From a virus: DNA of 45,630 nucleotides. The translations under genes and the position numbers were made by a program. The notes under the pieces were generated by a model. It made no database searches. It saw only the letters and a list, made by a program, of their open reading frames with translations, and was not told the origin of the DNA. How positions within the stretch are numbered: position 1 is the stretch's first letter; each line of letters opens with the position of its first letter. Below are positions 1 to 45,630 of the stretch, piece after piece. The stretch lies in the IMG/VR virus record IMGVR_UViG_3300034683_000458. The stretch is one strand, 5' to 3'.

Positions 1-127
1 TCTTTCAGGCCGATCAGGACGGCAATATAGATTCCGTCCCAGCCCATGACCCTGCAGTAGTGCTGGCACTGGCAGAAGTATATATCGGGGACAAGATCTC
101 CCTTCCAGTCGTCGGCGTTGTATTCTG
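1..127. repeat. Terminal direct repeat, identical to 45504-45630. Probably the assembly overlap of a circular or concatemeric molecule.
   Basis: Read directly: tctttcaggccgatcaggacgg...cggcgttgtattctg is present at both window ends. Confidence 0.95.
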
Positions 128-476
128 CCGTGGTCTTGCACTCAAGCCCGGCGTTTTCGCCAACGATTTCCCTGTCGATGTTGGCTATCAGGAAGGGATA
201 TTCCCCGTCCTGGAAGATGAAGTTGCGCCTGCGGATCTTCTTGCCGGACCTGCGAACAAACTCCTGGGCGACGATATCCTCAAGGACCGTCCCCCAGTAA
301 GCCCTTTCGCCGGCAGATGGTGGTTCGATTTGGCCGGTCTTTTCCAAAAAAAGAGCCATGCGGCTCTTCCACCTGTTGAGTCCTAGTACAACAGAGGCGT
401 CCGAACCGCCCAGCCCTTTTTTGCGTTCCTCAACCCATTCTTCATAAGAGATCCCTTTTTTGCTAATGACCGACAT
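1..476 (-). CDS. YqaJ-like viral recombinase exonuclease (PD-(D/E)xK), N-terminal part. The gene wraps the window ends and continues in 45047-45630.
   Basis: Manual translation from the ATG at 476 (RBS GGAGATGGAG) gives MSVISKKGISYEEWVEERKKGLGGSDASVVLGLNRWKSR...LECKTT...QCQHYCRVMGWDG. It runs in frame into the ORF listed at 45047..45550 through the repeat. Confidence 0.85.
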   Translation of the reverse strand, partial: MSVISKKGISYEEWVEERKKGLGGSDASVVLGLNRWKSRMALFLEKTGQIEPPSAGERAYWGTVLEDIVAQEFVRRSGKKIRRRNFIFQDGEYPFLIANIDREIVGENAGLECKTTAEYNADDWKGDLVPDIYFCQCQHYCRVMGWDGIYIAVLIGLK

Positions 477-687
477 TCTCCATCTCCTTTTTTAACATCT
501 CTTCCAGGCGTGCGAGTTTGCATACTTCCTCTTTGAGCCTTTTTCTGGCTTTGCGGCTTCCATATTTATGCGCCGCTTCCATGGCATATTCGACCCACAC
601 GCGCTGGAGCTCTATCTTGTCTTGCAGCTCCCGAACGCGCTGTTCACAGGTAAGAAAAACAATGTGGAAGACATCAGTCTCCTGCAT
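463..687 (-). CDS. Hypothetical small early protein (coiled-coil, basic).
   Basis: 74-aa ORF. Its stop overlaps the exonuclease start by 14 nt. It sits in the co-directional early operon. Confidence 0.5.
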   Translation of the reverse strand: MQETDVFHIVFLTCEQRVRELQDKIELQRVWVEYAMEAAHKYGSRKARKRLKEEVCKLARLEEMLKKEMENVGH

Positions 688-898
688 ATCTGCAGAGAGT
701 CTGCATATCTTCCACGGTAATTGAGCTGACTAGCTCGGGATCCAGGAGCGCCCTTTCGTCCGCACTGCACAGAACGTTTCTGAGCGCCCTGGCCTCGCCA
801 CGTGTAATTCGTCCTCTTTTTCTGCGATACGGCCCGACAACTGCTCCGGACATAGTTAAAAGCCCAAAAAATTTTTCATCCAATTTTCTCTTCAACAT
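674..898 (-). CDS. Hypothetical small early protein.
   Basis: 74-aa ORF overlapping both neighbours in operon fashion. Confidence 0.45.
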   Translation of the reverse strand: MLKRKLDEKFFGLLTMSGAVVGPYRRKRGRITRGEARALRNVLCSADERALLDPELVSSITVEDMQTLCRYAGD

Positions 899-1094
899 AA
901 ATTCCAGCCTCCTCTTCTATTTTTTTGACCAAGTTTTTTATGTCCTCCACACGCCATACAACTATGTTTTGAGACAGCCGTATGCCCTTTGGGAAACGGC
1001 CGCTCCGAACCCCGTTGTACCAGGTGGTCTTGGACACTGGGATGATCCGCAATACATCGTTCAAGCGCAAAAACCCGAACTCAGGAATGTCCAT
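876..1094 (-). CDS. AlpA/MerR-type excisionase-like HTH protein.
   Basis: LRLNDVLRIIPVSKTTWYNGVRSGRFPKGIRLSQNIVVWRVEDI matches the AlpA/Xis HTH_17 pattern. This family commonly partners P4-type integrases. Confidence 0.7.
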   Translation of the reverse strand: MDIPEFGFLRLNDVLRIIPVSKTTWYNGVRSGRFPKGIRLSQNIVVWRVEDIKNLVKKIEEEAGIYVEEKIG

Positions 1095-1266
1095 CGCAAA
1101 TCACTTCCTCCAAAAGCTGAGCCATAACACATGCACATTGCTTCACCTGGCTGATAAATTCTTTTGTTTCTTCTTTGTCCGGAACGTTATCAATGAGATC
1201 GGCGGCATACGTGAGCACTTCTTCAGACTCGTCTGACATACACCAGACCTTTTTGAGTTGCTCCAC
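1081..1266 (-). CDS. Hypothetical acidic small early protein.
   Basis: 61-aa ORF directly downstream of the cro-like gene. Confidence 0.45.
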   Translation of the reverse strand: MEQLKKVWCMSDESEEVLTYAADLIDNVPDKEETKEFISQVKQCACVMAQLLEEVICDGHS

Positions 1267-1283
1267 AAAGGCTTGAAGAACAG

Positions 1284-1529
1284 CTATTGTTGGTCTCCCC
1301 CCGTCTTGGGGGGAAGTGTAGGGTTTGAGTATATTAAGGAAAAAAGCGATCCGCTTTGAAGCCCAAGAGTTGCTTCAAGCGCGGCTATATTCTTTGCATC
1401 TGTAGGTGGATATTTCTCTTTTTCCCAAGCATATATTGCTGACCGTGATACACATATCTTTTCTGCAAGTTGCCCTTGCGTAAGATGCTTGCGCTTGCGT
1501 GCTGAACGGATAATTTCACCATAACCCAT
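1284..1529 (-). CDS. Cro-like XRE-family HTH regulator.
   Basis: KRKHLTQGQLAEKICVSRSAIYAWEKEK is an HTH_3 motif. The gene is divergent from the CI-like repressor. Confidence 0.8.
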   Translation of the reverse strand: MGYGEIIRSARKRKHLTQGQLAEKICVSRSAIYAWEKEKYPPTDAKNIAALEATLGLQSGSLFSLIYSNPTLPPKTGGDQQ

Positions 1530-1565
1530 TTTTATCCCTCCTTAAGAATGCTTACTACACTAAGA

Positions 1566-1594
1566 ACTATATATCTATATTTGATATATGTCAA
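1566..1594 (-). promoter_or_regulatory. Early lytic promoter for the cro-like operon: TTGACA, 17-nt spacer, TATAGT.
   Basis: On the minus strand, TTGACA is at 1594-1589, the 17-nt spacer is tatatcaaatatagata, and TATAGT is at 1571-1566. This is about 37 nt upstream of the ATG at 1529. Confidence 0.65.
1569..1589. promoter_or_regulatory. Candidate operator: inverted repeat ATATATC-N7-GATATAT inside the early promoter spacer.
   Basis: Read directly. It overlaps the spacer/-10 of the cro-side promoter. Confidence 0.4.
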
Positions 1595-1628
1595 GTAACA
1601 TAAGCATCTCATGCATATCTGACTATTA

Positions 1629-1656
1629 TTGACTTTTTGCTGATTTGGTGTAGTCT
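1629..1656 (+). promoter_or_regulatory. Weak maintenance-type promoter for the repressor: TTGACT, 16-nt spacer, TAGTCT.
   Basis: -35 at 1629-1634 and -10-like hexamer at 1651-1656, upstream of the CI-like gene. Confidence 0.4.
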
Positions 1657-1688
1657 GGACTAAACATTCTCAAATGAGGGCGATAATT

Positions 1689-2387
1689 ATGCTGACCGGA
1701 GACGAAATACGCAAGGCAAGGAAAGCTAAAAAACTTACGCAATCTGAACTTGCTGCTATGATAGGAGTATCACGATCAGCTATTTACGATTGGGAAAAAG
1801 GCAAATATTACCCAACCGGCGAACGTGCTATTAAACTGGCAAAAGCCTTAGGGCTTCCAATTTCAAAATTTTTGCCAGATTATTTTCAAAATGGGGGGGA
1901 TGCTGATCAGAAAAAATCTGGCGAAGTTTCTTCCACCAACCACAACATTATTTTGGTTCCATTGCTCTCGGACATAATAAAAGCTTGTTGTGGCATGGGC
2001 AATGGATATGAGTTTCCTGATGATATAATTGAGGAGAGATTGGCAGTGGACGTGGATTCTTTAGGGCCGGTTAATACAAAGGGCATGTTTGCTTGTAAAG
2101 TAGAAGGGGACTCAATGGCTGCAGCTAGGATTTATGATGGGGATATTATTATTGTCGCACCAGAAGAAGAACCAAGAGATGGGGATGTTGTTTTGATATG
2201 CTATGGAGCACACCAAAGATGGATGATTAGATGGTTTTATTCTCAAAGAGATGGTTCTATTATCCTGAAGGCAGCAAACCCAGAATATCCGGAAGTAAGA
2301 GTTACGCCTGAAGATGTAGATTACGGATGGTATAAATATTTGGGGAAAGTAATAGCATATCAAGGATCACCCAAAAAGGGCATTTAA
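1689..2387 (+). CDS. CI-like repressor: XRE HTH plus an S24 LexA-like autopeptidase domain.
   Basis: KLTQSELAAMIGVSRSAIYDWEKG is the HTH. KVEGDSMAAARIYDGDIIIV...ILKAANPEYP is S24 Ser/Lys dyad-like. The ATG at 1689 has a GAGGG RBS; the ORF track starts at 1674. Confidence 0.85.
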   Translation: MLTGDEIRKARKAKKLTQSELAAMIGVSRSAIYDWEKGKYYPTGERAIKLAKALGLPISKFLPDYFQNGGDADQKKSGEVSSTNHNIILVPLLSDIIKACCGMGNGYEFPDDIIEERLAVDVDSLGPVNTKGMFACKVEGDSMAAARIYDGDIIIVAPEEEPRDGDVVLICYGAHQRWMIRWFYSQRDGSIILKAANPEYPEVRVTPEDVDYGWYKYLGKVIAYQGSPKKGI

Positions 2388-2436
2388 GAGGCGATATGTT
2401 TTTAAAACAGTTCATATAAATCGGGAGGGGGAATAA

Positions 2437-3153
2437 ATGGCTGTGGAAAATGAAAATAAGCAAGATAAAGATCTCTCTAAAAAAGCCAAACGTTTTGGAT
2501 GTCTTGCCACTTTAATAATATCAATTGCTTTTGGATTTATGCTTTTTGGTGGCAGCTCAAAAGAAATAACCAAACAGACATCGAATAGCCAACCGATAAT
2601 CGAAAGAACTGATGAAGAATATGACGCTGGCTCCATTGTTAAAGATGAAGAATATGAGATTCCAAACATAATTAAATCTATTCCCGAAGATGAAAGAAAA
2701 GAAATATATTTTGCCTTAATATCAGCAATGGATAAAGCAGCCGAAGAAGCAAAAGCGGAAGTGGTACCAAAAGCTGGAGATGAAATAACATTAAAAGAAG
2801 AAATGCGAATAATACCAACTTCTGTTATCTTTAAAAGACCAGAATATCTAGAACAATATCCATCAATACAGCAGGCAAAGACATTAAAACCGGGCATGAA
2901 AATAAAAATTTTACAAGTTGTCATGGACCAAAATGATGAATACTGGTTTTATGTTCAATGGGGATCTGACAAGGGATGGGTAAGAGAAGCTTTTCTTCAA
3001 ATGCAATTCAATCAATTAGATACGGCAAGAAAAGAAAGTGACATATCCGATGAAATCCAGGAAGAATTAAAAAAATCAATTCTAAAAGAGTACCACATAA
3101 CAGAAGAGCAGCTCGACCAAATTTTTTATGAAGGGATAAACAAAAAATGGTAA
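2437..3153 (+). CDS. Membrane-anchored protein with a C-terminal SH3b-like segment (moron).
   Basis: N-terminal TM segment CLATLIISIAFGFMLFG. C-terminal KILQVVMDQNDEYWFYVQWGSDKGWV. The region is AT-rich. Confidence 0.5.
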   Translation: MAVENENKQDKDLSKKAKRFGCLATLIISIAFGFMLFGGSSKEITKQTSNSQPIIERTDEEYDAGSIVKDEEYEIPNIIKSIPEDERKEIYFALISAMDKAAEEAKAEVVPKAGDEITLKEEMRIIPTSVIFKRPEYLEQYPSIQQAKTLKPGMKIKILQVVMDQNDEYWFYVQWGSDKGWVREAFLQMQFNQLDTARKESDISDEIQEELKKSILKEYHITEEQLDQIFYEGINKKW

Positions 3154-3299
3154 TGAAGAGAAATGGTAATATTGAATTACGAGCTGCCAATCCTGCATAT
3201 CCTCCACTTATCTTTAACAAGGAAGACATTAAAAACGATATGATTAAAATAATAGGCAAGGTAATGTACGTCATAAACAAGCCCAAGAGAGGTTTTTAA
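3153..3299 (+). pseudogene. Relic of the C-terminus of a second S24-family repressor (48 codons).
   Basis: The translation MKRNGNIELRAANPAYPPLIFNKEDIKNDMIKIIGKVMYVINKPKRGF* aligns with the CI C-terminus QRDGSIILKAANPEYPEVRVTPEDVDYGWYKYLGKVIAYQGSPKKGI*. Confidence 0.7.
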
Positions 3300-3330
3300 A
3301 AATAATCAATATAAGCTAGGAGGGGAAGAC

Positions 3331-3984
3331 GTGGCTAAAGAAAATGAAAATAAAGAAATGAGCGAAAAGAGTCAAGTAGATAAAAAAGCATCAACAGCAG
3401 CGGGTGCTGGATGTCTAGTTGTTTTAATAGTAATTATTGTTATTATTGGATTTAAATTTTTCGGTAGTAGCAGTAAGTCAGTATCCTCTTGGCCAACATC
3501 AGAAATAACCCCGGAAACAGTTATGGCAGCATTAAAAGAGGATTCAGGATTAAATCCAATTTGGAAATGCAGAAACTTCAAGGACAACATTGTTGAGGTT
3601 AAAGTTATAGACAGTGCAATTAATCCCGGGCACAAGAATTTATCTGTGTTCTTCAAAATAGGACAAGTATGGGATGAAACAGATCTGATTCGATGTGTGG
3701 GAGGTACGGTATTGTCAGCCTGCAGCATTTTGTATCAAAACCCAAAAGTAGATACTGTCGGGATGTTTGCGTTAGGTGAAATGAAGGATCAATATGGTAA
3801 CAGCAGCCTGGAGACTGTTGTAAAAATAATTTTCAATAGAGATATAGCCAATAAAATTAACTGGAAAGGCTTTACTGAACAATTCAATGTCGATCCAGGC
3901 AATATTTATAGAATAGCCGAAAGTTATCACATACATAATGGTGTATTAAGATATATAAAACCAGACAAAATCAAATTAAAATAA
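3331..3984 (+). CDS. Membrane-anchored hypothetical protein (GTG start).
   Basis: N-terminal MAKENENK... then TM segment GCLVVLIVIIVIIGFKFF. RBS AGGAGGGG. The N-terminus parallels that of 2437..3153. Confidence 0.55.
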   Translation: MAKENENKEMSEKSQVDKKASTAAGAGCLVVLIVIIVIIGFKFFGSSSKSVSSWPTSEITPETVMAALKEDSGLNPIWKCRNFKDNIVEVKVIDSAINPGHKNLSVFFKIGQVWDETDLIRCVGGTVLSACSILYQNPKVDTVGMFALGEMKDQYGNSSLETVVKIIFNRDIANKINWKGFTEQFNVDPGNIYRIAESYHIHNGVLRYIKPDKIKLK

Positions 3985-3999
3985 GTGAGGTGAGCAGCT

Positions 4000-4677
4000 A
4001 TGGAAAAGTGGGTTAAAAGGTTTGCCCCTATTGGTATTGTCATAGCTGTCATCACATCGTTCGCCTTTGCTGGCGTTGCCTCTCAAAAAGCACCTTCCAT
4101 TCCTAACACTGCAGAAAAGGCCTTAGTCTCGCGCGTCATAGACGGCGATACTATACAGCTAGACGACGGCAGGAAAGTAAGGCTCATAGGAGTCGACACC
4201 CCCGAAACGGTCCACCCCCAAAAAGAAGTAGAATATTATGGCAAAGAGGCCTCGGACTTCACTAAATCTATGCTCGAGGGCAAGGAAGTTTATCTGGAAT
4301 ACGATATCCAACCCACTGATAAGTACGGCCGCACGCTGGCTTATATCTGGCTTTCGGACGGTACTCTTTTCAATGAATTGCTCGTGCTAAAGGGATTTGC
4401 ACAAGTCTCCACTTATCCTCCCAATGTGAAATACGTAGAGCGGTTTACTGCAGCGCAGAAGCAGGCCATGGAGACTAATGCCGGACTGTGGGCTAAGGAA
4501 AGCATAGGGAAACCCCAGGCACAGACAAAAGAAATTACTGTCTATATTACAAAAACAGGAAACAAATATCATAGGGCGGGATGCAAATATTTGAAGAAGT
4601 CTTGCATACCAATATCATTAGAGGAGGCTAAGGCGAAAGGTTATGCGCCGTGCAGTGTTTGCAATCCGCCTGAATAG
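4000..4677 (+). CDS. Secreted or anchored thermonuclease (SNase-like) with a C-terminal Cys-rich metal-binding tail.
   Basis: Signal/TM segment IGIVIAVITSFAFAGVA. VIDGDTIQLDDGRKVRLIGVDTPE...YGKEA...DKYGRTLAYIW is the staphylococcal nuclease motif. The C-terminus reads KYHRAGCKYL...APCSVCNP. Confidence 0.85.
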   Translation: MEKWVKRFAPIGIVIAVITSFAFAGVASQKAPSIPNTAEKALVSRVIDGDTIQLDDGRKVRLIGVDTPETVHPQKEVEYYGKEASDFTKSMLEGKEVYLEYDIQPTDKYGRTLAYIWLSDGTLFNELLVLKGFAQVSTYPPNVKYVERFTAAQKQAMETNAGLWAKESIGKPQAQTKEITVYITKTGNKYHRAGCKYLKKSCIPISLEEAKAKGYAPCSVCNPPE

Positions 4678-4702
4678 AAAGACATCTATTCAATAATAGC
4701 CT

Positions 4703-4743
4703 GAGAGCAGGGAGAGAAATACGATCCCTGCTCTCTTTTTTTA
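4703..4743 (+). terminator. Rho-independent terminator after the nuclease gene.
   Basis: An 11-bp stem GAGAGCAGGGA/TCCCTGCTCTC followed by seven T residues. Confidence 0.8.
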
Positions 4744-4779
4744 TTTGCAAAAAATATTTAAAAAAACATGAAAAAGGTG

Positions 4780-4808
4780 TTGACAAAAAATGAAGGTGCA
4801 TATATGAT
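4780..4808 (+). promoter_or_regulatory. Near-consensus sigma70 promoter: TTGACA, 17-nt spacer, TATGAT.
   Basis: TTGACA at 4780-4785, a 17-nt spacer, and TATGAT at 4803-4808. It sits upstream of 4861 and the type IV-B operon. Confidence 0.7.
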
Positions 4809-4860
4809 ATAGACAGCAAGGAAGAAAGCAGGCAAGGAAGAAAAATAGGAGGGATTAGAG

Positions 4861-5544
4861 ATGAAACAAAAAGAACTGGAACTGTGGAAGTTATACGGCG
4901 AGGATAAATATTTGGTAGTGAATCCCGATGAACTTATCCAACGTGTCTCGTTCTATGAGACCGAGGCCTACATGTTTAGCCCAGATGCTAACATGGACCT
5001 TATTCGCAAGGCTCTCGTGGAATATCGGGAGCGCAAAGAAAATGACGAGTGGCTGAGGTTTTATGAGATCCTCGACGAGTATGGCATCGCTTATGAAGGT
5101 ACCGATGAGGCCGAGGACTACAACCCCGATGTCGTCCTTTGCTTCCCAGATGATGACGATCTCAAGTGGGCGGTATGTAGGATGAGCGATCTTATATTGG
5201 GTGTTTCCGACGTCTTCCAATACTGGGACGGTTCGAACTGGCAAGAGATATGGGCAGAAAATGATGTACAGCATCGCCTGTCCGTCGTCATCGATGAAGA
5301 GACGAAGGAGAACTTAGACGAATGGGACGGGTCAAACTGGTGCTACCTACAACCATTCAATCATGGACGCCTTTACAAGATCCTTACTGTCGATAGTAAG
5401 CCTGTCGAGAATAAGTGGTTGTTATGGGAAAGTGCTGACTGGCAAGGCTCGCTCGACTGGGGCACCATCGTAGAGGAAAAGGATCTAGACAGGGTGCGGA
5501 ATTGGGACGCTGATGCTGATATAGAGGAAGAAGAGGGGTTATAA
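4861..5544 (+). CDS. Highly acidic hypothetical protein with a duplicated WDGSNW motif.
   Basis: 227 aa rich in D/E (DDDD, DADADIEEEEG). YWDGSNWQEIW and EWDGSNWCYLQ are both present. RBS GGAGGGA. Confidence 0.6.
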   Translation: MKQKELELWKLYGEDKYLVVNPDELIQRVSFYETEAYMFSPDANMDLIRKALVEYRERKENDEWLRFYEILDEYGIAYEGTDEAEDYNPDVVLCFPDDDDLKWAVCRMSDLILGVSDVFQYWDGSNWQEIWAENDVQHRLSVVIDEETKENLDEWDGSNWCYLQPFNHGRLYKILTVDSKPVENKWLLWESADWQGSLDWGTIVEEKDLDRVRNWDADADIEEEEGL

Positions 5545-5549
5545 GCAAT

Positions 5550-5567
5550 GGCGGGGGTCGCCCCGCC
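5550..5567 (+). other. GC-rich intergenic hairpin, copy 1 of the AATGGCGGGGG element.
   Basis: GGCGGGG-GTCG-CCCCGCC is a 7-bp all-GC stem. It has no U-tract. Confidence 0.6.
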
Positions 5568-5589
5568 TAAAATACAAGGAGGGGTAAAG

Positions 5590-5931
5590 ATGGTCATCAA
5601 AAGGTATCAGAACAGGCGGTATGGCAGATTGGTGGTAGATTTTGAGAAGGGCGAAATCATTATAGATTCACTAAAGCGCGAGAGGATATGGGAGGATGCG
5701 AACAAAAATTATAGTGAACAATCTTATATTTACTCTGAAATTATCGACGAGTTGTTAGGCGATGACGCTAAAGTCATAGCTCCACCTAGACCTGGCCGTG
5801 AGGAATTATGGGCAGGAGAACCTACAGACTTCGGTTTTAGGGCGATTCTTGAGGACGGCTCGATCTTCCAGGTCGATGCCGAAGGGTCATATTTCTTCGA
5901 AGCCGAAGGGTCATATTTCTTCGAAGGATAA
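5590..5931 (+). CDS. Hypothetical protein with a duplicated C-terminal octapeptide.
   Basis: The ATG at 5590 follows an AAGGAGG RBS; the ORF-track start at 5548 would run through the hairpin. The protein ends EAEGSYFFEAEGSYFFEG. Confidence 0.55.
   Translation: MVIKRYQNRRYGRLVVDFEKGEIIIDSLKRERIWEDANKNYSEQSYIYSEIIDELLGDDAKVIAPPRPGREELWAGEPTDFGFRAILEDGSIFQVDAEGSYFFEAEGSYFFEG
5878..5925 (+). repeat. Perfect 24-bp tandem duplication (two copies) inside the CDS.
   Basis: gccgaagggtcatatttcttcgaa occurs twice in tandem. Confidence 0.9.
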
Positions 5932-5938
5932 AAATAAT

Positions 5939-5956
5939 GGCGGGGGCGCCCTCGCC
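5939..5956 (+). other. GC-rich intergenic hairpin, copy 2 of the AATGGCGGGGG element.
   Basis: GGCGGGGGCGCCCTCGCC, an imperfect palindrome followed by the T-rich ttatctgttg. Confidence 0.55.
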
Positions 5957-5982
5957 TTATCTGTTGTAAGGAGGACATACAA

Positions 5983-6144
5983 ATGGAGAAAACTAAAAAG
6001 CTTAATTTCAGAATTACCGACGAACTTCACAGAAAGCTCAAAATCATTGCTATTAAAGAAGGCAGGACGATGAATGACATCATATGCAGCCTTATAGAAC
6101 AGTACGTAGAACAATACGAGGAGGGCGAAGATGCATTTAAGTGA
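5983..6144 (+). CDS. Ribbon-helix-helix (CopG/Arc-like) small DNA-binding protein, 53 aa. It is absent from the ORF track.
   Basis: Manual translation gives MEKTKKLNFRITDELHRKLKIIAIKEGRTMNDIICSLIEQYVEQYEEGEDAFK*. RBS AAGGAGG. The gene overlaps the csf1 start by 14 nt. Confidence 0.7.
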   Translation: MEKTKKLNFRITDELHRKLKIIAIKEGRTMNDIICSLIEQYVEQYEEGEDAFK

Positions 6145-6763
6145 ACTGCTGGCTGTTGCTACAGGCAGCGATATCGGGAAAGGCGATATCGCGGGTATCT
6201 GTGTCGTTTGTGGGGCCGAGACCGAATGCGGAATACCTCTTAAAAAAGTGGTCTCGGATAACTTCACGGGCTGGAATTGTTTCTTCGCCGGCAACTGTAC
6301 CTGTCCTGAATGTGCATTCATCTTCTCTGATCAGACATTCAGAAGAAAGTCGTGGGTGGCGTCGTCATCTGGTTTCAAGACGTTTAAAAACGACGAGGCA
6401 TGCTCAATTCTCTTTTCGCCACCGGACCCCCCATTTTTCATTCACATAGCAAAGCTTGGCCAGAAGCAGACATGGCTGCGCTGTCTGCACAACGTGGCCA
6501 ATAGTACGAACAAATACTGGTTCTCCCACGAAGGTTACGATATTCCTATCCTTTTTGAGAAGGACAAAGCCGTGTCTTACCTTGATACGGCGTTATCTGC
6601 TCTTGGACTGGGCATAACCAAAACAGAGCTCAGGACAGGCGAATTTAAACTCAAGACCTGGAGGGAGGCGTATGAAAAAGGTTATCAGGATTTTTTGCGC
6701 AGCATTCGCAGTTTGAAAAATAATCTGCTCTGGGAGGTGATAGTAGATGTCGCAAGAAGATGA
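6131..6763 (+). CDS. csf1: Type IV Csf1-like (Cas8-like) large subunit with an N-terminal zinc ribbon.
   Basis: CVVCGAETEC...CTCPEC cysteine pairs, about 210 aa. It is the first gene of a csf1-cas11-cas7-cas5 order. RBS GGAGGG. Confidence 0.6.
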   Translation: MHLSELLAVATGSDIGKGDIAGICVVCGAETECGIPLKKVVSDNFTGWNCFFAGNCTCPECAFIFSDQTFRRKSWVASSSGFKTFKNDEACSILFSPPDPPFFIHIAKLGQKQTWLRCLHNVANSTNKYWFSHEGYDIPILFEKDKAVSYLDTALSALGLGITKTELRTGEFKLKTWREAYEKGYQDFLRSIRSLKNNLLWEVIVDVARR

Positions 6764-7124
6764 AGACAGGATCATCGAAATGCTGGCATTGATTTACAAC
6801 GCAGTCGACTGGAAGAAAATGAAGACTGCAAAAAACCCTCATGATATATTCAACCATCGCGTGAGGGCAGCAAGCAGGAGGGGGACCATCTTTGAGGCCG
6901 TTTCAAAGTTGGCCAATTATTTCGGCCTTCAATCTCTCCCGACCGGAGCCATACGCATTGCCCAACAGCTCCGGCCAATTGAACAGGAAGTGCTAAACAA
7001 GCTTTATGCCGAGCACATCCCCATGTCCATGCTTGCTATCATGAGGGCAAAGGAAATGAGGGATGAAAGGCGGAAGCTGAGGGATGAAAACAATAATTCA
7101 GAAGAGGTGATCAATCTTGCGTAG
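6747..7124 (+). CDS. cas11: Cas11-like small subunit (assigned by helical composition and position).
   Basis: 125-aa helical protein with a basic/acidic tail, located between csf1 and the cas7-like gene. It overlaps both neighbours. Confidence 0.5.
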   Translation: MSQEDEDRIIEMLALIYNAVDWKKMKTAKNPHDIFNHRVRAASRRGTIFEAVSKLANYFGLQSLPTGAIRIAQQLRPIEQEVLNKLYAEHIPMSMLAIMRAKEMRDERRKLRDENNNSEEVINLA

Positions 7125-7950
7125 GTATTATGAAATTGAAGGTACAGCTACCGCACTCACGCCAATATTCCACGGCGGAGACGAAAAGACCGGCTCCACA
7201 CCGGTCCTGCGGACAATTATGGTTTATGTCGACAACATAGGTGAAGTGCCGATCCCATACATATCTGGAAACGGCATCAGAGGGAAGCTGCGCAGAATGA
7301 CGATGAAGGACTTTATAGACAGCGTCGATTACGAGATACAGAACGTCAAACTGCATCACGTCCTCTTTTCAGGCGGCATGCTCGAATCAACTGAGGAGAC
7401 CTACGGCAGTATAGACCTTGAGCTGCGTAAGAAGGTGCGTGAGCTCATGCCTCCAGTGGCACTGTTCGGCTGTGCCATAGGCAATCAGATGATACAGGGT
7501 ATTCTGACCGTCGAACACATGTGGCCAATATGCCTCGAATATAGCGCTTATTTGCCTGAGAAATACTGGTCAGACCGGAGGGCCAAGCGGCCAATACGCA
7601 CCTTCACTGACCAGAGCTTCATTACTAGAAGAGATGACCTGCGTGCCGAGAGGGCGGAAGACGAACAGGCTGTCCAAATGAAGGTGGACTACGAATGTTT
7701 TGTGCCGGGGACGAAGTTTTACCACCGCTTTATCCTGCAGATTCCGGACGAACTTCAAAAGAGCTGTTTCGGGAGAATAATGGATCTGTTCGCCATGATG
7801 CCCTATATAGGGGGGCGAGGCTCTGGAGGAGACGGAAAGGTTATGTTGTCGTATGACAATATCCCCAGCGCTGATCTATATATGGAGTTTCTTGCAGAAA
7901 AGAAGGACGAAATCAGACAGCTGTTGCAGGAACTGGAGGCGAGGCTGTAA
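7117..7950 (+). CDS. csf2: Type IV Csf2 (Cas7-family RAMP) backbone subunit. TTG start.
   Basis: ISGNGIRGKLRR matches the Cas7 signature. YIGGRGSGGDGKV is a glycine-rich RAMP loop. The TTG at 7117 is preceded by GAGGTGA. Confidence 0.75.
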   Translation: MRRYYEIEGTATALTPIFHGGDEKTGSTPVLRTIMVYVDNIGEVPIPYISGNGIRGKLRRMTMKDFIDSVDYEIQNVKLHHVLFSGGMLESTEETYGSIDLELRKKVRELMPPVALFGCAIGNQMIQGILTVEHMWPICLEYSAYLPEKYWSDRRAKRPIRTFTDQSFITRRDDLRAERAEDEQAVQMKVDYECFVPGTKFYHRFILQIPDELQKSCFGRIMDLFAMMPYIGGRGSGGDGKVMLSYDNIPSADLYMEFLAEKKDEIRQLLQELEARL

Positions 7951-8687
7951 TGCTTGATGAGAGGAAATACTTCCATGACCGCCTCGCAAGTGCACCGCCG
8001 ATTCGATGGGGGCGTTTTGCCCCCTTCCGGATCTCATTTAAGATGGGGTCACCGGTAGCAGTCACCATGCCATGGATCAACTTTGACGGCCTTATAGCAC
8101 ATCTCATGTTACTTGATGCTCTCGGCGATGACTTCTTTATCACGCCAAAAAAGCTCGATCTGACCGACAGCCTGCCCAAAAACAGAAGACTGCTGCCCAT
8201 CAAAAAAACCGGAGATATATATCATGCAAGCGTAAGTATGTTTATCCCCGACAGCTTGCGCGTCACGCATCTTTATAAAAGATTTGAGGACAGATGGACC
8301 AATAACCTGAAGACCAAAAAGGTGAGTATAGCATCCGGTAAATTCCGTTCTTACTTCATGGCCGAGCCATACATTCCATGTCGTGAGGTCGTATATTATG
8401 TCTTCGGAGATATGAATATCATTCAAGACCTCATAGAAAGCTATCTCTTTGGGTTGGGCAATGACTGCAGAGTAGGGTTCGGAATGGTGCGTGATGTGGT
8501 ATTCGAGGAGATGGACGAGGATATGTCTCTCGTTGCCAAGGGAATTGCGATGCGTCCCATACCTGTCGATATGTGCGAAGAATATGAAGATTCTGCGTAC
8601 ATTGCCTATAAAGCACCGTACTGGAATCCGAGAAACGTTGCGCTCTGCGTGCCTCCCGGAGTTAAATGCAAATTGAAAAGGTTGTGA
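7950..8687 (+). CDS. csf3: Type IV Csf3 (Cas5-family RAMP).
   Basis: LFGLGNDCRVGFGMVRDV is a glycine-rich loop, and this is the second RAMP in the locus. It overlaps csf2 through TAATG. Confidence 0.65.
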   Translation: MLDERKYFHDRLASAPPIRWGRFAPFRISFKMGSPVAVTMPWINFDGLIAHLMLLDALGDDFFITPKKLDLTDSLPKNRRLLPIKKTGDIYHASVSMFIPDSLRVTHLYKRFEDRWTNNLKTKKVSIASGKFRSYFMAEPYIPCREVVYYVFGDMNIIQDLIESYLFGLGNDCRVGFGMVRDVVFEEMDEDMSLVAKGIAMRPIPVDMCEEYEDSAYIAYKAPYWNPRNVALCVPPGVKCKLKRL

Positions 8688-9385
8688 TGGTAGTGGACTT
8701 GAAGAAAATACTTGCCATGTGGGCCGATACGGACGAATTCAAGGAGAAGCTGCAGGAGGCTGACGGCATCATCAAAAAGGCACTTGCATCGCACAAAAAA
8801 CCTTACGTCGCCTACAGCGGGGGGAAGGACTCGAGCTGCATGCTTTACCTCGTCCTCCGCCGTTGCCCTGACGTGACGGTACTACACTGGGATTATGGGC
8901 CGTATTATATCCCCGACTGGCTAAGAACCGAGTTTATAGAAAATGCAAGGAAAATCGGGGCCAAGAATTTACGTATCGAGACCAGCGACGATTATCTAAG
9001 GCTCAAACGGCACGCAGTTAATGTACTGGGTCGGGAATATATTGGAAAGCTTATTCCAAACCTTGCAAGAGAAGGATATGATCTTAGTTTTGTAGGTCTT
9101 AGGCGTGAGGAAAGCCTGAAGCGCAAAATAAGGATCGATACAAAAAAATTCATCACTGAAATTGAAGAATGTTGGCCTCTAGCTAACTGGTCATGGAAGG
9201 ACGTATGGGCGTGTATATTTGCTAATAATATCCCTTATGCAAGCACATATGATATATATGCCCCTGTGGTGGGCTGGGATAAGGTAAGACTTGTGACCTT
9301 CTTTGATCCCGAGTTTGACCATTTCGGAGCCGGCAACGTTGACGGCGTCCTCATGTGGAGATTTAAAAATATTCATCAGGGGTGA
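8666..9385 (+). CDS. CysH-like PAPS-reductase / PP-loop ATP pyrophosphatase family protein, the hallmark accessory of type IV-B.
   Basis: YVAYSGGKDSSCMLYLV is a PP-loop SGGKDS motif. The gene lies immediately downstream of csf3 and overlaps it. Confidence 0.75.
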   Translation: MQIEKVVMVVDLKKILAMWADTDEFKEKLQEADGIIKKALASHKKPYVAYSGGKDSSCMLYLVLRRCPDVTVLHWDYGPYYIPDWLRTEFIENARKIGAKNLRIETSDDYLRLKRHAVNVLGREYIGKLIPNLAREGYDLSFVGLRREESLKRKIRIDTKKFITEIEECWPLANWSWKDVWACIFANNIPYASTYDIYAPVVGWDKVRLVTFFDPEFDHFGAGNVDGVLMWRFKNIHQG

Positions 9386-10278
9386 ATGTCATGATACGTA
9401 TAGGGATGGAAGATGACGAGAAAAAGAGGATGATTGACAGCTATGTTGCAGAAAATGACATCAGGAAAGTATTTATATTCTATTATAAGGACTTTCTATT
9501 AGAATACGACAATGCAGACATAGAGGTAGAACATGTCGAATATGCCGACATAATTATGTATAAATTCTTCTACCGTCTGCTTGAAGAGATAGACAACAAT
9601 GTCCTGCTTGTGTTCAACGAATGCATGCGCACGCAGAACAGGAGCGATCTCACATACAACTGCGCTCATCATTACTGTAACCAGACAAAGCATAAGATCG
9701 TTTTCGAATATTTCCCGTTCATCGAAGATAACGCAGATTTCATGATTCTTCTCGATTTCCTCAATAAATATAAGTACAAAGGCAAATCATTCAGGTATGA
9801 GCTGCTTGCAGAAGAAGATATCCTCGCCGTGCCCAAATCTTTCACGATCAGAACTATCGACGTTAGCATCACTCAAAAAGATATTGCGAAATATGAAAAG
9901 CTCAAGGAAGATCTTTTTAACAATCTAGGTGAATCGGATCCAGATATAATTCCGAGAAGGCTGCATGTTTGGGCCGGCAATCTCAAAAAAAGCTGTATTA
10001 AACCTGACTTGCTCTATGTTGCGAGAAACAAGCGGTTCAAGCTGCCTAATGTAGTGACTTATAAAGAAGTAGAAGAAAGAGACTATATTATCATCGACAT
10101 GTCTCACAGAAGAATAGATTTTAATGATTTCCTAAAAAAGACAAAAATGAGAGATATTGTGTTTATTAATACAGGCCTGAAGGTTGACCTGTATTACGTA
10201 AATGATTTAAGGGAGTGGGCGGAAAGGTTAGGTGAGTTCTATGATAAAGCAGGTTTATATCGACAAAAATGTGCTTGA
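9382..10278 (+). CDS. Hypothetical protein with no recognisable domain, AT-rich.
   Basis: 298-aa ORF (alternative ATG at 9391 with RBS AGGGGTGA). It overlaps both flanking PP-loop genes. Confidence 0.6.
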   Translation: MNVMIRIGMEDDEKKRMIDSYVAENDIRKVFIFYYKDFLLEYDNADIEVEHVEYADIIMYKFFYRLLEEIDNNVLLVFNECMRTQNRSDLTYNCAHHYCNQTKHKIVFEYFPFIEDNADFMILLDFLNKYKYKGKSFRYELLAEEDILAVPKSFTIRTIDVSITQKDIAKYEKLKEDLFNNLGESDPDIIPRRLHVWAGNLKKSCIKPDLLYVARNKRFKLPNVVTYKEVEERDYIIIDMSHRRIDFNDFLKKTKMRDIVFINTGLKVDLYYVNDLREWAERLGEFYDKAGLYRQKCA

Positions 10279-11359
10279 GGCTACGAAAGAACGTATAGCG
10301 TTCGTTTTTGACGAATTCGAGAATATCATCGTATCCATCAGCGGAGGCAAGGACAGCACCGTGCTTGCCCATTTGGCCCTCACCGAAGCCCACAGGCGCA
10401 ACAGGCGGATAGGCATCTTTTTCCTGGACGAAGAGGTTGTCTACGAAAGTACCGTGAAACAGGTCGAGTACATCATGAACTTATATCCGGAGAATACCAT
10501 CCCGCTGTGGTTTCAGATTGAATTCAATCTCACCAACGCCAGCAGCCTGACGCAGACACAGCTGATTCCTTGGGAAGCCGGCAAGCATAAGATATGGATG
10601 AGGCCGAAGCAGAAAAACTCGATCCAGCATAAGCCTTGGCCCAAGGAGACCGAGACGGTCCGGGATAAAAACAAAGGTTTCGGATTCTATGATGCCCTTG
10701 AGAATTTTCAGAGATCAAGGCATGATACCGCCTTTTTGATTGGCCTGCGTGCTACAGAAAGCCCCAACCGTTGGCGTGCGGTATCGAAAAATCCGGGTTA
10801 CAAGAACATATACTGGAGCACAAAGCTCAAAAATAATAACTATAACATGTATCCGCTTTATGACTGGAATTTCCATGACATTTGGAAGTACATCTATGAC
10901 AACCAGCTTCGCTATTCGAAGATATATGACTATATGTTCAAGAAAGGAATGGGACTGCAGGAGATACGTGTATCCAGTCTGATCCACGAAAAATCATTCA
11001 AGTCTCTTGTGGAGCTGCCTGAATTTGAGCCTAGGACATATGACAGGCTGCTAAGGAGGGTAAGGGGCATCAGCGTTGGGCATATATACGGGAAGGACAG
11101 CAAGGCATTGCGGGCACGCAAGCTGCCGAAGAACTTTAAGACATGGATCGACTACAGGGATTTCCTGCTTGTGACGTATCCTGATCCAAGCAAGAAATGG
11201 ATATTCGAGAAGCGTTTCAGCAGGCAGCTCAACAATTCCTATGTGGCACGGCAGCAGTGCAGACAGCTGCTGTTGAACGACTACGAGAACAACCTGCCGA
11301 TAGACAATAAGCCAGATCCCAGAGAAGAAAAGATTGAGAAATGGAGGAGATTGTTATGA
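10232..11359 (+). CDS. Second PAPS-reductase-family PP-loop protein, IbrA/DndC-like, with a long C-terminal extension.
   Basis: IIVSISGGKDSTVLAHLAL is a PP-loop motif. At 375 aa it carries an extra C-terminal domain. A ParB-like gene follows, which is the IbrA-IbrB arrangement. Confidence 0.7.
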   Translation: MSSMIKQVYIDKNVLEATKERIAFVFDEFENIIVSISGGKDSTVLAHLALTEAHRRNRRIGIFFLDEEVVYESTVKQVEYIMNLYPENTIPLWFQIEFNLTNASSLTQTQLIPWEAGKHKIWMRPKQKNSIQHKPWPKETETVRDKNKGFGFYDALENFQRSRHDTAFLIGLRATESPNRWRAVSKNPGYKNIYWSTKLKNNNYNMYPLYDWNFHDIWKYIYDNQLRYSKIYDYMFKKGMGLQEIRVSSLIHEKSFKSLVELPEFEPRTYDRLLRRVRGISVGHIYGKDSKALRARKLPKNFKTWIDYRDFLLVTYPDPSKKWIFEKRFSRQLNNSYVARQQCRQLLLNDYENNLPIDNKPDPREEKIEKWRRLL

Positions 11360-11898
11360 GGACAATACAGACGCAAAAAGGTGAAATTAAACTTACATGT
11401 ATGGACGTCAGGATAGTCGACATCGACTCGGTGCAGGCAAATACATATAACCCCAATTCCGTCCCAAGAAACAATATGAGATTGCTGGAGGAATCAATCA
11501 TCTCGAATGGATTCTGCTACCCCGTCGTTACGGTTTATGATCCCGATATAGAAAAATACATTGTAGTGGATGGTTTTCACAGGTATATCATCTTTCGTGA
11601 CTGGCTGCAGGCCAAGGAGATCCCGATCATCGTCTTGGATCACGACATCTCGGAACGCATGGAGGCCACCGTGCAGTTTAACCGTGCCAGGGGGGTCCAC
11701 CAGGTTGAACTTATGGGTGATCTGGTCAAGGCTCTTGTCGAACAGGGAGTAGATGACCAGGAAATAGCCGTAAAACTGGGCATGGAGTTGGAGGAAGTAT
11801 ACAGGCTTAAGCAGATTACGGGCATTGCGGAACTGTTTAAAAATCAGGAATACTCAAGGGCATGGGAAATAATCGAGGTGGATGACGATGCCGTCTAG
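11356..11898 (+). CDS. ParB N-terminal-domain (sulfiredoxin-like) protein, IbrB-like.
   Basis: YIVVDGFHRYIIF matches the DGxHR ParB box. The ATG at 11356 overlaps the upstream stop (ATGA) after a GGAGGAG RBS; the ORF track starts at 11341. Confidence 0.7.
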   Translation: MRTIQTQKGEIKLTCMDVRIVDIDSVQANTYNPNSVPRNNMRLLEESIISNGFCYPVVTVYDPDIEKYIVVDGFHRYIIFRDWLQAKEIPIIVLDHDISERMEATVQFNRARGVHQVELMGDLVKALVEQGVDDQEIAVKLGMELEEVYRLKQITGIAELFKNQEYSRAWEIIEVDDDAV

Positions 11899-12631
11899 AA
11901 AATGGGATTACGGCGATGCATACCTGCGCCATCCTATAGGTGAAGATCAGGCAGCCGTTTTTGATAACGGCAGCATCGTGAAGGTGCATGATATATTCAA
12001 CCCTCTGCCGGATTTCATGAAACAGGCAGATGTCATATTCACGGATCCGCCTTGGAACCTCGGGAATCTGAACACTTTCTACATGAAGGCACAAAAACAG
12101 GAGAGGCATAATTCTTTCGAGGGATTTTACAGAAGGCTTTTCGAATGCATAGCAATCATAAACCCGAGAGCATGTTACGTGGAAATTGGGAAAATGTATT
12201 TAAGCGAATTTATACAAGAAATGAAAAAGCTATATCGTTACGTTACGTTTTATAACAGCAACTATTATCACAAAAAGGAAAATATATGCTATATAGTGCA
12301 TGGTAGCAATAAAAGAAAGAAACTGCCGTTAGACTATATGGATGAAGAGGACGCTATAGAGTGGGTATGTGAAAACGAAGAATATAACTGCATAGGTGAT
12401 CTATGTATGGGCAGGGGGTTAGTTGGGGTCAATGCCTATAAAAACGGCAGGAAATTTGTGGGCACCGAACTAAACCATAAAAGATTGGCTGTACTTTTGG
12501 AAAGAATTGTAAATATGGGTGGGACTTATAAGCTAATCAAATATTCGCCTTGTCATCCAGCCAATCTGCCCACCACTGCATCATCTCTCTCCTCTGATCC
12601 AGATATTCCGCATGGTTGTAGGCAGCTCTGA
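11882..12631 (+). CDS. DNA methyltransferase (N6-A or N4-C), beta-class motif order.
   Basis: VIFTDPPWNLG is motif IV (DPPW). It precedes GDLCMGRGLVGVNA...FVGTELN, a motif I-like segment. The last 30 or so codons are antisense to the integrase 3' end. Confidence 0.7.
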   Translation: MTMPSRKWDYGDAYLRHPIGEDQAAVFDNGSIVKVHDIFNPLPDFMKQADVIFTDPPWNLGNLNTFYMKAQKQERHNSFEGFYRRLFECIAIINPRACYVEIGKMYLSEFIQEMKKLYRYVTFYNSNYYHKKENICYIVHGSNKRKKLPLDYMDEEDAIEWVCENEEYNCIGDLCMGRGLVGVNAYKNGRKFVGTELNHKRLAVLLERIVNMGGTYKLIKYSPCHPANLPTTASSLSSDPDIPHGCRQL

Positions 12632-13757
12632 CCGCATTCTTTTCTACATGCGCCAGCTGGCGTTCTATGACGTCGGCTGGCCACCCATTCTCGTTCAAGA
12701 TCGTTGAGGCCATGGATCTGAAGCCGTGGCCGGTAAAATCTTCCTGCCCGTATCCTAACCTTCGCAGGGCAGCATTCACAGTTGTATCGCTCATAGGACG
12801 GCTGAATGAGCGTGCAGACGGGAAGATGAATCTGGAAAGAGACGTAAAGGGCCTTAAGCTGGTTAGCACGCTCACAGCCTGTTTTGAGAGTGGCACGATG
12901 TGCATTCTTTTCATCTTCATCTTTTCTGCTGGGATTCGCCATTCGGCTGCTTCAAAGCTGACCTCCTCCCATTCGGCCGTTCTGAGTTCCCCGGGGCGCA
13001 CAAACGTATATGCTAAGACAAGCAAAGCGTTTCTTACGATCTCAGATCCGTTCAGCCCCCTGATTGCTCGCATCAGTGCGCCTATTTCCTGCGGATCCGT
13101 TATTGTTGGGTATCCGGTAGTTTTAACTGGCACCAAGGCGCCGCGTAAATCAGCAGCAATATCTCGCTCGGCCATGCCTATGGCTATCCCATACCTGAAT
13201 ATCTGACTGCATATTTGGAGAACACGATGGGCAGTTTCGTATGTTCCTCTTGCCTCTATCATGCGTATGATGGCAAGGATGTCGGTAGGCGAGATCTCCG
13301 ACATGGGCTTTTGGCCTATATACGGCAATATCAATCTATTAAGCCTTGAGGTGACTGTTCGGATGTGGTTCCTGGTACGGATCGGGAAAACCTTTTTCTG
13401 AAGCCAGTCCTGGGCTATGGCCTCAAAGGTCTTATCGGTCAGCTTTGAGACCGGCTGCCCAGATCTCATCACGGAGGCCTTCATTTCATCCCTTATTCCC
13501 CTGGCCTCTTTCAGGCCTATGGCAGGATATTGGCCAATGGAATGCTTATATTCTTTGCCGTCTATCCAATACCTGAGCCTCCAGTATTTTTTGCCTGAAG
13601 GCATGATCTCAAGATAAAGCCCGTCACTGTCAGAGAGCATATATCTTTTTTCTTTGATCTTAGCCCTTTTGATAACGTTATCCGTAAGCATCCCCGAGTC
13701 TCCTTTGTGTACGGTGGCAACTCGGCGTGTGTACGGTTCTGTGTACGGTTTGATCAT
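12537..13757 (-). CDS. int: Tyrosine integrase, P4/CP4-57 type, with an N-terminal arm-binding (DUF4102-like) domain.
   Basis: LSDSDGLYLEIMPSGKKYWRLRYWIDGKEYKHSIGQYP forms the N-terminal domain. HGFRSMASTIL...ERQLAH...RAAYNH gives the catalytic H-x-x-R, H and Y. Confidence 0.9.
   Translation of the reverse strand: MIKPYTEPYTRRVATVHKGDSGMLTDNVIKRAKIKEKRYMLSDSDGLYLEIMPSGKKYWRLRYWIDGKEYKHSIGQYPAIGLKEARGIRDEMKASVMRSGQPVSKLTDKTFEAIAQDWLQKKVFPIRTRNHIRTVTSRLNRLILPYIGQKPMSEISPTDILAIIRMIEARGTYETAHRVLQICSQIFRYGIAIGMAERDIAADLRGALVPVKTTGYPTITDPQEIGALMRAIRGLNGSEIVRNALLVLAYTFVRPGELRTAEWEEVSFEAAEWRIPAEKMKMKRMHIVPLSKQAVSVLTSLRPFTSLSRFIFPSARSFSRPMSDTTVNAALRRLGYGQEDFTGHGFRSMASTILNENGWPADVIERQLAHVEKNAVRAAYNHAEYLDQRREMMQWWADWLDDKANI
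13728..13750 (+). repeat. Left arm-type repeat: two tandem copies of TGTGTACGGTT. It lies inside the integrase 5' codons, and a degenerate third copy is at 13706-13716.
   Basis: tgtgtacggttctgtgtacggtt, read directly. Confidence 0.8.
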
Positions 13758-13861
13758 GGTTTGTATAGTTTTTCATTGAACTGCGTTGAACAGCCAAGCT
13801 GCCAGAAATGCCGTTTGTATCATGCTATTTGAACTATATCATACTCGGATGGACTTCAATA

Positions 13862-13885
13862 TGGTGGAGGCGGGGGGAATCGAAC
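13862..13885 (-). other. attP core: the 3' end of a tRNA gene (T-loop, T-stem 3' strand, acceptor 3' strand, CCA).
   Basis: The minus strand reads GTTCGATTCCCCCCGCCTCCACCA. The sequence 5' of it has no tRNA features. The site is adjacent to the integrase. Confidence 0.7.
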
Positions 13886-13937
13886 TGAATATAACTTTTT
13901 CAGTTGTACACGAGGGATATCCACATATGTGAATATG

Positions 13938-13961
13938 TTGTGTACGGTTCTGTGTACGGTT
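13938..13961 (+). repeat. Right arm-type repeat, in the same orientation as 13728-13750.
   Basis: ttgtgtacggttctgtgtacggtt matches the left copy exactly over 22 bp, on the other side of the tRNA-like core. Confidence 0.8.
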
Positions 13962-13971
13962 GTGACTGCGC

Positions 13972-14367
13972 TTATTCTTCAAATATTATTTTGTTACGGT
14001 TATTTTCGATAAAATTAAACAACTCATCAGATACGCTATATAGGCCAGAGATATTAATAGCTCCTTCTTTTTCAACAGAGCGAAGGACGAGATCATGCAA
14101 TTTTTTTGCTAAAGTCCTATCAGTACACCTTATTTTTAAATATTGTATTTGCCCAATGATGTTTTTGGCTATGCATAGCTCGGCATGAAGGTCAGACACA
14201 TTTATAAACAAGTATAGGCCATTGTGGTATATAACGCTTGTTGTTTGAATCAAGCACGGATTTGGGGAAAGAAGATTATCGTCCAGTTCTGCGCCACACT
14301 TTTGGCATACTACCTTCCCGTCTTCACAATACATGCCACCGGCATGATGATACAAACGCAACGGCAT
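13972..14367 (-). CDS. Hypothetical att-adjacent moron protein with an N-terminal CxxxxxxCxxC zinc-ribbon-like motif.
   Basis: 131-aa ORF in an AT-rich island. CEDGKVVCQKCG motif. RBS AAGGGG. Confidence 0.55.
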   Translation of the reverse strand: MPLRLYHHAGGMYCEDGKVVCQKCGAELDDNLLSPNPCLIQTTSVIYHNGLYLFINVSDLHAELCIAKNIIGQIQYLKIRCTDRTLAKKLHDLVLRSVEKEGAINISGLYSVSDELFNFIENNRNKIIFEE

Positions 14368-14403
14368 GAGACCAACCCCTTTTTATTTTGTAGTAATAAA
14401 TTG

Positions 14404-14412
14404 ATTATAACA
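14404..14412 (-). promoter_or_regulatory. Extended -10 element (TGtTATAAT) upstream of 13972..14367.
   Basis: The minus strand reads TGTTATAAT about 37 nt upstream of the ATG. No good -35 is present. Confidence 0.4.
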
Positions 14413-14550
14413 GATAGCTGCCGGTGGCAGATCGTTTTTATCCAGGGATGCAAAAAATATATGCCTCTAGGATGCCCCAGAACACCCCTAACTTGTAGCG
14501 GTTGGTACGATTATACCTCTAAAAAGGCCCAAACTGAGCTGTAACTAATC

Positions 14551-14718
14551 TCACCCGCAATCTCCTTCATCAAATAATCTGGGCTGGCATACATCGACAA
14601 TGAGAATCGCTATGCCTTTGGATATAAGATTTTCAGCAGTCATGTCATCAAGCTCAACAGTTTCGCCAGCCCTTTTATATTCCCCTAAAACGATATTCCT
14701 TAACAATTTAACTTTCAT
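14551..14718 (-). CDS. Small hypothetical protein, 55 aa. It is absent from the ORF track.
   Basis: Manual translation gives MKVKLLRNIVLGEYKRAGETVELDDMTAENLISKGIAILIVDVCQPRLFDEGDCG*. An AGGA-type RBS is present. Confidence 0.45.
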   Translation of the reverse strand: MKVKLLRNIVLGEYKRAGETVELDDMTAENLISKGIAILIVDVCQPRLFDEGDCG

Positions 14719-14733
14719 TGCAATCATCCTTTA

Positions 14734-15132
14734 TTAATCTATGGCGGCTCCGATAGCCACTCCAAGCACCAGTGCTATTGCAGAGGCCTTATACTTTTTT
14801 GCTGCTTCGTTATGAAGTTCGGCATTCAATTCCTGTTCCAATTTCTGCCATGCAAGCCTTTCGCTTTCATAGTTCTGTATAGTGCTATTTGCAGTATCTA
14901 TATATTTTTGTGTGGCCTCTCGCTCTCTCTCTAGCCCATCTTTTAATGCTTTATTCTCCGCCTCCAATTCTGCGATGTAACGATAAATGTCAATTGCGTC
15001 CTGCACATCCATCACAATTTTGTTGTTTATCGCTTCGACTTTCGCTTCCGCCATGGATACGCTCAAGAAGGTCATTGAAAGCATCAGCGACAGAAGAAGG
15101 ATCGCTGGGTACTTCAATATTTTCTTTTGCAT
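14734..15132 (-). CDS. Secreted coiled-coil protein with a C-terminal hydrophobic anchor. Candidate spanin-like partner.
   Basis: Signal-like N-terminus ILLLSLMLSMTFLSVSMAEA with no Cys. C-terminal AIALVLGVAIGAAID. Strong RBS GAGGAGG. The gene overlaps the upstream gene by 143 nt out of frame. Confidence 0.6.
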   Translation of the reverse strand: MQKKILKYPAILLLSLMLSMTFLSVSMAEAKVEAINNKIVMDVQDAIDIYRYIAELEAENKALKDGLEREREATQKYIDTANSTIQNYESERLAWQKLEQELNAELHNEAAKKYKASAIALVLGVAIGAAID

Positions 15133-15358
15133 TTTTTACCTCCTCATCTGTTTGTTTTTGGGTTTCACTGATCGCCTGCAAAGCATCTTCTAATTTTTTC
15201 TTTTCCTCTTCAACTTTTTTTTGAATCTCATCCAACTCTGTTTTAGCTTTATCTATATCAGAGGTTTTTTGTGTTTTTTTAGAAACAAAAAGATAACTTA
15301 TCATTAAAACTGCTATACCGCCGATCCAGGAAAGTACTCTTTTAATTTTCTCCCACAA
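14990..15358 (-). CDS. Type-II membrane coiled-coil protein, i-spanin-like.
   Basis: The TTG at 15358 follows an AAAGGAG RBS and sits 1 nt after the holin stop. TM segment SWIGGIAVLMISYLFV, then a K/E-rich coiled coil. The ORF track starts at 15424. Confidence 0.55.
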   Translation of the reverse strand: MWEKIKRVLSWIGGIAVLMISYLFVSKKTQKTSDIDKAKTELDEIQKKVEEEKKKLEDALQAISETQKQTDEEVKNAKENIEVPSDPSSVADAFNDLLERIHGGSESRSDKQQNCDGCAGRN

Positions 15359-15359
15359 T

Positions 15360-15590
15360 TCAATCGGACTCCTTTCGATAGTCTGACTTTTCCTTTCTAA
15401 CTGCTTCATATGAACTGCTCGCAAAATATGCTCCGATCGTAATGGACAGCGTATAGGTTAACAAGTCTTTTATGGCAACGGGCAGTTCTGAATTTGAAAA
15501 CACACAAAAGAGCACCACGATGTTTAAAAGCACCATCGCCCATAATGCTAATAATTTACGCAAAGGCAATTGCCTTATTTTATTATTCAT
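15360..15590 (-). CDS. Holin-like small membrane protein with two TM segments.
   Basis: 76 aa. LLALWAMVLLNIVVLFCVF and LLTYTLSITIGAYFA are the TM segments, and the C-terminus is charged. It lies in the lysis cassette. Confidence 0.6.
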   Translation of the reverse strand: MNNKIRQLPLRKLLALWAMVLLNIVVLFCVFSNSELPVAIKDLLTYTLSITIGAYFASSSYEAVRKEKSDYRKESD

Positions 15591-15874
15591 TTCATAAGCG
15601 CTCCCACTACAGCACCTAAAGCGCCTGCAATACCGCCTATTGCAAGATACGTTTTCCAGCTTCCTTGCAAAATCCCGACATCCTTTCCTAATTTACCAAT
15701 CTCATCATTAATATGGCGTATTTGATCATCATGGATATTTATTCTTTTACTTGTATCCTGCATTTGAGTTTCAATGATGCTAAGACGATTATTTATATCT
15801 TTGAGTTCCTTATAAATATCACGCAACACATCTTCAATTTTGTAGTTTTCAGACATGAAGTATCCGTTAGCCAT
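15587..15874 (-). CDS. Tail-anchored coiled-coil membrane protein in the lysis cassette.
   Basis: The ATG at 15874 overlaps the endolysin stop (ATGGCTAA). C-terminal TM segment YLAIGGIAGALGAVVGALM. Confidence 0.5.
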   Translation of the reverse strand: MANGYFMSENYKIEDVLRDIYKELKDINNRLSIIETQMQDTSKRINIHDDQIRHINDEIGKLGKDVGILQGSWKTYLAIGGIAGALGAVVGALMK

Positions 15875-16442
15875 TTTGGTCACCAATAGCCTCGTAATTT
15901 TTTCTAATTCGGTTAAGCCAGCCATGAATAAAACTTTTCTGCGTAGGGTCTTTCCCAATAATAGAATTGTATAGCTCAACTCTTTCAAGAAGAAAGACAT
16001 GACAAATCAGCTCAACAGGGAATAAACATGTTGACTTATATTTGCCTATATATTCACCCAGTGCGCTGAGTGTTAACGGCCCTATTGCTCCGTCAACAAT
16101 AACTTTATCTGCTTTCATACAGCGATTGATGCTTTTTTGCAGTAATTTGCCTGCTCCACCTACGCCATGGTTAACAGAAGCGTCAAAAACTAAGTAATCC
16201 AGCGGGGCCGGCAGCATATCACATTTGCACTTATCCCAGTAGTTAACTTTATATATTGTTTTGGCTTCATCTGCAGTTATTTGCTTGATATCATTATGCT
16301 TCACCAGCCCGGCCTTATATGCTGCGTTCAATGTGCCTTCTGTTATGCCGTAATTTGTCTTGCCTCCCTTGTCGCTGGGATGATCAGAATAGCCACCCTC
16401 TATGTTCAAAACCTTTTTAAAGCATTCATCAAACCTGCTCAA
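15867..16442 (-). CDS. Endolysin: GH108-type N-acetylmuramidase plus a PG_binding_3-like domain. TTG start.
   Basis: VLNIEGGYSDHPSDKGGKTNYGIT is the GH108 signature. VDGAIGPLTLSAL is the peptidoglycan-binding repeat. Confidence 0.85.
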   Translation of the reverse strand: MSRFDECFKKVLNIEGGYSDHPSDKGGKTNYGITEGTLNAAYKAGLVKHNDIKQITADEAKTIYKVNYWDKCKCDMLPAPLDYLVFDASVNHGVGGAGKLLQKSINRCMKADKVIVDGAIGPLTLSALGEYIGKYKSTCLFPVELICHVFLLERVELYNSIIGKDPTQKSFIHGWLNRIRKNYEAIGDQNG

Positions 16443-16465
16443 TATATCACCGCCCCTTCTTGAGA

Positions 16466-16502
16466 AAACAAAAAAGGACGGCTTTGGTGTGCCGCCCTTT
16501 TT
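16466..16502 (-). terminator. Bidirectional rho-independent terminator between the tail-fibre module and the lysis cassette.
   Basis: Stem GGACGGC/GCCGCCC with one G-T wobble pair, flanked by A6 and T5 runs. Confidence 0.65.
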
Positions 16503-16517
16503 AAGAAAATATCCTTA

Positions 16518-17198
16518 TTATATTTCAGTATCCCAATCGACAGATTTGATTTGTTCAAGTGCTGCCTCTAGCGATCCTGCTGTTTCAACGGTAATGCCGT
16601 TAAGATAATCATTTAATGTACGCTCACGGGCAAACAGCGACTCAACGAAATTGTGCACAACGAGACTCATTGATAATATCTCTTCAGCTGTTATGTCATC
16701 AAAGCCGTTGATGTACTTCCAATGAATAACGTCTGGCAATTCGGAAGTAAGTTGTTGTATCGCCAGTGGCAAAGATGTTCCCATAACTTTAGCCAATGAA
16801 CTTAACGCTGTGCTCATAATCATTGCTTTGCTTCTGTCATCCGTTGCTACTGTTTTGCCGTTTATCTGGATTCCTGCATTTTCCAATTCGTATCGCTTCG
16901 CTGCAATTTCTGCCCTTTTACTCTTTTTAGCTATATCTAAAATCTCTTCGTCAGCTGCATCGGTAACAACTACACCTTCAACCGCAGAGCTTAAAATTGT
17001 ATACCCAGATTTACCAGACAAACGTATTTCAAGAACCTTTTTTTCTCCTGAAATTCCAGTTAGAACATTGCCGATACCTTCAACGACCTTGTAGCCAGAT
17101 GGAGTCCAAAATATCGTATAATCTGCAGATTCGCTATAAGGCAACTCGATATTACAGGCCTCCATATTATTTTGTGCCGGAAAACTTATTGTTCTCAT
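16518..17198 (-). CDS. Tail-fibre accessory or assembly protein (DUF4376-like C-terminus).
   Basis: RAEIAAKRYELENAGIQINGKTVATDDRSKAMI resembles the DUF4376 motif. RBS AAGGAGG. The start is 1 nt after the RT stop. Confidence 0.5.
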   Translation of the reverse strand: MRTISFPAQNNMEACNIELPYSESADYTIFWTPSGYKVVEGIGNVLTGISGEKKVLEIRLSGKSGYTILSSAVEGVVVTDAADEEILDIAKKSKRAEIAAKRYELENAGIQINGKTVATDDRSKAMIMSTALSSLAKVMGTSLPLAIQQLTSELPDVIHWKYINGFDDITAEEILSMSLVVHNFVESLFARERTLNDYLNGITVETAGSLEAALEQIKSVDWDTEI

Positions 17199-17199
17199 A

Positions 17200-18228
17200 T
17201 CAATTCCTCCTTAAAACAAGATATTTTAAAGCAGAAACAGTACTACAATATCCATTACAGTGTTGCATATAACCTATGAAACTAAATACGCGACTCTTAG
17301 CATACTCAAGGTCAACTTCACCTCTTGCATATCTTCTACTGATGCTTTTAAATCGCTTCTTAGCAGCTTTAACATTCCGTTTGCGTGGTAGTATATGTGT
17401 TTTCCATGTCCTATATCCCGCAAAATCAACACCTTGAGATGCAGGATATATGCGTGTCTTAGGGTTAAGATAAAGCTTCAGCTTTGTTTCAACGAACCAC
17501 TTTATCTCTGCTAGGATGTCTTTTAAATAATGCTTGGTAGGGCCTAAAAGAATCATGTCATCCATATATCTGACGTAGAACTTGACCCTAAGCTTTTCTT
17601 TTACAAAATGATCTGCCTCGGAAAGATAATGATTGGCCAATGTTTGGCTTGTCAGCGCTCCTATTGGTATTCCTCGTCCCGTTACGTTGTTAGTCTCTAT
17701 GATTGTTTTATACAAAGATAGCACTTCCTTTTCGCGAAAGGTGCGTTTTAAGATATCAAGTAATGTTTGGTGATGTATAGATTGAAAGTATTTGGATATA
17801 TCTACTTGTAAAACATATACTCGCCCCCACATGCGCCGTGCTCTGTGTAGAAAATCTTTTGTTCTTAATACACACCTGTGAACTCCTTTCCCGCATCGGC
17901 AAGCATAAGAATCGTAAATCCACTTTTGCTCCATAAATGGCTGAGTTATGCCAATGAGTGCGTGATGCACTACTCTGTCGCAAAATGTTGGTGCCTGAAT
18001 TAACCTTCTTTTAAGCGTATCCACTTTAATAAATTCCCTAAACGGCGATGGCCTCCATCTTCCAGCTATCAGATCCTCTTGTATTTTAAAGATATTCTCT
18101 TCAAGACGATCTGAGAAACGCAGAACCTCAAGCCGATATCGCTTGCCTTTCCTCGCTTCGTTAAATCCTCTCAGAAGATTTTCAAAGGAAATGATCTGTG
18201 GCCATAGATTACTATAACTTTTAGGCAT
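17200..18228 (-). CDS. DGR reverse transcriptase.
   Basis: RLIQAPTFCDRVVHHAL, GIPIGALTSQTLANHYL (the DGR-type IGxLTSQ motif) and the YVRYMDDMILLG catalytic YxDD motif. Confidence 0.9.
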   Translation of the reverse strand: MPKSYSNLWPQIISFENLLRGFNEARKGKRYRLEVLRFSDRLEENIFKIQEDLIAGRWRPSPFREFIKVDTLKRRLIQAPTFCDRVVHHALIGITQPFMEQKWIYDSYACRCGKGVHRCVLRTKDFLHRARRMWGRVYVLQVDISKYFQSIHHQTLLDILKRTFREKEVLSLYKTIIETNNVTGRGIPIGALTSQTLANHYLSEADHFVKEKLRVKFYVRYMDDMILLGPTKHYLKDILAEIKWFVETKLKLYLNPKTRIYPASQGVDFAGYRTWKTHILPRKRNVKAAKKRFKSISRRYARGEVDLEYAKSRVFSFIGYMQHCNGYCSTVSALKYLVLRRN

Positions 18229-18389
18229 GCAACTCCCCCGTTTAAAACCATAAGGCCGCTTTCGAAATATCTACTTGCGGCCCTACTTCTTTTGATATTT
18301 CGCCTTTTTATTGGCGCGGACACCGTTTCCCAAAGGAAAAGGCACTCACGAAATGCCCTTAGGCAATTTCGCCTCTGGCCGCAATTTCC

Positions 18390-18494
18390 CCTTTGCGAGG
18401 CGCCCACCGATATTCGTGTTCGAGTACGAGGAAGGATTGCTCAAACTCAACCTGAACAACCCGCTGTTCGAGCCGTTATTCCAGCTGCCGCCAT
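18390..18494 (-). repeat. DGR template repeat (TR), 105 bp.
   Basis: It aligns without gaps to 18925-19029 and lies between avd and the RT gene. On the coding strand it encodes AAY-rich ...GGSWNNGSNSGLFRLSLSNPSSYSNTNIGGRLAK. Confidence 0.9.
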
Positions 18495-18518
18495 AGAAAC
18501 GATGCCCAAATCTTAAGA

Positions 18519-18905
18519 TTACCGAGAAGCTCTCAAAGCCTTTATTAAACCGCCTACCATCTTGCCTATTTCATTGATTTTCCGTGACCAAACCTCATAT
18601 TTATGAACATTGATATATTTTGACTCGTAACTTTCCGCTACAAGTTCGCGAAGAAGGTCAAGTTCTACATCAATATCCTCAAGTGTAGTTTTCTTGTAAT
18701 ACCTCTTTTTACAGCGACTTATCAAGCGCTGAATATTTCTCGTTGTCATGCGAATATCCTGACAAATTGAGTGTCTTTCTGTGCGAGGAAACTGTAAAAG
18801 CGCAGCGCGTTCATAAGCCGCAAGCTGCCTGAGCTTATCTTGAATGATCATTGGCCCATATTTTGAGCTTGCCTCCGCTATCGCTCCGGCATCAGAATTC
18901 AGCAT
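18519..18905 (-). CDS. avd: DGR accessory variability determinant (Avd, four-helix-bundle family).
   Basis: About 110-128 aa, basic. ...AAYERAALLQFPRTERHSICQDIR...LLRELVAESYESKYI.... Its position between VR and TR is the canonical one. The start is either 18905 or 18851. Confidence 0.75.
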   Translation of the reverse strand: MLNSDAGAIAEASSKYGPMIIQDKLRQLAAYERAALLQFPRTERHSICQDIRMTTRNIQRLISRCKKRYYKKTTLEDIDVELDLLRELVAESYESKYINVHKYEVWSRKINEIGKMVGGLIKALRASR

Positions 18906-18919
18906 ATCAGTACCCCAGC

Positions 18920-20149
18920 TTACACCTTTGCGAGGCGCCCACCGAGATTCGTGTCCCAGTACGAGGAAGGATAGCTCAAACTCAACCTGAACAACCCGCT
19001 GTACGAGCCGTTAAACCAGCTGCCGCCATGATAACAAACTTTTGTCGTACCATCTTTAACAATACTAAAGTAATCACTCCACGATCCTTGCTCCATATAC
19101 GGGATAGTAGTCGACGGGATAAACAGTGCCTTTAAGTCAAATCCGCTTCCTGCCGTATCTGCCATGTCAACTATCCACCCACTGTCTGGCAAGGTAACTC
19201 CCGTATTAACCCATGACTGCGACCCGTTTTTATTCCATATCCAGAGCACACCATTTCTGTTTTCTATGCCCTGCACCATGCACCATACATTACCCCATAA
19301 CTCATGCAGTGCACGCCAGATGGCGTTGGTATATCCGGTGTTCATTGCGGAACCTATGGGGGAGTCAACATTGCCACGTCCGAGAATTGTCTGTGAATCT
19401 GGTGCACCCATCTCAACAAGCGCAAGGTACTGGATTGCAGCTATCTGGTAAATATCTATTAACCTGAATCCAGTTACGCCATCAGTATTTCTTGCGCTGC
19501 ACCTGCTAACCATGGTTGGGAAATCAATTGAAACTAATGGAGGCTTATTATTTTGGCTGCCGGCCTTTGATGTCCCATCTGCAAATGCCTCGTAAGCACC
19601 TACCCAAAAATTATCCATTTCTACCCCTACGTTGTTTAAAAATGCAGGATGCACCTCAGAACCGCTAAATGCAGTTTTATTGATAAACCATGCCTGCTTA
19701 CCGGCATAAGGCCCAGTGGCAAGAGCCATCCTAGCATAATGAAACTTGTCAATGTTGACCATTGATTGTGAATCTATATTTGTAACGTTAAGCTGATATT
19801 CTGGCCTTGAAGAGAAATATCCTACTGGCGTAGATATAGGTTGACCGTTCAAGTCAACTCTGTCCCAGACACCGGCGCCTCCTCCGTTTTCGACTAAAAC
19901 TACACCTATAGGTTCAGTTAAAGTTGGCACTCTTCGGGGACCAGAATATATTAGACTGCCTTCAATATTAACGTCTTTTTCGGTGACAAAAGCCGGGAGA
20001 TCGGTAAAAGACGTTGCGCCGTCTCCGCCTTTATATTTATTGGCCGTCATATCATAACCAAGTTCTCCCTTATCGAGCGGTTGTATCTCTGTGCCCCACT
20101 CGTCGGTTGTTCCCCTTTTGACCGTGATGATCCTTGTTTCATCTGCCAT
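18920..20149 (-). CDS. DGR target: receptor-binding tail-fibre protein with a C-terminal C-type-lectin/FGE-like variable domain.
   Basis: The C-terminus CYHGGSWFNGSYSGLFRLSLSYPSSYWDTNLGGRLAKV* is encoded by the VR. The gene follows the tail-collar fibre gene. Confidence 0.8.
   Translation of the reverse strand: MADETRIITVKRGTTDEWGTEIQPLDKGELGYDMTANKYKGGDGATSFTDLPAFVTEKDVNIEGSLIYSGPRRVPTLTEPIGVVLVENGGGAGVWDRVDLNGQPISTPVGYFSSRPEYQLNVTNIDSQSMVNIDKFHYARMALATGPYAGKQAWFINKTAFSGSEVHPAFLNNVGVEMDNFWVGAYEAFADGTSKAGSQNNKPPLVSIDFPTMVSRCSARNTDGVTGFRLIDIYQIAAIQYLALVEMGAPDSQTILGRGNVDSPIGSAMNTGYTNAIWRALHELWGNVWCMVQGIENRNGVLWIWNKNGSQSWVNTGVTLPDSGWIVDMADTAGSGFDLKALFIPSTTIPYMEQGSWSDYFSIVKDGTTKVCYHGGSWFNGSYSGLFRLSLSYPSSYWDTNLGGRLAKV
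18925..19029 (-). repeat. DGR variable repeat (VR), at the 3' end of the tail-fibre gene.
   Basis: There are 7 differences from the TR over 105 bp. Six fall where the TR coding strand has A. Confidence 0.9.
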
Positions 20150-20167
20150 CTAACTCACTCCTTAATC

Positions 20168-20986
20168 TTATAATGTTTGCGGATCTCCTCCGTACAACCT
20201 GCCATTGTATTGATCGAGCGGTAATAATGGCGTCCCTCCGTACAACCTGCCATTGTATTGATCGAGCGGTAATAATGGCGTCCCTCCGCTGAGTCGTTCG
20301 GCCTTAATCGTTACTCGATGCATCGGCAAAAAACCTATTGTTTTAGATGCAGGATTCCACGTCACAAACATAGGATCCGTTCCTGATGCAGTTCTAAACA
20401 GCGTTTTTAAAGATTCAGCTACAGTAGCTGGCCTGAGTTTCTTTTCTTCTGCCGAAAATGTCCAAAAACCATTTGCCGAAACATAAGGTGCAAAAAGCTT
20501 ATCCAGTTCCTCTGCAAGGCGAGGGAATGTCACAAATCCCAGATTGTCCCCGATAATAGCAGTTACATTCTCCGCCTGATCGACAACTGTAATCAGTGTA
20601 AAGATAATATGGACTGCATGTGGGCCACCCCCAGCAGGGATATAGTCAGGTTCATCACCTGCGTTGCTATAGGCATACAAAACTTCATTCCCTTCAGCAT
20701 CCATGGCAAAAAGCCCTATTTCTCTGAACCAGTACCCAGTCTCCAGATTTTGATTGCTAAGGATGCATTCAATTTCTGCCATGCCATCCCCGGTCACAGT
20801 GTTGCTGTTGATGGGCAAATCTGTGATCCAATTAATTATGTCAGTCATGTCGGCTATCGAAACATCTGGCGGCAGGATCCCGTCGCCAGCTTTGACACGG
20901 GTAAATATTATTGGCGTACCAGTTTGCCCGGCTGCCAACACATTTCTCCCTGCCTTAGTCAATGTCATTGCCTTAAAATTTGCCAC
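20168..20986 (-). CDS. Tail-collar fibre protein (P2 gpH N-terminal-like).
   Basis: MANFKAMTLTKAGRNVLAAGQTGTPIIFTRVKAGDG...REIGLFAMDAEGNEVLYAYSNAGDEPDYIPA. Confidence 0.7.
   Translation of the reverse strand: MANFKAMTLTKAGRNVLAAGQTGTPIIFTRVKAGDGILPPDVSIADMTDIINWITDLPINSNTVTGDGMAEIECILSNQNLETGYWFREIGLFAMDAEGNEVLYAYSNAGDEPDYIPAGGGPHAVHIIFTLITVVDQAENVTAIIGDNLGFVTFPRLAEELDKLFAPYVSANGFWTFSAEEKKLRPATVAESLKTLFRTASGTDPMFVTWNPASKTIGFLPMHRVTIKAERLSGGTPLLPLDQYNGRLYGGTPLLPLDQYNGRLYGGDPQTL
20187..20288. repeat. Perfect 48-bp tandem repeat (about 2.1 copies) in the 3' end of the tail-collar fibre gene.
   Basis: cctccgtacaacctgccattgtattgatcgagcggtaataatggcgtc is repeated at period 48. It encodes GGTPLLPLDQYNGRLY twice. 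Confidence 0.9.
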
Positions 20987-21000
20987 TTAAACACCTCCCT

Positions 21001-21642
21001 TCAACGTAGTGTCGCTAATCTTATACTGCCAAGCTTCCCAGTTGCTGTCCCATAATGTTGCTTTATAACGGTGTTGTTAGGCAAATGTGTGGTCAATGAT
21101 GTCATACCTTTAGCCAATTGAGGCATACCGTAATGTAAGTCAAGATGCAGTGGTCTTGATATTGTTATTTCGTCAAGCCAGCTTCGTACATTTTTGGCAC
21201 TTTCAAGTGCCCTAAAAAAACTTTGCCATGCTGCACTATCTACCAAACGTCCCTCCGTAAGGATTGAAAAATGATAAGGCTCACCACCATAATCAAACCA
21301 TTCGATTATTTCCGCATAGCCAAATGCATCATTACACACTTGTCTAACAGCCCAAGGCGTTCCCTTCCTTCTATGTACAAGAATTGAAGACTTTACCAGG
21401 TTTCTTTTGGCAGTAAGGCTTAAGGCTGGATCGTAAAAATCAACATGAAACTGCCATGCAAGCAAGTCCACTATCTCCTCCGACAGCTCATCTATGCGAG
21501 GCAGGATCAGCGTTTCAAGAATAGAAGAAGAAACATCCTGTACCTCGCCATCAAGCGCCTTTGCGGCAGATATTACATTTTCATCGCTTAACAGCGAGTG
21601 CGGCAGCAATTCTTCAAGCATCATCGTATAGAGGTCACGCAT
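21001..21642 (-). CDS. Baseplate/tail protein, P2 gpI-like.
   Basis: LLPHSLLSDENV...LAWQFHVDFYDP...KRNLVKSSILVHRRKGTPWAV. It lies downstream of the gpJ-like gene. Confidence 0.75.
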   Translation of the reverse strand: MRDLYTMMLEELLPHSLLSDENVISAAKALDGEVQDVSSSILETLILPRIDELSEEIVDLLAWQFHVDFYDPALSLTAKRNLVKSSILVHRRKGTPWAVRQVCNDAFGYAEIIEWFDYGGEPYHFSILTEGRLVDSAAWQSFFRALESAKNVRSWLDEITISRPLHLDLHYGMPQLAKGMTSLTTHLPNNTVIKQHYGTATGKLGSIRLATLR

Positions 21643-22750
21643 CTTCCATACCCCCAAAGGTCACCGAAACGGATCTTGCTATTGCCACATCAGAAGGAGC
21701 AAGCACGGTAAACGATGGCGATATAACATCAACCCTTTTGGCACCTGCGGCAATCATCCCTGATATGAGGACGGACGGATTAATGTCGCGTCCTAGCGCT
21801 GATTTTTGCCAAGATGTCCAGTCATTTACTGCTTTATTGACAGCTATAGATATTTGTGACGCCTCAACAGCTCTATCATTTGCAAGCCACCATGTTACAT
21901 CGAGATCATATTCGATAACCGTAGGAGCGAGGGTGAATACCTGATCGGTTAAAGGCCTGATTTTTTCATCCGAAACTGTCTCAAGCACAACATCTAATAT
22001 TTCCTGTGATGGTATGCCGCCATTTTTGAGCAGGACGTAAATTTCGACCACTCCCGGACTTGGCGAAATAACCGCTACATCAGTTATATCCTGATGTGCA
22101 GTCCTAGCCCAGAAATTATAGGCCCCCGACGGCCCAGCAACCGAAAAGCTTTCAGGAGCAATCCTGATGCGATCACGGAAGTTATCATCTGTTTCTACAT
22201 TACTCCCGCCGGACGATTCAGTGATATTGACTACGTTTTGGACCCACGGGATAGGATCCACAAGTCTGTTTATCTGCCCAGGCAGGTACCCATTTCCTAC
22301 TTCTCCGTCTTGAATACACTTGGCCATGACATCTATTTGCGTCTCGCCTGTCGGCACAGTCGCGGCGTCCGTTGTAGCAAAGAAAAGCTTGCCGTCCGGA
22401 GTTGCCCTAGTACCAAGCGGGATGATGGTTGTCCCTGGCTGAGGTCCAGACAGCGTGAACCTCAAGGTAGTCATTGCAGGATATGCCGGAAGTCTTGTGA
22501 CGCCTAACAGTGCGCCCAAATGATCCAGATAACCATTGCTTGAAAAGGCAAGCAAATTCTGTTTTGCTGCGTAATCGATCAAAACTCTCTGTTGTGAAAT
22601 GATCGAGGCAATTGACAGCAAAAACAGCCTGACAGGATCCCCAGGGGCGAGCGTCCGTCCAGCAAGAGATTCATAGTCTGCTATAATTTTGCTTTCGATA
22701 AGCTTTGCATCTTTTTCGGCGAATGTTATGTCTGGCAAATTATTAAGCAT
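21635..22750 (-). CDS. Baseplate J-like wedge protein.
   Basis: 371 aa, between the gp25-like and gpI-like genes, with a typical Baseplate_J layout. Confidence 0.75.
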   Translation of the reverse strand: MLNNLPDITFAEKDAKLIESKIIADYESLAGRTLAPGDPVRLFLLSIASIISQQRVLIDYAAKQNLLAFSSNGYLDHLGALLGVTRLPAYPAMTTLRFTLSGPQPGTTIIPLGTRATPDGKLFFATTDAATVPTGETQIDVMAKCIQDGEVGNGYLPGQINRLVDPIPWVQNVVNITESSGGSNVETDDNFRDRIRIAPESFSVAGPSGAYNFWARTAHQDITDVAVISPSPGVVEIYVLLKNGGIPSQEILDVVLETVSDEKIRPLTDQVFTLAPTVIEYDLDVTWWLANDRAVEASQISIAVNKAVNDWTSWQKSALGRDINPSVLISGMIAAGAKRVDVISPSFTVLAPSDVAIARSVSVTFGGMEDA

Positions 22751-23066
22751 TTATCTCAACCCTCACTTTCGGCCTCAATATGCCGTCCATGCCGTCTCCT
22801 TCATATTTCACCTCAACCACTCTTGCGCGAGGCTCCCATCTGCGTATTGCCCCCACGATCTCGGCGCTCAATTTAGCCTGTGCGACAGGCATGGGGTCAT
22901 CCAGCATAGTGGCAGATATGCCGAATTCCCTATCGAGCGGGACGGAATATTTCACGGTAGTAAGGATCGTCTTAATGTTCTGCAAAACTTCCTCCTCAAT
23001 CGTGGCGGGCGAGAAATTTATCTTGTTCACATCGCTTATTAAGTTTATTTCATACATGTCACACAT
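22743..23066 (-). CDS. Baseplate wedge protein, GPW/gp25-like.
   Basis: PLDREFGISATMLDDPMPVAQAKLSAEIVGAIRRWEPRARV. Confidence 0.8.
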   Translation of the reverse strand: MCDMYEINLISDVNKINFSPATIEEEVLQNIKTILTTVKYSVPLDREFGISATMLDDPMPVAQAKLSAEIVGAIRRWEPRARVVEVKYEGDGMDGILRPKVRVEINA

Positions 23067-23466
23067 ACTCCTCTAGCTCAATATTCACTTCTGCCACCAG
23101 TACATTTCCCCTGTTATCTATCTGTTTATGTTCCCTCCTGAAATTCTTTATTGCCCAAAGATTTTCTCCATAGCTTTTCCCGCCGATCACCAGCGACACA
23201 GGACTGCCTGAACGCTGGACCAGCCTTAGTTTTTCTATCTCGGCCATGGGGTTAATGCCCAAAGCCACATCAAAACGCATCGTAAATGTTATCGTATCCA
23301 AATCCGGCCCCAAGAACTCGGTCTTAGGCTTCTGCAGATGGATCTCGTGTTTCCCTGTTCTGATTGAGGAAGTTTGCTCGAAATTATCGAACGTGAGCAC
23401 CTTGTCGCTTGATACAGAAAAAACAATTATGTTATTCAGCTTTTCATCGCCTATTGCTCCAATCAT
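23059..23466 (-). CDS. P2 gpU-like tail protein.
   Basis: EFLGPDLDTITFTMRF...PMAEIEKLRLVQRSGSPVSLVIGGKSYGENLWAI matches the GpU pattern. The ATG at 23466 follows a GGAGGTGG RBS. Confidence 0.55.
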   Translation of the reverse strand: MIGAIGDEKLNNIIVFSVSSDKVLTFDNFEQTSSIRTGKHEIHLQKPKTEFLGPDLDTITFTMRFDVALGINPMAEIEKLRLVQRSGSPVSLVIGGKSYGENLWAIKNFRREHKQIDNRGNVLVAEVNIELEEYV

Positions 23467-23479
23467 ATATAACCACCTC

Positions 23480-23986
23480 CTATTGCGGAGGATCTGTCGG
23501 GCCGCCGCTGTCATTCTCGGGATGTACGTGATTTTTGAGGCTTATCCCGTCGGCAATCACGTCTCCGGTGACGTTGACATTCCCGGTTGCAGCTATATTG
23601 ACAGGACCATTCACATTTATGTTCACGACTCCTGACGGCACATCAACTGTTAACAAGTGCTGTGCTCTGTCATATTCGATATATGTCCCATCGTCGAAAA
23701 GCATGGCTCGCTTGTCGTTGGTTTTAAGATCCGGTTCGTTGTTTGCCGAATATAAAGATCCTAAAACAAACCCGCTTGCGTTGCCCGTTGGCAAAAAGGC
23801 ACACAAAACATATTCGCCAACGTCTGGCATCCAATAAGCTCTATTTTTTAGTGTTTGCGTTTGAAGCACCGAAAGCTCGTAGGAAACTAAATTGTGTGCT
23901 TCAAAGACCACTCGTGCTGTTGCCTTTTCGGGGTATACAGCAGATATCTTACCCACACGCAAAACGCCTTTTATGTTGTCCATCAA
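23480..23986 (-). CDS. Baseplate assembly / spike protein, gpV-like.
   Basis: GKISAVYPEKATARVVF...WMPDVGEYVLCAFLPTGNASGFVLGSLYS. Confidence 0.75.
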   Translation of the reverse strand: MMDNIKGVLRVGKISAVYPEKATARVVFEAHNLVSYELSVLQTQTLKNRAYWMPDVGEYVLCAFLPTGNASGFVLGSLYSANNEPDLKTNDKRAMLFDDGTYIEYDRAQHLLTVDVPSGVVNINVNGPVNIAATGNVNVTGDVIADGISLKNHVHPENDSGGPTDPPQ

Positions 23987-24999
23987 TATCCCTCCAGCGT
24001 CTTGCGCAGCTCTAATTTTGTTTCATAAGCAGGTCCGGAGTGAGTAGCGCTCTCAATCGCATATTTGCCGTCAAACTTGCCGAAACCCGCCAAAGAAACG
24101 TTAACCCCGGCAATAAGCGTGGGGTTGCCAAATAGGGTCATACTTGCCGTATTTTCCGATGCGTTGGCCTTGCGCAGCTTCCTTTTGCACAGCTTTTCCG
24201 CTTCGGCTATGCTGCTTACCCTTTCGTTTATGACGAGAGTCTTTTTGCCCGGTGGAGAATTGGGCGGAGTAAAGGTATATGTTATCGGATCTTCCCATAT
24301 AGTTGATTGATATTCGACCCTCGCGGCAGAATATATCTTTCGCATAGAAGACGAAAAGGAATAGGAGATGATGTCGGATGTGCCTCTTGTTATCGTTGCT
24401 ATACTGGGGGCCGCATCGTATTTCTCGTCATCCAAAATTATGATTTTATCGCTTGATACCTTTAGCCTTAGTGCGGCCTTATCACACAACCCCTGAAGAA
24501 ACGATAAATCGGCCTCCTCCGACTGCTCTATTCTGTCGTATTCAGGGTCATAATCGCTGTCGAACATAAGCTCAAGCTGTGCATCAGCCGCTATGTCGCC
24601 GGCAATGGCAGACAGCGTGGTATCTTCCCATGCTCTCGTCTTTGTCTCGTCTACGAGCGAAGACCTCACCGGTACGGACACGCCTTTCAACGTCATGATG
24701 TCCGGCGGTCCATCATAGGCTATTTCATCTATTTCAAAGGAACCTAACGGCAAAATGCGTGTGGTATTCGGGCTGTCCCAGTCATAGACAATCAATGATG
24801 CCGTCAGTCTGGCGCCTTTCTGTGGATACCAACTTGTACGCCATAATCCTTTCTTGTCGTCCAATACAACCTGTAAATCGTCTGCCTTTTGATCCGAGTT
24901 GTCTTGGTATGAAAAACTTATAAGATAATCCTGAAGATCGGCAGTTATATTCACATTGTTATATGTCAGCGATAAAGTCGCACGCCTTAACTTACCCAC
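23983..24999 (-). CDS. Late control D / baseplate hub protein (P2 gpD, Mu gp44-like).
   Basis: Size, position and ...LSLTYNNVNITADLQDYLISFSYQDNSDQKADDLQVVLDD.... The GTG at 24999 is 1 nt after the gpX-like stop; the ORF track extends to 25062. Confidence 0.7.
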   Translation of the reverse strand: MGKLRRATLSLTYNNVNITADLQDYLISFSYQDNSDQKADDLQVVLDDKKGLWRTSWYPQKGARLTASLIVYDWDSPNTTRILPLGSFEIDEIAYDGPPDIMTLKGVSVPVRSSLVDETKTRAWEDTTLSAIAGDIAADAQLELMFDSDYDPEYDRIEQSEEADLSFLQGLCDKAALRLKVSSDKIIILDDEKYDAAPSIATITRGTSDIISYSFSSSMRKIYSAARVEYQSTIWEDPITYTFTPPNSPPGKKTLVINERVSSIAEAEKLCKRKLRKANASENTASMTLFGNPTLIAGVNVSLAGFGKFDGKYAIESATHSGPAYETKLELRKTLEGY

Positions 25000-25000
25000 G

Positions 25001-25219
25001 CTACGCGCCTCGCTTCCATGGCGGAAGTGTTTTAGGCAGTTCCACCCGAACATCCGGAACAACCAACACTATATCTGCAGGGAATATGACATAATGTATA
25101 TAAGCTGGATTAGCATCCAACAGCGCGTGCATATAAAATTCCGCACCCGATTGCTCACCATAAACCTTATAAGCGATGTAATCCCATGTATCTCCCTGCA
25201 CCGTTATATATTTACGCAT
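25001..25219 (-). CDS. Tail protein X (P2 gpX-like, LysM-type).
   Basis: YITVQGDTWDYIAYKVYG...LLDANP.... Confidence 0.7.
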   Translation of the reverse strand: MRKYITVQGDTWDYIAYKVYGEQSGAEFYMHALLDANPAYIHYVIFPADIVLVVPDVRVELPKTLPPWKRGA

Positions 25220-27611
25220 AGCTCAATCTCCCTTGCTGTGCCAGGAAGGCCTTGAGCCTGGCCTCGAACTCTTCCTGGGCTTTTCTTTCGGCTCTAAGCA
25301 CTTCGCTCCTAATTTGCTCCGGGCTAACCCCACCTTGCTCGTAAATATTTATCACAGGCGATGCAGGCGAATAGGTAATGTTGACTGACGGGGCTGTAGT
25401 CCCAGTTCTGCTTTCCCTGATGACACCCAACAATCGGTCCAACGGCAATATGGCTTCCGGACCCTTTTCTGCCACCATGGCCACATGCGGAGTTGAGAAC
25501 ACGCCACCCTCGGCGTGTCCTGGCACAGGTGCAGGAGCTGCTGCCGGAGCCTTGATCTGCTCGATCATCTGGATGTTTACGCCCTTGCCCCCGATCATTG
25601 GTAGCCAGCTAGGGAGTTTTATCTTGTTTAGCTTGTCGATGAACCAGTTGACCTTGTCTATCACCCAGTTAAGGGCGTTTGTGACGGCCTGGAACACTGA
25701 TGTGGCGCCAGCGGCAATAACCCCCCACAGCGCGTTCATTGCATTGCGCACCGTCTCGCTTTTCTTATAGAGTATGACAAGGGCAGCCACAAGACCTGAT
25801 ATCGCTATTACCAAAAGCGCAACAGGATTGGCCGACAATGCGGCATTGAGCAGCCATTGAGCTGCAGTCCATACCTTAGTTGCTATGGCAATGCCCTTGA
25901 CTGCCATCGTATAGGCAGCCAACCTTGCCACCGAAAGCAGCGACGTTCCAAGTTTTATAGCAAGATTGAATGCCACTTGCGCCCCCGTCCAAAGTTTAGT
26001 AGCAGCTGCAGCAGCAATTACCTTAATCTGATATGCCACAATGGGCAGGGCATGCAAGGCCCCTGCAGATAAGGATAACACTGCTCTTAGTCCCTTTTGG
26101 GCCAAAGAAAAAGCTTTGGTTGACACAGTAGCTATCTTAGTAACAGCATTGTGCTTTACAAGGAATACATACAGCTTCGCAAGCTTTGCCAGCCCGGAAA
26201 ATACTACGAACTCCATGGCATGGACAGCCACGTTGAACGCAAGCATCCCAGCAGTGCCCAACACTAACACTTTCGTTAATTTTGGATGGGCTTTCGTCCA
26301 TTTTGCTATTTTGTCCGATACTCCCGATAACCTTTCTGCTGTGGCAGCCAAGGGAGGCAGAAGGACACTGCCAAGGTTAACGCTCAAGATGTTAATGTTA
26401 TTAGCCAATATACGAATTGCGTTCGCAGTTGTCTTAGAGCGCTCTTCAAACTCTTTTTCCATGCTTCCCTGATATTGTGTGGCGTCTCCAACTTTTTGCA
26501 GGTTCTCCCTCAGTTTATCAATATTGGTTATTAGAGGGGCTATGGCTGCGACACTCTCTCTACCAAATAAATCGGTCAAAATAGCAGTCCGTTTATATTC
26601 GGGGATCTTACCCAAGGCTTCGATAACGCTCAAGATAGCCCCGCTGGCATCTTTTTGCATGGCCTTTGCCAATTTGGTCGCTGACAGCCCCAGCGACTTG
26701 AACGCTTTCTTTTGCCTATCCGTTGCGCTTGCCCCTGAATTCAGACGCAAAACCAAGTTTTTGATGCCAGTCGCTGCAACCTCTTCTTGGATACCGACGC
26801 TACCTATTGTCGCCCCAAGTGCAACTATCTCTCTTGCGGCCACACCGCCTATTTCTCCAAGAGGCCCAATTTTAGTAACTATATCTGAGATTTTTGGTGC
26901 AGAAGCAGCAGTAGTATTACCCAAATAGTTGATTTGATCGGCAAGTTCGTTGACTTCTTTTTGGCTCATTTTGAAAGCCGTACGCCACTGGGCCATCATT
27001 TGCCCTGCCTGTTCAGCCGTAATGTCGAAGGCAACGCCCATTTTAGCTGCGCTTTCTGCAAAAGCCAATAATTCATCCCTTGCAACCCCTGCCTGACCTG
27101 CCGCTGCAACGATATCAGCCAAACCGCGAGCTGTCATAGGTATGCGTTTGGTAAGAGATAAAATGTCTTCCCCCATTTTCTTGAACTGTTCTGGCGTTTC
27201 AAAGTCGATGACTTTGCGCACGTCAGCCATAGAAGATTCAAAGTTCATTGCTGCAACGACCGGCCCTGCAAGGGCAGCAGTCATGAGGGCAGTTGAGCGC
27301 AGAAGCTTACCGCCTGCGGCAGATGCCTTTTCTTCCATACTTCTCTGGAAATTGACAGCTTTGGCAAGGCCTTCCTGGGCTGCCTTGGCCTTTTCGAGCT
27401 CGGCTGTAAGCTTCGTGTAGGAAGCGGCATACTCTTCGGCAGATATCTTGCCCTGTTTATGGGCTTCCTCAAGCTCCTTTAGGCTTTTCTTGACACCTGT
27501 GATTTTATCCTGGTGTTTCTGAAGGATTGAAGCGGCAGACATGAAAGATTGGCTGAATGTAGATTCAAGTTTGCCTGCAATTTTTACAGCTATTTCATAG
27601 GTAGTTGCCAT
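25212..27611 (-). CDS. Tail tape measure protein.
   Basis: 799 aa, helical and Ala-rich with hydrophobic repeats. It lies immediately downstream of the chaperone frameshift pair. Confidence 0.9.
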   Translation of the reverse strand: MATTYEIAVKIAGKLESTFSQSFMSAASILQKHQDKITGVKKSLKELEEAHKQGKISAEEYAASYTKLTAELEKAKAAQEGLAKAVNFQRSMEEKASAAGGKLLRSTALMTAALAGPVVAAMNFESSMADVRKVIDFETPEQFKKMGEDILSLTKRIPMTARGLADIVAAAGQAGVARDELLAFAESAAKMGVAFDITAEQAGQMMAQWRTAFKMSQKEVNELADQINYLGNTTAASAPKISDIVTKIGPLGEIGGVAAREIVALGATIGSVGIQEEVAATGIKNLVLRLNSGASATDRQKKAFKSLGLSATKLAKAMQKDASGAILSVIEALGKIPEYKRTAILTDLFGRESVAAIAPLITNIDKLRENLQKVGDATQYQGSMEKEFEERSKTTANAIRILANNINILSVNLGSVLLPPLAATAERLSGVSDKIAKWTKAHPKLTKVLVLGTAGMLAFNVAVHAMEFVVFSGLAKLAKLYVFLVKHNAVTKIATVSTKAFSLAQKGLRAVLSLSAGALHALPIVAYQIKVIAAAAATKLWTGAQVAFNLAIKLGTSLLSVARLAAYTMAVKGIAIATKVWTAAQWLLNAALSANPVALLVIAISGLVAALVILYKKSETVRNAMNALWGVIAAGATSVFQAVTNALNWVIDKVNWFIDKLNKIKLPSWLPMIGGKGVNIQMIEQIKAPAAAPAPVPGHAEGGVFSTPHVAMVAEKGPEAILPLDRLLGVIRESRTGTTAPSVNITYSPASPVINIYEQGGVSPEQIRSEVLRAERKAQEEFEARLKAFLAQQGRLSYA

Positions 27612-28037
27612 TCCTGCCGCCCCCTCTCTTCACAACTTTCGCAACCTTTTCGGCCCATGCTGTCAATTCGTTTAATGGCATTGAAATCCAGAAGCTTACA
27701 GGCGTATAAGTAGCCATGGATAGAGATACTGATACCTCCATAATCGCTCCGGTTTCCAGGCCGTTTACAGCAAAAAATTTTGTACAGCCAAAGTAATTGC
27801 CGTGAAATCCTTTGCAGAAAGTTTCATTATGTCATCTACATTAAATCCTGAAGCTTTAGCTGCAACTACAGCCAAATATTGTTTGGAAAGTTCCGGCACA
27901 AGGGCGTTGTCGCCCAGCAATCCAGATTCTCGAGATGCTGAAATTAAATCGGCGCCGGTAAGCTTATCAAAATCAAGCTCTATCTCCTTCATCTCGACGC
28001 CGTTTATCGTTATCGGTCTGTTAAGCTTTATCTTCAT
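27595..28037 (-). CDS. Predicted -1 frameshift fusion product of the tail chaperone (gpE+E'/GT-like).
   Basis: After T_TTT_TTG the -1 frame stays open for about 58 codons (FFAVNGLETGAIMEVSVSLSMATYTPVSFWISMPLNELTAWAEKV...) and ends inside the TMP start. Confidence 0.6.
27765..28037 (-). CDS. Tail assembly chaperone (gpE/gpG-like), frame-0 product.
   Basis: MKIKLNRPITINGVEMKEIELDFDKLTGADL.... The ATG at 28037 follows a GAGGTG RBS. Confidence 0.75.
   Translation of the reverse strand: MKIKLNRPITINGVEMKEIELDFDKLTGADLISASRESGLLGDNALVPELSKQYLAVVAAKASGFNVDDIMKLSAKDFTAITLAVQNFLL
27771..27777 (-). promoter_or_regulatory. Slippery heptamer T_TTT_TTG, a programmed -1 frameshift site.
   Basis: Frame 0 reads AAT TTT TTG CTG TAA. 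The heptamer has X_XXY_YYZ geometry, 2 codons before the stop. Confidence 0.6.
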
Positions 28038-28048
28038 CTGACAGCACC

Positions 28049-28576
28049 TCAATCGAGGCCAAGCGCTGCTCGAACTTGTGCGAGATAGTCAATGCCGTCA
28101 ATTTTACAGATGTAGTTGAGCTTGTCTATTTCCACCATGGTCGCGCCATCAATGTCTACCTTAATGTAAAGCACTTCAAACTGGTTAGATGCTCCTGCAT
28201 TAACGCCTACATCCAAATTGCCAAGGTTCACCGACGTCTTCGGTACGGCACGTAAGATTACCCTAACTGGACGCACCAAATATTCGCCTAATCCTGCGTC
28301 ATAGACCTGATTTGCTCCGCGCAGGTCAAGATTATGTGCCTTTTGTGCGGCAAGACTGAGCGTAGGTTTTTCTACAGTCCTCCAGTTAAGCGTACATGTC
28401 ATGCTTCCGAAATGCCCAAGCGTGGGGCTGTCTATCTCTCCCGCTATGCCGGCACCCTTCACGGTCTCGGTCATTGCTTCGATGCTTGGCAGTTCGACAT
28501 CGGCTACACCAATTAGATCGTTGCCATCAAGGTACACCCTGAAATTTATGAGCTTCTCAGGTACTTGATTTGCCAT
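28049..28576 (-). CDS. Major tail tube protein (P2 FII-like).
   Basis: KLINFRVYLDGNDLIGVADVELPSIEAMTETVKGAGIAGEIDSP. Confidence 0.85.
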   Translation of the reverse strand: MANQVPEKLINFRVYLDGNDLIGVADVELPSIEAMTETVKGAGIAGEIDSPTLGHFGSMTCTLNWRTVEKPTLSLAAQKAHNLDLRGANQVYDAGLGEYLVRPVRVILRAVPKTSVNLGNLDVGVNAGASNQFEVLYIKVDIDGATMVEIDKLNYICKIDGIDYLAQVRAALGLD

Positions 28577-28590
28577 TTATTCCACCCTCC

Positions 28591-30042
28591 TTACGCTGCG
28601 AACAGCGTTTCGAGATACTGCGGATCGTATTCGACGATGAAGTCGATCTCGCGTGCAGGTGCCGGGGGCGTTACATACACATGGAAGCGAATGATGCCGT
28701 CGATTAGATCGGTCGTTGGGTTTTCGTCGCGATTAAACTCGACCCTTCCCCCAAGGATGAACTGTCTGGCAGCAAGACCGTTGAGCCAGATGTTTGCCGA
28801 ATCCACTATCGTCTCCACAAGTCTCCTCGTGATCGGATAGTCAACTTTCTGCCAGAATGTGAGCACAAGGGTATTGCCTATCCAGTCAAACATCCTCCGG
28901 ATAGGGATAAAGGTGTCTTTAACATCGGTCATGCTGGGATATGCTCCGGTCCTGTTGCCCCAGGCTCTCCAACCGCCTATGAAGTTAAGCGCAGTGACTA
29001 CGCCCTGCCCATTCAGGTATGCTGCCTGCTCCGGGCCAAGGGCAACTTCTTTCCCGTTAGCAACTGCACCATTGGCCTGGATTGACTTGTTTGATGGGCT
29101 TACGTAGGGCACGTCATCGTTTTGCGAATCTACCTTGCACATTACCCCGGCCAGCTGCGTGGAAAGATGAAACTCTTTAGTCCCAAGTTTTATCTTCGGC
29201 CAGCAGACAACCTGTCGCTCATAGATAAAGTTGTTCTGATTCTTCCACTCTGAGACATCGGAATATTTTTCAACTTCTTCAGGCACATCCACCAGCGCTA
29301 TACACTTGAAGTGGGAATTTATATTGGACGCCTTCGCCACCATCACTGCCGCCACTTCGGGATCATCGGACCAGCCGGGGGCAAGGATCATGCCAGGCAC
29401 AAGGCCAAATTTAGGGAAGACTTTGTCGATTAGCTCAAGACCTATATAATCGCCGGTAGTGGCATCCACGCCTCCAATTATGTCATCAGCCTCGACAAGA
29501 GAAGGATCAAGATAATCATAAGTTACCTTTATCCCCGAAGCTTCTCCGATACCACCGCTCGAAAGGCGCGTTATGACCGCGTATCCGTCTTCATCGAACC
29601 CGAGAGCATAATCCGTGCCCAAAACATACGTCTCTGGCTCTGTTGCAGTTGATTTGACAACTACCGTATTCAGCAAAACTCCTTTATTTTGCAATTTGAC
29701 AGCCTGGACAGTAGCCGAAAATGTGTAACTCTCATCAGTTTTACTCGTTTTATGTGTAGCCGGGTCCAAAACATTGACTAAAACCACCGGAGATACATTA
29801 AAAAGAGCAAAATGAGAGTATATGAACTCGCATAAAGTATAGTTAGCCCAGTCATCGCTATATCCAAAAGCCTCAACCGCTTCCTGATAGGTATAGCAAA
29901 GCACCGGCTTGTTTACATTGGCTGGATCTGCTAGGTTTATGGGAGCAGTCCCTATTACAAAAGGCAATCCCGCCGTTGTTCTCACCGGTGGGATTATCGA
30001 AGTCGGCACTTCAGAAATATATACGCCATGCCTATATGCCAT
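28591..30042 (-). CDS. Contractile tail sheath protein (P2 FI-like).
   Basis: 483 aa starting MAYRHGVYISEVPTSIIPPV, directly upstream of the tube gene. Confidence 0.85.
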   Translation of the reverse strand: MAYRHGVYISEVPTSIIPPVRTTAGLPFVIGTAPINLADPANVNKPVLCYTYQEAVEAFGYSDDWANYTLCEFIYSHFALFNVSPVVLVNVLDPATHKTSKTDESYTFSATVQAVKLQNKGVLLNTVVVKSTATEPETYVLGTDYALGFDEDGYAVITRLSSGGIGEASGIKVTYDYLDPSLVEADDIIGGVDATTGDYIGLELIDKVFPKFGLVPGMILAPGWSDDPEVAAVMVAKASNINSHFKCIALVDVPEEVEKYSDVSEWKNQNNFIYERQVVCWPKIKLGTKEFHLSTQLAGVMCKVDSQNDDVPYVSPSNKSIQANGAVANGKEVALGPEQAAYLNGQGVVTALNFIGGWRAWGNRTGAYPSMTDVKDTFIPIRRMFDWIGNTLVLTFWQKVDYPITRRLVETIVDSANIWLNGLAARQFILGGRVEFNRDENPTTDLIDGIIRFHVYVTPPAPAREIDFIVEYDPQYLETLFAA

Positions 30043-30045
30043 CTA

Positions 30046-30333
30046 TCACACACCACCTTTTGAGATAAATTTCATGACTTTCTCGTAAGCTATTTGTTCA
30101 GGCGTTCCTTTAGTATCTACTGCTCTGTTTACTCTTGTTAGCTCTGCTACCGGAACAAACAGCATCTTTATTTCTGGGCATTTATCTATCAGCTCGTTCA
30201 AATATTCAGGGATGCCGTCCTTAAAGATTCTGTATTTGGAGAGCATTCCACCTGGGATGTTTGGGCCACAATAGATCACTTTATCTTTTGTCTTAAGCGA
30301 ATATTTGATCTTTTTATTTAAAGAATTCGCCAT
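30046..30333 (-). CDS. Hypothetical structural-module protein.
   Basis: 95-aa ORF upstream of the sheath gene. Confidence 0.45.
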   Translation of the reverse strand: MANSLNKKIKYSLKTKDKVIYCGPNIPGGMLSKYRIFKDGIPEYLNELIDKCPEIKMLFVPVAELTRVNRAVDTKGTPEQIAYEKVMKFISKGGV

Positions 30334-30832
30334 CCTGTATCACCTCCTTGTCATATATCTCCTCAAGCGGACGCGCTATTATCCAGTTCGTAGTCATTTC
30401 GCCAATCCACTGCGGATACGGCTGCTCCTCCGGCATCTCAAACCGACAGGGATATTCCACCCTGTATTTTTTGGCAATCACTCTCTTCTTAAAGAGATCT
30501 ATCCAAATCCTAGTCGCCGTATTCGCCACGTCGCGCCATCCGTCTTGCGCGTCATAAGAATATGTGCCGATCACCAGTTTGACGATTGCCTGAGCATAAT
30601 CACGACCGGTACCTCCGCCCTTTTCGCTTGTATCCTCAAAAGAAAGAAGCCTGACTATCACGAAGGGGAAGTCCTCCTCTTGCAGTTCAGGCTTCTTGGG
30701 ATTTTTAGGAGGCAAGTATCCGGCAATAATTTGCGGAGGTCTTATGTCGTCTTTTTGGGTTTTCAGCTGTAAATCTTTGACGCTGACACTCAAAAATTCA
30801 CAGATAGCGTCAATTAAATCAACCGGGCTCAT
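30314..30832 (-). CDS. Putative tail completion / terminator protein.
   Basis: Assigned by position only, between the gpZ-like and sheath genes. Confidence 0.35.
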   Translation of the reverse strand: MSPVDLIDAICEFLSVSVKDLQLKTQKDDIRPPQIIAGYLPPKNPKKPELQEEDFPFVIVRLLSFEDTSEKGGGTGRDYAQAIVKLVIGTYSYDAQDGWRDVANTATRIWIDLFKKRVIAKKYRVEYPCRFEMPEEQPYPQWIGEMTTNWIIARPLEEIYDKEVIQDGEFFK

Positions 30833-31386
30833 TTGCCATACCCCTTTAACAATCTCGTAATTTCGTGCTCTAACCTTTCGTCCAGCACCTCGACCGCCCG
30901 CTCTTCGATTTTGCCCATTACTTCTTTGTTCCCGATCATGTGCGGTACTGACGGGCCAAAAAGCTCCTTTATCGGCAGCCTTTTTGATGTTTTCCTCATA
31001 TATGCACCGATATGGCCCGAAGGCATGCGGGCAACAAAAGCATGCCGCAATGTACCACCTGCGCTGCCTTTTCTAACTTGAGCACGCAATGGACGAGTTT
31101 GCGGCGGACTGGCAGGCGATATGCGAAATTTGGACAGCGGGATGACCCTACCGGATGCCCGAAGCGTTGCCATTGGGCCTGACGAAGAGGCCTTTTCAAT
31201 GGACATGGGCGAGCGAACATCTTGCGCTTTGATGATATACTGGGCGCGCACCTGTTTGACGGCTTCCGTCCTCGCAGCAGAAGCTGCCCTGTTTATCGCA
31301 GAAGATACAGCCCTATTTGCGCCTTTGGGAACACTTGCCAAAACCGTCTTTACGCGCTCAAGCTGTTTGTCGTCAATCTCTATCAT
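30829..31386 (-). CDS. Lambda gpZ-like minor tail / tail completion protein.
   Basis: AVSSAINRAASAARTEAVKQV...GRVIPLSKF...HAFVARMPSGHIGAYMRK...LPIKELFGPS parallels gpZ. Confidence 0.5.
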   Translation of the reverse strand: MIEIDDKQLERVKTVLASVPKGANRAVSSAINRAASAARTEAVKQVRAQYIIKAQDVRSPMSIEKASSSGPMATLRASGRVIPLSKFRISPASPPQTRPLRAQVRKGSAGGTLRHAFVARMPSGHIGAYMRKTSKRLPIKELFGPSVPHMIGNKEVMGKIEERAVEVLDERLEHEITRLLKGYGK

Positions 31387-31703
31387 GATTCCGCAGCCTC
31401 CAGAGTAATACGAAAGATCCCCATGTCATCGGCACACTCTTTGACTGTATATATATTGCCGTCAAGCCTCATAATTTGGCCGTAAACAGGACGATAATTC
31501 AGATCAGACTCTTTTACGTAAAGTGCTATTTCGCCGCGGTATACGCCATCGTACATTTCTGTTTTGTTATTGCTGTATATTTTGAGAATGTCACTGTCGA
31601 TCAGGGCTTTTATCATTTGTCCGTCTATATCGTGCAGATCTGCAAATTCGTCGGTATTTAAGAACACATGAACGTCACGATGGATATAATCCCGCAGCTT
31701 CAT
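31383..31703 (-). CDS. Head-tail adaptor / head completion protein.
   Basis: Position and size, 106 aa. Confidence 0.4.
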   Translation of the reverse strand: MKLRDYIHRDVHVFLNTDEFADLHDIDGQMIKALIDSDILKIYSNNKTEMYDGVYRGEIALYVKESDLNYRPVYGQIMRLDGNIYTVKECADDMGIFRITLEAAES

Positions 31704-31970
31704 TTAATCCACCGCCTTCTTCTTTCTGCCCTTTGATTTTTGTGTTATATTTTGCCCCTCAAGTGACTCGCAAATGTTTTTTTCTTCCTCTGGCATAATT
31801 TTTTCTTCTTCCGCATACTTTTCGATTGTGCCGTTAGATGCTGCAATAAGGCGGTCTTCTTCCTCCTCCGAAAGGCCATAAAGAATGGACCCGCCTGGAA
31901 GGCCGGGTCCATATCTTATTCCTTTATATCTCACGCCGAAGCGTTTTATTTTGATGGCCAATAAAATCAC
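31704..31970 (-). CDS. Hypothetical protein downstream of the capsid gene.
   Basis: 88-aa ORF with a non-ATG start. Confidence 0.35.
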   Translation of the reverse strand: MILLAIKIKRFGVRYKGIRYGPGLPGGSILYGLSEEEEDRLIAASNGTIEKYAEEEKIMPEEEKNICESLEGQNITQKSKGRKKKAVD

Positions 31971-33029
31971 CTACTTCACTTTTAAGACATACCAGGAATC
32001 TACATCCTCCGGCTTGGGAAGCGGACGGGAAGCTATGCGAATCATCTTCATGTCGTTATTTGTGTCGTTCCATACCTTAGGAATTCTGGTGCCTTCATAG
32101 GTATGGAATTGGCCGTCGTCCTCAAGCTGTGTAACGGCTCCATACAGCCTGGAACCTAAACCGGTCCTGGCCATGATGAGATGGCCATCCGGCATCATAG
32201 GCGTTTCCACGCCATCGTCATCGATGAACCATTCGTCGTATGTGTATATCTCAAGGCCAAGGCTCGCTAGAGTCCCGACATAGGTAACGCCGTCCATCCT
32301 TACGCGAGGCTGCATCTGCCCAAAAGAAAAGTTACGTATGTCGAACAGCTTTTGAATCGACTCGTCGTTAAGAAACAGCTCGACCACATCGTTTGCCATT
32401 ATGACTACGTCGGGATTAACCCCTGCCTTTTTAATTATCTCAAGCCTGATGTCCTTCAAATCACTATACTTTTTCCCTGGCGTGTTATCGTCGGCCCATA
32501 CTTCAGTACTGGTTAAGGTCTCTTTATTTGTAAAATTGAAATCTATGGTGTCTTCCACATAGTCCTGGCCTATCTTATCTACCCATCCCTTTATGGTTAC
32601 GGTGCCTTCAAGGAGAAGCTGTCTGCACATCCACTCCTCGCGTCTGACTATCATCTCGTCAAGCTCTGCCAGATCCTGTGCCAAGAGTTCCTGAGCTCTT
32701 TGTTCCGGGGTGCGGGTGCTGTATATGTCTTCTCCCATCAGCCGGTTGGCCAAGTCATCTATGGTCAGCAGGCGTTGAGGGGCGATATAGGGCGTAGTGT
32801 AGGTATCCGTCTTAAAGCCTACCCTATCCACCGTGATGCCGCCGCGTCTGCGGGCAACGAAAGGCGCCATCGCTCGCTTTCCCTTCTTGAAATCTACATC
32901 TACCTTCTCCGTCACAAAGGTCTGGACATTGGAGAAAAATGTATCTCTAAAGAAAGTCCTCACAGGCAACATCAAATTAATTGCCTGCATCATGGTCCTG
33001 GTTTCATAAATATTGGGTATCCCTGCCAT
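31971..33029 (-). CDS. Major capsid protein, lambda gpE family.
   Basis: MQAINLMLPVRTFFRDTFF...VDVDFKKGKRAMAPFV.... 352 aa, following the decoration gene. Confidence 0.85.
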   Translation of the reverse strand: MAGIPNIYETRTMMQAINLMLPVRTFFRDTFFSNVQTFVTEKVDVDFKKGKRAMAPFVARRRGGITVDRVGFKTDTYTTPYIAPQRLLTIDDLANRLMGEDIYSTRTPEQRAQELLAQDLAELDEMIVRREEWMCRQLLLEGTVTIKGWVDKIGQDYVEDTIDFNFTNKETLTSTEVWADDNTPGKKYSDLKDIRLEIIKKAGVNPDVVIMANDVVELFLNDESIQKLFDIRNFSFGQMQPRVRMDGVTYVGTLASLGLEIYTYDEWFIDDDGVETPMMPDGHLIMARTGLGSRLYGAVTQLEDDGQFHTYEGTRIPKVWNDTNNDMKMIRIASRPLPKPEDVDSWYVLKVK

Positions 33030-33058
33030 TATCTTTACCTCCTTCTTTCGGCCTAAAG

Positions 33059-33445
33059 TTATACTTCAATCGGCTTTGCGTTTTCACTCAAGAATATCCC
33101 GAGCGTCCGCAAGGTTTGCTCGTGCATCTCTGCTGTGTCGCTACCGCCGAACACGAGTGCCTTCCTGTTGAAGTGGCCTGTCTTATACGCAACGGCCGTA
33201 ACATCACCGGCCGTGGTATCTACGTCATCGGCAAGGATGCAGTCGGCAACCTCGCTGCCGTCAGTATTCGCGGAATTGACGGCTTTGTATTTGCCGGTTG
33301 CCGTAACCTTGCCCAATACAGTTCCCCTTTTAAGCTCGCCCTGTCCTGCTTCAAGAGTTACGCCCTTGGCGAGTACGGGTATTTCATGCCCTGCAAAGAG
33401 ATTGTCGGGAGTAAAAGAATCGAGATTTTGAACCAAATTAGCCAT
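33059..33445 (-). CDS. Head decoration protein, lambda gpD-like.
   Basis: LKRGTVLGKVTATGKYKAV...CILADDVDT...VAYKTGHFNRKALV. Confidence 0.75.
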   Translation of the reverse strand: MANLVQNLDSFTPDNLFAGHEIPVLAKGVTLEAGQGELKRGTVLGKVTATGKYKAVNSANTDGSEVADCILADDVDTTAGDVTAVAYKTGHFNRKALVFGGSDTAEMHEQTLRTLGIFLSENAKPIEV

Positions 33446-34854
33446 TATCTTGCCCTCCTTTTGTTTGCAAATTCGGCTATTGCCTTAGCAATGGCCTCTT
33501 TTTCGTTTTTATCGCCTTCCTGCGGTTGCGGCGCTATGGCTTTGGCCTGAGCAAGGTTATCCGTCAGGTCTTTCATGTATTCTCTGCCCATCTGCTGCTC
33601 CAACTTAACCGCCTCAAATGCAAGCTGCTCGGCAGTCATGGCCTTTTCATACTTTGCCGACACCACAAGATTGTCCGGAATCGTCTTGGCAATCTCGTCT
33701 ATTGCTTTCATGCGCTCCCGTTCCTGCATAATGCCGGCTTCGAACAGCTGGTTAGCAAGATCCGGAAAGGCAGTTTTAAGTTCATCGACTGTCTGTATGT
33801 TCATTTTTTCGCCCTCCTTTTTTGGCAACATATCTTCACTTTTTTCTTCTTCCCATGGCGGGACTCGGTCAAACTGCTTATAATGGCTCCCCAAATGTTC
33901 CTGCACTTTTTCAATGTCTGTGCTTGGAATATCTGACTGAGGTAACCTGGCAGCCGCGTTTGCTACGCCTCTCCACACGACTGCACCGTCGCTTGGCCTG
34001 TGGTGAGGCAGCTTAAGGTCGCTGTATCTGTCAGGTGGCATGGATGCAGCCCATGCAAAGTGCCCGGCTATGCGCCTTTTCTCTGCATCGCTTAACTCCT
34101 CCCACTGCTTATCGGTGAAATCCGATAATGCAGGGGCCTCCCATGGTTCACCTTCCGGTGCTTTCTCTCTTGAAACATCCTTTGGGGCTACGCCATTGAC
34201 CACCTCCGGCATCCTTGGGAATGTCTTAAACCTGGACATGTCATGGCTGACGCTGTTTACAACCAAAATATTGCCTTTCGATTCAACCGGTACACTCTCG
34301 AACATAATTTCATCCGCAAACCCCATCTCCATCGCCTCTTGCCCCGTCATCCATGTTTCCTCGTCCATCATCTTTGACAGAGTGTCTCTGTCGAGGCCAG
34401 TTTTCATCGTGTAGGCATTGATGATCGATCCTTTGACTGCATCAAGCTGCTCTGCATACTTTCTCATTTCGTCAGAAGTCAAGAAGCCAAAGGCAAAAAG
34501 AGCAGGATTGTGGATCATCATCATGGCGTTGGACGGCATTTTTACCGTATCTCCCGCCATCGCTACGATGCTTGCCGCGCTGGCTGCCAGGCCGTCTACG
34601 ATCACAGTCACGCCGGCCTTATGGCTTTTTAGCTGCGTATATATTGCATGCGCAGCAAAAACGTCACCGCCTGCAGAATTTATACGCACTGTCACGGCCT
34701 TGTTCTTAAGGTTTTTCAATTCTTCATAGAATTTCTGCGGCGTAACGGTATCGCCTGCATCCGCCCACGGCAGATCAGATGCTATATCCCCATACAAAAG
34801 AAGTTCCGCTTCCTCTTCCGAAAGATTGCGGAACTCCCAGAATTTTTTATACAA
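33445..34854 (-). CDS. Head maturation protease (S49/ClpP-like) fused to a scaffold region, lambda gpC-like.
   Basis: INSAGGDVFAAHAIYTQLK...VDGLAASAASIVAMAGD. The C-terminal half is helical and charged. Confidence 0.85.
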   Translation of the reverse strand: MYKKFWEFRNLSEEEAELLLYGDIASDLPWADAGDTVTPQKFYEELKNLKNKAVTVRINSAGGDVFAAHAIYTQLKSHKAGVTVIVDGLAASAASIVAMAGDTVKMPSNAMMMIHNPALFAFGFLTSDEMRKYAEQLDAVKGSIINAYTMKTGLDRDTLSKMMDEETWMTGQEAMEMGFADEIMFESVPVESKGNILVVNSVSHDMSRFKTFPRMPEVVNGVAPKDVSREKAPEGEPWEAPALSDFTDKQWEELSDAEKRRIAGHFAWAASMPPDRYSDLKLPHHRPSDGAVVWRGVANAAARLPQSDIPSTDIEKVQEHLGSHYKQFDRVPPWEEEKSEDMLPKKEGEKMNIQTVDELKTAFPDLANQLFEAGIMQERERMKAIDEIAKTIPDNLVVSAKYEKAMTAEQLAFEAVKLEQQMGREYMKDLTDNLAQAKAIAPQPQEGDKNEKEAIAKAIAEFANKRRAR

Positions 34855-34875
34855 GCCCTACACCTCCTTTCATGG

Positions 34876-36447
34876 TCATTCCGGTATTGTCGGCATCCCG
34901 GCCTGCTTCATCAGCTCATTTTCTCTCTTGAGCTGTTCTATGTTTTTATCGAAATCTCTCCCTGTAAGTTCTACCGTTTCGCTTTCCCGTGTGGACAGAC
35001 CGTTTAAGATCCTCATTTGTGCGGCCTGGACCTCTTTAACAGGGTCTACCTGCCCAGGCGCAGGGCCGTACCAGTCCGCACGGCTCCATGCCTTCGCGAC
35101 TATGAGATCGGAAAAGAAGCCGGGTGCTTTTATCTTCCCCTGTGCGATCCTTTCGGCAAGCCAAACCTCATAAACAGGCTGACAGAAATCATGGGCAAAC
35201 CATGCCCTGCGCATTCTGAATGCACCCCATGCCTCAAGCAAGGCTGCCCTGCTTGCCGAATAGCTCGCGTTGAAGCTCTTCGTCAGCAGTTCGTACGGGA
35301 TCTCAAGGGCTGCTCCTATGTGTTTTGTAAGCGATGTAATGAAGGCGTCAAAATTGGACGACGGCCTTTTAGGGTCTGCGGTAGCTATGTCGTACCCAGG
35401 CGGCAAGGCGTTGATGGTGCCGGCCCCCAGCTCAAAGGCATTGGGATCAAAATCAACCTTATCCTGCGGTGATATGGCTTCTGCCAGCGGAAAGTCCCCT
35501 ACTGGTATTTGCCCTTCCTTGATGAAGACCGTAAAAAACCCGGTAACTATGGCTGCCATGAGCTCTGCTTCCGTATAGCGGGTTATCTGCTTCAGCTCTT
35601 CCACAACCGGAGCTAAGTACGGCACTCCCCTATACTGTTCGCACCTCTCAGGCTCCATGACACAAAGGACATTCGGCCTGCCGGTAGCTTCGCTAAAGGC
35701 GTCTATGCGCTGCCATTCCATAATTTCGAGAGGATTTGCAGGATCATTTTGATATTTGTTAGAGATCCAGTAGGCAACCACGGCGCCTTCATCGTCTATT
35801 TCGACGCCATTGATGATCTTGTTGCCGTTGTCTGGATTTATCTGAATCGTGTTTGTGCCGAAAATTGAGCGATATTGCTGAGGAGAACTGACCCTATCAG
35901 CCTCGATGAGATGGATGCGCAGCGAAAAGGGGAAATATGGCTTCGGCTCTACTGTTTTAAGCAATGCCCAACCGTCACCGTTCAGCAAAAAGGACATAAA
36001 AAGCAGCGATTGCATCTCATAAAAATTATTAAGACGTGTTGCGTCGCAAAACTTGCTTTCAGCCCATGCGTTAAACTGCCGTTCTACGTTTTTCTCCCAT
36101 TTATCGGCCTCTTCCCTGCTTATGCCCAAAAATTCTGCGTCTATCCTGCTTCTTAGCTTCAGGCCAACACCAATCACGTGCGATCTTGGCGTTACGATGG
36201 CAGACCTGCCCAGCGCACTGCCCATAAACAGATCCCTTGACCTCTGCCGCAAGACATCTACATTCATGTCTATGTCGGCCTGCGGGCTGCTGGACCAGGC
36301 CTGCCACCCTCGCATGGACTTCTTGCGCAAAGAAGCGCCAGATTCGGAATATCCAGTATCAAAAAATTGAAGCGCCCTGCGTGCAGCCTGGCGCTTTAGT
36401 GCCCTTTGCGGGCTTATGTACGATATGATTTTGTCTATGGCATTCAT
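34876..36447 (-). CDS. Portal protein, lambda family.
   Basis: 523 aa, between the gpW-like and protease genes. Confidence 0.85.
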   Translation of the reverse strand: MNAIDKIISYISPQRALKRQAARRALQFFDTGYSESGASLRKKSMRGWQAWSSSPQADIDMNVDVLRQRSRDLFMGSALGRSAIVTPRSHVIGVGLKLRSRIDAEFLGISREEADKWEKNVERQFNAWAESKFCDATRLNNFYEMQSLLFMSFLLNGDGWALLKTVEPKPYFPFSLRIHLIEADRVSSPQQYRSIFGTNTIQINPDNGNKIINGVEIDDEGAVVAYWISNKYQNDPANPLEIMEWQRIDAFSEATGRPNVLCVMEPERCEQYRGVPYLAPVVEELKQITRYTEAELMAAIVTGFFTVFIKEGQIPVGDFPLAEAISPQDKVDFDPNAFELGAGTINALPPGYDIATADPKRPSSNFDAFITSLTKHIGAALEIPYELLTKSFNASYSASRAALLEAWGAFRMRRAWFAHDFCQPVYEVWLAERIAQGKIKAPGFFSDLIVAKAWSRADWYGPAPGQVDPVKEVQAAQMRILNGLSTRESETVELTGRDFDKNIEQLKRENELMKQAGMPTIPE

Positions 36448-36457
36448 GCCGGCCCTC

Positions 36458-36697
36458 CTAAATATCTCTCAAAACCACCCTTTTACTGCTCATAAATGAC
36501 CCGGAAAGCCTGGCTTCAAGTATATTTTTCTGCTGCTCCAGTTCGTTAATGTTCTTTTGTACCTGCACAAGATCGGCCCTCCGAAGCGTCCTTGTGCCTA
36601 TCCTGTATTCCTGCCCCTGCAAAATTGCCAGTTCCGCATCATAGTATGCCTGCAAGCGCTCTTTTATCCTCTCAAGCCTTTCCTGGATACTCTCCAT
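36458..36697 (-). CDS. Head-tail joining protein, lambda gpW-like.
   Basis: LQAYYDAELAILQGQEYRIGTRTLRRADLVQVQKNINELE. The ATG at 36697 follows a GAGGTG RBS. Confidence 0.7.
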   Translation of the reverse strand: MESIQERLERIKERLQAYYDAELAILQGQEYRIGTRTLRRADLVQVQKNINELEQQKNILEARLSGSFMSSKRVVLRDI

Positions 36698-36708
36698 GTC
36701 CTCACACC

Positions 36709-38589
36709 TCATAAGTCATATTTTTTTATGCAGCCGTAACGCCTTTTGGGCTGCTCTCTGACCTGTACCTGCCTTGCCTGCGGTTCCTGTTGTTCTCGGA
36801 TTTTTTTTTCAAGGGCATCAAAGTCGGGATTCATAAGCCGGAGGGCTGCAAGGTTATAAACCCGCAGGTCAAGAGGCTCGTTTCTCTTGTCGGAGCTGAT
36901 ATTCTCCCAGGAAACTACTATCCTGCCCTTTACTTTTCGTATCACCTGACGCTCGGATATAAGGCCTTTGAAATACTGATGGTCGTATCCACGCTCCTCC
37001 TGAAGCGGGAAATGGAAGTACTTCGGGCCAGGTTTCTGTATTTTCAGACGCTGGATCACGGCAGCTTTCCCGGAATCGACGCCCAAAAGCACAAGCGGCA
37101 GCTTGTATTTGTTGTTTCTCGAGATCTTGTAAACCAACGGAATACCGGAACCGCCCTGCCCTCGTATCGGGAATACACGCAGCTGGAGCCTGTCGAGGCA
37201 GTAGCGGTATACTTCGTCCGTGAAATGACCGCCTGAGTCGATGCACGTACACGATACGCACATGCCTGTTCCGTCTTTTCGCTTCCACGTCTTGTTTATC
37301 TTCTCATCCAACTGCATCCATGTGGTCTGGTCGTCGGGCCTTCCCCAAATTATGCCCTTTTCTATGCCCCATGACTCTTCATTCCTGCCCCATCCGGCAA
37401 CTTCATACTCAAGACGGTCATCCTGCGTATCGACCGCCATGGTAAGCATCAAAACACCATCAGGGACTTCCGCGTCGTATTTCTCGCGCCTCGACATGAG
37501 CACGCCTTCGTCCTCTATGTCGCCACGTTCCTCCCAAGTCTCGCCCAAAATAGTGTTGACGAAGACCTTAAACCGTTCCGGATCGTCTTTAGATTCAAGG
37601 AATTCCTGTATTATGCTCTTCCAGGAATGCCATGGAGATACAAACGAATTGAGATGAAAGCTTTTAATACCGTTTGTCACTGCCAACGGGTTTTCGGCTA
37701 TCCACTCTGCAGGCTGTCTTTTCATCGTGAATTCGTCAAATTCGTTATTGCAGTCCGGGCATCTCCATTTAACTTCATCCACGATATATGTCTTTTTGCC
37801 CGCAATTTCCTCATATCTGTGCTTAAATCTTATGTCGCGCAACTCTATGAAGTGATAATTTCCGCATCCGGGGCATTTAATACAATATTTTTCCCTTGTC
37901 CCAAGTTCATATTCGGCCTCAATCCTGGAGGCCCCGCGTATGGTCGGGGTAGAAGTAAATATCTTCTTGCGATTCCAGAACGTTATGGTGCGTTTCTCCG
38001 CCAAGGATATGGGATCACCCTCACCGCCAGCACTTGACGGGTACCTGTCTACCTCGTCGCACAGAAGTATGCGTATCGGTCGGCTGGCCAGCCCAGCAGG
38101 GCTGTTGGCTCCACCCATGGCAAGGAAGCCGCCCGGGAAAACTTTCATCAAAATAGTGTTATTGAGATCTCTTGTCTTTGAGTCTGCCACCTTGCAGCTC
38201 AAGACTTCGGTGTCTTTTATCATCGGGGTTATGCGGCGCTTGGAGTAGTCCTGTGCGATGTCGATGGTAGGTTGTATCAGAAGTATCGGAGCAGGGTCAA
38301 CATCGATGTAATAACCTATGATATTATTCAATATCTCCGATTTGCCTACCTGGCTGCTTGTCATGATGACCACTTTTTCGATTCTTGGATCGGTTACGGC
38401 ATCCATAATCTCTCGTTGATATGGTGCCCTGTCGGTCCTCCATTGCCCTGGTTCTGCCGAATTCTCCGGCGAAAGCTTTCTGTATGTGTCTGCCCACTCG
38501 CTGATGGTAAGCTTAGGCGGAGGAGCAATACTTTTCGCTATTTTACAGAACAGTTTCGCTGTCTTCGTCAGAGTCATCGTCTTGCTCAT
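36709..38589 (-). CDS. terL: Terminase large subunit, lambda gpA-like.
   Basis: LTISEWADTYRKLSPENSAEPGQWRTDRAPYQREIMDA...MTSSQVGKSE is the Walker A motif. CPGCG...CPDC is a zinc ribbon. The ATG at 38589 follows a GAGGA RBS. Confidence 0.9.
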   Translation of the reverse strand: MSKTMTLTKTAKLFCKIAKSIAPPPKLTISEWADTYRKLSPENSAEPGQWRTDRAPYQREIMDAVTDPRIEKVVIMTSSQVGKSEILNNIIGYYIDVDPAPILLIQPTIDIAQDYSKRRITPMIKDTEVLSCKVADSKTRDLNNTILMKVFPGGFLAMGGANSPAGLASRPIRILLCDEVDRYPSSAGGEGDPISLAEKRTITFWNRKKIFTSTPTIRGASRIEAEYELGTREKYCIKCPGCGNYHFIELRDIRFKHRYEEIAGKKTYIVDEVKWRCPDCNNEFDEFTMKRQPAEWIAENPLAVTNGIKSFHLNSFVSPWHSWKSIIQEFLESKDDPERFKVFVNTILGETWEERGDIEDEGVLMSRREKYDAEVPDGVLMLTMAVDTQDDRLEYEVAGWGRNEESWGIEKGIIWGRPDDQTTWMQLDEKINKTWKRKDGTGMCVSCTCIDSGGHFTDEVYRYCLDRLQLRVFPIRGQGGSGIPLVYKISRNNKYKLPLVLLGVDSGKAAVIQRLKIQKPGPKYFHFPLQEERGYDHQYFKGLISERQVIRKVKGRIVVSWENISSDKRNEPLDLRVYNLAALRLMNPDFDALEKKIREQQEPQARQVQVREQPKRRYGCIKKYDL

Positions 38590-39100
38590 CACCATCATCC
38601 TCAACCGCAAAAAGTGCAGGATCATAATCTTTAAGCTCTGTCAGGGCTTCCAAAATCTCATGTTCAATAATGCTGCTTATCTCAGCCAGGTTATTAAGGC
38701 TTATCAGCTTTGGAGCTAATTTTTGCGGAATGCCCAAAATGCGGTTTCTAAAGATCGTCAACATATTGGTCATAATCATTTCAACGTCAGCGGCATCGTG
38801 CATCTGGTTCTTGAGCTTGGACAACTTAAGCTCTGCCATTTCACGTTTGGCAGCCTCATGCTTTGCCCTCTCTTCCCAATAGATCGACTTTGCTTCCTGT
38901 CCTTCCTTGTCGGTCTTGCCGGTCCTTAGAAATTCGATGTATTTGCTTATATTCGGTTCGAGAGGCCAGCGTCCAGGCGCTCGCCTTTCCAAGACGCCTT
39001 CTTTGGCAAGCTGGTTTATATATCTTCGCGTTACGCCAAAGAGCTTGGCCAAAACGTCGGTATTGACAATTATGCCGGAGACATCTGTTTTAACAGACAT
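38543..39100 (-). CDS. terS: Terminase small subunit, Nu1-like wHTH.
   Basis: VNTDVLAKLFGVTRRYINQLAKEGVL is the HTH. The C-terminal tail is acidic. The ATG at 39100 follows an AAGGTG RBS; the ORF-track start at 39133 lies in the terminator T-run. Confidence 0.8.
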   Translation of the reverse strand: MSVKTDVSGIIVNTDVLAKLFGVTRRYINQLAKEGVLERRAPGRWPLEPNISKYIEFLRTGKTDKEGQEAKSIYWEERAKHEAAKREMAELKLSKLKNQMHDAADVEMIMTNMLTIFRNRILGIPQKLAPKLISLNNLAEISSIIEHEILEALTELKDYDPALFAVEDDGDEQDDDSDEDSETVL

Positions 39101-39120
39101 ATTAACCACACCTTTATGCA

Positions 39121-39156
39121 ATAAAAACACCAACGCAAGTGTTTAATGCGTTGGTG
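39121..39156 (-). terminator. Rho-independent terminator immediately upstream of terS.
   Basis: A 10-bp perfect stem CACCAACGCA/TGCGTTGGTG with a 9-nt loop, followed on the minus strand by TTTTTAT. Confidence 0.7.
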
Positions 39157-39277
39157 GATGGAAATATGGTCAAAATTTTTTGACACCTAGGCAAAAATCG
39201 GGGCTCGACGCCATCGCAAGCTTCTATTCCACCAGAAGGACCCGTAAAACAGCTTATTTAACAGATACCAATACTAC

Positions 39278-39295
39278 TGTATATAATTATATACA
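39278..39295. promoter_or_regulatory. 18-bp perfect palindrome TGTATATAATTATATACA, which contains TATAAT on both strands.
   Basis: Read directly, in the 208-bp gap upstream of terS. Confidence 0.5.
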
Positions 39296-39308
39296 TGTTT
39301 TACTCTCA

Positions 39309-39328
39309 ATTTTGCCAGGATTCTGCCA
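39309..39328 (-). promoter_or_regulatory. Two TGGCA(A/G)AAT direct repeats at 11-bp spacing. Candidate activator sites.
   Basis: The minus strand reads TTGGCAGAATCCTGGCAAAAT, upstream of the palindrome relative to late transcription. Confidence 0.35.
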
Positions 39329-39341
39329 AGATTACATATAA

Positions 39342-39815
39342 CTAATCGTCCTCCTCATTATTCGAATAATAATGCATGATTCTTCTTATCCTGCACTGTA
39401 CCCATTTATGTTTACGTTTTTTTCTTTCTCGACCCAAATAAGCATCGAGAATGGCAGGATTAAGCGCTAATCTAAAGTACGCATTTGGGCTTTCCGGACC
39501 CTCTGGTATTACGTCCCATCCTAACCGAAACACTGCTTCAATCAAGGCCCCATTGCTAGCAAGACCGCTTTTAATTTGTACGACATCCTTAAGAACATCA
39601 GATCTCATTTTATAATTAATGTAGTATTGTCGCGGACGAGCATATTCAAGCAACCATGCCATACAATTCTGTACAGTCGCCACGTCAGGTGGCATTTCAT
39701 TAAGCGATTCTCCTTTGTCTAAAATCTTTTGTCTAAGACACTGGGATAATAATCCTTCTTCTGTTATTACATATTTAACACCATCATATGTAAAACTAAT
39801 TTGCATCGTGTTCAC
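39342..39815 (-). CDS. Hypothetical protein.
   Basis: 157-aa ORF overlapping the upstream HTH gene by 20 nt. Confidence 0.5.
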   Translation of the reverse strand: MNTMQISFTYDGVKYVITEEGLLSQCLRQKILDKGESLNEMPPDVATVQNCMAWLLEYARPRQYYINYKMRSDVLKDVVQIKSGLASNGALIEAVFRLGWDVIPEGPESPNAYFRLALNPAILDAYLGRERKKRKHKWVQCRIRRIMHYYSNNEEDD

Positions 39816-40059
39816 CTCTTCTTAATTTCAAGCTTGCCTCCTCTACCAGCTTGGCAAGGCCTCGGTCGTCTAGTATTTCTTCGACTCTCACGCCTAAGGC
39901 ATCGGCAAGCTGTTTCCTCCGCCCTGGGGGGACACAAACCCTTCCCCTCTTCCATTCGCATATTGCGACATCAGTAACGTCAAGGGACCTGGCCAACGAC
40001 TTGTTTGAAATACCTTTAAGACTCATTACTTTTGCTATTTCTGTTTGCATCATGTTCAC
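39796..40059 (-). CDS. XRE-family HTH regulator.
   Basis: LKGISNKSLARSLDVTDVAICEWKRGR. RBS AGGAGGTG. Confidence 0.7.
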   Translation of the reverse strand: MNMMQTEIAKVMSLKGISNKSLARSLDVTDVAICEWKRGRVCVPPGRRKQLADALGVRVEEILDDRGLAKLVEEASLKLRRGEHDAN

Positions 40060-40070
40060 CTCCTATTTTT

Positions 40071-40084
40071 TGGCTGTTGACAGC
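40071..40084. promoter_or_regulatory. 14-bp palindrome GGCTGTTGACAGCC just upstream of the HTH gene RBS. Candidate operator.
   Basis: Read directly. It overlaps a plus-strand TTGACA hexamer. Confidence 0.4.
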
Positions 40085-40183
40085 CTTCAATTTAATGGTA
40101 AGATTCTAAGTAAACAAAAGCTAGCAGCACAGTTCCAAATTAGTTCCAAAATTGGTTCAGATTTATAAGGCATTCAAAGACAT

Positions 40184-40594
40184 TTACATCCCAAACGGGC
40201 CAAGGATAAATGGGGCACATCTTTCAACTGCTTTTCTCCTTTGCCTATAAAACTCCCTCTCAGAAATAGCCAATTCTTCGATTACAACATCCCTATCAAG
40301 CTGATCGAAATAATAAAGAGATACGAGGCGCTGCAGGTGTTTAGGAAGGGATTCATACGCATACTTAATTGCTTTAACTTTAGTTTGCAATAATTGATAT
40401 TCTGGATCTTTTTCTTTTAATAATAAAACATTTTCTTCGATGGATGTTGATGTGCTTGAGCTGCCAGGCTTTATAAATCCATCGAAATAATTACATTTGC
40501 TTTTTATAAATTCTTCTCTCATTGTCAACTGCCTTATGAGCGACGGAAAATTAAACAGGGCACTTTCCACAGCACGAAAAAAATCACGCTTCAT
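40184..40594 (-). CDS. RinA/ArpU-like late transcriptional activator (sigma-70 region-4-like C-terminus).
   Basis: LPKHLQRLVSLYYFDQLDRDVVIEELAISEREFYRQRRKAVE. Confidence 0.5.
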   Translation of the reverse strand: MKRDFFRAVESALFNFPSLIRQLTMREEFIKSKCNYFDGFIKPGSSSTSTSIEENVLLLKEKDPEYQLLQTKVKAIKYAYESLPKHLQRLVSLYYFDQLDRDVVIEELAISEREFYRQRRKAVERCAPFILGPFGM

Positions 40595-40956
40595 TCGTCC
40601 GCCTCCATTCCTGCCTTCTTCACGATCTCGAAGAAGGCTTCGGCATCAAGGATAACAACAGGCTGTTTCCTCGACTGCTTGCATACAAGAAGCCACTTAG
40701 TTCCTTCTGCTTCATTTGCCTTGGCCTGTTCTATCCACTTCTGTACGCTCCATCTCTCCTGGAACTTACATTCAACAGAGAACGGGAACTTATTTAGAAC
40801 CGAACGCTCTAGTCTAACGTCAGCTCCAGCCTGTCCCATAGGCCTAGATTCGATTGGCTTGTCCCTTCCGCATTCAAAGCCTGTAACTTCGGCTATCTTC
40901 TCGCAAACCCACTTTTGCAGGGACCGGCCCTTTGCCTTTGCTGACTGCGGCCTCAT
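40591..40956 (-). CDS. PD-(D/E)xK nuclease, Holliday-junction resolvase-like.
   Basis: KAKGRSLQKWV...GADVRL...FSVECK is a D...E-x-K arrangement. 121 aa. Confidence 0.55.
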   Translation of the reverse strand: MRPQSAKAKGRSLQKWVCEKIAEVTGFECGRDKPIESRPMGQAGADVRLERSVLNKFPFSVECKFQERWSVQKWIEQAKANEAEGTKWLLVCKQSRKQPVVILDAEAFFEIVKKAGMEADE

Positions 40957-41540
40957 TTTCGATCAACCTCAAATATATAGTCCTGCATTTGCTGGAGTGT
41001 AAAAGATTCCAGATAGCCTGCCTTACTGCGGAACATAAACATAGGCTGCTCATGTACATTCCATACTATGCCTTCGAAGTACATTGCCCTTGTATTAAAA
41101 TCGTTTTGCCAAACATGCGGTTTTACAACATATCGTTTGCCCTTTACAAACTTGCCTTTAACCTTGTCGTAAAACTTCTGCCAATTATTGCCGTCGTTAG
41201 TCTTTGCCCTTTTCTGTGCAATAAAATCAAGCCAATTATCGCTTAATAAATACTTCTTGTTTTTGTTTTTAATTCCAAGCTCGTATCTTTTACATCTTAC
41301 CGCCACCCACGTTCTCCCAAGTACTCTGCCTATTTCTTCGTCGCTAAGTCCGTCTTTTATAAGCCTACACAACTTTTTGATATCATCATCAGACCATAGC
41401 CATATTTCTCTTTTGGGTTCGTCTTTCTTCTTGCGCTGTCTGCATTTCAGCTTATGTGACTTCTTGTAGGCTACGCTTCTCAATTCCTCAATGTGTTCAA
41501 GCACCTCGCTGCTCAGTTCAGCTTCTGCCATCCGCTCCAC
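40953..41540 (-). CDS. Hypothetical protein with a Myb/SANT-like HTH segment.
   Basis: WSDDDIKKLCRLIKDGLSDEEIGRVLGRTWVAVRCKRYELGI. Confidence 0.45.
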   Translation of the reverse strand: MERMAEAELSSEVLEHIEELRSVAYKKSHKLKCRQRKKKDEPKREIWLWSDDDIKKLCRLIKDGLSDEEIGRVLGRTWVAVRCKRYELGIKNKNKKYLLSDNWLDFIAQKRAKTNDGNNWQKFYDKVKGKFVKGKRYVVKPHVWQNDFNTRAMYFEGIVWNVHEQPMFMFRSKAGYLESFTLQQMQDYIFEVDRK

Positions 41541-41543
41541 CTC

Positions 41544-41966
41544 CTAGAACGGTATTTCGGCATCCGGTAAATCTTCATCGGCGAATTCCTGCATAGGAAC
41601 TTCTTCCTGTGCATATATGGATGACTCGGTGATTTTCTTTACATAAATTGGCTTGTAGACCTCGGTGGCAACGATCTCAGATGCCTGTTTCTTTTGCCCC
41701 TTGCTTTCATAGCCCCTAGTGCGATGCTTACCACGAACCATAATCGCATCGCCTTTTTTAAACTCGTTTACCACCAGTTGGGCGAGTTCTCCCCATATGA
41801 CGACATTATGCCATTCGGGAGGATTCTTAATCCATTGGCCACCACGTTTGAAGTCGTTGCTGGTGGCTATGCTAAAAGAGCAAACTGGATTGTTAGATGT
41901 GGTATAACGCAACTCGGGATCTCGGCCAAGGTGGCCCATTACTTCATGCATGTTCCTGTTCGGCAT
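41544..41966 (-). CDS. ssb: Single-stranded DNA-binding protein.
   Basis: GHLGRDPELRYT...WHNVVIWGELA is the OB fold. The acidic tip is DLPDAEIPF. The ATG at 41966 follows a GAGGAG RBS. Confidence 0.9.
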   Translation of the reverse strand: MPNRNMHEVMGHLGRDPELRYTTSNNPVCSFSIATSNDFKRGGQWIKNPPEWHNVVIWGELAQLVVNEFKKGDAIMVRGKHRTRGYESKGQKKQASEIVATEVYKPIYVKKITESSIYAQEEVPMQEFADEDLPDAEIPF

Positions 41967-42234
41967 TGGTATCACTCCTCAAATCATAATATGCTTGCAA
42001 ATCCTTATCTTCGCATCCCGTAATTATTTCTCCGGTTAGCTGGTACACAATATCTAAATAATACCTAAATGCTTCGTCTCTATTCGCTCACTGGCATATT
42101 TGAGCTGTGAATTATACCCAGCTTCCCCTCTGCATAATTCAGTTTCTGTGTGTCATAAAAGCCTCTGACCATGTTTCTCAACATTTCCTTTTGCATCTTA
42201 ATCCATCCCCTTTTTTTTAATTTATCGCAGTTAT

Positions 42235-42365
42235 TAGACCGCTTTGCCGTTATGGGTTACTTTGGAAGTCTGGCACGCTTCACAAAGGTGGTTCTCTTTT
42301 CAAGCCTGGCACGCTTAACATTAGTGGTTACCTGCCTCCTCGTGGCACGCTTGCCCCCAACTGAA
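42235..42365 (+). repeat. 36-bp-phased repeat array with core TGGCACGCTT: three exact copies plus one degenerate copy.
   Basis: Cores at 42271, 42307 and 42343, with a degenerate copy (7 of 10 matches) at 42235. Units 1 and 2 share TGGCACGCTTnACAnnnGTGGTT. Confidence 0.8.
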
Positions 42366-42389
42366 CTCGTCTGTCGTAGTTTTCATACA

Positions 42390-42977
42390 CTATTTACCCC
42401 CGGCTAGCTCTTTGTAGGCCATGCCTGCAGCCAGCCGTTTTGTTTCCGTGTCAACAATTTCCACGAGAGCAGGTATAAATTCCAGGTATCCGCTCATGCG
42501 GTTGTTGATCTCATGATGCCCAGGAAAATATTTCGGGACATCTTTCCAGCCGACGTTTCTGCCGAGCTTGTAAAGCTCTCTGAAATCTCTTTCCCGGAAT
42601 GGGAGCTCGTCTTCGATCATCATGCATACCTTCTGCCAGCCCCCCATGCGCTCGATGCAGAAATGGATGACGGGATCGTCAAATTTCACGCTCTCATAAG
42701 CACCATGCTGTCTGGCTGCCTCGAGCACGCGATGCCATGCCTTGATGGCTCTGTCATCAACGCTGCCATCAATGCGTGATATGATATCTACCGGCTTGGG
42801 CATATAAGGGCTCTCAAGCAGATGGGCATGCAGCGCTCTCGTCACCTGCTCAAACGTATATGGTTTGAGCAAATCAAAAAAAAGCTTCATGCCGTTTTCG
42901 GCCAACTTCGGATACCCAAGCGTTTCGGCCACGGCGCTCATTACGGCAACAAATGCCCCGTAATCTTCCTGCCTCAT
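42390..42977 (-). CDS. Hypothetical replication-module protein.
   Basis: 195-aa ORF whose start overlaps the end of the organiser gene. Confidence 0.5.
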   Translation of the reverse strand: MRQEDYGAFVAVMSAVAETLGYPKLAENGMKLFFDLLKPYTFEQVTRALHAHLLESPYMPKPVDIISRIDGSVDDRAIKAWHRVLEAARQHGAYESVKFDDPVIHFCIERMGGWQKVCMMIEDELPFRERDFRELYKLGRNVGWKDVPKYFPGHHEINNRMSGYLEFIPALVEIVDTETKRLAAGMAYKELAGGK

Positions 42978-43984
42978 GTCTCGCCACCTCCTGCGTTATC
43001 CCATGGCACTTTAACCTGCTCCCTCCAGCTTGGCCCGCACATGGCCTCCATGTACTGGTCAAACGGCAACTTGCGTATATCGCGCTTATTCAGATCCGGA
43101 GGGCCTGGGATGTACGGCGTATATTCGTCTTCCCAGCGGCCTTTATTGAGCCATGTAGCCGGGTAGGGGATAAATTTGCCGCCCTGCTCCTGCCATTGAA
43201 GCGAGGCTACGGCTCGCCTCAGGCCGTCCATGATTTTGCCGAAAAGGTCTTCGTCAGGCTTTAGCTTTTCCCATGCGCGCATTGCATCCAGCTTGGCGCA
43301 CTTACGCGGATATTCCTGCCAGAACTGAGTAAAGCGCTCCAGTTGGATGCCAGACAGAATCTTGTTTTTTGCCTTACTAGTCCGTCTTTCCTTTGAGGGC
43401 GGGCGCTCATCGTCAGATGAGCCGGTGCTTGCACCGGATTGCGGTAATCCGTTTTCAGGGATCAGGAATCCGGAATCAGGAATCAGTAAGGGGGAATCAG
43501 CAGGGCTAGTTCCATGCTCATCTGGTGCTTGCATGGTGCTTGCATGGTGCTTGCATGGTGCTGTATCGTCATTATTCTCGGCCTGTTCTGTGGTTTCATC
43601 ATTGCAGTCTATGTCTTGCCCCATGCTTTCACATGAGTTTTCGCTGCATTGACTGTCCGTTTCAGGTGCAGGTATCTCGCTTGCAGCTTCACGGACATGC
43701 GGATTCTGGTGTTTTTTGAAATTGACGACCTGGATGTATTTTTTACCATCAACTTGATATCTGATGATAAAGCCGTATTTAGCTAGTTGGTCTAGGAGGT
43801 TATCAATGTCGTACTGTTCGTATGGGAATACGAACGCCCCGATCCTTTTTGGCCTGTCCTCAAGTCTTCCCTCACGGTCGGCAAGACACCAAAGACCAAT
43901 GAAAAGCAGCCGGGCAGCTAAATCACACTCTGCCAAATATTCATTCATAAAAAATCCAGGTTTGATATTCCTGGCTCTTGGCAT
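42974..43984 (-). CDS. Phage replisome organiser / replication initiator (DUF4373-like N-terminus, DnaD/DnaT-like C-terminus).
   Basis: NIKPGFFMNEYLAECDLAARLLFIGLWCLADREGRLEDRP at the N-terminus. FTQFWQEYPRK...WEKL...FIPYPATWLNKGRWEDE at the C-terminus. Confidence 0.6.
   Translation of the reverse strand: MPRARNIKPGFFMNEYLAECDLAARLLFIGLWCLADREGRLEDRPKRIGAFVFPYEQYDIDNLLDQLAKYGFIIRYQVDGKKYIQVVNFKKHQNPHVREAASEIPAPETDSQCSENSCESMGQDIDCNDETTEQAENNDDTAPCKHHASTMQAPDEHGTSPADSPLLIPDSGFLIPENGLPQSGASTGSSDDERPPSKERRTSKAKNKILSGIQLERFTQFWQEYPRKCAKLDAMRAWEKLKPDEDLFGKIMDGLRRAVASLQWQEQGGKFIPYPATWLNKGRWEDEYTPYIPGPPDLNKRDIRKLPFDQYMEAMCGPSWREQVKVPWDNAGGGET
43458..43562. repeat. Two short-period repeat blocks in the organiser linker: GGAATCA heptads, and 3.5 copies of GGTGCTTGCAT.
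   Basis: gggatcaggaatccggaatcaggaatcag at 43458-43486, plus ggaatcag at 43493. ggtgcttgcat is tandem across 43524-43562. Confidence 0.85.
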
Positions 43985-43996
43985 GGTTTACCGCCT

Positions 43997-44188
43997 TCAT
44001 TCTCTCAGCACTGAGGGGATAACCCCATAAGAGGCAAGCTCGTCAAACAGCCAAGTAACGGCAATTGATGCGTTCTTGGCACATTTGGAAAGTCTGTATT
44101 GGTCGTTTAGCTGTGTCTCTGCGTGAAAGAGCTTGCCGTCATCCCAAATTGTCACTTGTCCTGTCCATATATGCTGATGCTTGGCCAT
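43997..44188 (-). CDS. Hypothetical small protein.
   Basis: 63-aa ORF between recT and the organiser gene. Confidence 0.45.
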   Translation of the reverse strand: MAKHQHIWTGQVTIWDDGKLFHAETQLNDQYRLSKCAKNASIAVTWLFDELASYGVIPSVLRE

Positions 44189-44190
44189 GT

Positions 44191-45030
44191 CTACCCATCC
44201 TGTCCCTGCGCTTCCGGAGACTGTTCGCTTTCGGACTCTTCATCAGCTGCAGGGTATTCAGGTATGACATCTATGACGTCCTTTTCGTCCTTGATCTCCT
44301 CAAGCCCTTCGGAGACAACTGACTCGTCACGAGATATGGCATATGACATTTCAGGGGAAAGTGGCATGTACTTGGCGAGCTGCCTTATGACCGTCTTCTT
44401 GCCCATGGCTACCGGGTTAGTCTGCCACGGGCTGTCTTTCTTGAAGTAGGATGGGGAATACTTTCTTCCGTATGCCTGCACCTGCTCGTTGGTCATGACA
44501 TGGAATACGTAGCCGCCGTTTGTGAACTTCACGACGGCATAATAGTGCGTGACTTTGCCGGGATCGGCCAAACCGGAGGGCTTGTGTACGAGCTTCTGTT
44601 CTAGACCATAGGAGTAATCAAACTCGTCTGTCTCGTACACTTCTGTGGCAAATATGGTGGCGATCCTGTCTGACCTAAAGGCCAAATCTATAAGGCCTTT
44701 ATAGCCAAGGATGAATACGGCCTTTCTGCCGTATGGCACTATGTAAAATTGTCCCAGCTGTGGGCTTGGATCAAGGCCTAATGCGGTGCCTGTCATGAGC
44801 GCACCGAGCAGGGAGTATCCGTCGCACGATGTAAGTGTCGGGTTTTCTCTGATGAGCGTCATCGCTATGCGTGCGTATCTCTCGGCGTTGCGCTTAAGAT
44901 GCATGGGGAGGGCTTTTGCCATCTCGCCCTTCATTCGGGCTATTAGGCTGATTGTATGATCTACTCTGTCCTTTGGCCTTTGGGTTATTTTGTTCTTAAT
45001 TTCCGCATTGTCTCCGTTTGCAATTGCCAT
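44191..45030 (-). CDS. recT: RecT-family single-strand annealing protein.
   Basis: LGLDPSPQLGQFYIVPYGRKAVFILGYKGLIDLA...THYYAVVKFTNGG...WQTNPVAMGKKTVIRQLAKYMPLS. Confidence 0.9.
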   Translation of the reverse strand: MAIANGDNAEIKNKITQRPKDRVDHTISLIARMKGEMAKALPMHLKRNAERYARIAMTLIRENPTLTSCDGYSLLGALMTGTALGLDPSPQLGQFYIVPYGRKAVFILGYKGLIDLAFRSDRIATIFATEVYETDEFDYSYGLEQKLVHKPSGLADPGKVTHYYAVVKFTNGGYVFHVMTNEQVQAYGRKYSPSYFKKDSPWQTNPVAMGKKTVIRQLAKYMPLSPEMSYAISRDESVVSEGLEEIKDEKDVIDVIPEYPAADEESESEQSPEAQGQDG

Positions 45031-45046
45031 CTTTTACTCCTCCTTT

Positions 45047-45630
45047 TCAATTTTCTTGTTTCTTGACAGTAAATCTTCTGTAAGCCGAAGGCTTTGAGAA
45101 CTGCTCATAAAGGTCAGGATGCGAAGATTTGAAGGCTTTTGTGTCAAGTCTATTGGTTACAACGTTGCTCCACACGATGCAGTACTGCGAGGTTTCACCC
45201 CGCTCGGCATCGCCAAGCAAGGCCTGCAGCTGCTGCCTATACGAATCTCTGAGCTGTTCAAGCTCCTTTATCTGCCCGTCCAGCTTGAGGTAATCTGCAA
45301 TGACAGAATTGACATCATCGGGAAGCTGTACGGACGGTTTCTTTGCTTCGGGGTAGAGCTTCTTGAGCAACTCATCGGATACGTCTGACCCGTCCCATTC
45401 CGGGGGAATGTTCTTTTCCACGTGGTTGACCCAGAAGTCAACCTCACGGTCAACCATGGCTGCTATAAATTCGTCATCCCTAGGGATATACTTCCATTTG
45501 AAATCTTTCAGGCCGATCAGGACGGCAATATAGATTCCGTCCCAGCCCATGACCCTGCAGTAGTGCTGGCACTGGCAGAAGTATATATCGGGGACAAGAT
45601 CTCCCTTCCAGTCGTCGGCGTTGTATTCTG
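45047..45630 (-). CDS. YqaJ-like exonuclease, C-terminal part. Same gene as 1-476; 127 nt are duplicated by the terminal repeat.
   Basis: The ORF continues MGWDGIYIAVLIGLK.... It lies immediately upstream of recT, the classic exo-RecT pairing. Confidence 0.85.
   Translation of the reverse strand, partial: EYNADDWKGDLVPDIYFCQCQHYCRVMGWDGIYIAVLIGLKDFKWKYIPRDDEFIAAMVDREVDFWVNHVEKNIPPEWDGSDVSDELLKKLYPEAKKPSVQLPDDVNSVIADYLKLDGQIKELEQLRDSYRQQLQALLGDAERGETSQYCIVWSNVVTNRLDTKAFKSSHPDLYEQFSKPSAYRRFTVKKQEN
45504..45630. repeat. Second copy of the 127-bp terminal direct repeat.
   Basis: Identical to bases 1-127. Confidence 0.95.

Follow-up and report, generated by a model that had tools for sequence, protein, structure and literature searches.

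A complete temperate phage carries a true and intact subtype IV-B CRISPR-Cas system, together with a gene for a CysH-like protein. The cassette is located at 5983-9385 of the window, i.e. the whole stretch of 45,630 nucleotides under study. An intact IV-B cassette on a temperate phage is considered the best overall explanation, with a probability of roughly 85%; the counter-defence role proposed for it is much less certain. The array-less module and cysH-like gene had been proposed in a preliminary description, which is borne out by profile searches, a match to the solved chain 7jhy, structural models of Csf3 and the CysH-like protein, and a series of absences. The system is of a known kind; IV-B systems of plasmids, prophages and archaeal viruses have been described before (PMC7038947, PMC10848311, PMC11656645), and this phage is a clean further example with useful added context. 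Added here are the purifying selection on the cassette and its recurrent neighbourhood and interleaving with genes for an IbrA-like PAPS reductase, a ParB-like protein and a DNA methylase.

Six genes with starts and stops overlapping throughout make up the interval (Table 1): a ribbon-helix-helix (RHH) gene, csf1, cas11, csf2 (cas7), csf3 (cas5) and the cysH-like gene. The five reported earlier exist with the coordinates, overlaps and motifs given for them (CVVCG...CTCPEC, ISGNGIRGKLRR, GGRGSGGDGKV, GLGNDCRVGFGMV and SGGKDS), but the 53-aa RHH gene (5983-6144) was missing from that count. It shares 14 nt with csf1 and stays with the cassette in several settings that differ further upstream.

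Table 1. Positions of the cassette genes, their neighbours and further features in the window.
Feature	Position	Strand	Match or remark
Terminal overlap	1..127	no strand	identical to 45504-45630
CI/LexA-like repressor (HTH + S24 peptidase)	1674..2387	+	phrog_4, 3.6e-39; HTH_3 + Peptidase_S24 on identical gene in L038
Best sigma-70-like promoter match, TTGACA-17-TATGAT, 11/12	4780..4808	+	consensus match only
G+C-rich hairpin GGCGGGGGCGCCCTCGCC with weak T tract	5939..5956	+	between orf5548 and RHH gene
RHH protein, 53 aa, putative regulator	5983..6144	+	HicB/RHH, 1.1e-6
Csf1, small type IV large subunit, 210 aa	6131..6763	+	Csf1_0_IV 9e-38; TIGR03114 6.4e-7; PF27781
Cas11, type IV small subunit, 125 aa	6747..7124	+	Cas11_0_IV 3.9e-36
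Csf2 (Cas7) backbone subunit, 277 aa, TTG start	7117..7950	+	type IV Cas7 7.9e-84; Csf2_0_IV 7.5e-74
Csf3 (Cas5), 245 aa	7950..8687	+	Csf3_0_IV 1.4e-53; model pLDDT 88.7
Cas-associated CysH-like PP-loop protein, 239 aa	8666..9385	+	PAPS_reduct 5.9e-14
Protein X, about 295 aa	9382..10278	+	no family match
IbrA-like second PAPS-reductase-family protein, DUF3440 domain	10232..11359	+	phrog_2302, 2.7e-89
ParB N-terminal-domain protein (IbrB-like)	11341..11898	+	phrog_2159, 3.2e-55
N6/N4 DNA methyltransferase	11882..12631	+	PF01555 5.5e-6; MTase_II 1.6e-8
Tyrosine integrase	12537..13757	-	phrog_1, 5.3e-77

Cas profile-HMM searches, suggested earlier as a check, matched Csf1, Cas11, Csf2 and Csf3. 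The Csf1_0_IV match spans residues 19-209 of Csf1, PF27781 is recorded on an identical protein, and the CxxC...CxxC cysteines are kept in 30 relatives. As is required of subtype IV-B, Csf1 is a small zinc-finger large subunit and not a Cas10-like HD protein. With Csf2, the type IV Cas7/Csf2 profile of PADLOC aligns over the full length, while the TIGR03115 match (9e-14) falls under that profile's curated cut-off. In a PDB sequence search residues 44-244 align with the IV-B Csf2 chain 7jhy (2e-12); a GGDEK loop with Asp22 is conserved. Cas11 gave no match to PDB chains by sequence. Structure prediction, likewise suggested before, placed type IV-A Csf3 chains (8rc3_F, 7xg1_B and 8rc2_F) as the top three Foldseek matches of the Csf3 model, with E values of 5e-11 to 2e-10 and TM scores of 0.61-0.67, followed by Csm4 chains. 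By its profile match and this confident model, Csf3 is a type IV Cas5 with a RAMP fold.

The model of the CysH-like protein exhibits a PAPS-reductase/PP-loop fold and matches PAPS/APS reductases, CysD, TtuA and LarE. The protein scores far under the cut-offs of housekeeping CysH profiles. Among 51 CysH-like sequences the SGGKDS motif (S51-G-G-K-D-S56) and 17 further columns are invariant, and no cysteine column is conserved past W181. All three homologues examined in their contigs adjoin csf genes. From sequence and model the protein appears to belong to the Cas-associated kind, with an SGGxDS/T PP-loop and without C-terminal catalytic cysteine. Since the redox cysteine is missing, sulfonucleotide reduction is unlikely.

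The contig closes on itself, as had been claimed, with an exact overlap of 127 nt giving a circular assembly with a unit of 45,503 bp. A phage-family profile search revealed an integrase, a CI/LexA-like repressor, RecE/RecT and a replication initiator, and the same contig holds terminase, portal, capsid, sheath, tape measure, baseplate and lysis-region genes. As a closed replicon with integrase, repressor, packaging, head and tail genes, the carrier is a complete circular 45.5-kb temperate contractile-tailed phage. The repressor gene opens the + strand arm that holds the cassette, the DNA methyltransferase gene closes it, and the integrase gene is convergent with it. The phage originates from anaerobic digesters, and its closest relatives are found in thermophilic anaerobic Bacillota and anaerobic-digester metagenomes; the host group is thermophilic Bacillota. 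A related cassette occurs in a genome contig of Caldicoprobacter algeriensis (L031), where the surrounding genes are phage-like. The phage also carries a diversity-generating retroelement (DGR) enzyme with a reverse-transcriptase domain.

No CRISPR-like repeats were detected on the whole closed replicon, in a search that very degenerate single repeat units would escape, and the contig gave neither Rfam matches nor tRNA genes. Pairs of 24-nt repeats spaced 45-100 nt start-to-start do not adjoin the cassette in any of 37 related loci; those found across these loci are either tandem duplications or separated from the cassette by several kb. Cas6/Csf5, Cas1/2, DinG, RecD and an adaptation module are absent from the entire replicon, and neither a helicase nor a nuclease partner was found on it. 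When its 66 ORFs were scanned with PADLOC, strong matches were limited to type IV Cas and reverse-transcriptase families. A "Cas1_IIIb" match was rejected; it covers profile positions 35-276 of 617, the reverse-transcriptase half, and stems from the DGR enzyme. Weak Cas6 matches fall on Csf3 itself and were discounted, and unassigned ORFs of Cas6 size had no match in Pfam, PHROGs or PADLOC. Repeat, Rfam, PADLOC, Pfam and PHROGs searches thus agree with the earlier statement that the replicon has no array and no cas6, and the RAMP assignments made alongside it, Cas7/Csf2 for 7117..7950 and Cas5/Csf3 for 7950..8687, hold as well. As the replicon yielded neither an array nor Cas6, and no gene for adaptation, a helicase or a partner nuclease, the cassette is assigned to subtype IV-B proper.

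About 45 related loci, viral or prophage and with unrelated terminases, show the same order of the five genes. Most of them have the cassette in their early lytic operon, with RusA on one side and the late activator/terminase on the other, whereas in this phage lineage it occupies the repressor-integrase arm. The lysogeny-side position described before therefore holds for this lineage but not for most relatives, and position alone is no argument for a lysogeny-specific role. Csf2 is 26-29% identical to actinobacterial and 36-42% identical to archaeal plasmid copies. The cassette genes are under strong purifying selection, with dN/dS of 0.02-0.05 compared to the related locus L001; compared to more distant relatives dS is saturated. 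The region is mosaic, with variable cargo slots adjoining the cassette.

Protein X is the first gene product of a separate, widespread four-gene set that includes the three following genes. Among the related loci the cassette stands beside the IbrA-like/ParB/methylase set in about 8 distinct arrangements. In L036 and L046 the two are interleaved, the set being inserted between csf3 and cysH, and in L016 and L048 the set precedes csf1. As a baseline, an IbrA-like gene is present in 211 of 50,697 GenBank phage records, which are isolates not matched for host or habitat. About two thirds of the related IV-B loci lack the IbrA/ParB set, and the set is common without any csf genes; for these reasons the linkage may reflect merely a shared cargo hot spot.

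The strong sigma70 promoter previously ascribed to the cassette was not recovered. Between 5931 and 5983, directly upstream, no promoter-like site is present. The only strong one on the + strand (4780-4808) lies 1.2 kb upstream and is followed by two unrelated ORFs, orf4861 and orf5548; shuffled sequence yields at least as many promoter-like matches in total as the region does. Sequence common to the relatives begins at 5967, just ahead of the RHH ribosome-binding site, leaving the hairpin outside.

A ribonucleoprotein on non-CRISPR RNA, about 55-60 nt long, is known only from the IV-B complex of Mycobacterium sp. JS623 (PMC7937560, PMC8175902). In the phage, Csf2 and Cas11 would be expected to build a Csm-like double filament on RNA, the ends of which would be capped by Csf3 and Csf1. 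While the phage replicates, such a complex could act in its favour, countering defences or handling nucleic acids by capturing small RNAs of host or phage, e.g. host guide RNAs. Using ATP at its invariant PP-loop, the CysH-like enzyme would adenylate the bound nucleic acid or its target, or modify it in some other way. In this lineage the cassette and the X/IbrA-like/ParB/methylase set may have left the early lytic operon for the repressor-integrase arm, the cassette gaining the RHH gene at its front. This specific mechanism, combining small-RNA capture with modification by the CysH-like protein, is put forward tentatively. The authors who proposed RNA capture rated it unlikely, as the anti-CRISPRs known so far are much simpler (PMC7038947). 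Expression in a foreign host may have produced the heterogeneous RNA of the JS623 complex as an artefact, and neither Csf1 nor Csf3 was resolved in its structure (PMC7937560). The repressor-side position in this phage equally fits expression in the lysogen.

Alternatively, the complex might load mature crRNAs made by the host and bind, silence or, via the Asp loop of Csf2, cut competing phages or plasmids, a long-standing idea (PMC8175902). A lysogen or infecting phage would then gain RNA-guided exclusion without an array of its own. A full Cascade-like set kept under selection, including Cas5 and the large subunit that read the crRNA handle in other systems, is consistent with this, as are the conserved catalytic-loop Asp (cf. 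D42, PMC7937560) and the location in the repressor-integrase arm. However, co-expressed type I-E crRNAs were not enriched in the JS623 complex (PMC7937560), IV-B co-occurs with other CRISPR systems less than expected (PMC7038947), most relatives have the cassette in the lytic operon, and the CysH-like enzyme is left unexplained; the use of host crRNAs is considered doubtful.

In a somewhat less probable reading the IV-B effector and the CysH-like enzyme would not engage in RNA-guided interference but form one branch of a pathway, expressed early, that modifies nucleic acids or counters defences, is epigenetic or anti-restriction in nature and also involves the IbrA-like, ParB and methylase proteins. 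It draws on the repeated adjacency of the two gene sets, their interleaving in a shared operon at L036 and L046, the occurrence of two PP-loop enzymes from one superfamily in an unbroken series of overlapping genes, and a position where this phage group keeps its methylases; an analogy to DndC and BrxP was raised earlier (PMC7038947, PMC8175902). Against a joint pathway, the X/IbrA/ParB/methylase set is far commoner than IV-B and complete alone in Clostridium botulinum elements, it is missing from most IV-B loci as noted above, and actinobacterial IV-B loci were not reported with it.

That the cassette is a decaying, plasmid-derived passenger without benefit to the phage is largely refuted and very improbable. 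The lack of a guide source, nuclease and helicase and the mosaic surroundings beside cargo slots would fit such a remnant, but every reading frame is intact, the catalytic-type motifs are invariant, and the low dN/dS is accompanied by 50-80% protein identity where dS is saturated. In addition to the gene order conserved across phages with unrelated terminases, the exact Csf2 protein recurs on at least 24 contigs from at least 8 samples. A plasmid or chimeric assembly, or a subtype IV-A, IV-C or IV-D system, is refuted in spite of the mainly plasmid-borne nature of type IV (PMC7038947) and the about equal closeness of Csf2 to the Cas7c-named chain 11fs (2.7e-11) and to 7jhy, given the complete head, tail, lysis-region, recombination, repressor and integrase gene set, the identical gene order in independent assemblies from several samples, the lack of DinG, RecD, Cas6 and array, tape measure and large terminase as the only phage proteins above 600 aa, and a 210-aa zinc-finger Csf1 in place of a Cas10-like or HD large subunit.

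The intact IV-B cassette shares csf1, cas11, csf2, csf3, the cysH-like gene and the lack of array, Cas6 and adaptation genes with the JS623 locus (PDB 7jhy), as well as the putative catalytic-loop Asp (D42 in PMC7937560). In contrast, the JS623 carrier is an actinobacterial megaplasmid instead of a Bacillota phage, and only the phage has an RHH gene before csf1 and the X/IbrA-like/ParB/methylase genes after cysH. With the type III-A Csm complex, weaker Csm3 profile matches to Csf2, the Csm4 matches of the Csf3 model after type IV Csf3 and the expected Cas7/Cas11 double filament (PMC7937560) are common features, but the phage cassette has no Cas10, cyclase or HD domain, Cas6 or array. The archaeal "Fuxiviridae" (PMC10848311) likewise encode Csf1, Cas11, Cas7 and Cas5 with a CysH-like neighbour of the Cas-associated clade, but differ in host domain and virus type, and their locus has a two-repeat mini-array, which is found neither in this phage nor adjoining the cassette in the 37 related loci.

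Surveyed IV-B systems are similarly borne by mobile elements, array-less and nearly invariably linked to cysH, and cases in Firmicutes and prophages are explicitly named (PMC7038947; Shmakov et al., 10.1101/270033). The present clade of thermophile phages, its site between RusA and late activator, and the recurrent IbrA-like/ParB link are not described in these two surveys; a mention of ParB was not found in 10.1101/270033. Skermania phage SPI1 (KR011061.1) is an actinophage whose Csf2 is 30% identical over half its length, and no RHH gene or IbrA/ParB set is present within the stretch examined. Its Orf40-44, all annotated as hypothetical proteins, nevertheless provide a cultured phage with csf1, cas11, csf2, csf3 and an SGGKDS CysH-like gene in the same order.

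The type IV-B module proposed in the preliminary description is real and correctly assigned, and profile searches, structural models of Csf3 and the CysH-like protein, and a set of absences on the replicon agree on this. The locus displays every defining feature of IV-B that is open to testing in silico. All ORFs were found in the ORF list at the exact positions named for them, and each of the quoted motifs is present in their translations. The interval had been described as five genes; it holds six, the RHH gene at its front having been missed. Starts and stops overlap along the plus strand from 5983 to 9385.

Features of the window and of related loci (handles denote loci used in the comparisons)
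Feature	Position	Strand	Evidence
RHH protein, 53 aa	5983-6144	+	HicB/RHH families, best 1.1e-6
Csf1, 210 aa	6131-6763	+	Csf1_0_IV 9e-38
Cas11, 125 aa	6747-7124	+	Cas11_0_IV 3.9e-36
Csf2/Cas7, 277 aa, TTG start	7117-7950	+	type IV Cas7 7.9e-84; Csf2_0_IV 7.5e-74
Csf3/Cas5, 245 aa	7950-8687	+	Csf3_0_IV 1.4e-53
CysH-like, 239 aa	8666-9385	+	PAPS-reductase domain 5.9e-14
Four genes after cysH: ~295-aa protein X, IbrA-like (PAPS_reduct + DUF3440), ParB N-domain, N6/N4 methylase	9382-12631		
CI/LexA-like repressor	1674-2387	+	PHROG search
Integrase	12537-13757	-	PHROG search
TGTGTACGGTTCTGTGTACGGTT motif copies around integrase 5' end	13728-13750, 13939-13961, 13951-13973		
DGR reverse transcriptase (RT)	17200-18228	-	phrog_1423, 3.9e-113
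DGR template repeat	18385-18494	-	
DGR variable repeat	18920-19029	-	
csf set of Skermania phage SPI1	L051 (KR011061.1) 2846-6479		
csf-free four-gene set	L049 6001-9133		
csf-free four-gene set	L050 6001-9216		

Csf1, Cas11, Csf2 and Csf3 are strong full-length matches to type IV Cas profiles. Older NCBIfam models, which derive from distant IV-A-like sequences, point the same way with scores under their cut-offs. In a PDB sequence search Csf2 matches the Csf2 chain of the solved IV-B complex from the Mycobacterium sp. JS623 megaplasmid (7jhy, 2e-12), and in the phage clade conservation of its GGDEK loop with Asp22 reaches at least 95%. Single-sequence searches of the PDB gave no significant match for Csf3, Csf1 or Cas11, and the structure of Csf3 was therefore modelled from an alignment of 51 sequences. 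The model is confident (pLDDT 88.7, pTM 0.84); its best three PDB matches are type IV-A Csf3 chains (E 5e-11 to 2e-10, TM 0.61-0.67), and type III Csm4 chains rank after them. By profiles, the 7jhy match and the Csf3 model, the products of 7117-7950 and 7950-8687 thus fall within the Cas7/Cas5 RAMP folds. The model of the CysH-like protein (pLDDT 93.7) matches PAPS and APS reductases, CysD, TtuA and LarE. Among 51 relatives its SGGKDS PP-loop is invariant and no C-terminal cysteine is conserved; a PP-loop of this type without a C-terminal cysteine is the signature given for Cas-associated CysH (PMC8175902).

The first 127 bases of the window are identical to its last 127. Identical assembly ends are the usual mark of a circular contig, indicating a circular assembly with a unit of 45,503 bp. 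Repeat scans, PADLOC and a survey of Cas6-sized ORFs bear out that neither an array nor cas6 occurs on this replicon. Tandem-repeat and direct-repeat scans of the window revealed no CRISPR-like array, an Rfam search for non-coding RNA returned no match, and tRNA genes are absent from the window. Scans of the window and of 37 of the related loci showed no guide-supplying mini-array adjoining the cassette; the repeats found there are tandem duplications or iteron-like and lie away from it. PADLOC, applied to 66 ORFs, gave strong matches only to type IV Cas and reverse-transcriptase families. Its 'Cas1_IIIb' match was rejected as an adaptation gene: the protein concerned is the retroelement enzyme of the phage, which aligns to the RT half of a fusion model. 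Three libraries gave no Cas6 match among the Cas6-sized ORFs without known function. Since the tape measure and the large terminase are the only proteins above 600 aa, DinG and RecD are absent from the window as well. With the entire 45.5-kb replicon visible, any RNA bound by the complex would have to be host-derived or a non-CRISPR phage transcript.

Besides integrase and repressor, PHROG searches identified recombination and replication genes (RecE-like, RecT-like, replication initiator, SSB, RusA), a late activator, small and large terminase, portal, protease and major capsid, as well as sheath, tape measure, baseplate and tail protein genes. The cassette lies on a plus-strand arm that has the repressor as its first gene and ends convergently with the integrase, so that the lysogeny-side location suggested earlier holds for the window genome. 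Upstream of the cassette the same arm encodes a staphylococcal-nuclease-domain protein (4000-4677, SNase 4.1e-28) whose N-terminus includes a hydrophobic segment and whose C-terminal tail is rich in cysteine. Near the integrase 5' end the 23-nt motif TGTGTACGGTTCTGTGTACGGTT occurs in two exact copies and one degenerate copy, which may be operators or the arm repeats of an attachment site.

The lysogeny-side position belongs to the window lineage and does not extend to the family. In eight related loci (L008, L009, L014, L022, L024, L025, L031 and L033) the cassette is co-directional with the early genes, following the recombination/replication genes and RusA and preceding the late activator, terminase and portal. 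In the window nothing separates RusA (40591-40956) from the activator (40184-40594), its direct neighbour. The early-operon site in the relatives marks the place between repressor and integrase as a feature of the window lineage, and at the level of the family the gene order predicts expression in early lytic development.

The strong sigma70 promoter ascribed to the module is not supported. The gap that separates orf5548, ending at 5931, from the RHH gene, starting at 5983, contains an AGGAGG ribosome-binding site and, at 5939-5956, a hairpin rich in G+C; a consensus scan detected nothing promoter-like in it. The only strong plus-strand match (TTGACA-17-TATGAT, 4780-4808) stands ahead of two unrelated ORFs, and shuffled sequence yields at least as many promoter-like matches as the region does in total. 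Against both of two relatives with different upstream genes the shared sequence begins at 5967, which places the start of the mobile unit at the RHH ribosome-binding site, without a promoter of its own. Between repressor and cassette there are two variable cargo slots (3156-3982 and 5902-5966), with corresponding stretches at 6981-8851 in the related locus L001 and 6364-8786 in L039; near-identical phages differ in the small ORFs of the slots, with three in L001 and five in L039/L041. Two copies of a 32-nt segment, with an ATG and a G+C-rich hairpin, lie 389 nt apart (5537-5568 and 5926-5957). The segment was rejected as a repeat unit: the second copy, which opens a frame of only 10 codons, resembles a gene start that has been duplicated and is not part of the sequence shared with relatives. 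The end of orf5548 carries a 24-nt tandem repeat (5873-5926).

A scan of IMG/VR yielded 29 viral contigs with Csf2 identities of 48-91%, a genome collection contributed 8 further loci, and exact-protein look-ups added others. No fewer than 24 contigs, drawn from at least 8 samples, among them an anaerobic-digester metagenome, encode the identical Csf2 protein; they share the gene order and vary in the cargo upstream of the RHH gene. Csf2 identity amounts to 100% in a Bacillota MAG and to 79% in both the isolate Caldicoprobacter algeriensis TH7C1 and Thermoanaerobacter sp. A7A. Every sufficiently long contig keeps the order csf1-cas11-csf2-csf3, and in nearly all sufficiently long related loci cysH follows directly. 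A tblastn search (1e-5) of the 29 IMG/VR contigs matched neither the terminase nor the capsid of the window; two further terminase clusters occur among these contigs, indicating that the cassette moves between phage backbones.

Purifying selection on the cassette genes is strong, with dN/dS values against L001 of 0.02 (Csf1), 0.05 (Cas11) and 0.05 (Csf2); towards more distant relatives dS is saturated and dN amounts to 0.17-0.43. Recombination has occurred within the cassette. L001 is about 80% identical to the window at ~6970-7770, a block that takes in the cas11 end and the greater part of csf2, and 96-100% identical on both flanks; L030 shows the reverse mosaic, with 100% identity from ~6970 on and 64-76% before. 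Csf/CysH-like relatives at 50-58% identity were found in archaeal-binned or archaeal-labelled contigs (including L035; Aenigmatarchaeota, Promethearchaeota, a Methanocaldococcus plasmid, Methanosarcinales), and one more carries the label Fervidobacterium. Although the binning of viral contigs is unreliable, these relatives suggest a clade common to both domains in hot anaerobic habitats.

IV-B was reported in 2019-2020 on plasmids and 'sometimes prophages', and in Firmicutes and Archaea (PMC7038947, 10.1101/270033) and in 2024 in archaeal viruses (PMC10848311), and its presence on phages and prophages is mentioned in reviews (PMC11656645). The finding, real and correctly named as it is, was therefore rated as more surprising than these reports allow: the system is IV-B of a known kind in a new context, and the classification is unchanged. 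Among 50,697 GenBank phage records only the cultured actinophage SPI1 of Skermania gave a Csf2 match. Its Orf40-44 correspond to csf1-cas11-csf2-csf3-cysH-like and are all annotated as hypothetical protein. The SPI1 version is distant from that of the window. By identity the window Csf2 is closer to copies on archaeal plasmids (Thermococcus nautili, 42%) than to those of Rhodococcus/Mycobacterium (26-29%).

In reviews up to late 2025 IV-B is among the few CRISPR-Cas subtypes with unknown biological role (PMC11656645, PMC12669027), and our literature search found no recent functional work on it. Published work on the JS623 complex describes a Csm-like double filament that Csf2 and Cas11 build on heterogeneous RNA of ~55-60 nt; a loop of Csf2 that corresponds to the catalytic loop of Csm3 contains a conserved Asp (PMC7937560). 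Cas-associated CysH keeps nucleotide binding and lacks the redox cysteine, for which reason an ATP alpha-hydrolase or adenylation role has been proposed (PMC8175902). Tentatively, with a probability of about 30%, we infer that the complex would act on behalf of the replicating phage, as a device for counter-defence or nucleic-acid handling that captures RNAs not encoded by the phage. Interference with borrowed guides appears doubtful. For tests of function the window locus is a compact setting with a fully visible replicon; cultured carriers are the isolate C. algeriensis TH7C1, with the same cassette, and Skermania phage SPI1, with a distant version. The clade supplies phages that are small and complete, together with a lysogen in culture. 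Comparison yields two leads, an early lytic expression predicted from the usual position of the cassette and its repeated association with a second enzyme of the PAPS-reductase family, ParB and a methylase.

The set of protein X, IbrA-like, ParB and methylase genes behind cysH is widespread by itself in elements of Clostridia. In Clostridium botulinum elements and another contig it is preceded by an SNF2 helicase, and the vicinity is free of csf genes. Protein X has more than 460 relatives and gave no family match; a relationship of the 298-aa protein X to the 264-aa protein at the equivalent position of L046 is unconvincing, with a match of only 24 residues. The IbrA-like/ParB pair adjoins the IV-B cassette in about 8 distinct arrangements, among them upstream of csf1 (L016, L048) and between csf3 and cysH (L036, L046), and about two thirds of the IV-B loci are without it. 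As a baseline, 211 of the 50,697 GenBank phage records contain an IbrA-like gene, in a set unmatched for host and habitat. We found no description of a link between IV-B and IbrA-like/ParB genes; a survey of CRISPR-linked genes does not mention ParB, and one of its figure legends lists an N6 methylase (10.1101/270033). Literature searches returned no functional study of DUF3440 or IbrA/IbrB. A joint modification pathway of the complex with these genes, with the recurrent adjacency in its favour and the csf-free sets against it, is still less probable than borrowed guides.

The window also carries a diversity-generating retroelement (DGR; 17200-20149, minus strand) that targets the C-terminal end of the tail protein encoded at 18920-20149. 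Its 110-nt copies are 92% identical, with six to seven of the eight mismatches at adenines of the RT-side copy. An exact 48-bp tandem duplication (20187-20282), corresponding to 16 codons in frame, lies inside the tail-region ORF 20168-20986.

Follow-up and report, generated by a model that had tools for sequence, protein, structure and literature searches.

Organization of the locus

The window, that is, the whole 45,630-nucleotide stretch of viral DNA that was analysed (IMG/VR record IMGVR_UViG_3300034683_000458), carries a block of ten genes that runs from an RHH gene at 5983 to a methyltransferase stop at 12631 (Table 1) and consists of two fused mobile-element modules within a temperate Bacillota phage (prophage). 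The block sits in the lysogeny-side region, flanked by a cI-like repressor and the integrase, and has the same orientation as cI; the tyrosine integrase bounds both the downstream cassette and this region. The preliminary description held that all junctions in the block are tight and that no promoter or terminator gap interrupts the run. Indeed, each junction that it listed is present, the unlisted ones overlap too, and the intergenic space between the genes is zero, which leaves no room for such a gap. Start codons are uncertain for two genes, orf298 (ATG 9391 possible) and ibrA (ATG 10241 possible, with a better Shine-Dalgarno sequence); neither alternative opens a real gap. Promoter and terminator consensus matches within the coding sequence of the block are at chance level (29 vs. 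28 expected and 15 vs. 10.4, respectively). The top promoter-like site on the + strand lies within the 183-nt gap preceding gene 4861. This gene and the next one gave no match in Pfam and PHROG searches and occur solely in the phage lineage to which the window belongs (L001, L030, and L031). Tight packing is partly ordinary in this phage, 44% of whose other same-strand junctions overlap as well, but nine overlaps in succession are still unusual (roughly 0.44^9).

Table 1. Features and gene junctions of the block and its immediate surroundings
Feature	Position	Strand	Evidence or remarks
Candidate operon promoter, sigma-70-like	4780..4808	+	TTGACA-17-TATGAT, 11/12 matches, consensus match only
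Lineage-specific gene	4861-5544	+	Between promoter and RHH gene
Lineage-specific gene	5548-5931	+	Between promoter and RHH gene
RHH (Arc/CopG/HicB-like) DNA-binding protein	5983..6144	+	Pfam HicB 1.1e-6; PHROG Arc-like repressor 8.5e-10
RHH/csf1 junction	6131-6144		14-nt overlap
csf1, Cas8-like large subunit, type IV	6131..6763	+	PADLOC Csf1_0_IV 9e-38
csf1/cas11 junction			17-nt overlap
cas11, type IV small subunit	6747..7124	+	PADLOC Cas11_0_IV 3.9e-36
cas11/csf2 junction			8-nt overlap
csf2, Cas7 backbone subunit	7117..7950	+	PADLOC typeIV_Cas7 7.9e-84, Csf2_0_IV 7.5e-74
csf2 stop/csf3 start	7948-7952		TAATG
csf3 (Cas5)	7950..8687	+	PADLOC Csf3_0_IV 1.4e-53
csf3/cysH junction			22-nt overlap
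CasCysH-like PP-loop ATP pyrophosphatase	8666..9385	+	Pfam PAPS_reduct 5.9e-14; SGGKDS motif
cysH/orf298 junction	9382-9385		GTGA
orf298, SNF2/SF2-like, probably ATPase-degenerate	9391..10278	+	First gene of cassette; alternative GTG start 9382
orf298/ibrA junction			38-47-nt overlap
IbrA-like PP-loop enzyme (PAPS_reduct + DUF3440)	10241..11359	+	Pfam PAPS_reduct 6.6e-15, DUF3440 4.2e-10
ibrA/parB junction	11356-11359		ATGA
IbrB-like ParB/Srx-superfamily protein	11356..11898	+	PHROG 2159 3.1e-55
parB/MTase junction	11882-11898		17-nt overlap
N6-adenine/N4-cytosine DNA methyltransferase (MTase), small beta-class	11882..12631	+	DPPW motif; Pfam N6_N4_Mtase 5.5e-6, 26.9 bits
Tyrosine integrase	12537..13757	-	406-aa ORF, convergent with block

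The two modules

On the evidence of profile matches, csf1, cas11, csf2, csf3, and the CysH-like gene make up a bona fide type IV-B effector, complete and array-less. The match of csf1 to TIGR03114 (6.4e-7) is below that model's cutoff. Type IV-B has CasCysH as its signature accessory gene, and the CysH protein of the window, with its SGGKDS motif, its final Cys at residue 183 of 239, and no C-terminal catalytic Cys, agrees with the published description of CasCysH, which is predicted to AMPylate substrates held by the Csf ribonucleoprotein (PMC8175902). The RHH gene is present in just six related loci and is confined to one lineage; its product is probably a local regulator.

Pfam, PHROG, and PADLOC profiles bear out all gene identities proposed in the preliminary description, save the "orphan" label of the 298-aa protein. 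Although no Pfam, PHROG, or PADLOC family matched orf298, it has 621 homologues, and its AF2 model (pLDDT 89.5) finds its best Foldseek matches in SNF2h, ISW1, Sulfolobus SWI2/SNF2, and XPB (E about 1e-6, TMq 0.5-0.64). Comparison with the neighbouring SNF2 family by hhalign gave a probability of 67% (E 5e-5); inspection by eye shows NE instead of DE at the Walker B position and no GxGKT motif. Thus, orf298 represents a conserved SNF2/SF2-like family whose ATPase is probably degenerate.

IbrA, which contains a single Cys, matches PHROG 2302 over its full length (3e-89). IbrB scores slightly below the Pfam ParB_N cutoff (3.3e-5, 24.3 bits vs. 26.3) and is weakly similar to the ParB-fold serine kinase SerK. 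The pair is common across bacterial and archaeal phages and proviruses. Of 80 sampled IbrA loci, 79 also carry a ParB gene, which in 69 of the 79 is no more than 400 nt away and on the same strand. In E. coli, IbrA and IbrB were reportedly found by Sandt et al. in 2002 to activate prophage eib genes, which is, to our knowledge, the only published phenotype of the pair. The methyltransferase also matches PADLOC MTase_II (1.6e-8) and has homologues of about 213-223 aa; at the 3' end it shares 95 nt with the convergent integrase, so that the final ~30 codons lie inside the integrase gene.

The orf298-IbrA-IbrB-MTase genes are an autonomous, horizontally mobile cassette that is usually csf-free. 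They are kept together in about 36 of 39 IbrA loci, and their usual form elsewhere is F1–SNF2 helicase–orf298–IbrA–ParB–MTase, with csf genes absent. SNF2 helicase family F0 stands in place of csf in 31 of 44 orf298 loci, and csf is absent from 79 of 80 sampled clade-A IbrA loci (about 99%) and from most cassettes of the window type. In L039, where the cassette lies between csf3 and cysH, its GC content is 0.47-0.57, and that of the csf genes, CysH, and flanks is 0.59-0.62. In Aminobacterium, an AcrVA2-like gene adjoins the SNF2 version of the cassette.

Linkage of IbrA/IbrB to type IV-B

The comparison set comprised about 280 related loci, sampled by a pattern-based approach that is biased to one csf2 clade. 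IbrA and ParB occur in 10 of 55 informative type IV-B clusters (dereplicated and with enough flank), and IbrAB is absent from about 80% of them. Among the neighbour families of type IV-B, only CysH is commoner than IbrA and ParB. The csf loci contain 12 IbrA genes, every one of them at most 5 kb from the csf core; 285 kb of farther flank yielded none. The pair is often inside the csf operon, in the csf3/cysH or csf2/csf3 slot and with overlapping junctions, in distant bacteria and archaea. Linked loci as a whole come from Bacillota, Pirellulales, ANME-1, Heimdallarchaeota, and haloarchaeal and Rhodovastum plasmids. The order CysH-orf298-IbrA-ParB-MTase is shared by the window, Caldicoprobacter algeriensis L073, and L096, and csf3-orf298-IbrA-ParB-MTase-CysH by L039 and L043. 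Other forms are csf3-IbrA-ParB-CysH (L084 from Pirellulales, L086 from ANME-1, L167, and the Natrinema and Halomontanus plasmids), csf2-IbrA-GNAT-ParB-csf3-CysH (L221), CysH-IbrA-ParB (L013, L020, and L075), and IbrA-ParB-csf1 (L016), whereas the arrangement is convergent in L085 (Heimdallarchaeota) and the Rhodovastum plasmid. In other type IV-B loci, the csf3-CysH slot holds a GT2 glycosyltransferase, TRM-like/SpoU-like methyltransferases, or an N6/N4 MTase.

In neighbour-joining trees, which carry no support values, csf-linked IbrAs fall into at least six subclades in one IbrA clade and four or more in the other, and the csf–IbrAB pairing apparently arose independently in at least about 11-15 lineages of bacteria and archaea. 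A search of 2.9 million viral contigs found csf2 in 49, whereas 1 of 80 clade-A IbrA loci drawn at random and 5 of 39 window-type IbrA loci contain it; csf is thus far commoner next to IbrA than across viral contigs generally. The question of whether csf genes are found together with homologues of 9382..10278, 10232..11359, and 11356..11898 is answered by the neighbourhood comparison: they are, in several unrelated lineages. Given the varied gene orders in unrelated lineages, the intercalation, and the csf enrichment, an accidental juxtaposition is unlikely. The earlier suggestion of a single functional unit holds only in part. Recurrent csf linkage speaks for it; however, because some 80% of type IV-B loci lack IbrAB, the partnership is facultative rather than obligate, and because each module mostly occurs alone (the cassette being usually csf-free), neither needs the other.

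In most phages, IbrA-IbrB lies directly behind an active SNF2 helicase, whereas csf-linked lineages lack the helicase and have type IV-B joined to, or wrapped around, the pair. Of 114 csf-free loci, 75 have an SNF2 gene no farther than 6 kb from IbrA; of 29 csf-linked loci, none does (Fisher p = 8e-12; p 0.002 after clustering of IbrA at 70% identity).

Proposed function and alternatives

We propose, at a probability of about 0.45, that the Csf ribonucleoprotein together with CysH replaces the helicase as the nucleic-acid-engaging partner of the IbrA/IbrB modification module. The Csf ribonucleoprotein would do the job of the SNF2 translocase, engaging and opening the nucleic-acid substrate, at which IbrB, as a protein of the NTP-dependent DNA clamp or nickase type, would act. 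CasCysH and IbrA, two putative adenylating PP-loop enzymes, might then activate a position by AMPylation, and the methyltransferase (a GNAT or glycosyltransferase in other lineages) would decorate it. The outcome would be a covalent mark on DNA or on DNA-bound RNA, which the prophage could use for protection of its own DNA or for exclusion of competing elements.

However, the two modules might also be separate, non-interacting cargo that repeatedly lands in shared variable regions of phage and plasmid genomes (adjoining the integrase, after lysis genes, or before the terminase), with packing due to phage genome economy. Both modules are mostly found alone, and within the L073 group (one csf2 cluster, at least 90% identity), the slot after cysH is empty or holds IbrA-ParB or the four-gene cassette, a rapid turnover that also fits a recombination hot spot. 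Moreover, a relative, L031/L192, has lost 1 kb spanning csf2-csf3 with its cassette intact, the integrase-side slot of Aminobacterium is occupied by the SNF2 version, and overlaps are frequent elsewhere in this phage. We nonetheless regard independent cargo as unlikely, since it must accommodate pairs intercalated in csf operons with overlapping junctions in distant bacteria and archaea and the confinement of IbrA to the vicinity of the csf core, and since a hot-spot model does not predict strict SNF2 exclusivity.

It is rather less credible that the block is a counter-defence island, in which the modules act in parallel against host immunity on no common substrate and are co-transcribed as they are needed simultaneously, the Csf complex sponging host guide RNAs and IbrAB/MTase modifying phage DNA against restriction. 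The guide-RNA sponge idea for type IV-B has been published (PMC7038947, PMC8175902), the MTase and the PP-loop/ParB pair look like parts of a DNA-modification apparatus, and the AcrVA2-like neighbour in Aminobacterium would suit such a role. However, neither the constant loss of SNF2 with csf nor the position of IbrA-ParB between csf3 and cysH, and not beside the operon, would be explained, and the orientation of the block along cI suggests expression in lysogens rather than in early infection. We consider it highly doubtful that the block serves to regulate phage genes or the choice between lysis and lysogeny and not to carry out nucleic-acid chemistry, with RHH and the RNA-binding Csf as further regulators. 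The overlap of the RHH gene with csf1 would fit, as would L013, where csf-cysH-IbrA-ParB lies directly upstream of a 159-aa ORF (by eye, a sigma/RinA-like late regulator) and probable terminase genes. Yet the products are mostly enzymes (two PP-loop ATP pyrophosphatases, a DNA MTase, and an SNF2-type protein, with GNAT/GT in relatives), the genomic position varies (by the integrase, after lysis genes, or on plasmids), and the RHH gene is limited to one lineage. The csf–IbrAB pairing is a testable lead on type IV-B function.

Comparison with known systems

The logic of the block resembles that of Dnd, Ssp, and Dpd, which combine a ParB-like NTPase/nickase (DndB, SspB, DpdB) with a PP-loop or base-exchanging enzyme (DndC, SspD, DpdA) that acts on DNA. 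Unlike these systems, the block has no cysteine desulfurase, no SMC/ABC-type ATPase, and no Cys dyads or Fe-S motifs, and DndC and BrxP gave only weak local HMM matches in it; phosphorothioation is therefore unlikely. The literature reports PP-loop/ParB-like pairing in the DNA-modification system Dnd and classes DpdB of the Dpd system as a ParB-like ATPase (PMC10853773, PMC12839542).

As in E. coli ECOR-9 IbrA/IbrB and the phage homologues (PHROG 2302/2159), a PAPS_reduct + DUF3440 protein is immediately followed by a ParB-N protein. However, the window pair is flanked by the degenerate SNF2-like protein and the MTase, and type IV-B and CysH stand where the upstream SNF2 helicase (and F1) usually do. 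Further counterparts are the F1-SNF2 cassettes of Clostridium botulinum (CM003335.1) and Aminobacterium colombiense (JAIVNC010000041.1), whose four terminal genes are orthologous to those of the window (35-85% identity) and in the same order; the latter likewise abuts a convergent integrase (neighbour gene: Pfam Phage_integrase). A search of the window for SNF2 helicase and F1 homologues found none; RHH-csf1-cas11-csf2-csf3-cysH is there instead.

The published accounts that we found name only cysH, an ADP-ribosyltransferase, and an N6-MTase (in a figure legend) as type IV-B neighbours, and we found no published description of a type IV-B–IbrAB link. The type IV-B system of Mycobacterium sp. 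JS623 (Zhou et al. 2021, PMC7937560; reviewed in PMC8175902) has the same canonical order of four effector genes and an adjacent cysH-like gene, and the window system, like type IV-B, lies on a mobile element and has no CRISPR array, Cas6, nuclease, or helicase. Nonetheless, the carrier is a Bacillota prophage here and an actinobacterial plasmid there, and, in contrast to known type IV-B, an overlapping RHH gene stands in front and orf298-IbrA-IbrB-MTase is fused behind.

The type IV-B core and the packing of the operon

The ten plus-strand genes of the block (RHH, csf1, cas11, csf2, csf3, cysH, orf298, ibrA, parB and a methyltransferase (MTase) gene) follow one another with zero intergenic space, as read from the ORF map, the start and stop codons and the junction strings. 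They overlap, in order, by 14, 17, 8, 1, 22, 4, 38-47, 4-19 and 17 nt, the starts of orf298 and ibrA being ambiguous. The run of overlaps claimed in the preliminary description is borne out, its TAATG, GTGA and ATGA strings are in place, and no promoter or terminator gap interrupts the run, within which promoter- and terminator-like matches are as frequent as in shuffled sequence. Because 44% of the same-strand junctions elsewhere in the phage also overlap, the packing of the block is unusually consistent, yet alone it is no proof of a functional unit.

The Csf1, Cas11, Csf2 (Cas7) and Csf3 (Cas5) genes share one operon, as in type IV-B, and match CasTyper-derived PADLOC models with E-values from 1e-36 to 1e-84 (Csf1_0_IV, 9e-38; Cas11_0_IV, 3.9e-36; typeIV_Cas7, 7.9e-84; Csf3_0_IV, 1.4e-53); matches of the csf genes to NCBIfam TIGR03114-6 are under the cutoffs of those models. 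The adjoining cysH gene, likewise typical of the subtype, encodes a PAPS-reductase-family PP-loop protein (PAPS_reduct, 5.9e-14) with an SGGKDS motif, in which the last cysteine is residue 183 of 239 and neither an ECGLH-type C-terminus nor a C-terminal catalytic cysteine is present. These features agree with the published description of CasCysH, the CysH-like PP-loop protein of type IV-B (PMC8175902). The system is also without a CRISPR array, Cas6, a DinG/RecD helicase and adaptation genes, and no Cas6 or helicase domain was detected by Pfam or PADLOC among the ten proteins. Since positions 1-14500 hold no array-like repeats, CRISPR array or mini-array, the window matches no Rfam family and a tRNA search gave none, a guide-RNA locus beside the operon is unsupported. 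Judging from its gene content, the system is a canonical type IV-B, with an overlapping RHH gene in front. A Csf2/Cas11 filament assembled on RNA, as studied by expression and purification (Zhou et al. 2021), is a further trait of type IV-B systems. Elsewhere, a few type IV-B loci of one clade (three csf2 clusters) carry a Cas6 gene (family G13; Cas_Cas6_C, 1e-17), which either follows cysH directly or separates csf2 from csf3, in agreement with the rare Cas6-bearing IV-B loci reported previously.

The distal genes as a mobile cassette

Pfam, PHROG and PADLOC confirm the IbrA-like PAPS-reductase-family, ParB-N and DPPW methyltransferase genes that had been proposed for the distal half. The IbrA-like protein has the PAPS_reduct and DUF3440 domains expected of IbrA (Pfam, 6.6e-15 and 4.2e-10) and matches PHROG 2302 over its full length (3e-89). 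Directly downstream, as expected of an IbrA/IbrB pair, lies the gene for an IbrB-like ParB/Srx protein (PHROG 2159, 3.1e-55; Pfam ParB_N, 24.3 bits against a cutoff of 26.3), and the last gene encodes a small DPPW N6A/N4C methyltransferase. A ParB gene is present with IbrA in 79/80 sampled loci, on the same strand and within 400 nt in 69 of the 79. In experiments, the pair is associated with activation of prophage genes. PDB sequence searches with IbrA, CysH and IbrB returned just distant CysD and SerK matches and no close relative of solved structure.

The 298-aa product of orf298, previously regarded as an orphan, proves to be one of a family: its 621 homologues come from Bacillota, Synergistota and elements of Clostridium botulinum; the protein had no match in phage or plasmid records, although C. 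botulinum homologues stand in the protein database. Its AF2 model, a confident one (pLDDT 89.5), resembles SNF2/SF2 ATPase cores, and hhalign matches its profile to the family of SNF2 helicases adjoining orf298 in other phages (67%, E 5e-5). As no GxGKT was seen by eye and Walker B reads NE instead of DE, we infer that orf298 is an ATPase-degenerate SNF2 relative.

The orf298-IbrA-ParB-MTase order is kept as a unit in about 36 of the 39 IMG/VR loci found with the window IbrA (tblastn of window proteins), and in 26-31 of these it is preceded by two more conserved genes, one for F1, a protein of ~400 aa, and one for an SNF2 helicase. The F1-SNF2-orf298-IbrA-ParB-MTase order recurs in a 58-kb element of C. 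botulinum and in a contig of Aminobacterium colombiense, where the cassette likewise abuts a convergent integrase. In two comparison loci, L039 and L043, the cassette lies between csf3 and cysH with overlapping junctions, and its GC content (0.47-0.57 vs 0.59-0.62 for the csf genes, CysH and flanks) together with this site indicates a recent insertion. The distal genes are a mobile cassette. F1, which is lost along with SNF2, was also considered as a relative of Csf1/Cas8, both having N-terminal zinc ribbons, and was rejected (hhalign <=3.6% vs every Csf family).

In the window, the 3' ends of the MTase and the convergent integrase overlap, and the MTase has a C-terminal extension of ~30 aa that is absent from homologues of 213-223 aa; the overlap looks like a recombination scar at the join of cassette and integrase. 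A small GNAT-type acetyltransferase gene, between IbrA and ParB or next to them, recurs as an optional component of IbrA-IbrB cassettes, csf-linked and SNF2-linked alike.

Linkage of IbrA/IbrB to type IV-B and absence of the SNF2 helicase

Neighbourhood conservation, proposed earlier as a check, was examined in 159 csf2 loci from viral contigs, GTDB genomes, metagenomes and plasmids, dereplicated to 90 clusters and labelled by iterated HMM search. The Csf2 scan used a 9-sequence alignment, a 13-sequence alignment being too divergent, and the sampling is biased to one csf2 clade. Among the 55 clusters with >=3.5 kb past csf3, IbrA and ParB occur together in 10, and at least one of IbrA, ParB and MTase in 16; by neighbour family frequency, CysH comes first, followed by IbrA and ParB. 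All 12 IbrA genes in csf loci lie <=5 kb from the csf core, and none in 285 kb of farther flank (p ~0.006). Gene orders vary widely (see table), and csf-linked IbrAs fall in at least 10 separate places among csf-free phage IbrAs in neighbour-joining trees built without support values. A scan of 2.9 million IMG/VR contigs found csf2 in 49, whereas csf was present in 1/80 essentially random loci of clade A, one of two IbrA clades, and in 5/39 window-type IbrA loci. Frequency, proximity, varied order, scattered tree positions and the IMG/VR contrast together make an accidental juxtaposition unlikely. IbrAB was absent from the actinobacterial plasmid type IV-B loci inspected (Rhodococcus, Xylanimonas). 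Cultured or sequenced carriers of the combination are Caldicoprobacter algeriensis TH7C1, Natrinema thermotolerans A29, Halomontanus rarus KZCA124 and Rhodovastum atsumiense G2-11.

Among IbrA+ParB loci, an SNF2 helicase lies <=6 kb from IbrA in 75/114 csf-free loci vs 0/29 csf-linked ones (Fisher p = 8e-12), and the difference persists after clustering of IbrA at 70% identity (12/22 vs 0/11, p = 0.002). The window follows this pattern, as homologues of the SNF2 helicase and F1 were not found in it (tblastn best E = 0.78) and no active SNF2 and F1 genes stand directly upstream of orf298/IbrA. CysH always accompanies csf, not IbrAB, and a second PAPS-family gene occurs in just 2/80 csf-free IbrA loci, one of them encoding another IbrA-sized protein. 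Type IV-B with CysH thus stands in the position of the helicase partner and, by inference, has its role.

Elsewhere among type IV-B loci, different putative modification enzymes fill the slot that separates csf3 from cysH or, in one case, csf1 from cas11: a GT2 glycosyltransferase, TRM-like and SpoU-like methyltransferases (weak matches) and N6/N4-type MTases. The slot near cysH seems to serve modifying enzymes in general as a docking site.

Features and gene arrangements in the window and in comparison loci
Feature	Locus	Position	Remark
cI-like repressor	window	1674	
75-nt inverted-repeat arms	window	1410-1484; 1734-1808	77% complementary
Membrane proteins and nuclease	window	2437-4677	directly after cI-like repressor
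Top promoter match	window	4780-4808	+ strand, consensus match
32-nt element	window	5537-5568; 5926-5957	start of gene 5548; just past its stop
Ten-gene block	window	5983-12631	+ strand
csf2	window	7117-7950	
csf2	L001	10001-10831	91% identity to window
1004-bp deletion	L031/L192	equivalent to window 7375-8378	
orf298 start	window	GTG 9382 or ATG 9391	
ibrA start	window	GTG 10232 or ATG 10241	
Tyrosine integrase	window	12537-13757	
MTase/integrase overlap	window	12537-12631	95 nt
11-nt motif	window	13706-13973	five copies
Cas6	L152	12796-13575	family G13
GNAT-type gene	L274	11928-12314	annotated
GNAT-type gene	L276	11947-12408	annotated
GNAT-type gene	L221, several clade-A IbrA loci		family H8, by reading of sequence
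Alternative-enzyme slot	L182	1580-2275	
Alternative-enzyme slot	L147	5469-6077	
Alternative-enzyme slot	L108	11598-12068	
Alternative-enzyme slot	L021	12184-12858	
Alternative-enzyme slot	L177	8751-9398	
Alternative-enzyme slot	L093	8839-9570	between csf1 and cas11
CysH-orf298-IbrA-ParB-MTase	window, Caldicoprobacter algeriensis, L096		
csf3-cassette-CysH	L039		
csf3-IbrA-ParB-CysH	Pirellulales MAG, ANME-1 MAG, L167, Natrinema plasmid, Halomontanus plasmid		
csf2-IbrA-GNAT-ParB-csf3-CysH	L221		
CysH-IbrA-ParB	Thermoanaerobacter MAG, L013, L020		
IbrA-ParB-csf1	L016		
ParB-csf-ParB-MTase-orf298like-IbrA-CysH	L079		
Convergent csf/IbrAB	Heimdallarchaeota MAG, Rhodovastum plasmid		

The phage and its lineage

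The window is a temperate phage, with RecE/RecT, a replication initiator, TerS, TerL and portal on the minus strand. Lysis genes and a tyrosine integrase come next. The csf/IbrAB block has the cI-like repressor on one side and the integrase on the other, and is co-directional with the former and convergent on the latter. A near-identical relative of the same lineage is IMG/VR contig 3300033999_000220, and a Bacillota MAG (L072) carries a csf2 identical to that of the window.

Directly after the repressor stand genes for two predicted membrane proteins and a secreted thermonuclease-like nuclease (PHROG 20876, 4.5e-41), more prophage cargo in the direction of the csf block. On either side of the stretch preceding the cI-like gene stand inverted-repeat arms, which overlap the 5' end of that gene and may reflect related sequences placed on the two strands of the genetic switch. 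An 11-nt motif (TGTGTACGGTT and variants) around the integrase 5' end and upstream of it probably represents arm-type binding sites of the integrase, which would place attP between int and the lysis genes. A 32-nt element that includes an ATG and a GC-rich hairpin (ATGGCGGGGG) is present twice; at the second copy L001, a near-identical relative, carries additional genes amounting to ~1.9 kb, and the window therefore appears deleted there. These two genomes are otherwise 98-100% identical, whereas their MTase genes share 85% and csf2 also differs (see table); individual genes of the block are either undergoing exchange or changing faster than those around them. Another member of the lineage (L031/L192, IMGVR_UViG_3300010277_000176) has a deletion that joins 5' csf2 to 3' csf3 and leaves RHH, csf1, cas11, cysH and the four-gene cassette intact; upstream of the deletion DNA identity is 93% but downstream it drops to 79%, which indicates a mosaic.

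Proposed mechanism and alternatives

PP-loop enzymes adenylate their substrates, and ParB/Srx proteins act as NTP-dependent DNA clamps, nickases or phosphotransferases. The Dnd system pairs a PP-loop enzyme with a ParB-like protein, the Dpd system has a ParB-like ATPase, DpdB (PMC10853773, PMC12839542), and it has been suggested that CasCysH AMPylates nucleic acids to which the Csf RNP is bound (PMC8175902). On these grounds a mechanism can be proposed in which the Csf complex would engage or open the substrate in the manner of an SNF2 translocase, IbrB and both PP-loop enzymes (CasCysH and IbrA) would act at the engaged substrate, and the MTase would complete or diversify the mark, a role that a GNAT or glycosyltransferase would have in other lineages. 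Csf complexes might then be interchangeable with SNF2 translocases as the substrate-engaging engine of a widespread IbrA/IbrB machinery for nucleic-acid modification, and type IV-B might be a system of RNA-scaffolded or RNA-guided covalent (epigenetic) nucleic-acid marking, with CasCysH and IbrA as paired AMPylators and plug-in transferases finishing the reaction; we consider this reading improbable, at a probability of roughly 0.2.

The single functional unit suggested in the preliminary description stands in so far as the linkage is unlikely to be accidental, but both modules are mostly found alone. This, the rapid turnover of content after cysH within one csf2 lineage and the close relative in which 1 kb of csf2-csf3 is gone but the cassette remains fit a facultative partnership. 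All three observations also fit a model in which the region is a hot spot and a model of parallel counter-defence, both retained as rivals.

Significance

To our knowledge, type IV-B is a CRISPR-Cas subtype without known function, having neither array nor nuclease, with an RNP and an unexplained CysH-like enzyme. The block is classified here as a type IV-B system that carries a recurring accessory module of the IbrAB type. Type IV-B operons appear to have acquired a second PP-loop enzyme and a ParB-fold partner many times over, in independent events, and only in the absence of the SNF2 helicase that is the usual partner; methyl-, acetyl- and glycosyltransferases take the same slot in other lineages. 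Together, these points sharpen the vague idea that type IV-B may modify nucleic acids into a testable form. They also offer a first functional context for the uncharacterised and very common phage IbrA/IbrB pair and for the unannotated orf298 family.

Comparison with known systems

The neighbours of type IV-B described in the literature searched are cysH, an ADP-ribosyltransferase and an N6-MTase (the latter from a figure legend). In this literature, which included few subscription journals, no description was found of ParB, IbrA/IbrB, DUF3440 or SNF2 replacement near type IV-B, or of PP-loop and ParB modification systems linked to it. The only phage found to be reported with 'IbrA/B' and 'CRISPR/Cas' has a CRISPR-Cas system of type I-E. 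Nucleotides 4800-13300 had no match among isolated phages, in which the sole csf2 match was a weak one, in Skermania phage SPI1.

Membership in BREX type 4 was rejected: PglZ, BrxC and BrxL are not among the ten proteins (PADLOC), and the BrxP matches to the two PP-loop proteins are weak and partial (2.4e-9 and 3.5e-5). Membership in Dnd/Ssp was rejected as well. The block proteins include no cysteine desulfurase (DndA/SspA) and IbrA has a single cysteine, in contrast to the Cys-dependent sulfurtransferase DndC/SspD, which makes phosphorothioation by the block unlikely; DndC HMM matches are local only, with E-values from 1e-5 to 1e-7.

Follow-up and report, generated by a model that had tools for sequence, protein, structure and literature searches.

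A diversity-generating retroelement of the avd-TR-RT type directed at the tail-fibre tip of a probable temperate contractile-tailed phage or prophage

Identity and layout of the locus

The viral DNA analysed here (IMG/VR record IMGVR_UViG_3300034683_000458, 45,630 nt, the whole of it referred to as the window) carries on its minus strand what is very probably a complete avd-TR-RT diversity-generating retroelement (DGR) of Architecture B, subtype B1, as in Bordetella phage BPP-1, carried by a temperate phage or prophage with a contractile tail. No part that defines a DGR is missing or damaged. The element is of the ordinary type, a further example of a well-known system, and represents no new kind of system or principle. 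Phage DGRs directed at tail fibres were first recognised in 2002-2004, and the catalogued examples run to thousands. The DGR interpretation proposed in the first-pass annotation is supported by the DGR-type reverse transcriptase (RT), an Avd equivalog, an adenine-biased pair of template and variable repeats (TR and VR) with the VR at the 3' end of the target gene, and the fold of the target. All details of that annotation that could be checked proved correct. Its word "canonical" is slightly generous, as the candidate hairpin downstream of the VR is imperfect, with Watson-Crick pairs at only five of eight stem positions. The minus-strand order of target gene with VR, avd, TR and RT was confirmed from the ORF list of the window, and the order avd-TR-RT corresponds to Architecture B1 of Wu et al. 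The genes of the locus and its flanks, in the direction of transcription, are:

20168..20986, minus strand: tail-fibre N-terminal protein (Phage_tail_fib), context
18920..20149, minus strand: target gene, distal tail-fibre/receptor-binding protein, 409 aa (ORF, fold model and context)
18519..18905, minus strand: avd, accessory variability determinant, 128 aa (NF033474, Pfam bAvd)
17200..18228, minus strand: DGR reverse transcriptase, 342 aa, intact (RVT_1, 7e-20)
16518..17198, minus strand: DUF4376 gene of the tail-fibre module, context outside the DGR machinery

The product of 20168..20986 is presumed to be the proximal partner of the target protein. The DUF4376 gene always lies 3' of the target module, whether the DGR is present or absent, and a terminator-like site is located past it at 16471-16502. 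Relatives have repeatedly lost the DGR cassette. The promoter scan for the cassette performed no better than chance, and no promoter was assigned. At Rfam gathering thresholds no RNA family, intron and retron RNAs included, was matched in the window, and megablast against deposited phages returned no DNA-level match. As judged from prophage relatives in Aminobacteriaceae, the phage probably infects an anaerobic member of Synergistota.

Reverse transcriptase and Avd

The RT has the motifs D143, IGALTSQ at residues 189-195 and YMDD at 221-224; the last two had been read from the sequence beforehand and are located here. The DGR RT signature is [I/V/L]GxxxSQ (PMC7826257), and the window RT carries this DGR motif as IGxxxSQ, not QGxxxSP. 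Its best match in PDB is 8ub7 (E 9e-47), with group II intron RTs at 1e-20. Entry 8ub7 was inferred to be the Bordetella-phage bRT, because its residues 74, 138, 181, 187, 215 and 216 are those named for bRT. R75 and I189 of the window RT align with R74 and I181 of bRT, residues that promote adenine mutagenesis (PMC7826257), and in the 8ub7 alignment R74, I181, D138 and D215/216 of bRT are all conserved. With the RT intact and its catalytic and mutagenesis residues conserved, the earlier statement that no inactivating mutation is visible stands.

Avd scores 91.1 bits against the model NF033474 DivGenRetAVD, whose equivalog cutoff is 80 (NCBIfam), and matches Pfam bAvd at 1e-22. No detectable match to it was returned by a sequence search of PDB.

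Target protein

The target gene comes after genes for baseplate J, P2 gpI and the tail-fibre N-terminal protein, and PHROG assigns its product as a tail protein. In Aminobacterium prophage P0025, the same C-type-lectin (CLec) C-terminal domain and a Phage_tail_fib N-terminus are joined in one protein. This domain fusion and the neighbouring genes uphold the claim of a tail-fibre target. The N-terminus of the target is weakly similar to Mtd_N (22.7 bits, below the cutoff of 26.3), and a sequence search of PDB with the target gave nothing useful and no sequence match to Mtd.

The AF2 model of the target has pLDDT 86 and pTM 0.84. The best Foldseek match of the model is TaqVP (5vf4) at 1.6e-13 with TM about 0.5, followed by Mtd (1yu0-4) at about 1e-6, and then by TvpA and formylglycine-generating enzyme (FGE). 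According to this confident model, the C-terminal domain is predicted to have the C-type-lectin/FGE fold, as in DGR variable proteins, and the CLec/FGE-like domain carrying the VR, as proposed at first, is borne out by these matches.

Template and variable repeats

The repeat pair lies at 18385-18494 and 18920-19029, spaced 535 nt. Within it are:

18390..18494, minus strand: TR, 105 nt, its final 19 nt being the GC-rich IMH*-like end
18925..19029, minus strand: VR, last 35 codons of the target

When realigned over 105 nt, TR and VR have no gaps and 7 mismatches, exactly as first annotated. Six of the mismatches are at TR coding-strand adenines, namely plus-strand T at 18480, 18479, 18468, 18438, 18420 and 18411, and all six listed positions were reproduced. 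The seventh, counted correctly in the first-pass annotation but left undescribed there, is C in the TR and G in the VR (18422 / 18957) and changes the codon from S to W. At least six of seven mismatches would fall on adenines by chance with P = 5e-4 (hypergeometric). The codon changes at the adenine sites are NN to FN, N to Y twice, N to D, and I to L, all as claimed. The TR has 24 adenines (the estimate had been "about 24"), 20 of which are inside the mutable span, corresponding to about 18945-19021 in the VR.

The final 35 residues of the target are encoded by the VR, which stops 2 nt short of the TAA stop codon, as had been described. Both repeats terminate in GGTGGGCGCCTCGCAAAGG, as had also been noted, with divergence directly after it; the shared GC-rich end is 19 nt long and is followed by TGTAAGC... 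in the VR and GGGAAAT... in the TR. In sequence, these ends fit the pattern of IMH (VR) and IMH* (TR) elements that would bound the mutagenesis. A second VR was ruled out within the window.

TR/VR variation in the element family

Relatives of the element were found by protein-guided searches. An exact TR scan of viral contigs with adenines wild-carded gave no matches, and a general search for adenine-biased repeats proved overly strict, as its merged windows took in flanking mismatches, and reported only locus L046. The variation set comprised 17 distinct natural TR/VR pairs of the family, with the more distant loci L018-L030 kept out of it. L014/L036, which had the look of a TR/VR pair and mismatches at many non-adenine positions, was excluded, its second copy being a VR-like duplicate without RT.

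In the 17 pairs, changes are found at 206/408 adenine sites (50.5%) versus 8/901 other sites (0.9%), with Fisher P = 6e-112. Adenines are replaced by G, T and C. Mutable adenines occupy codon positions 1 and 2. The TR has 14 variable codons, which cannot mutate to a stop and which give about 6e11 possible protein variants. Homologues are hypervariable at exactly the VR codons, while the scaffold is otherwise invariant. Across the family, none of 51 adenines within the terminal CAAAGG segments is mutated.

Loci L037 and L041 share the same TR sequence and match at 99.2% over the 600 nt that precede the VR, yet their VRs differ at 14 positions, of which 13 are TR adenines. In the close clade, L008 and L009 share one identical TR with 22 VR differences (17 at TR adenines), and the VRs of L001 and L012 differ at one single TR-adenine site. 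As read from these natural variants, the VRs of the family evidently diversify at TR adenines, with the TRs and the flanking gene constant. Variability confined to adenine positions, which had been named as the check on the DGR reading, is found when the check is approximated by such variants. With 6, the window VR has the lowest number of adenine substitutions in the family; it also bears one change at a non-adenine site.

RNA elements and target-site hairpin

The RNA elements known from the BPP-1 DGR recur, in unchanged order, in the transcript around the TR, and covariation backs four of the five. These elements and the candidate hairpin near the VR are:

18872..18891, minus strand: target-site hairpin candidate GCCGGAGC-GATA-GCGGAGGC, 33 nt past the VR and inside avd codons 5-11
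18495..18507, minus strand: cPRT Stop duplex, 5' strand, directly upstream of the TR, pairing with 18318-18330
18349..18371, minus strand: Avd-binding-type RNA stem-loop of the spacer, 9 bp with one bulged base and a UAAG tetraloop
18331..18340, minus strand: candidate primer strand UUUUCCUUUG, pairing with the TR end and the first spacer bases at 18386-18395
18318..18330, minus strand: cPRT Stop duplex, 3' strand (covariation)
18301..18316, minus strand: short stem-loop
18286-18300, minus strand: A-rich single-stranded stretch after the short stem-loop, A-minor or "Thumb Ring" analogue
18251..18285, minus strand: long stem-loop with conserved interior loop, analogue of the RT-binding element (covariation)

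The "cPRT Stop" element is defined in bioRxiv 10.1101/2023.10.23.563531. Twelve of the 13 pairs of the Stop duplex form one helix that is 96.4% paired, four of them with compensatory changes. Compensatory changes are also present in 6/9 pairs of the Avd-binding-type stem-loop, in 3/4 pairs of the short stem-loop, at whose site relatives have unrelated stem sequences, and in 6/9 pairs of the long stem-loop, which is 95% paired. For the RNA scaffold as a whole, 93.7% of cells are paired versus 45-54% in slid controls, and 19 pairs have compensatory changes versus 5-11 in these controls; none of 500 shuffles reached the observed value. The RNA around the TR is thereby shown to form a conserved, covarying scaffold, which gives independent support for four RNA elements of the BPP-1 cryo-EM description in a lineage far from Bordetella. 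The pairing of the primer strand is invariant across 14 sequences and hence outside the reach of covariation. By analogy with BPP-1, it would set G 18396 as the first templated base, and the unmutated adenines of CAAAGG are as expected if this segment is an uncopied primer duplex.

The candidate hairpin has a GRNA-type loop (GATA). Its weakened stem is common to the whole close clade, and in distant relatives this site forms an 8-bp stem without mismatches. By definition such hairpins are GC-rich, have a stem of 7-10 bp and a 4-nt GRNA loop, and lie 4-34 bp past the VR (PMC3240598); the candidate agrees with this in position and loop. In BPP-1, disruption of the stem by a mutant with 7 altered bases nearly abolished homing (PMC3240598). 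High-confidence inverted repeats are found in only 34% of curated DGRs (Wu et al.).

Proposed mechanism

The avd-TR-spacer region would be transcribed from the minus strand, and the spacer RNA would fold into the Avd-binding stem-loop, the primer strand, the Stop duplex formed with the 13 nt directly upstream of the TR, the short stem-loop with its adenosines, and the RT-binding stem-loop. The folded spacer RNA is proposed to assemble the RT-Avd ribonucleoprotein. The primer strand would pair with CAAAGG and the spacer GGAA and prime cDNA in cis, so that synthesis would start at the G directly 5' of CAAAGG and end at the Stop duplex, which is the exact start of TR/VR homology. The RT would misincorporate opposite adenines only. 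The cDNA would then replace the VR, with the common GC-rich end as guide and the candidate downstream hairpin as an aid, and the possible variants, about 6e11 as counted above, would be displayed on the ligand-binding face of the C-type-lectin-fold tail-fibre tip. A switch of host receptor is likely to result. The DGR marks the tail-fibre tip as a hypervariable receptor-binding protein and bears on the prediction of host range. The family is also a comparative dataset of intact DGRs, pairs with the same TR and different VRs, and several independent deletion derivatives.

Alternative explanations and possible erosion of the TR

The window TR is without three adenines that every close relative keeps. 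They are lost at the mutagenesis hot spots 18446, 18440 and 18426 (A to G, G and T), and the window VR bears the new bases of the TR at all three positions. Together with the low number of adenine substitutions and the one non-adenine VR change, this loss could be read as the mark of a cassette that is structurally complete but inactive or barely active here, its VR frozen and its differences being relics of past homing; such a state is unlikely. The hairpin stem, at 5/8 pairs compared with 8/8 in distant relatives, speaks for it as well, but the close clade shares the weak hairpin, and yet the VRs of L008 and L009 differ widely, mostly at adenines, above one and the same TR, and those of L001 and L012 at a single adenine site. 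The 34% of curated DGRs cited above also counts against an inactive cassette. Repeated cassette loss in relatives suggests that selection for keeping the cassette is often weak; here, however, the RT with its catalytic and mutagenesis residues, Avd and all RNA elements are intact, and a VR that has the new bases of the TR fits homing after the TR had changed. There is a small chance that the TR is not strictly protected from its own system, as loss of its adenines with matching VR bases is what would be seen if mutagenised cDNA occasionally homed back into the TR or if VR-to-TR gene conversion took place. The identical 19-nt TR/VR ends and the weakened VR-specific hairpin would ease either event. 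If true, TR erosion would be a natural route of DGR template decay and could tie in with the cassette loss in relatives.

An ordinary duplication or recombination of the 3' end, with a coincidental adenine bias and the RT of another retroelement (group II intron, retron or defence), is extremely improbable. The RT does give sub-threshold NCBIfam matches to group II, Drt and retron models, but with scores far under the cutoffs (128.6 versus 300 bits, and lower), and 8ub7, taken as bRT, leads its PDB matches by 26 orders of magnitude. L014 does have a further copy that resembles a VR, is not a TR and has mismatches without adenine bias, but the adenine specificity is replicated in the 17 pairs at the P value given above. 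This reading is refuted by the RT match and its IGxxxSQ motif in place of QGxxxSP, the Avd equivalog adjoining the RT, the adenine specificity and the lack of intron or retron RNA in the Rfam search, and a complete DGR is the preferred reading.

Comparison with known systems

Among deposited phages, 159 records encode an RT related to that of the window (e.g., Bacillus phage BalMu-1 and Vibrio phage VP585), with best identities of 42% for the RT and 30% for the target. TaqVP of Thermus aquaticus (PDB 5vf4) has the same CLec/FGE fold with a C-terminal VR and is 17% identical to the window target, but it is a cellular protein, whereas the target is a phage tail-fibre protein.

The sequences of the Bordetella phage BPP-1 system are remote, with the RT match at E 9e-47 and no sequence match in PDB for the target (Mtd) or Avd. 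The TR is 105 nt long in the window and 134 nt in BPP-1, the putative priming nucleotide is G compared with A, and the candidate hairpin of the window, unlike that of BPP-1, has a mismatched stem and is sited inside the avd coding sequence. The gene order mtd-avd-TR-brt of BPP-1 is the same as that of the window element. Also in BPP-1 the target is a tail-fibre tip with a CLec-fold C-terminus and the VR at the extreme 3' end, though the Mtd_N-like N-terminus is weak in the window target. Avd and GC-rich repeat ends are common to both, the candidate hairpin downstream of the window VR has a GRNA loop as in BPP-1, the bRT residues R74, I181, D138 and D215/216 are kept in the window RT, and the spacer RNA elements follow the same order as in the BPP-1 cryo-EM description. 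About 50% of adenine sites are changed in the family of the window element, comparable to the 52% of TR adenines at which bRT-Avd misincorporates in vitro (PMC7826257).

TR and VR repeats

The region contains a single long direct repeat (18385-18494 and 18920-19029, spacing 535 nt, detected with a repeat finder), which holds the TR and VR of a diversity-generating retroelement (DGR) on the minus strand. The cassette and its neighbours are as follows:

18920-20149, minus: target gene
18925-19029, minus: VR
18872-18891, minus: candidate post-VR hairpin inside avd codons 5-11, GRNA-type loop GATA, at the expected distance from the VR
18519-18905, minus: avd, 128-aa ORF matching the NCBIfam DGR Avd equivalog and Pfam bAvd
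18390-18494, minus: TR
17200-18228, minus: RT, 342-aa ORF, RVT_1 reverse transcriptase
16518-17198, minus: DUF4376 gene, PHROG 'tail fiber protein'

TR and VR align without gaps over 105 nt with seven mismatches, six of them at TR adenines (plus-strand positions 18411, 18420, 18438, 18468, 18479, and 18480). The TR has 24 adenines, and the probability of at least six of seven mismatches falling on them is 5e-4 (hypergeometric). Codon changes at the adenine sites are NN to FN, N to Y twice, N to D, and I to L. The seventh mismatch, TR C18422 against VR G18957, is not at an adenine and changes S to W; non-adenine changes are a known minority feature of DGRs (Wu et al.). GGTGGGCGCCTCGCAAAGG closes both repeats, which diverge immediately beyond it, and the stop codon lies 2 nt past the VR end. 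The first-pass annotation had reported this alignment, the same mismatch coordinates, about 24 adenines, and the same codon changes, shared end, and stop position; its description and its interpretation are both right. No further VR-like copy was found in the window.

Reverse transcriptase, Avd, and target protein

The closest solved structure to the RT is PDB 8ub7 (E 9e-47), with group II intron RTs far behind (1e-20). PDB 8ub7 is taken to be the Bordetella-phage enzyme bRT, since its chain numbering (R74, D138, I181, Q187, D215, D216) agrees with the bRT residues named in the cryo-EM preprint on the RT-Avd-RNA complex of Bordetella phage BPP-1 (bioRxiv 10.1101/2023.10.23.563531). The catalytic aspartates (D143 and YMDD at 221-224) are conserved in the window RT, as is the DGR signature IGALTSQ. 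The enzyme also has R75 and I189, corresponding to R74 and I181 of bRT, two residues demonstrated by experiment to promote adenine mutagenesis (PMC7826257). The Avd equivalog score is 91.1 bits against a cutoff of 80 (NCBIfam).

The 409-aa target protein has only a sub-threshold Mtd_N match, and no match to PDB was found by sequence. An AlphaFold2 model built from 50 homologues is confident (pLDDT 86, pTM 0.84), and its top structural matches are DGR variable proteins, namely TaqVP of Thermus aquaticus (1.6e-13), five variants of the Bordetella phage protein Mtd (about 1e-6), and TvpA, with formylglycine-generating enzyme ranking next. The CLec/FGE fold, already proposed in the first-pass annotation, is therefore confirmed at the level of the predicted model. 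An Aminobacterium prophage protein of 562 aa (P0025) has a Phage_tail_fib N-terminus and a CLec domain fused in one chain, which supports placing the target distally in the tail fibre.

RNA structure around the TR

According to the cryo-EM preprint, BPP-1 RNA runs 5' to 3' from a pre-TR strand, pairing with the spacer in the 'cPRT Stop' duplex, through the TR to a stem-loop that binds Avd and has flipped-out bases and a tetraloop. A spacer strand paired to the TR end, which primes cDNA, and the Stop strand follow, then a short stem-loop, adenosines, the single-stranded 'Thumb Ring', and a long RT-binding stem-loop. Every one of these elements has a candidate in the window, in identical order:

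18495-18507 with 18318-18330, minus: Stop duplex, 13 bp
18349-18371, minus: Avd-type stem-loop, 9 bp, one bulge, UAAG loop
18386-18395 with 18331-18340, minus: candidate primer duplex
18301-18316, minus: short stem-loop
18286-18300, minus: A-rich single strand
18251-18285, minus: long stem-loop

Covariation was tested in an alignment of 14 distinct sequences, with slid partners and 500 shuffles as controls. Cells were paired in 93.7% as against 45-54% with slid partners, a percentage inflated relative to these controls because the window sequence itself served to derive the structure. Counts of compensatory changes are free of that bias, and 19 pairs were changed on both sides as against 5-11 in the slid controls. 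None of the 500 shuffles reached any observed measure. Compensatory changes occur in each of the Stop duplex and the Avd, short, and long stem-loops; the primer duplex is invariant across the 14 sequences, and covariation speaks neither for nor against it.

The Stop duplex ends exactly where TR/VR homology starts. In the terminal CAAAGG, the three adenines escape mutation throughout (51 of 51 cases), as expected if this segment is bound by the primer and left uncopied; their constancy could equally well be due to selection on the encoded A-K-V. Taken as two independent facts, the boundary and the unmutated CAAAGG fit the priming model.

Diversification among relatives

A search found 57 target homologues; in the alignment, the hypervariable positions among the last 35 residues are fixed and the scaffold between them is invariant (GGSW..GS..GLF.L.L...S...T.IGGRLAKV). 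All TR/VR pairs were extracted from about 59 related loci (numbered with the prefix L), giving 17 distinct pairs with 13 distinct TRs after the false pair L014 was left out. In the mutable span of the 17 pairs, 206 of 408 adenine sites were changed as against 8 of 901 non-adenine sites (Fisher P = 6e-112). Substitutions went into G (87), T (68), and C (59), counts that still include L014. Almost all mutable adenines are at codon positions 1 and 2. The family rate of 50.5% is close to the 52% misincorporation by bRT-Avd in vitro (PMC7826257), with natural VRs additionally filtered by selection.

Loci with identical TRs were also compared. L037 and L041 have 14 VR differences, 13 at TR adenines, and are 99.2% identical over 600 nt upstream of the VR; between L008 and L009 there are 22, with 17 at TR adenines; a single TR-adenine site separates L001 from L012, whose upstream sequences are 100% identical. 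Natural variants of relatives are the nearest substitute for the read-level test proposed in the first-pass annotation, and they bear out its expectation. Such variation shows an active DGR at family level and says nothing of the window genome itself.

Departures from the textbook element

A GC-rich hairpin with a GRNA loop downstream of the VR was defined by Guo et al. (PMC3240598). Distant relatives carry a perfect 8-bp GC-rich hairpin of this type 33-36 nt past the VR (compare L037 and L054-L058). In the window and its close clade the hairpin is GCCGGAGC-GATA-GCGGAGGC, with five of eight stem positions paired; the three central ones are purine-purine mismatches in the window (GGA against GGA), and close relatives have GAA/GAA or GAC/GGA there. 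This clade includes the same-TR pairs L008/L009 and L001/L012, and DGR activity therefore seems compatible with a hairpin weakened in this way. High-confidence hairpin repeats occur in only 34% of curated DGRs (Wu et al.).

TR positions 18446, 18440, and 18426 are G, G, and T in the window as against A in all seven close relatives, and the window VR has the same bases; of the four TR changes unique to the window, three hit ancestral adenines (P = 0.05). This could reflect TR mutation followed by a new round of homing into the VR, or else a transfer of VR sequence into the TR.

Phage context and cassette loss

The window belongs to a temperate phage or prophage with a contractile tail and encodes integrase, large terminase, portal, major head protein, sheath, tape measure, baseplate J, and P2 gpI. 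After P2 gpI come a Phage_tail_fib N-terminal protein, target, avd, TR, and RT, then the DUF4376 tail-fibre-module gene, a GH108 endolysin, and small membrane proteins. The sole terminator-like site of the minus strand (16471-16502) lies past the DUF4376 gene. This gene is always downstream of the target module, with the DGR present or absent. It follows that avd-TR-RT acts like a single block inserted or deleted between two genes of the tail-fibre module.

In several close relatives the target (61-87% identical) and the DUF4376 gene persist, with avd-TR-RT gone and deletion scars left. The remnant is RT residues 321-342 only (last 22 codons) in L011/L033 and Avd residues 1-35 only in L005; the target-DUF4376 interval is empty in L006/L032, L004, L016, L038, and L040; L014/L036 have avd and a VR-like second copy and lack RT. 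Loss of the block in these phages was repeated and independent. In L057 (contig JANHAN010047927.1) a target-TR-RT-DUF4376 cassette is on a different backbone with a P22-type portal and SU10-type adaptor. No avd was called in L057; the cassette region of L058 is almost identical, and avd was called there.

The tail-fibre N-terminal protein carries two copies of GGTPLLPLDQYNGRLY at its C-terminus, encoded by a perfect 48-nt tandem duplication (20187-20282). The two-copy repeat recurs in all relatives compared, where the copies share only 21-45 of 48 nt, which suggests that the pair in the window was homogenised recently. A phosphoadenosine-phosphosulfate-reductase-like gene (10232-11359, plus strand, PHROG 2302, 3e-89) is in the early/regulatory arm. 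G+C content is 45.8%. Host hints conflict: relatives are in Aminobacteriaceae/Aminobacterium assemblies (600-800 kb contigs) and on one 1.6-kb contig in a Hydrogenedentota MAG (L004 versus L005/L058).

Proposed mechanism and classification

The window has intact RT, Avd, TR, VR, and RNA scaffold together with adenine-specific TR/VR differences, and diversification is shown at family level. By homology with BPP-1, an RT-Avd-RNA particle would prime in cis from the spacer and copy the TR, beginning at the G that precedes CAAAGG and ending at the Stop duplex; it would misincorporate at adenines, and the cDNA would then replace the VR. Of the codons in the window TR, 14 are variable and none of these can turn into a stop, so that about 6e11 protein variants are possible.

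No DNA-level match was found among deposited phages; the nearest RT among them is 42% identical and the nearest target 30%. Evidence from RT, Avd, TR/VR, and target fold upholds the DGR interpretation of the first-pass annotation. The element is a real and complete phage DGR of Architecture B, subtype B1; its sequence is new and its type ordinary.
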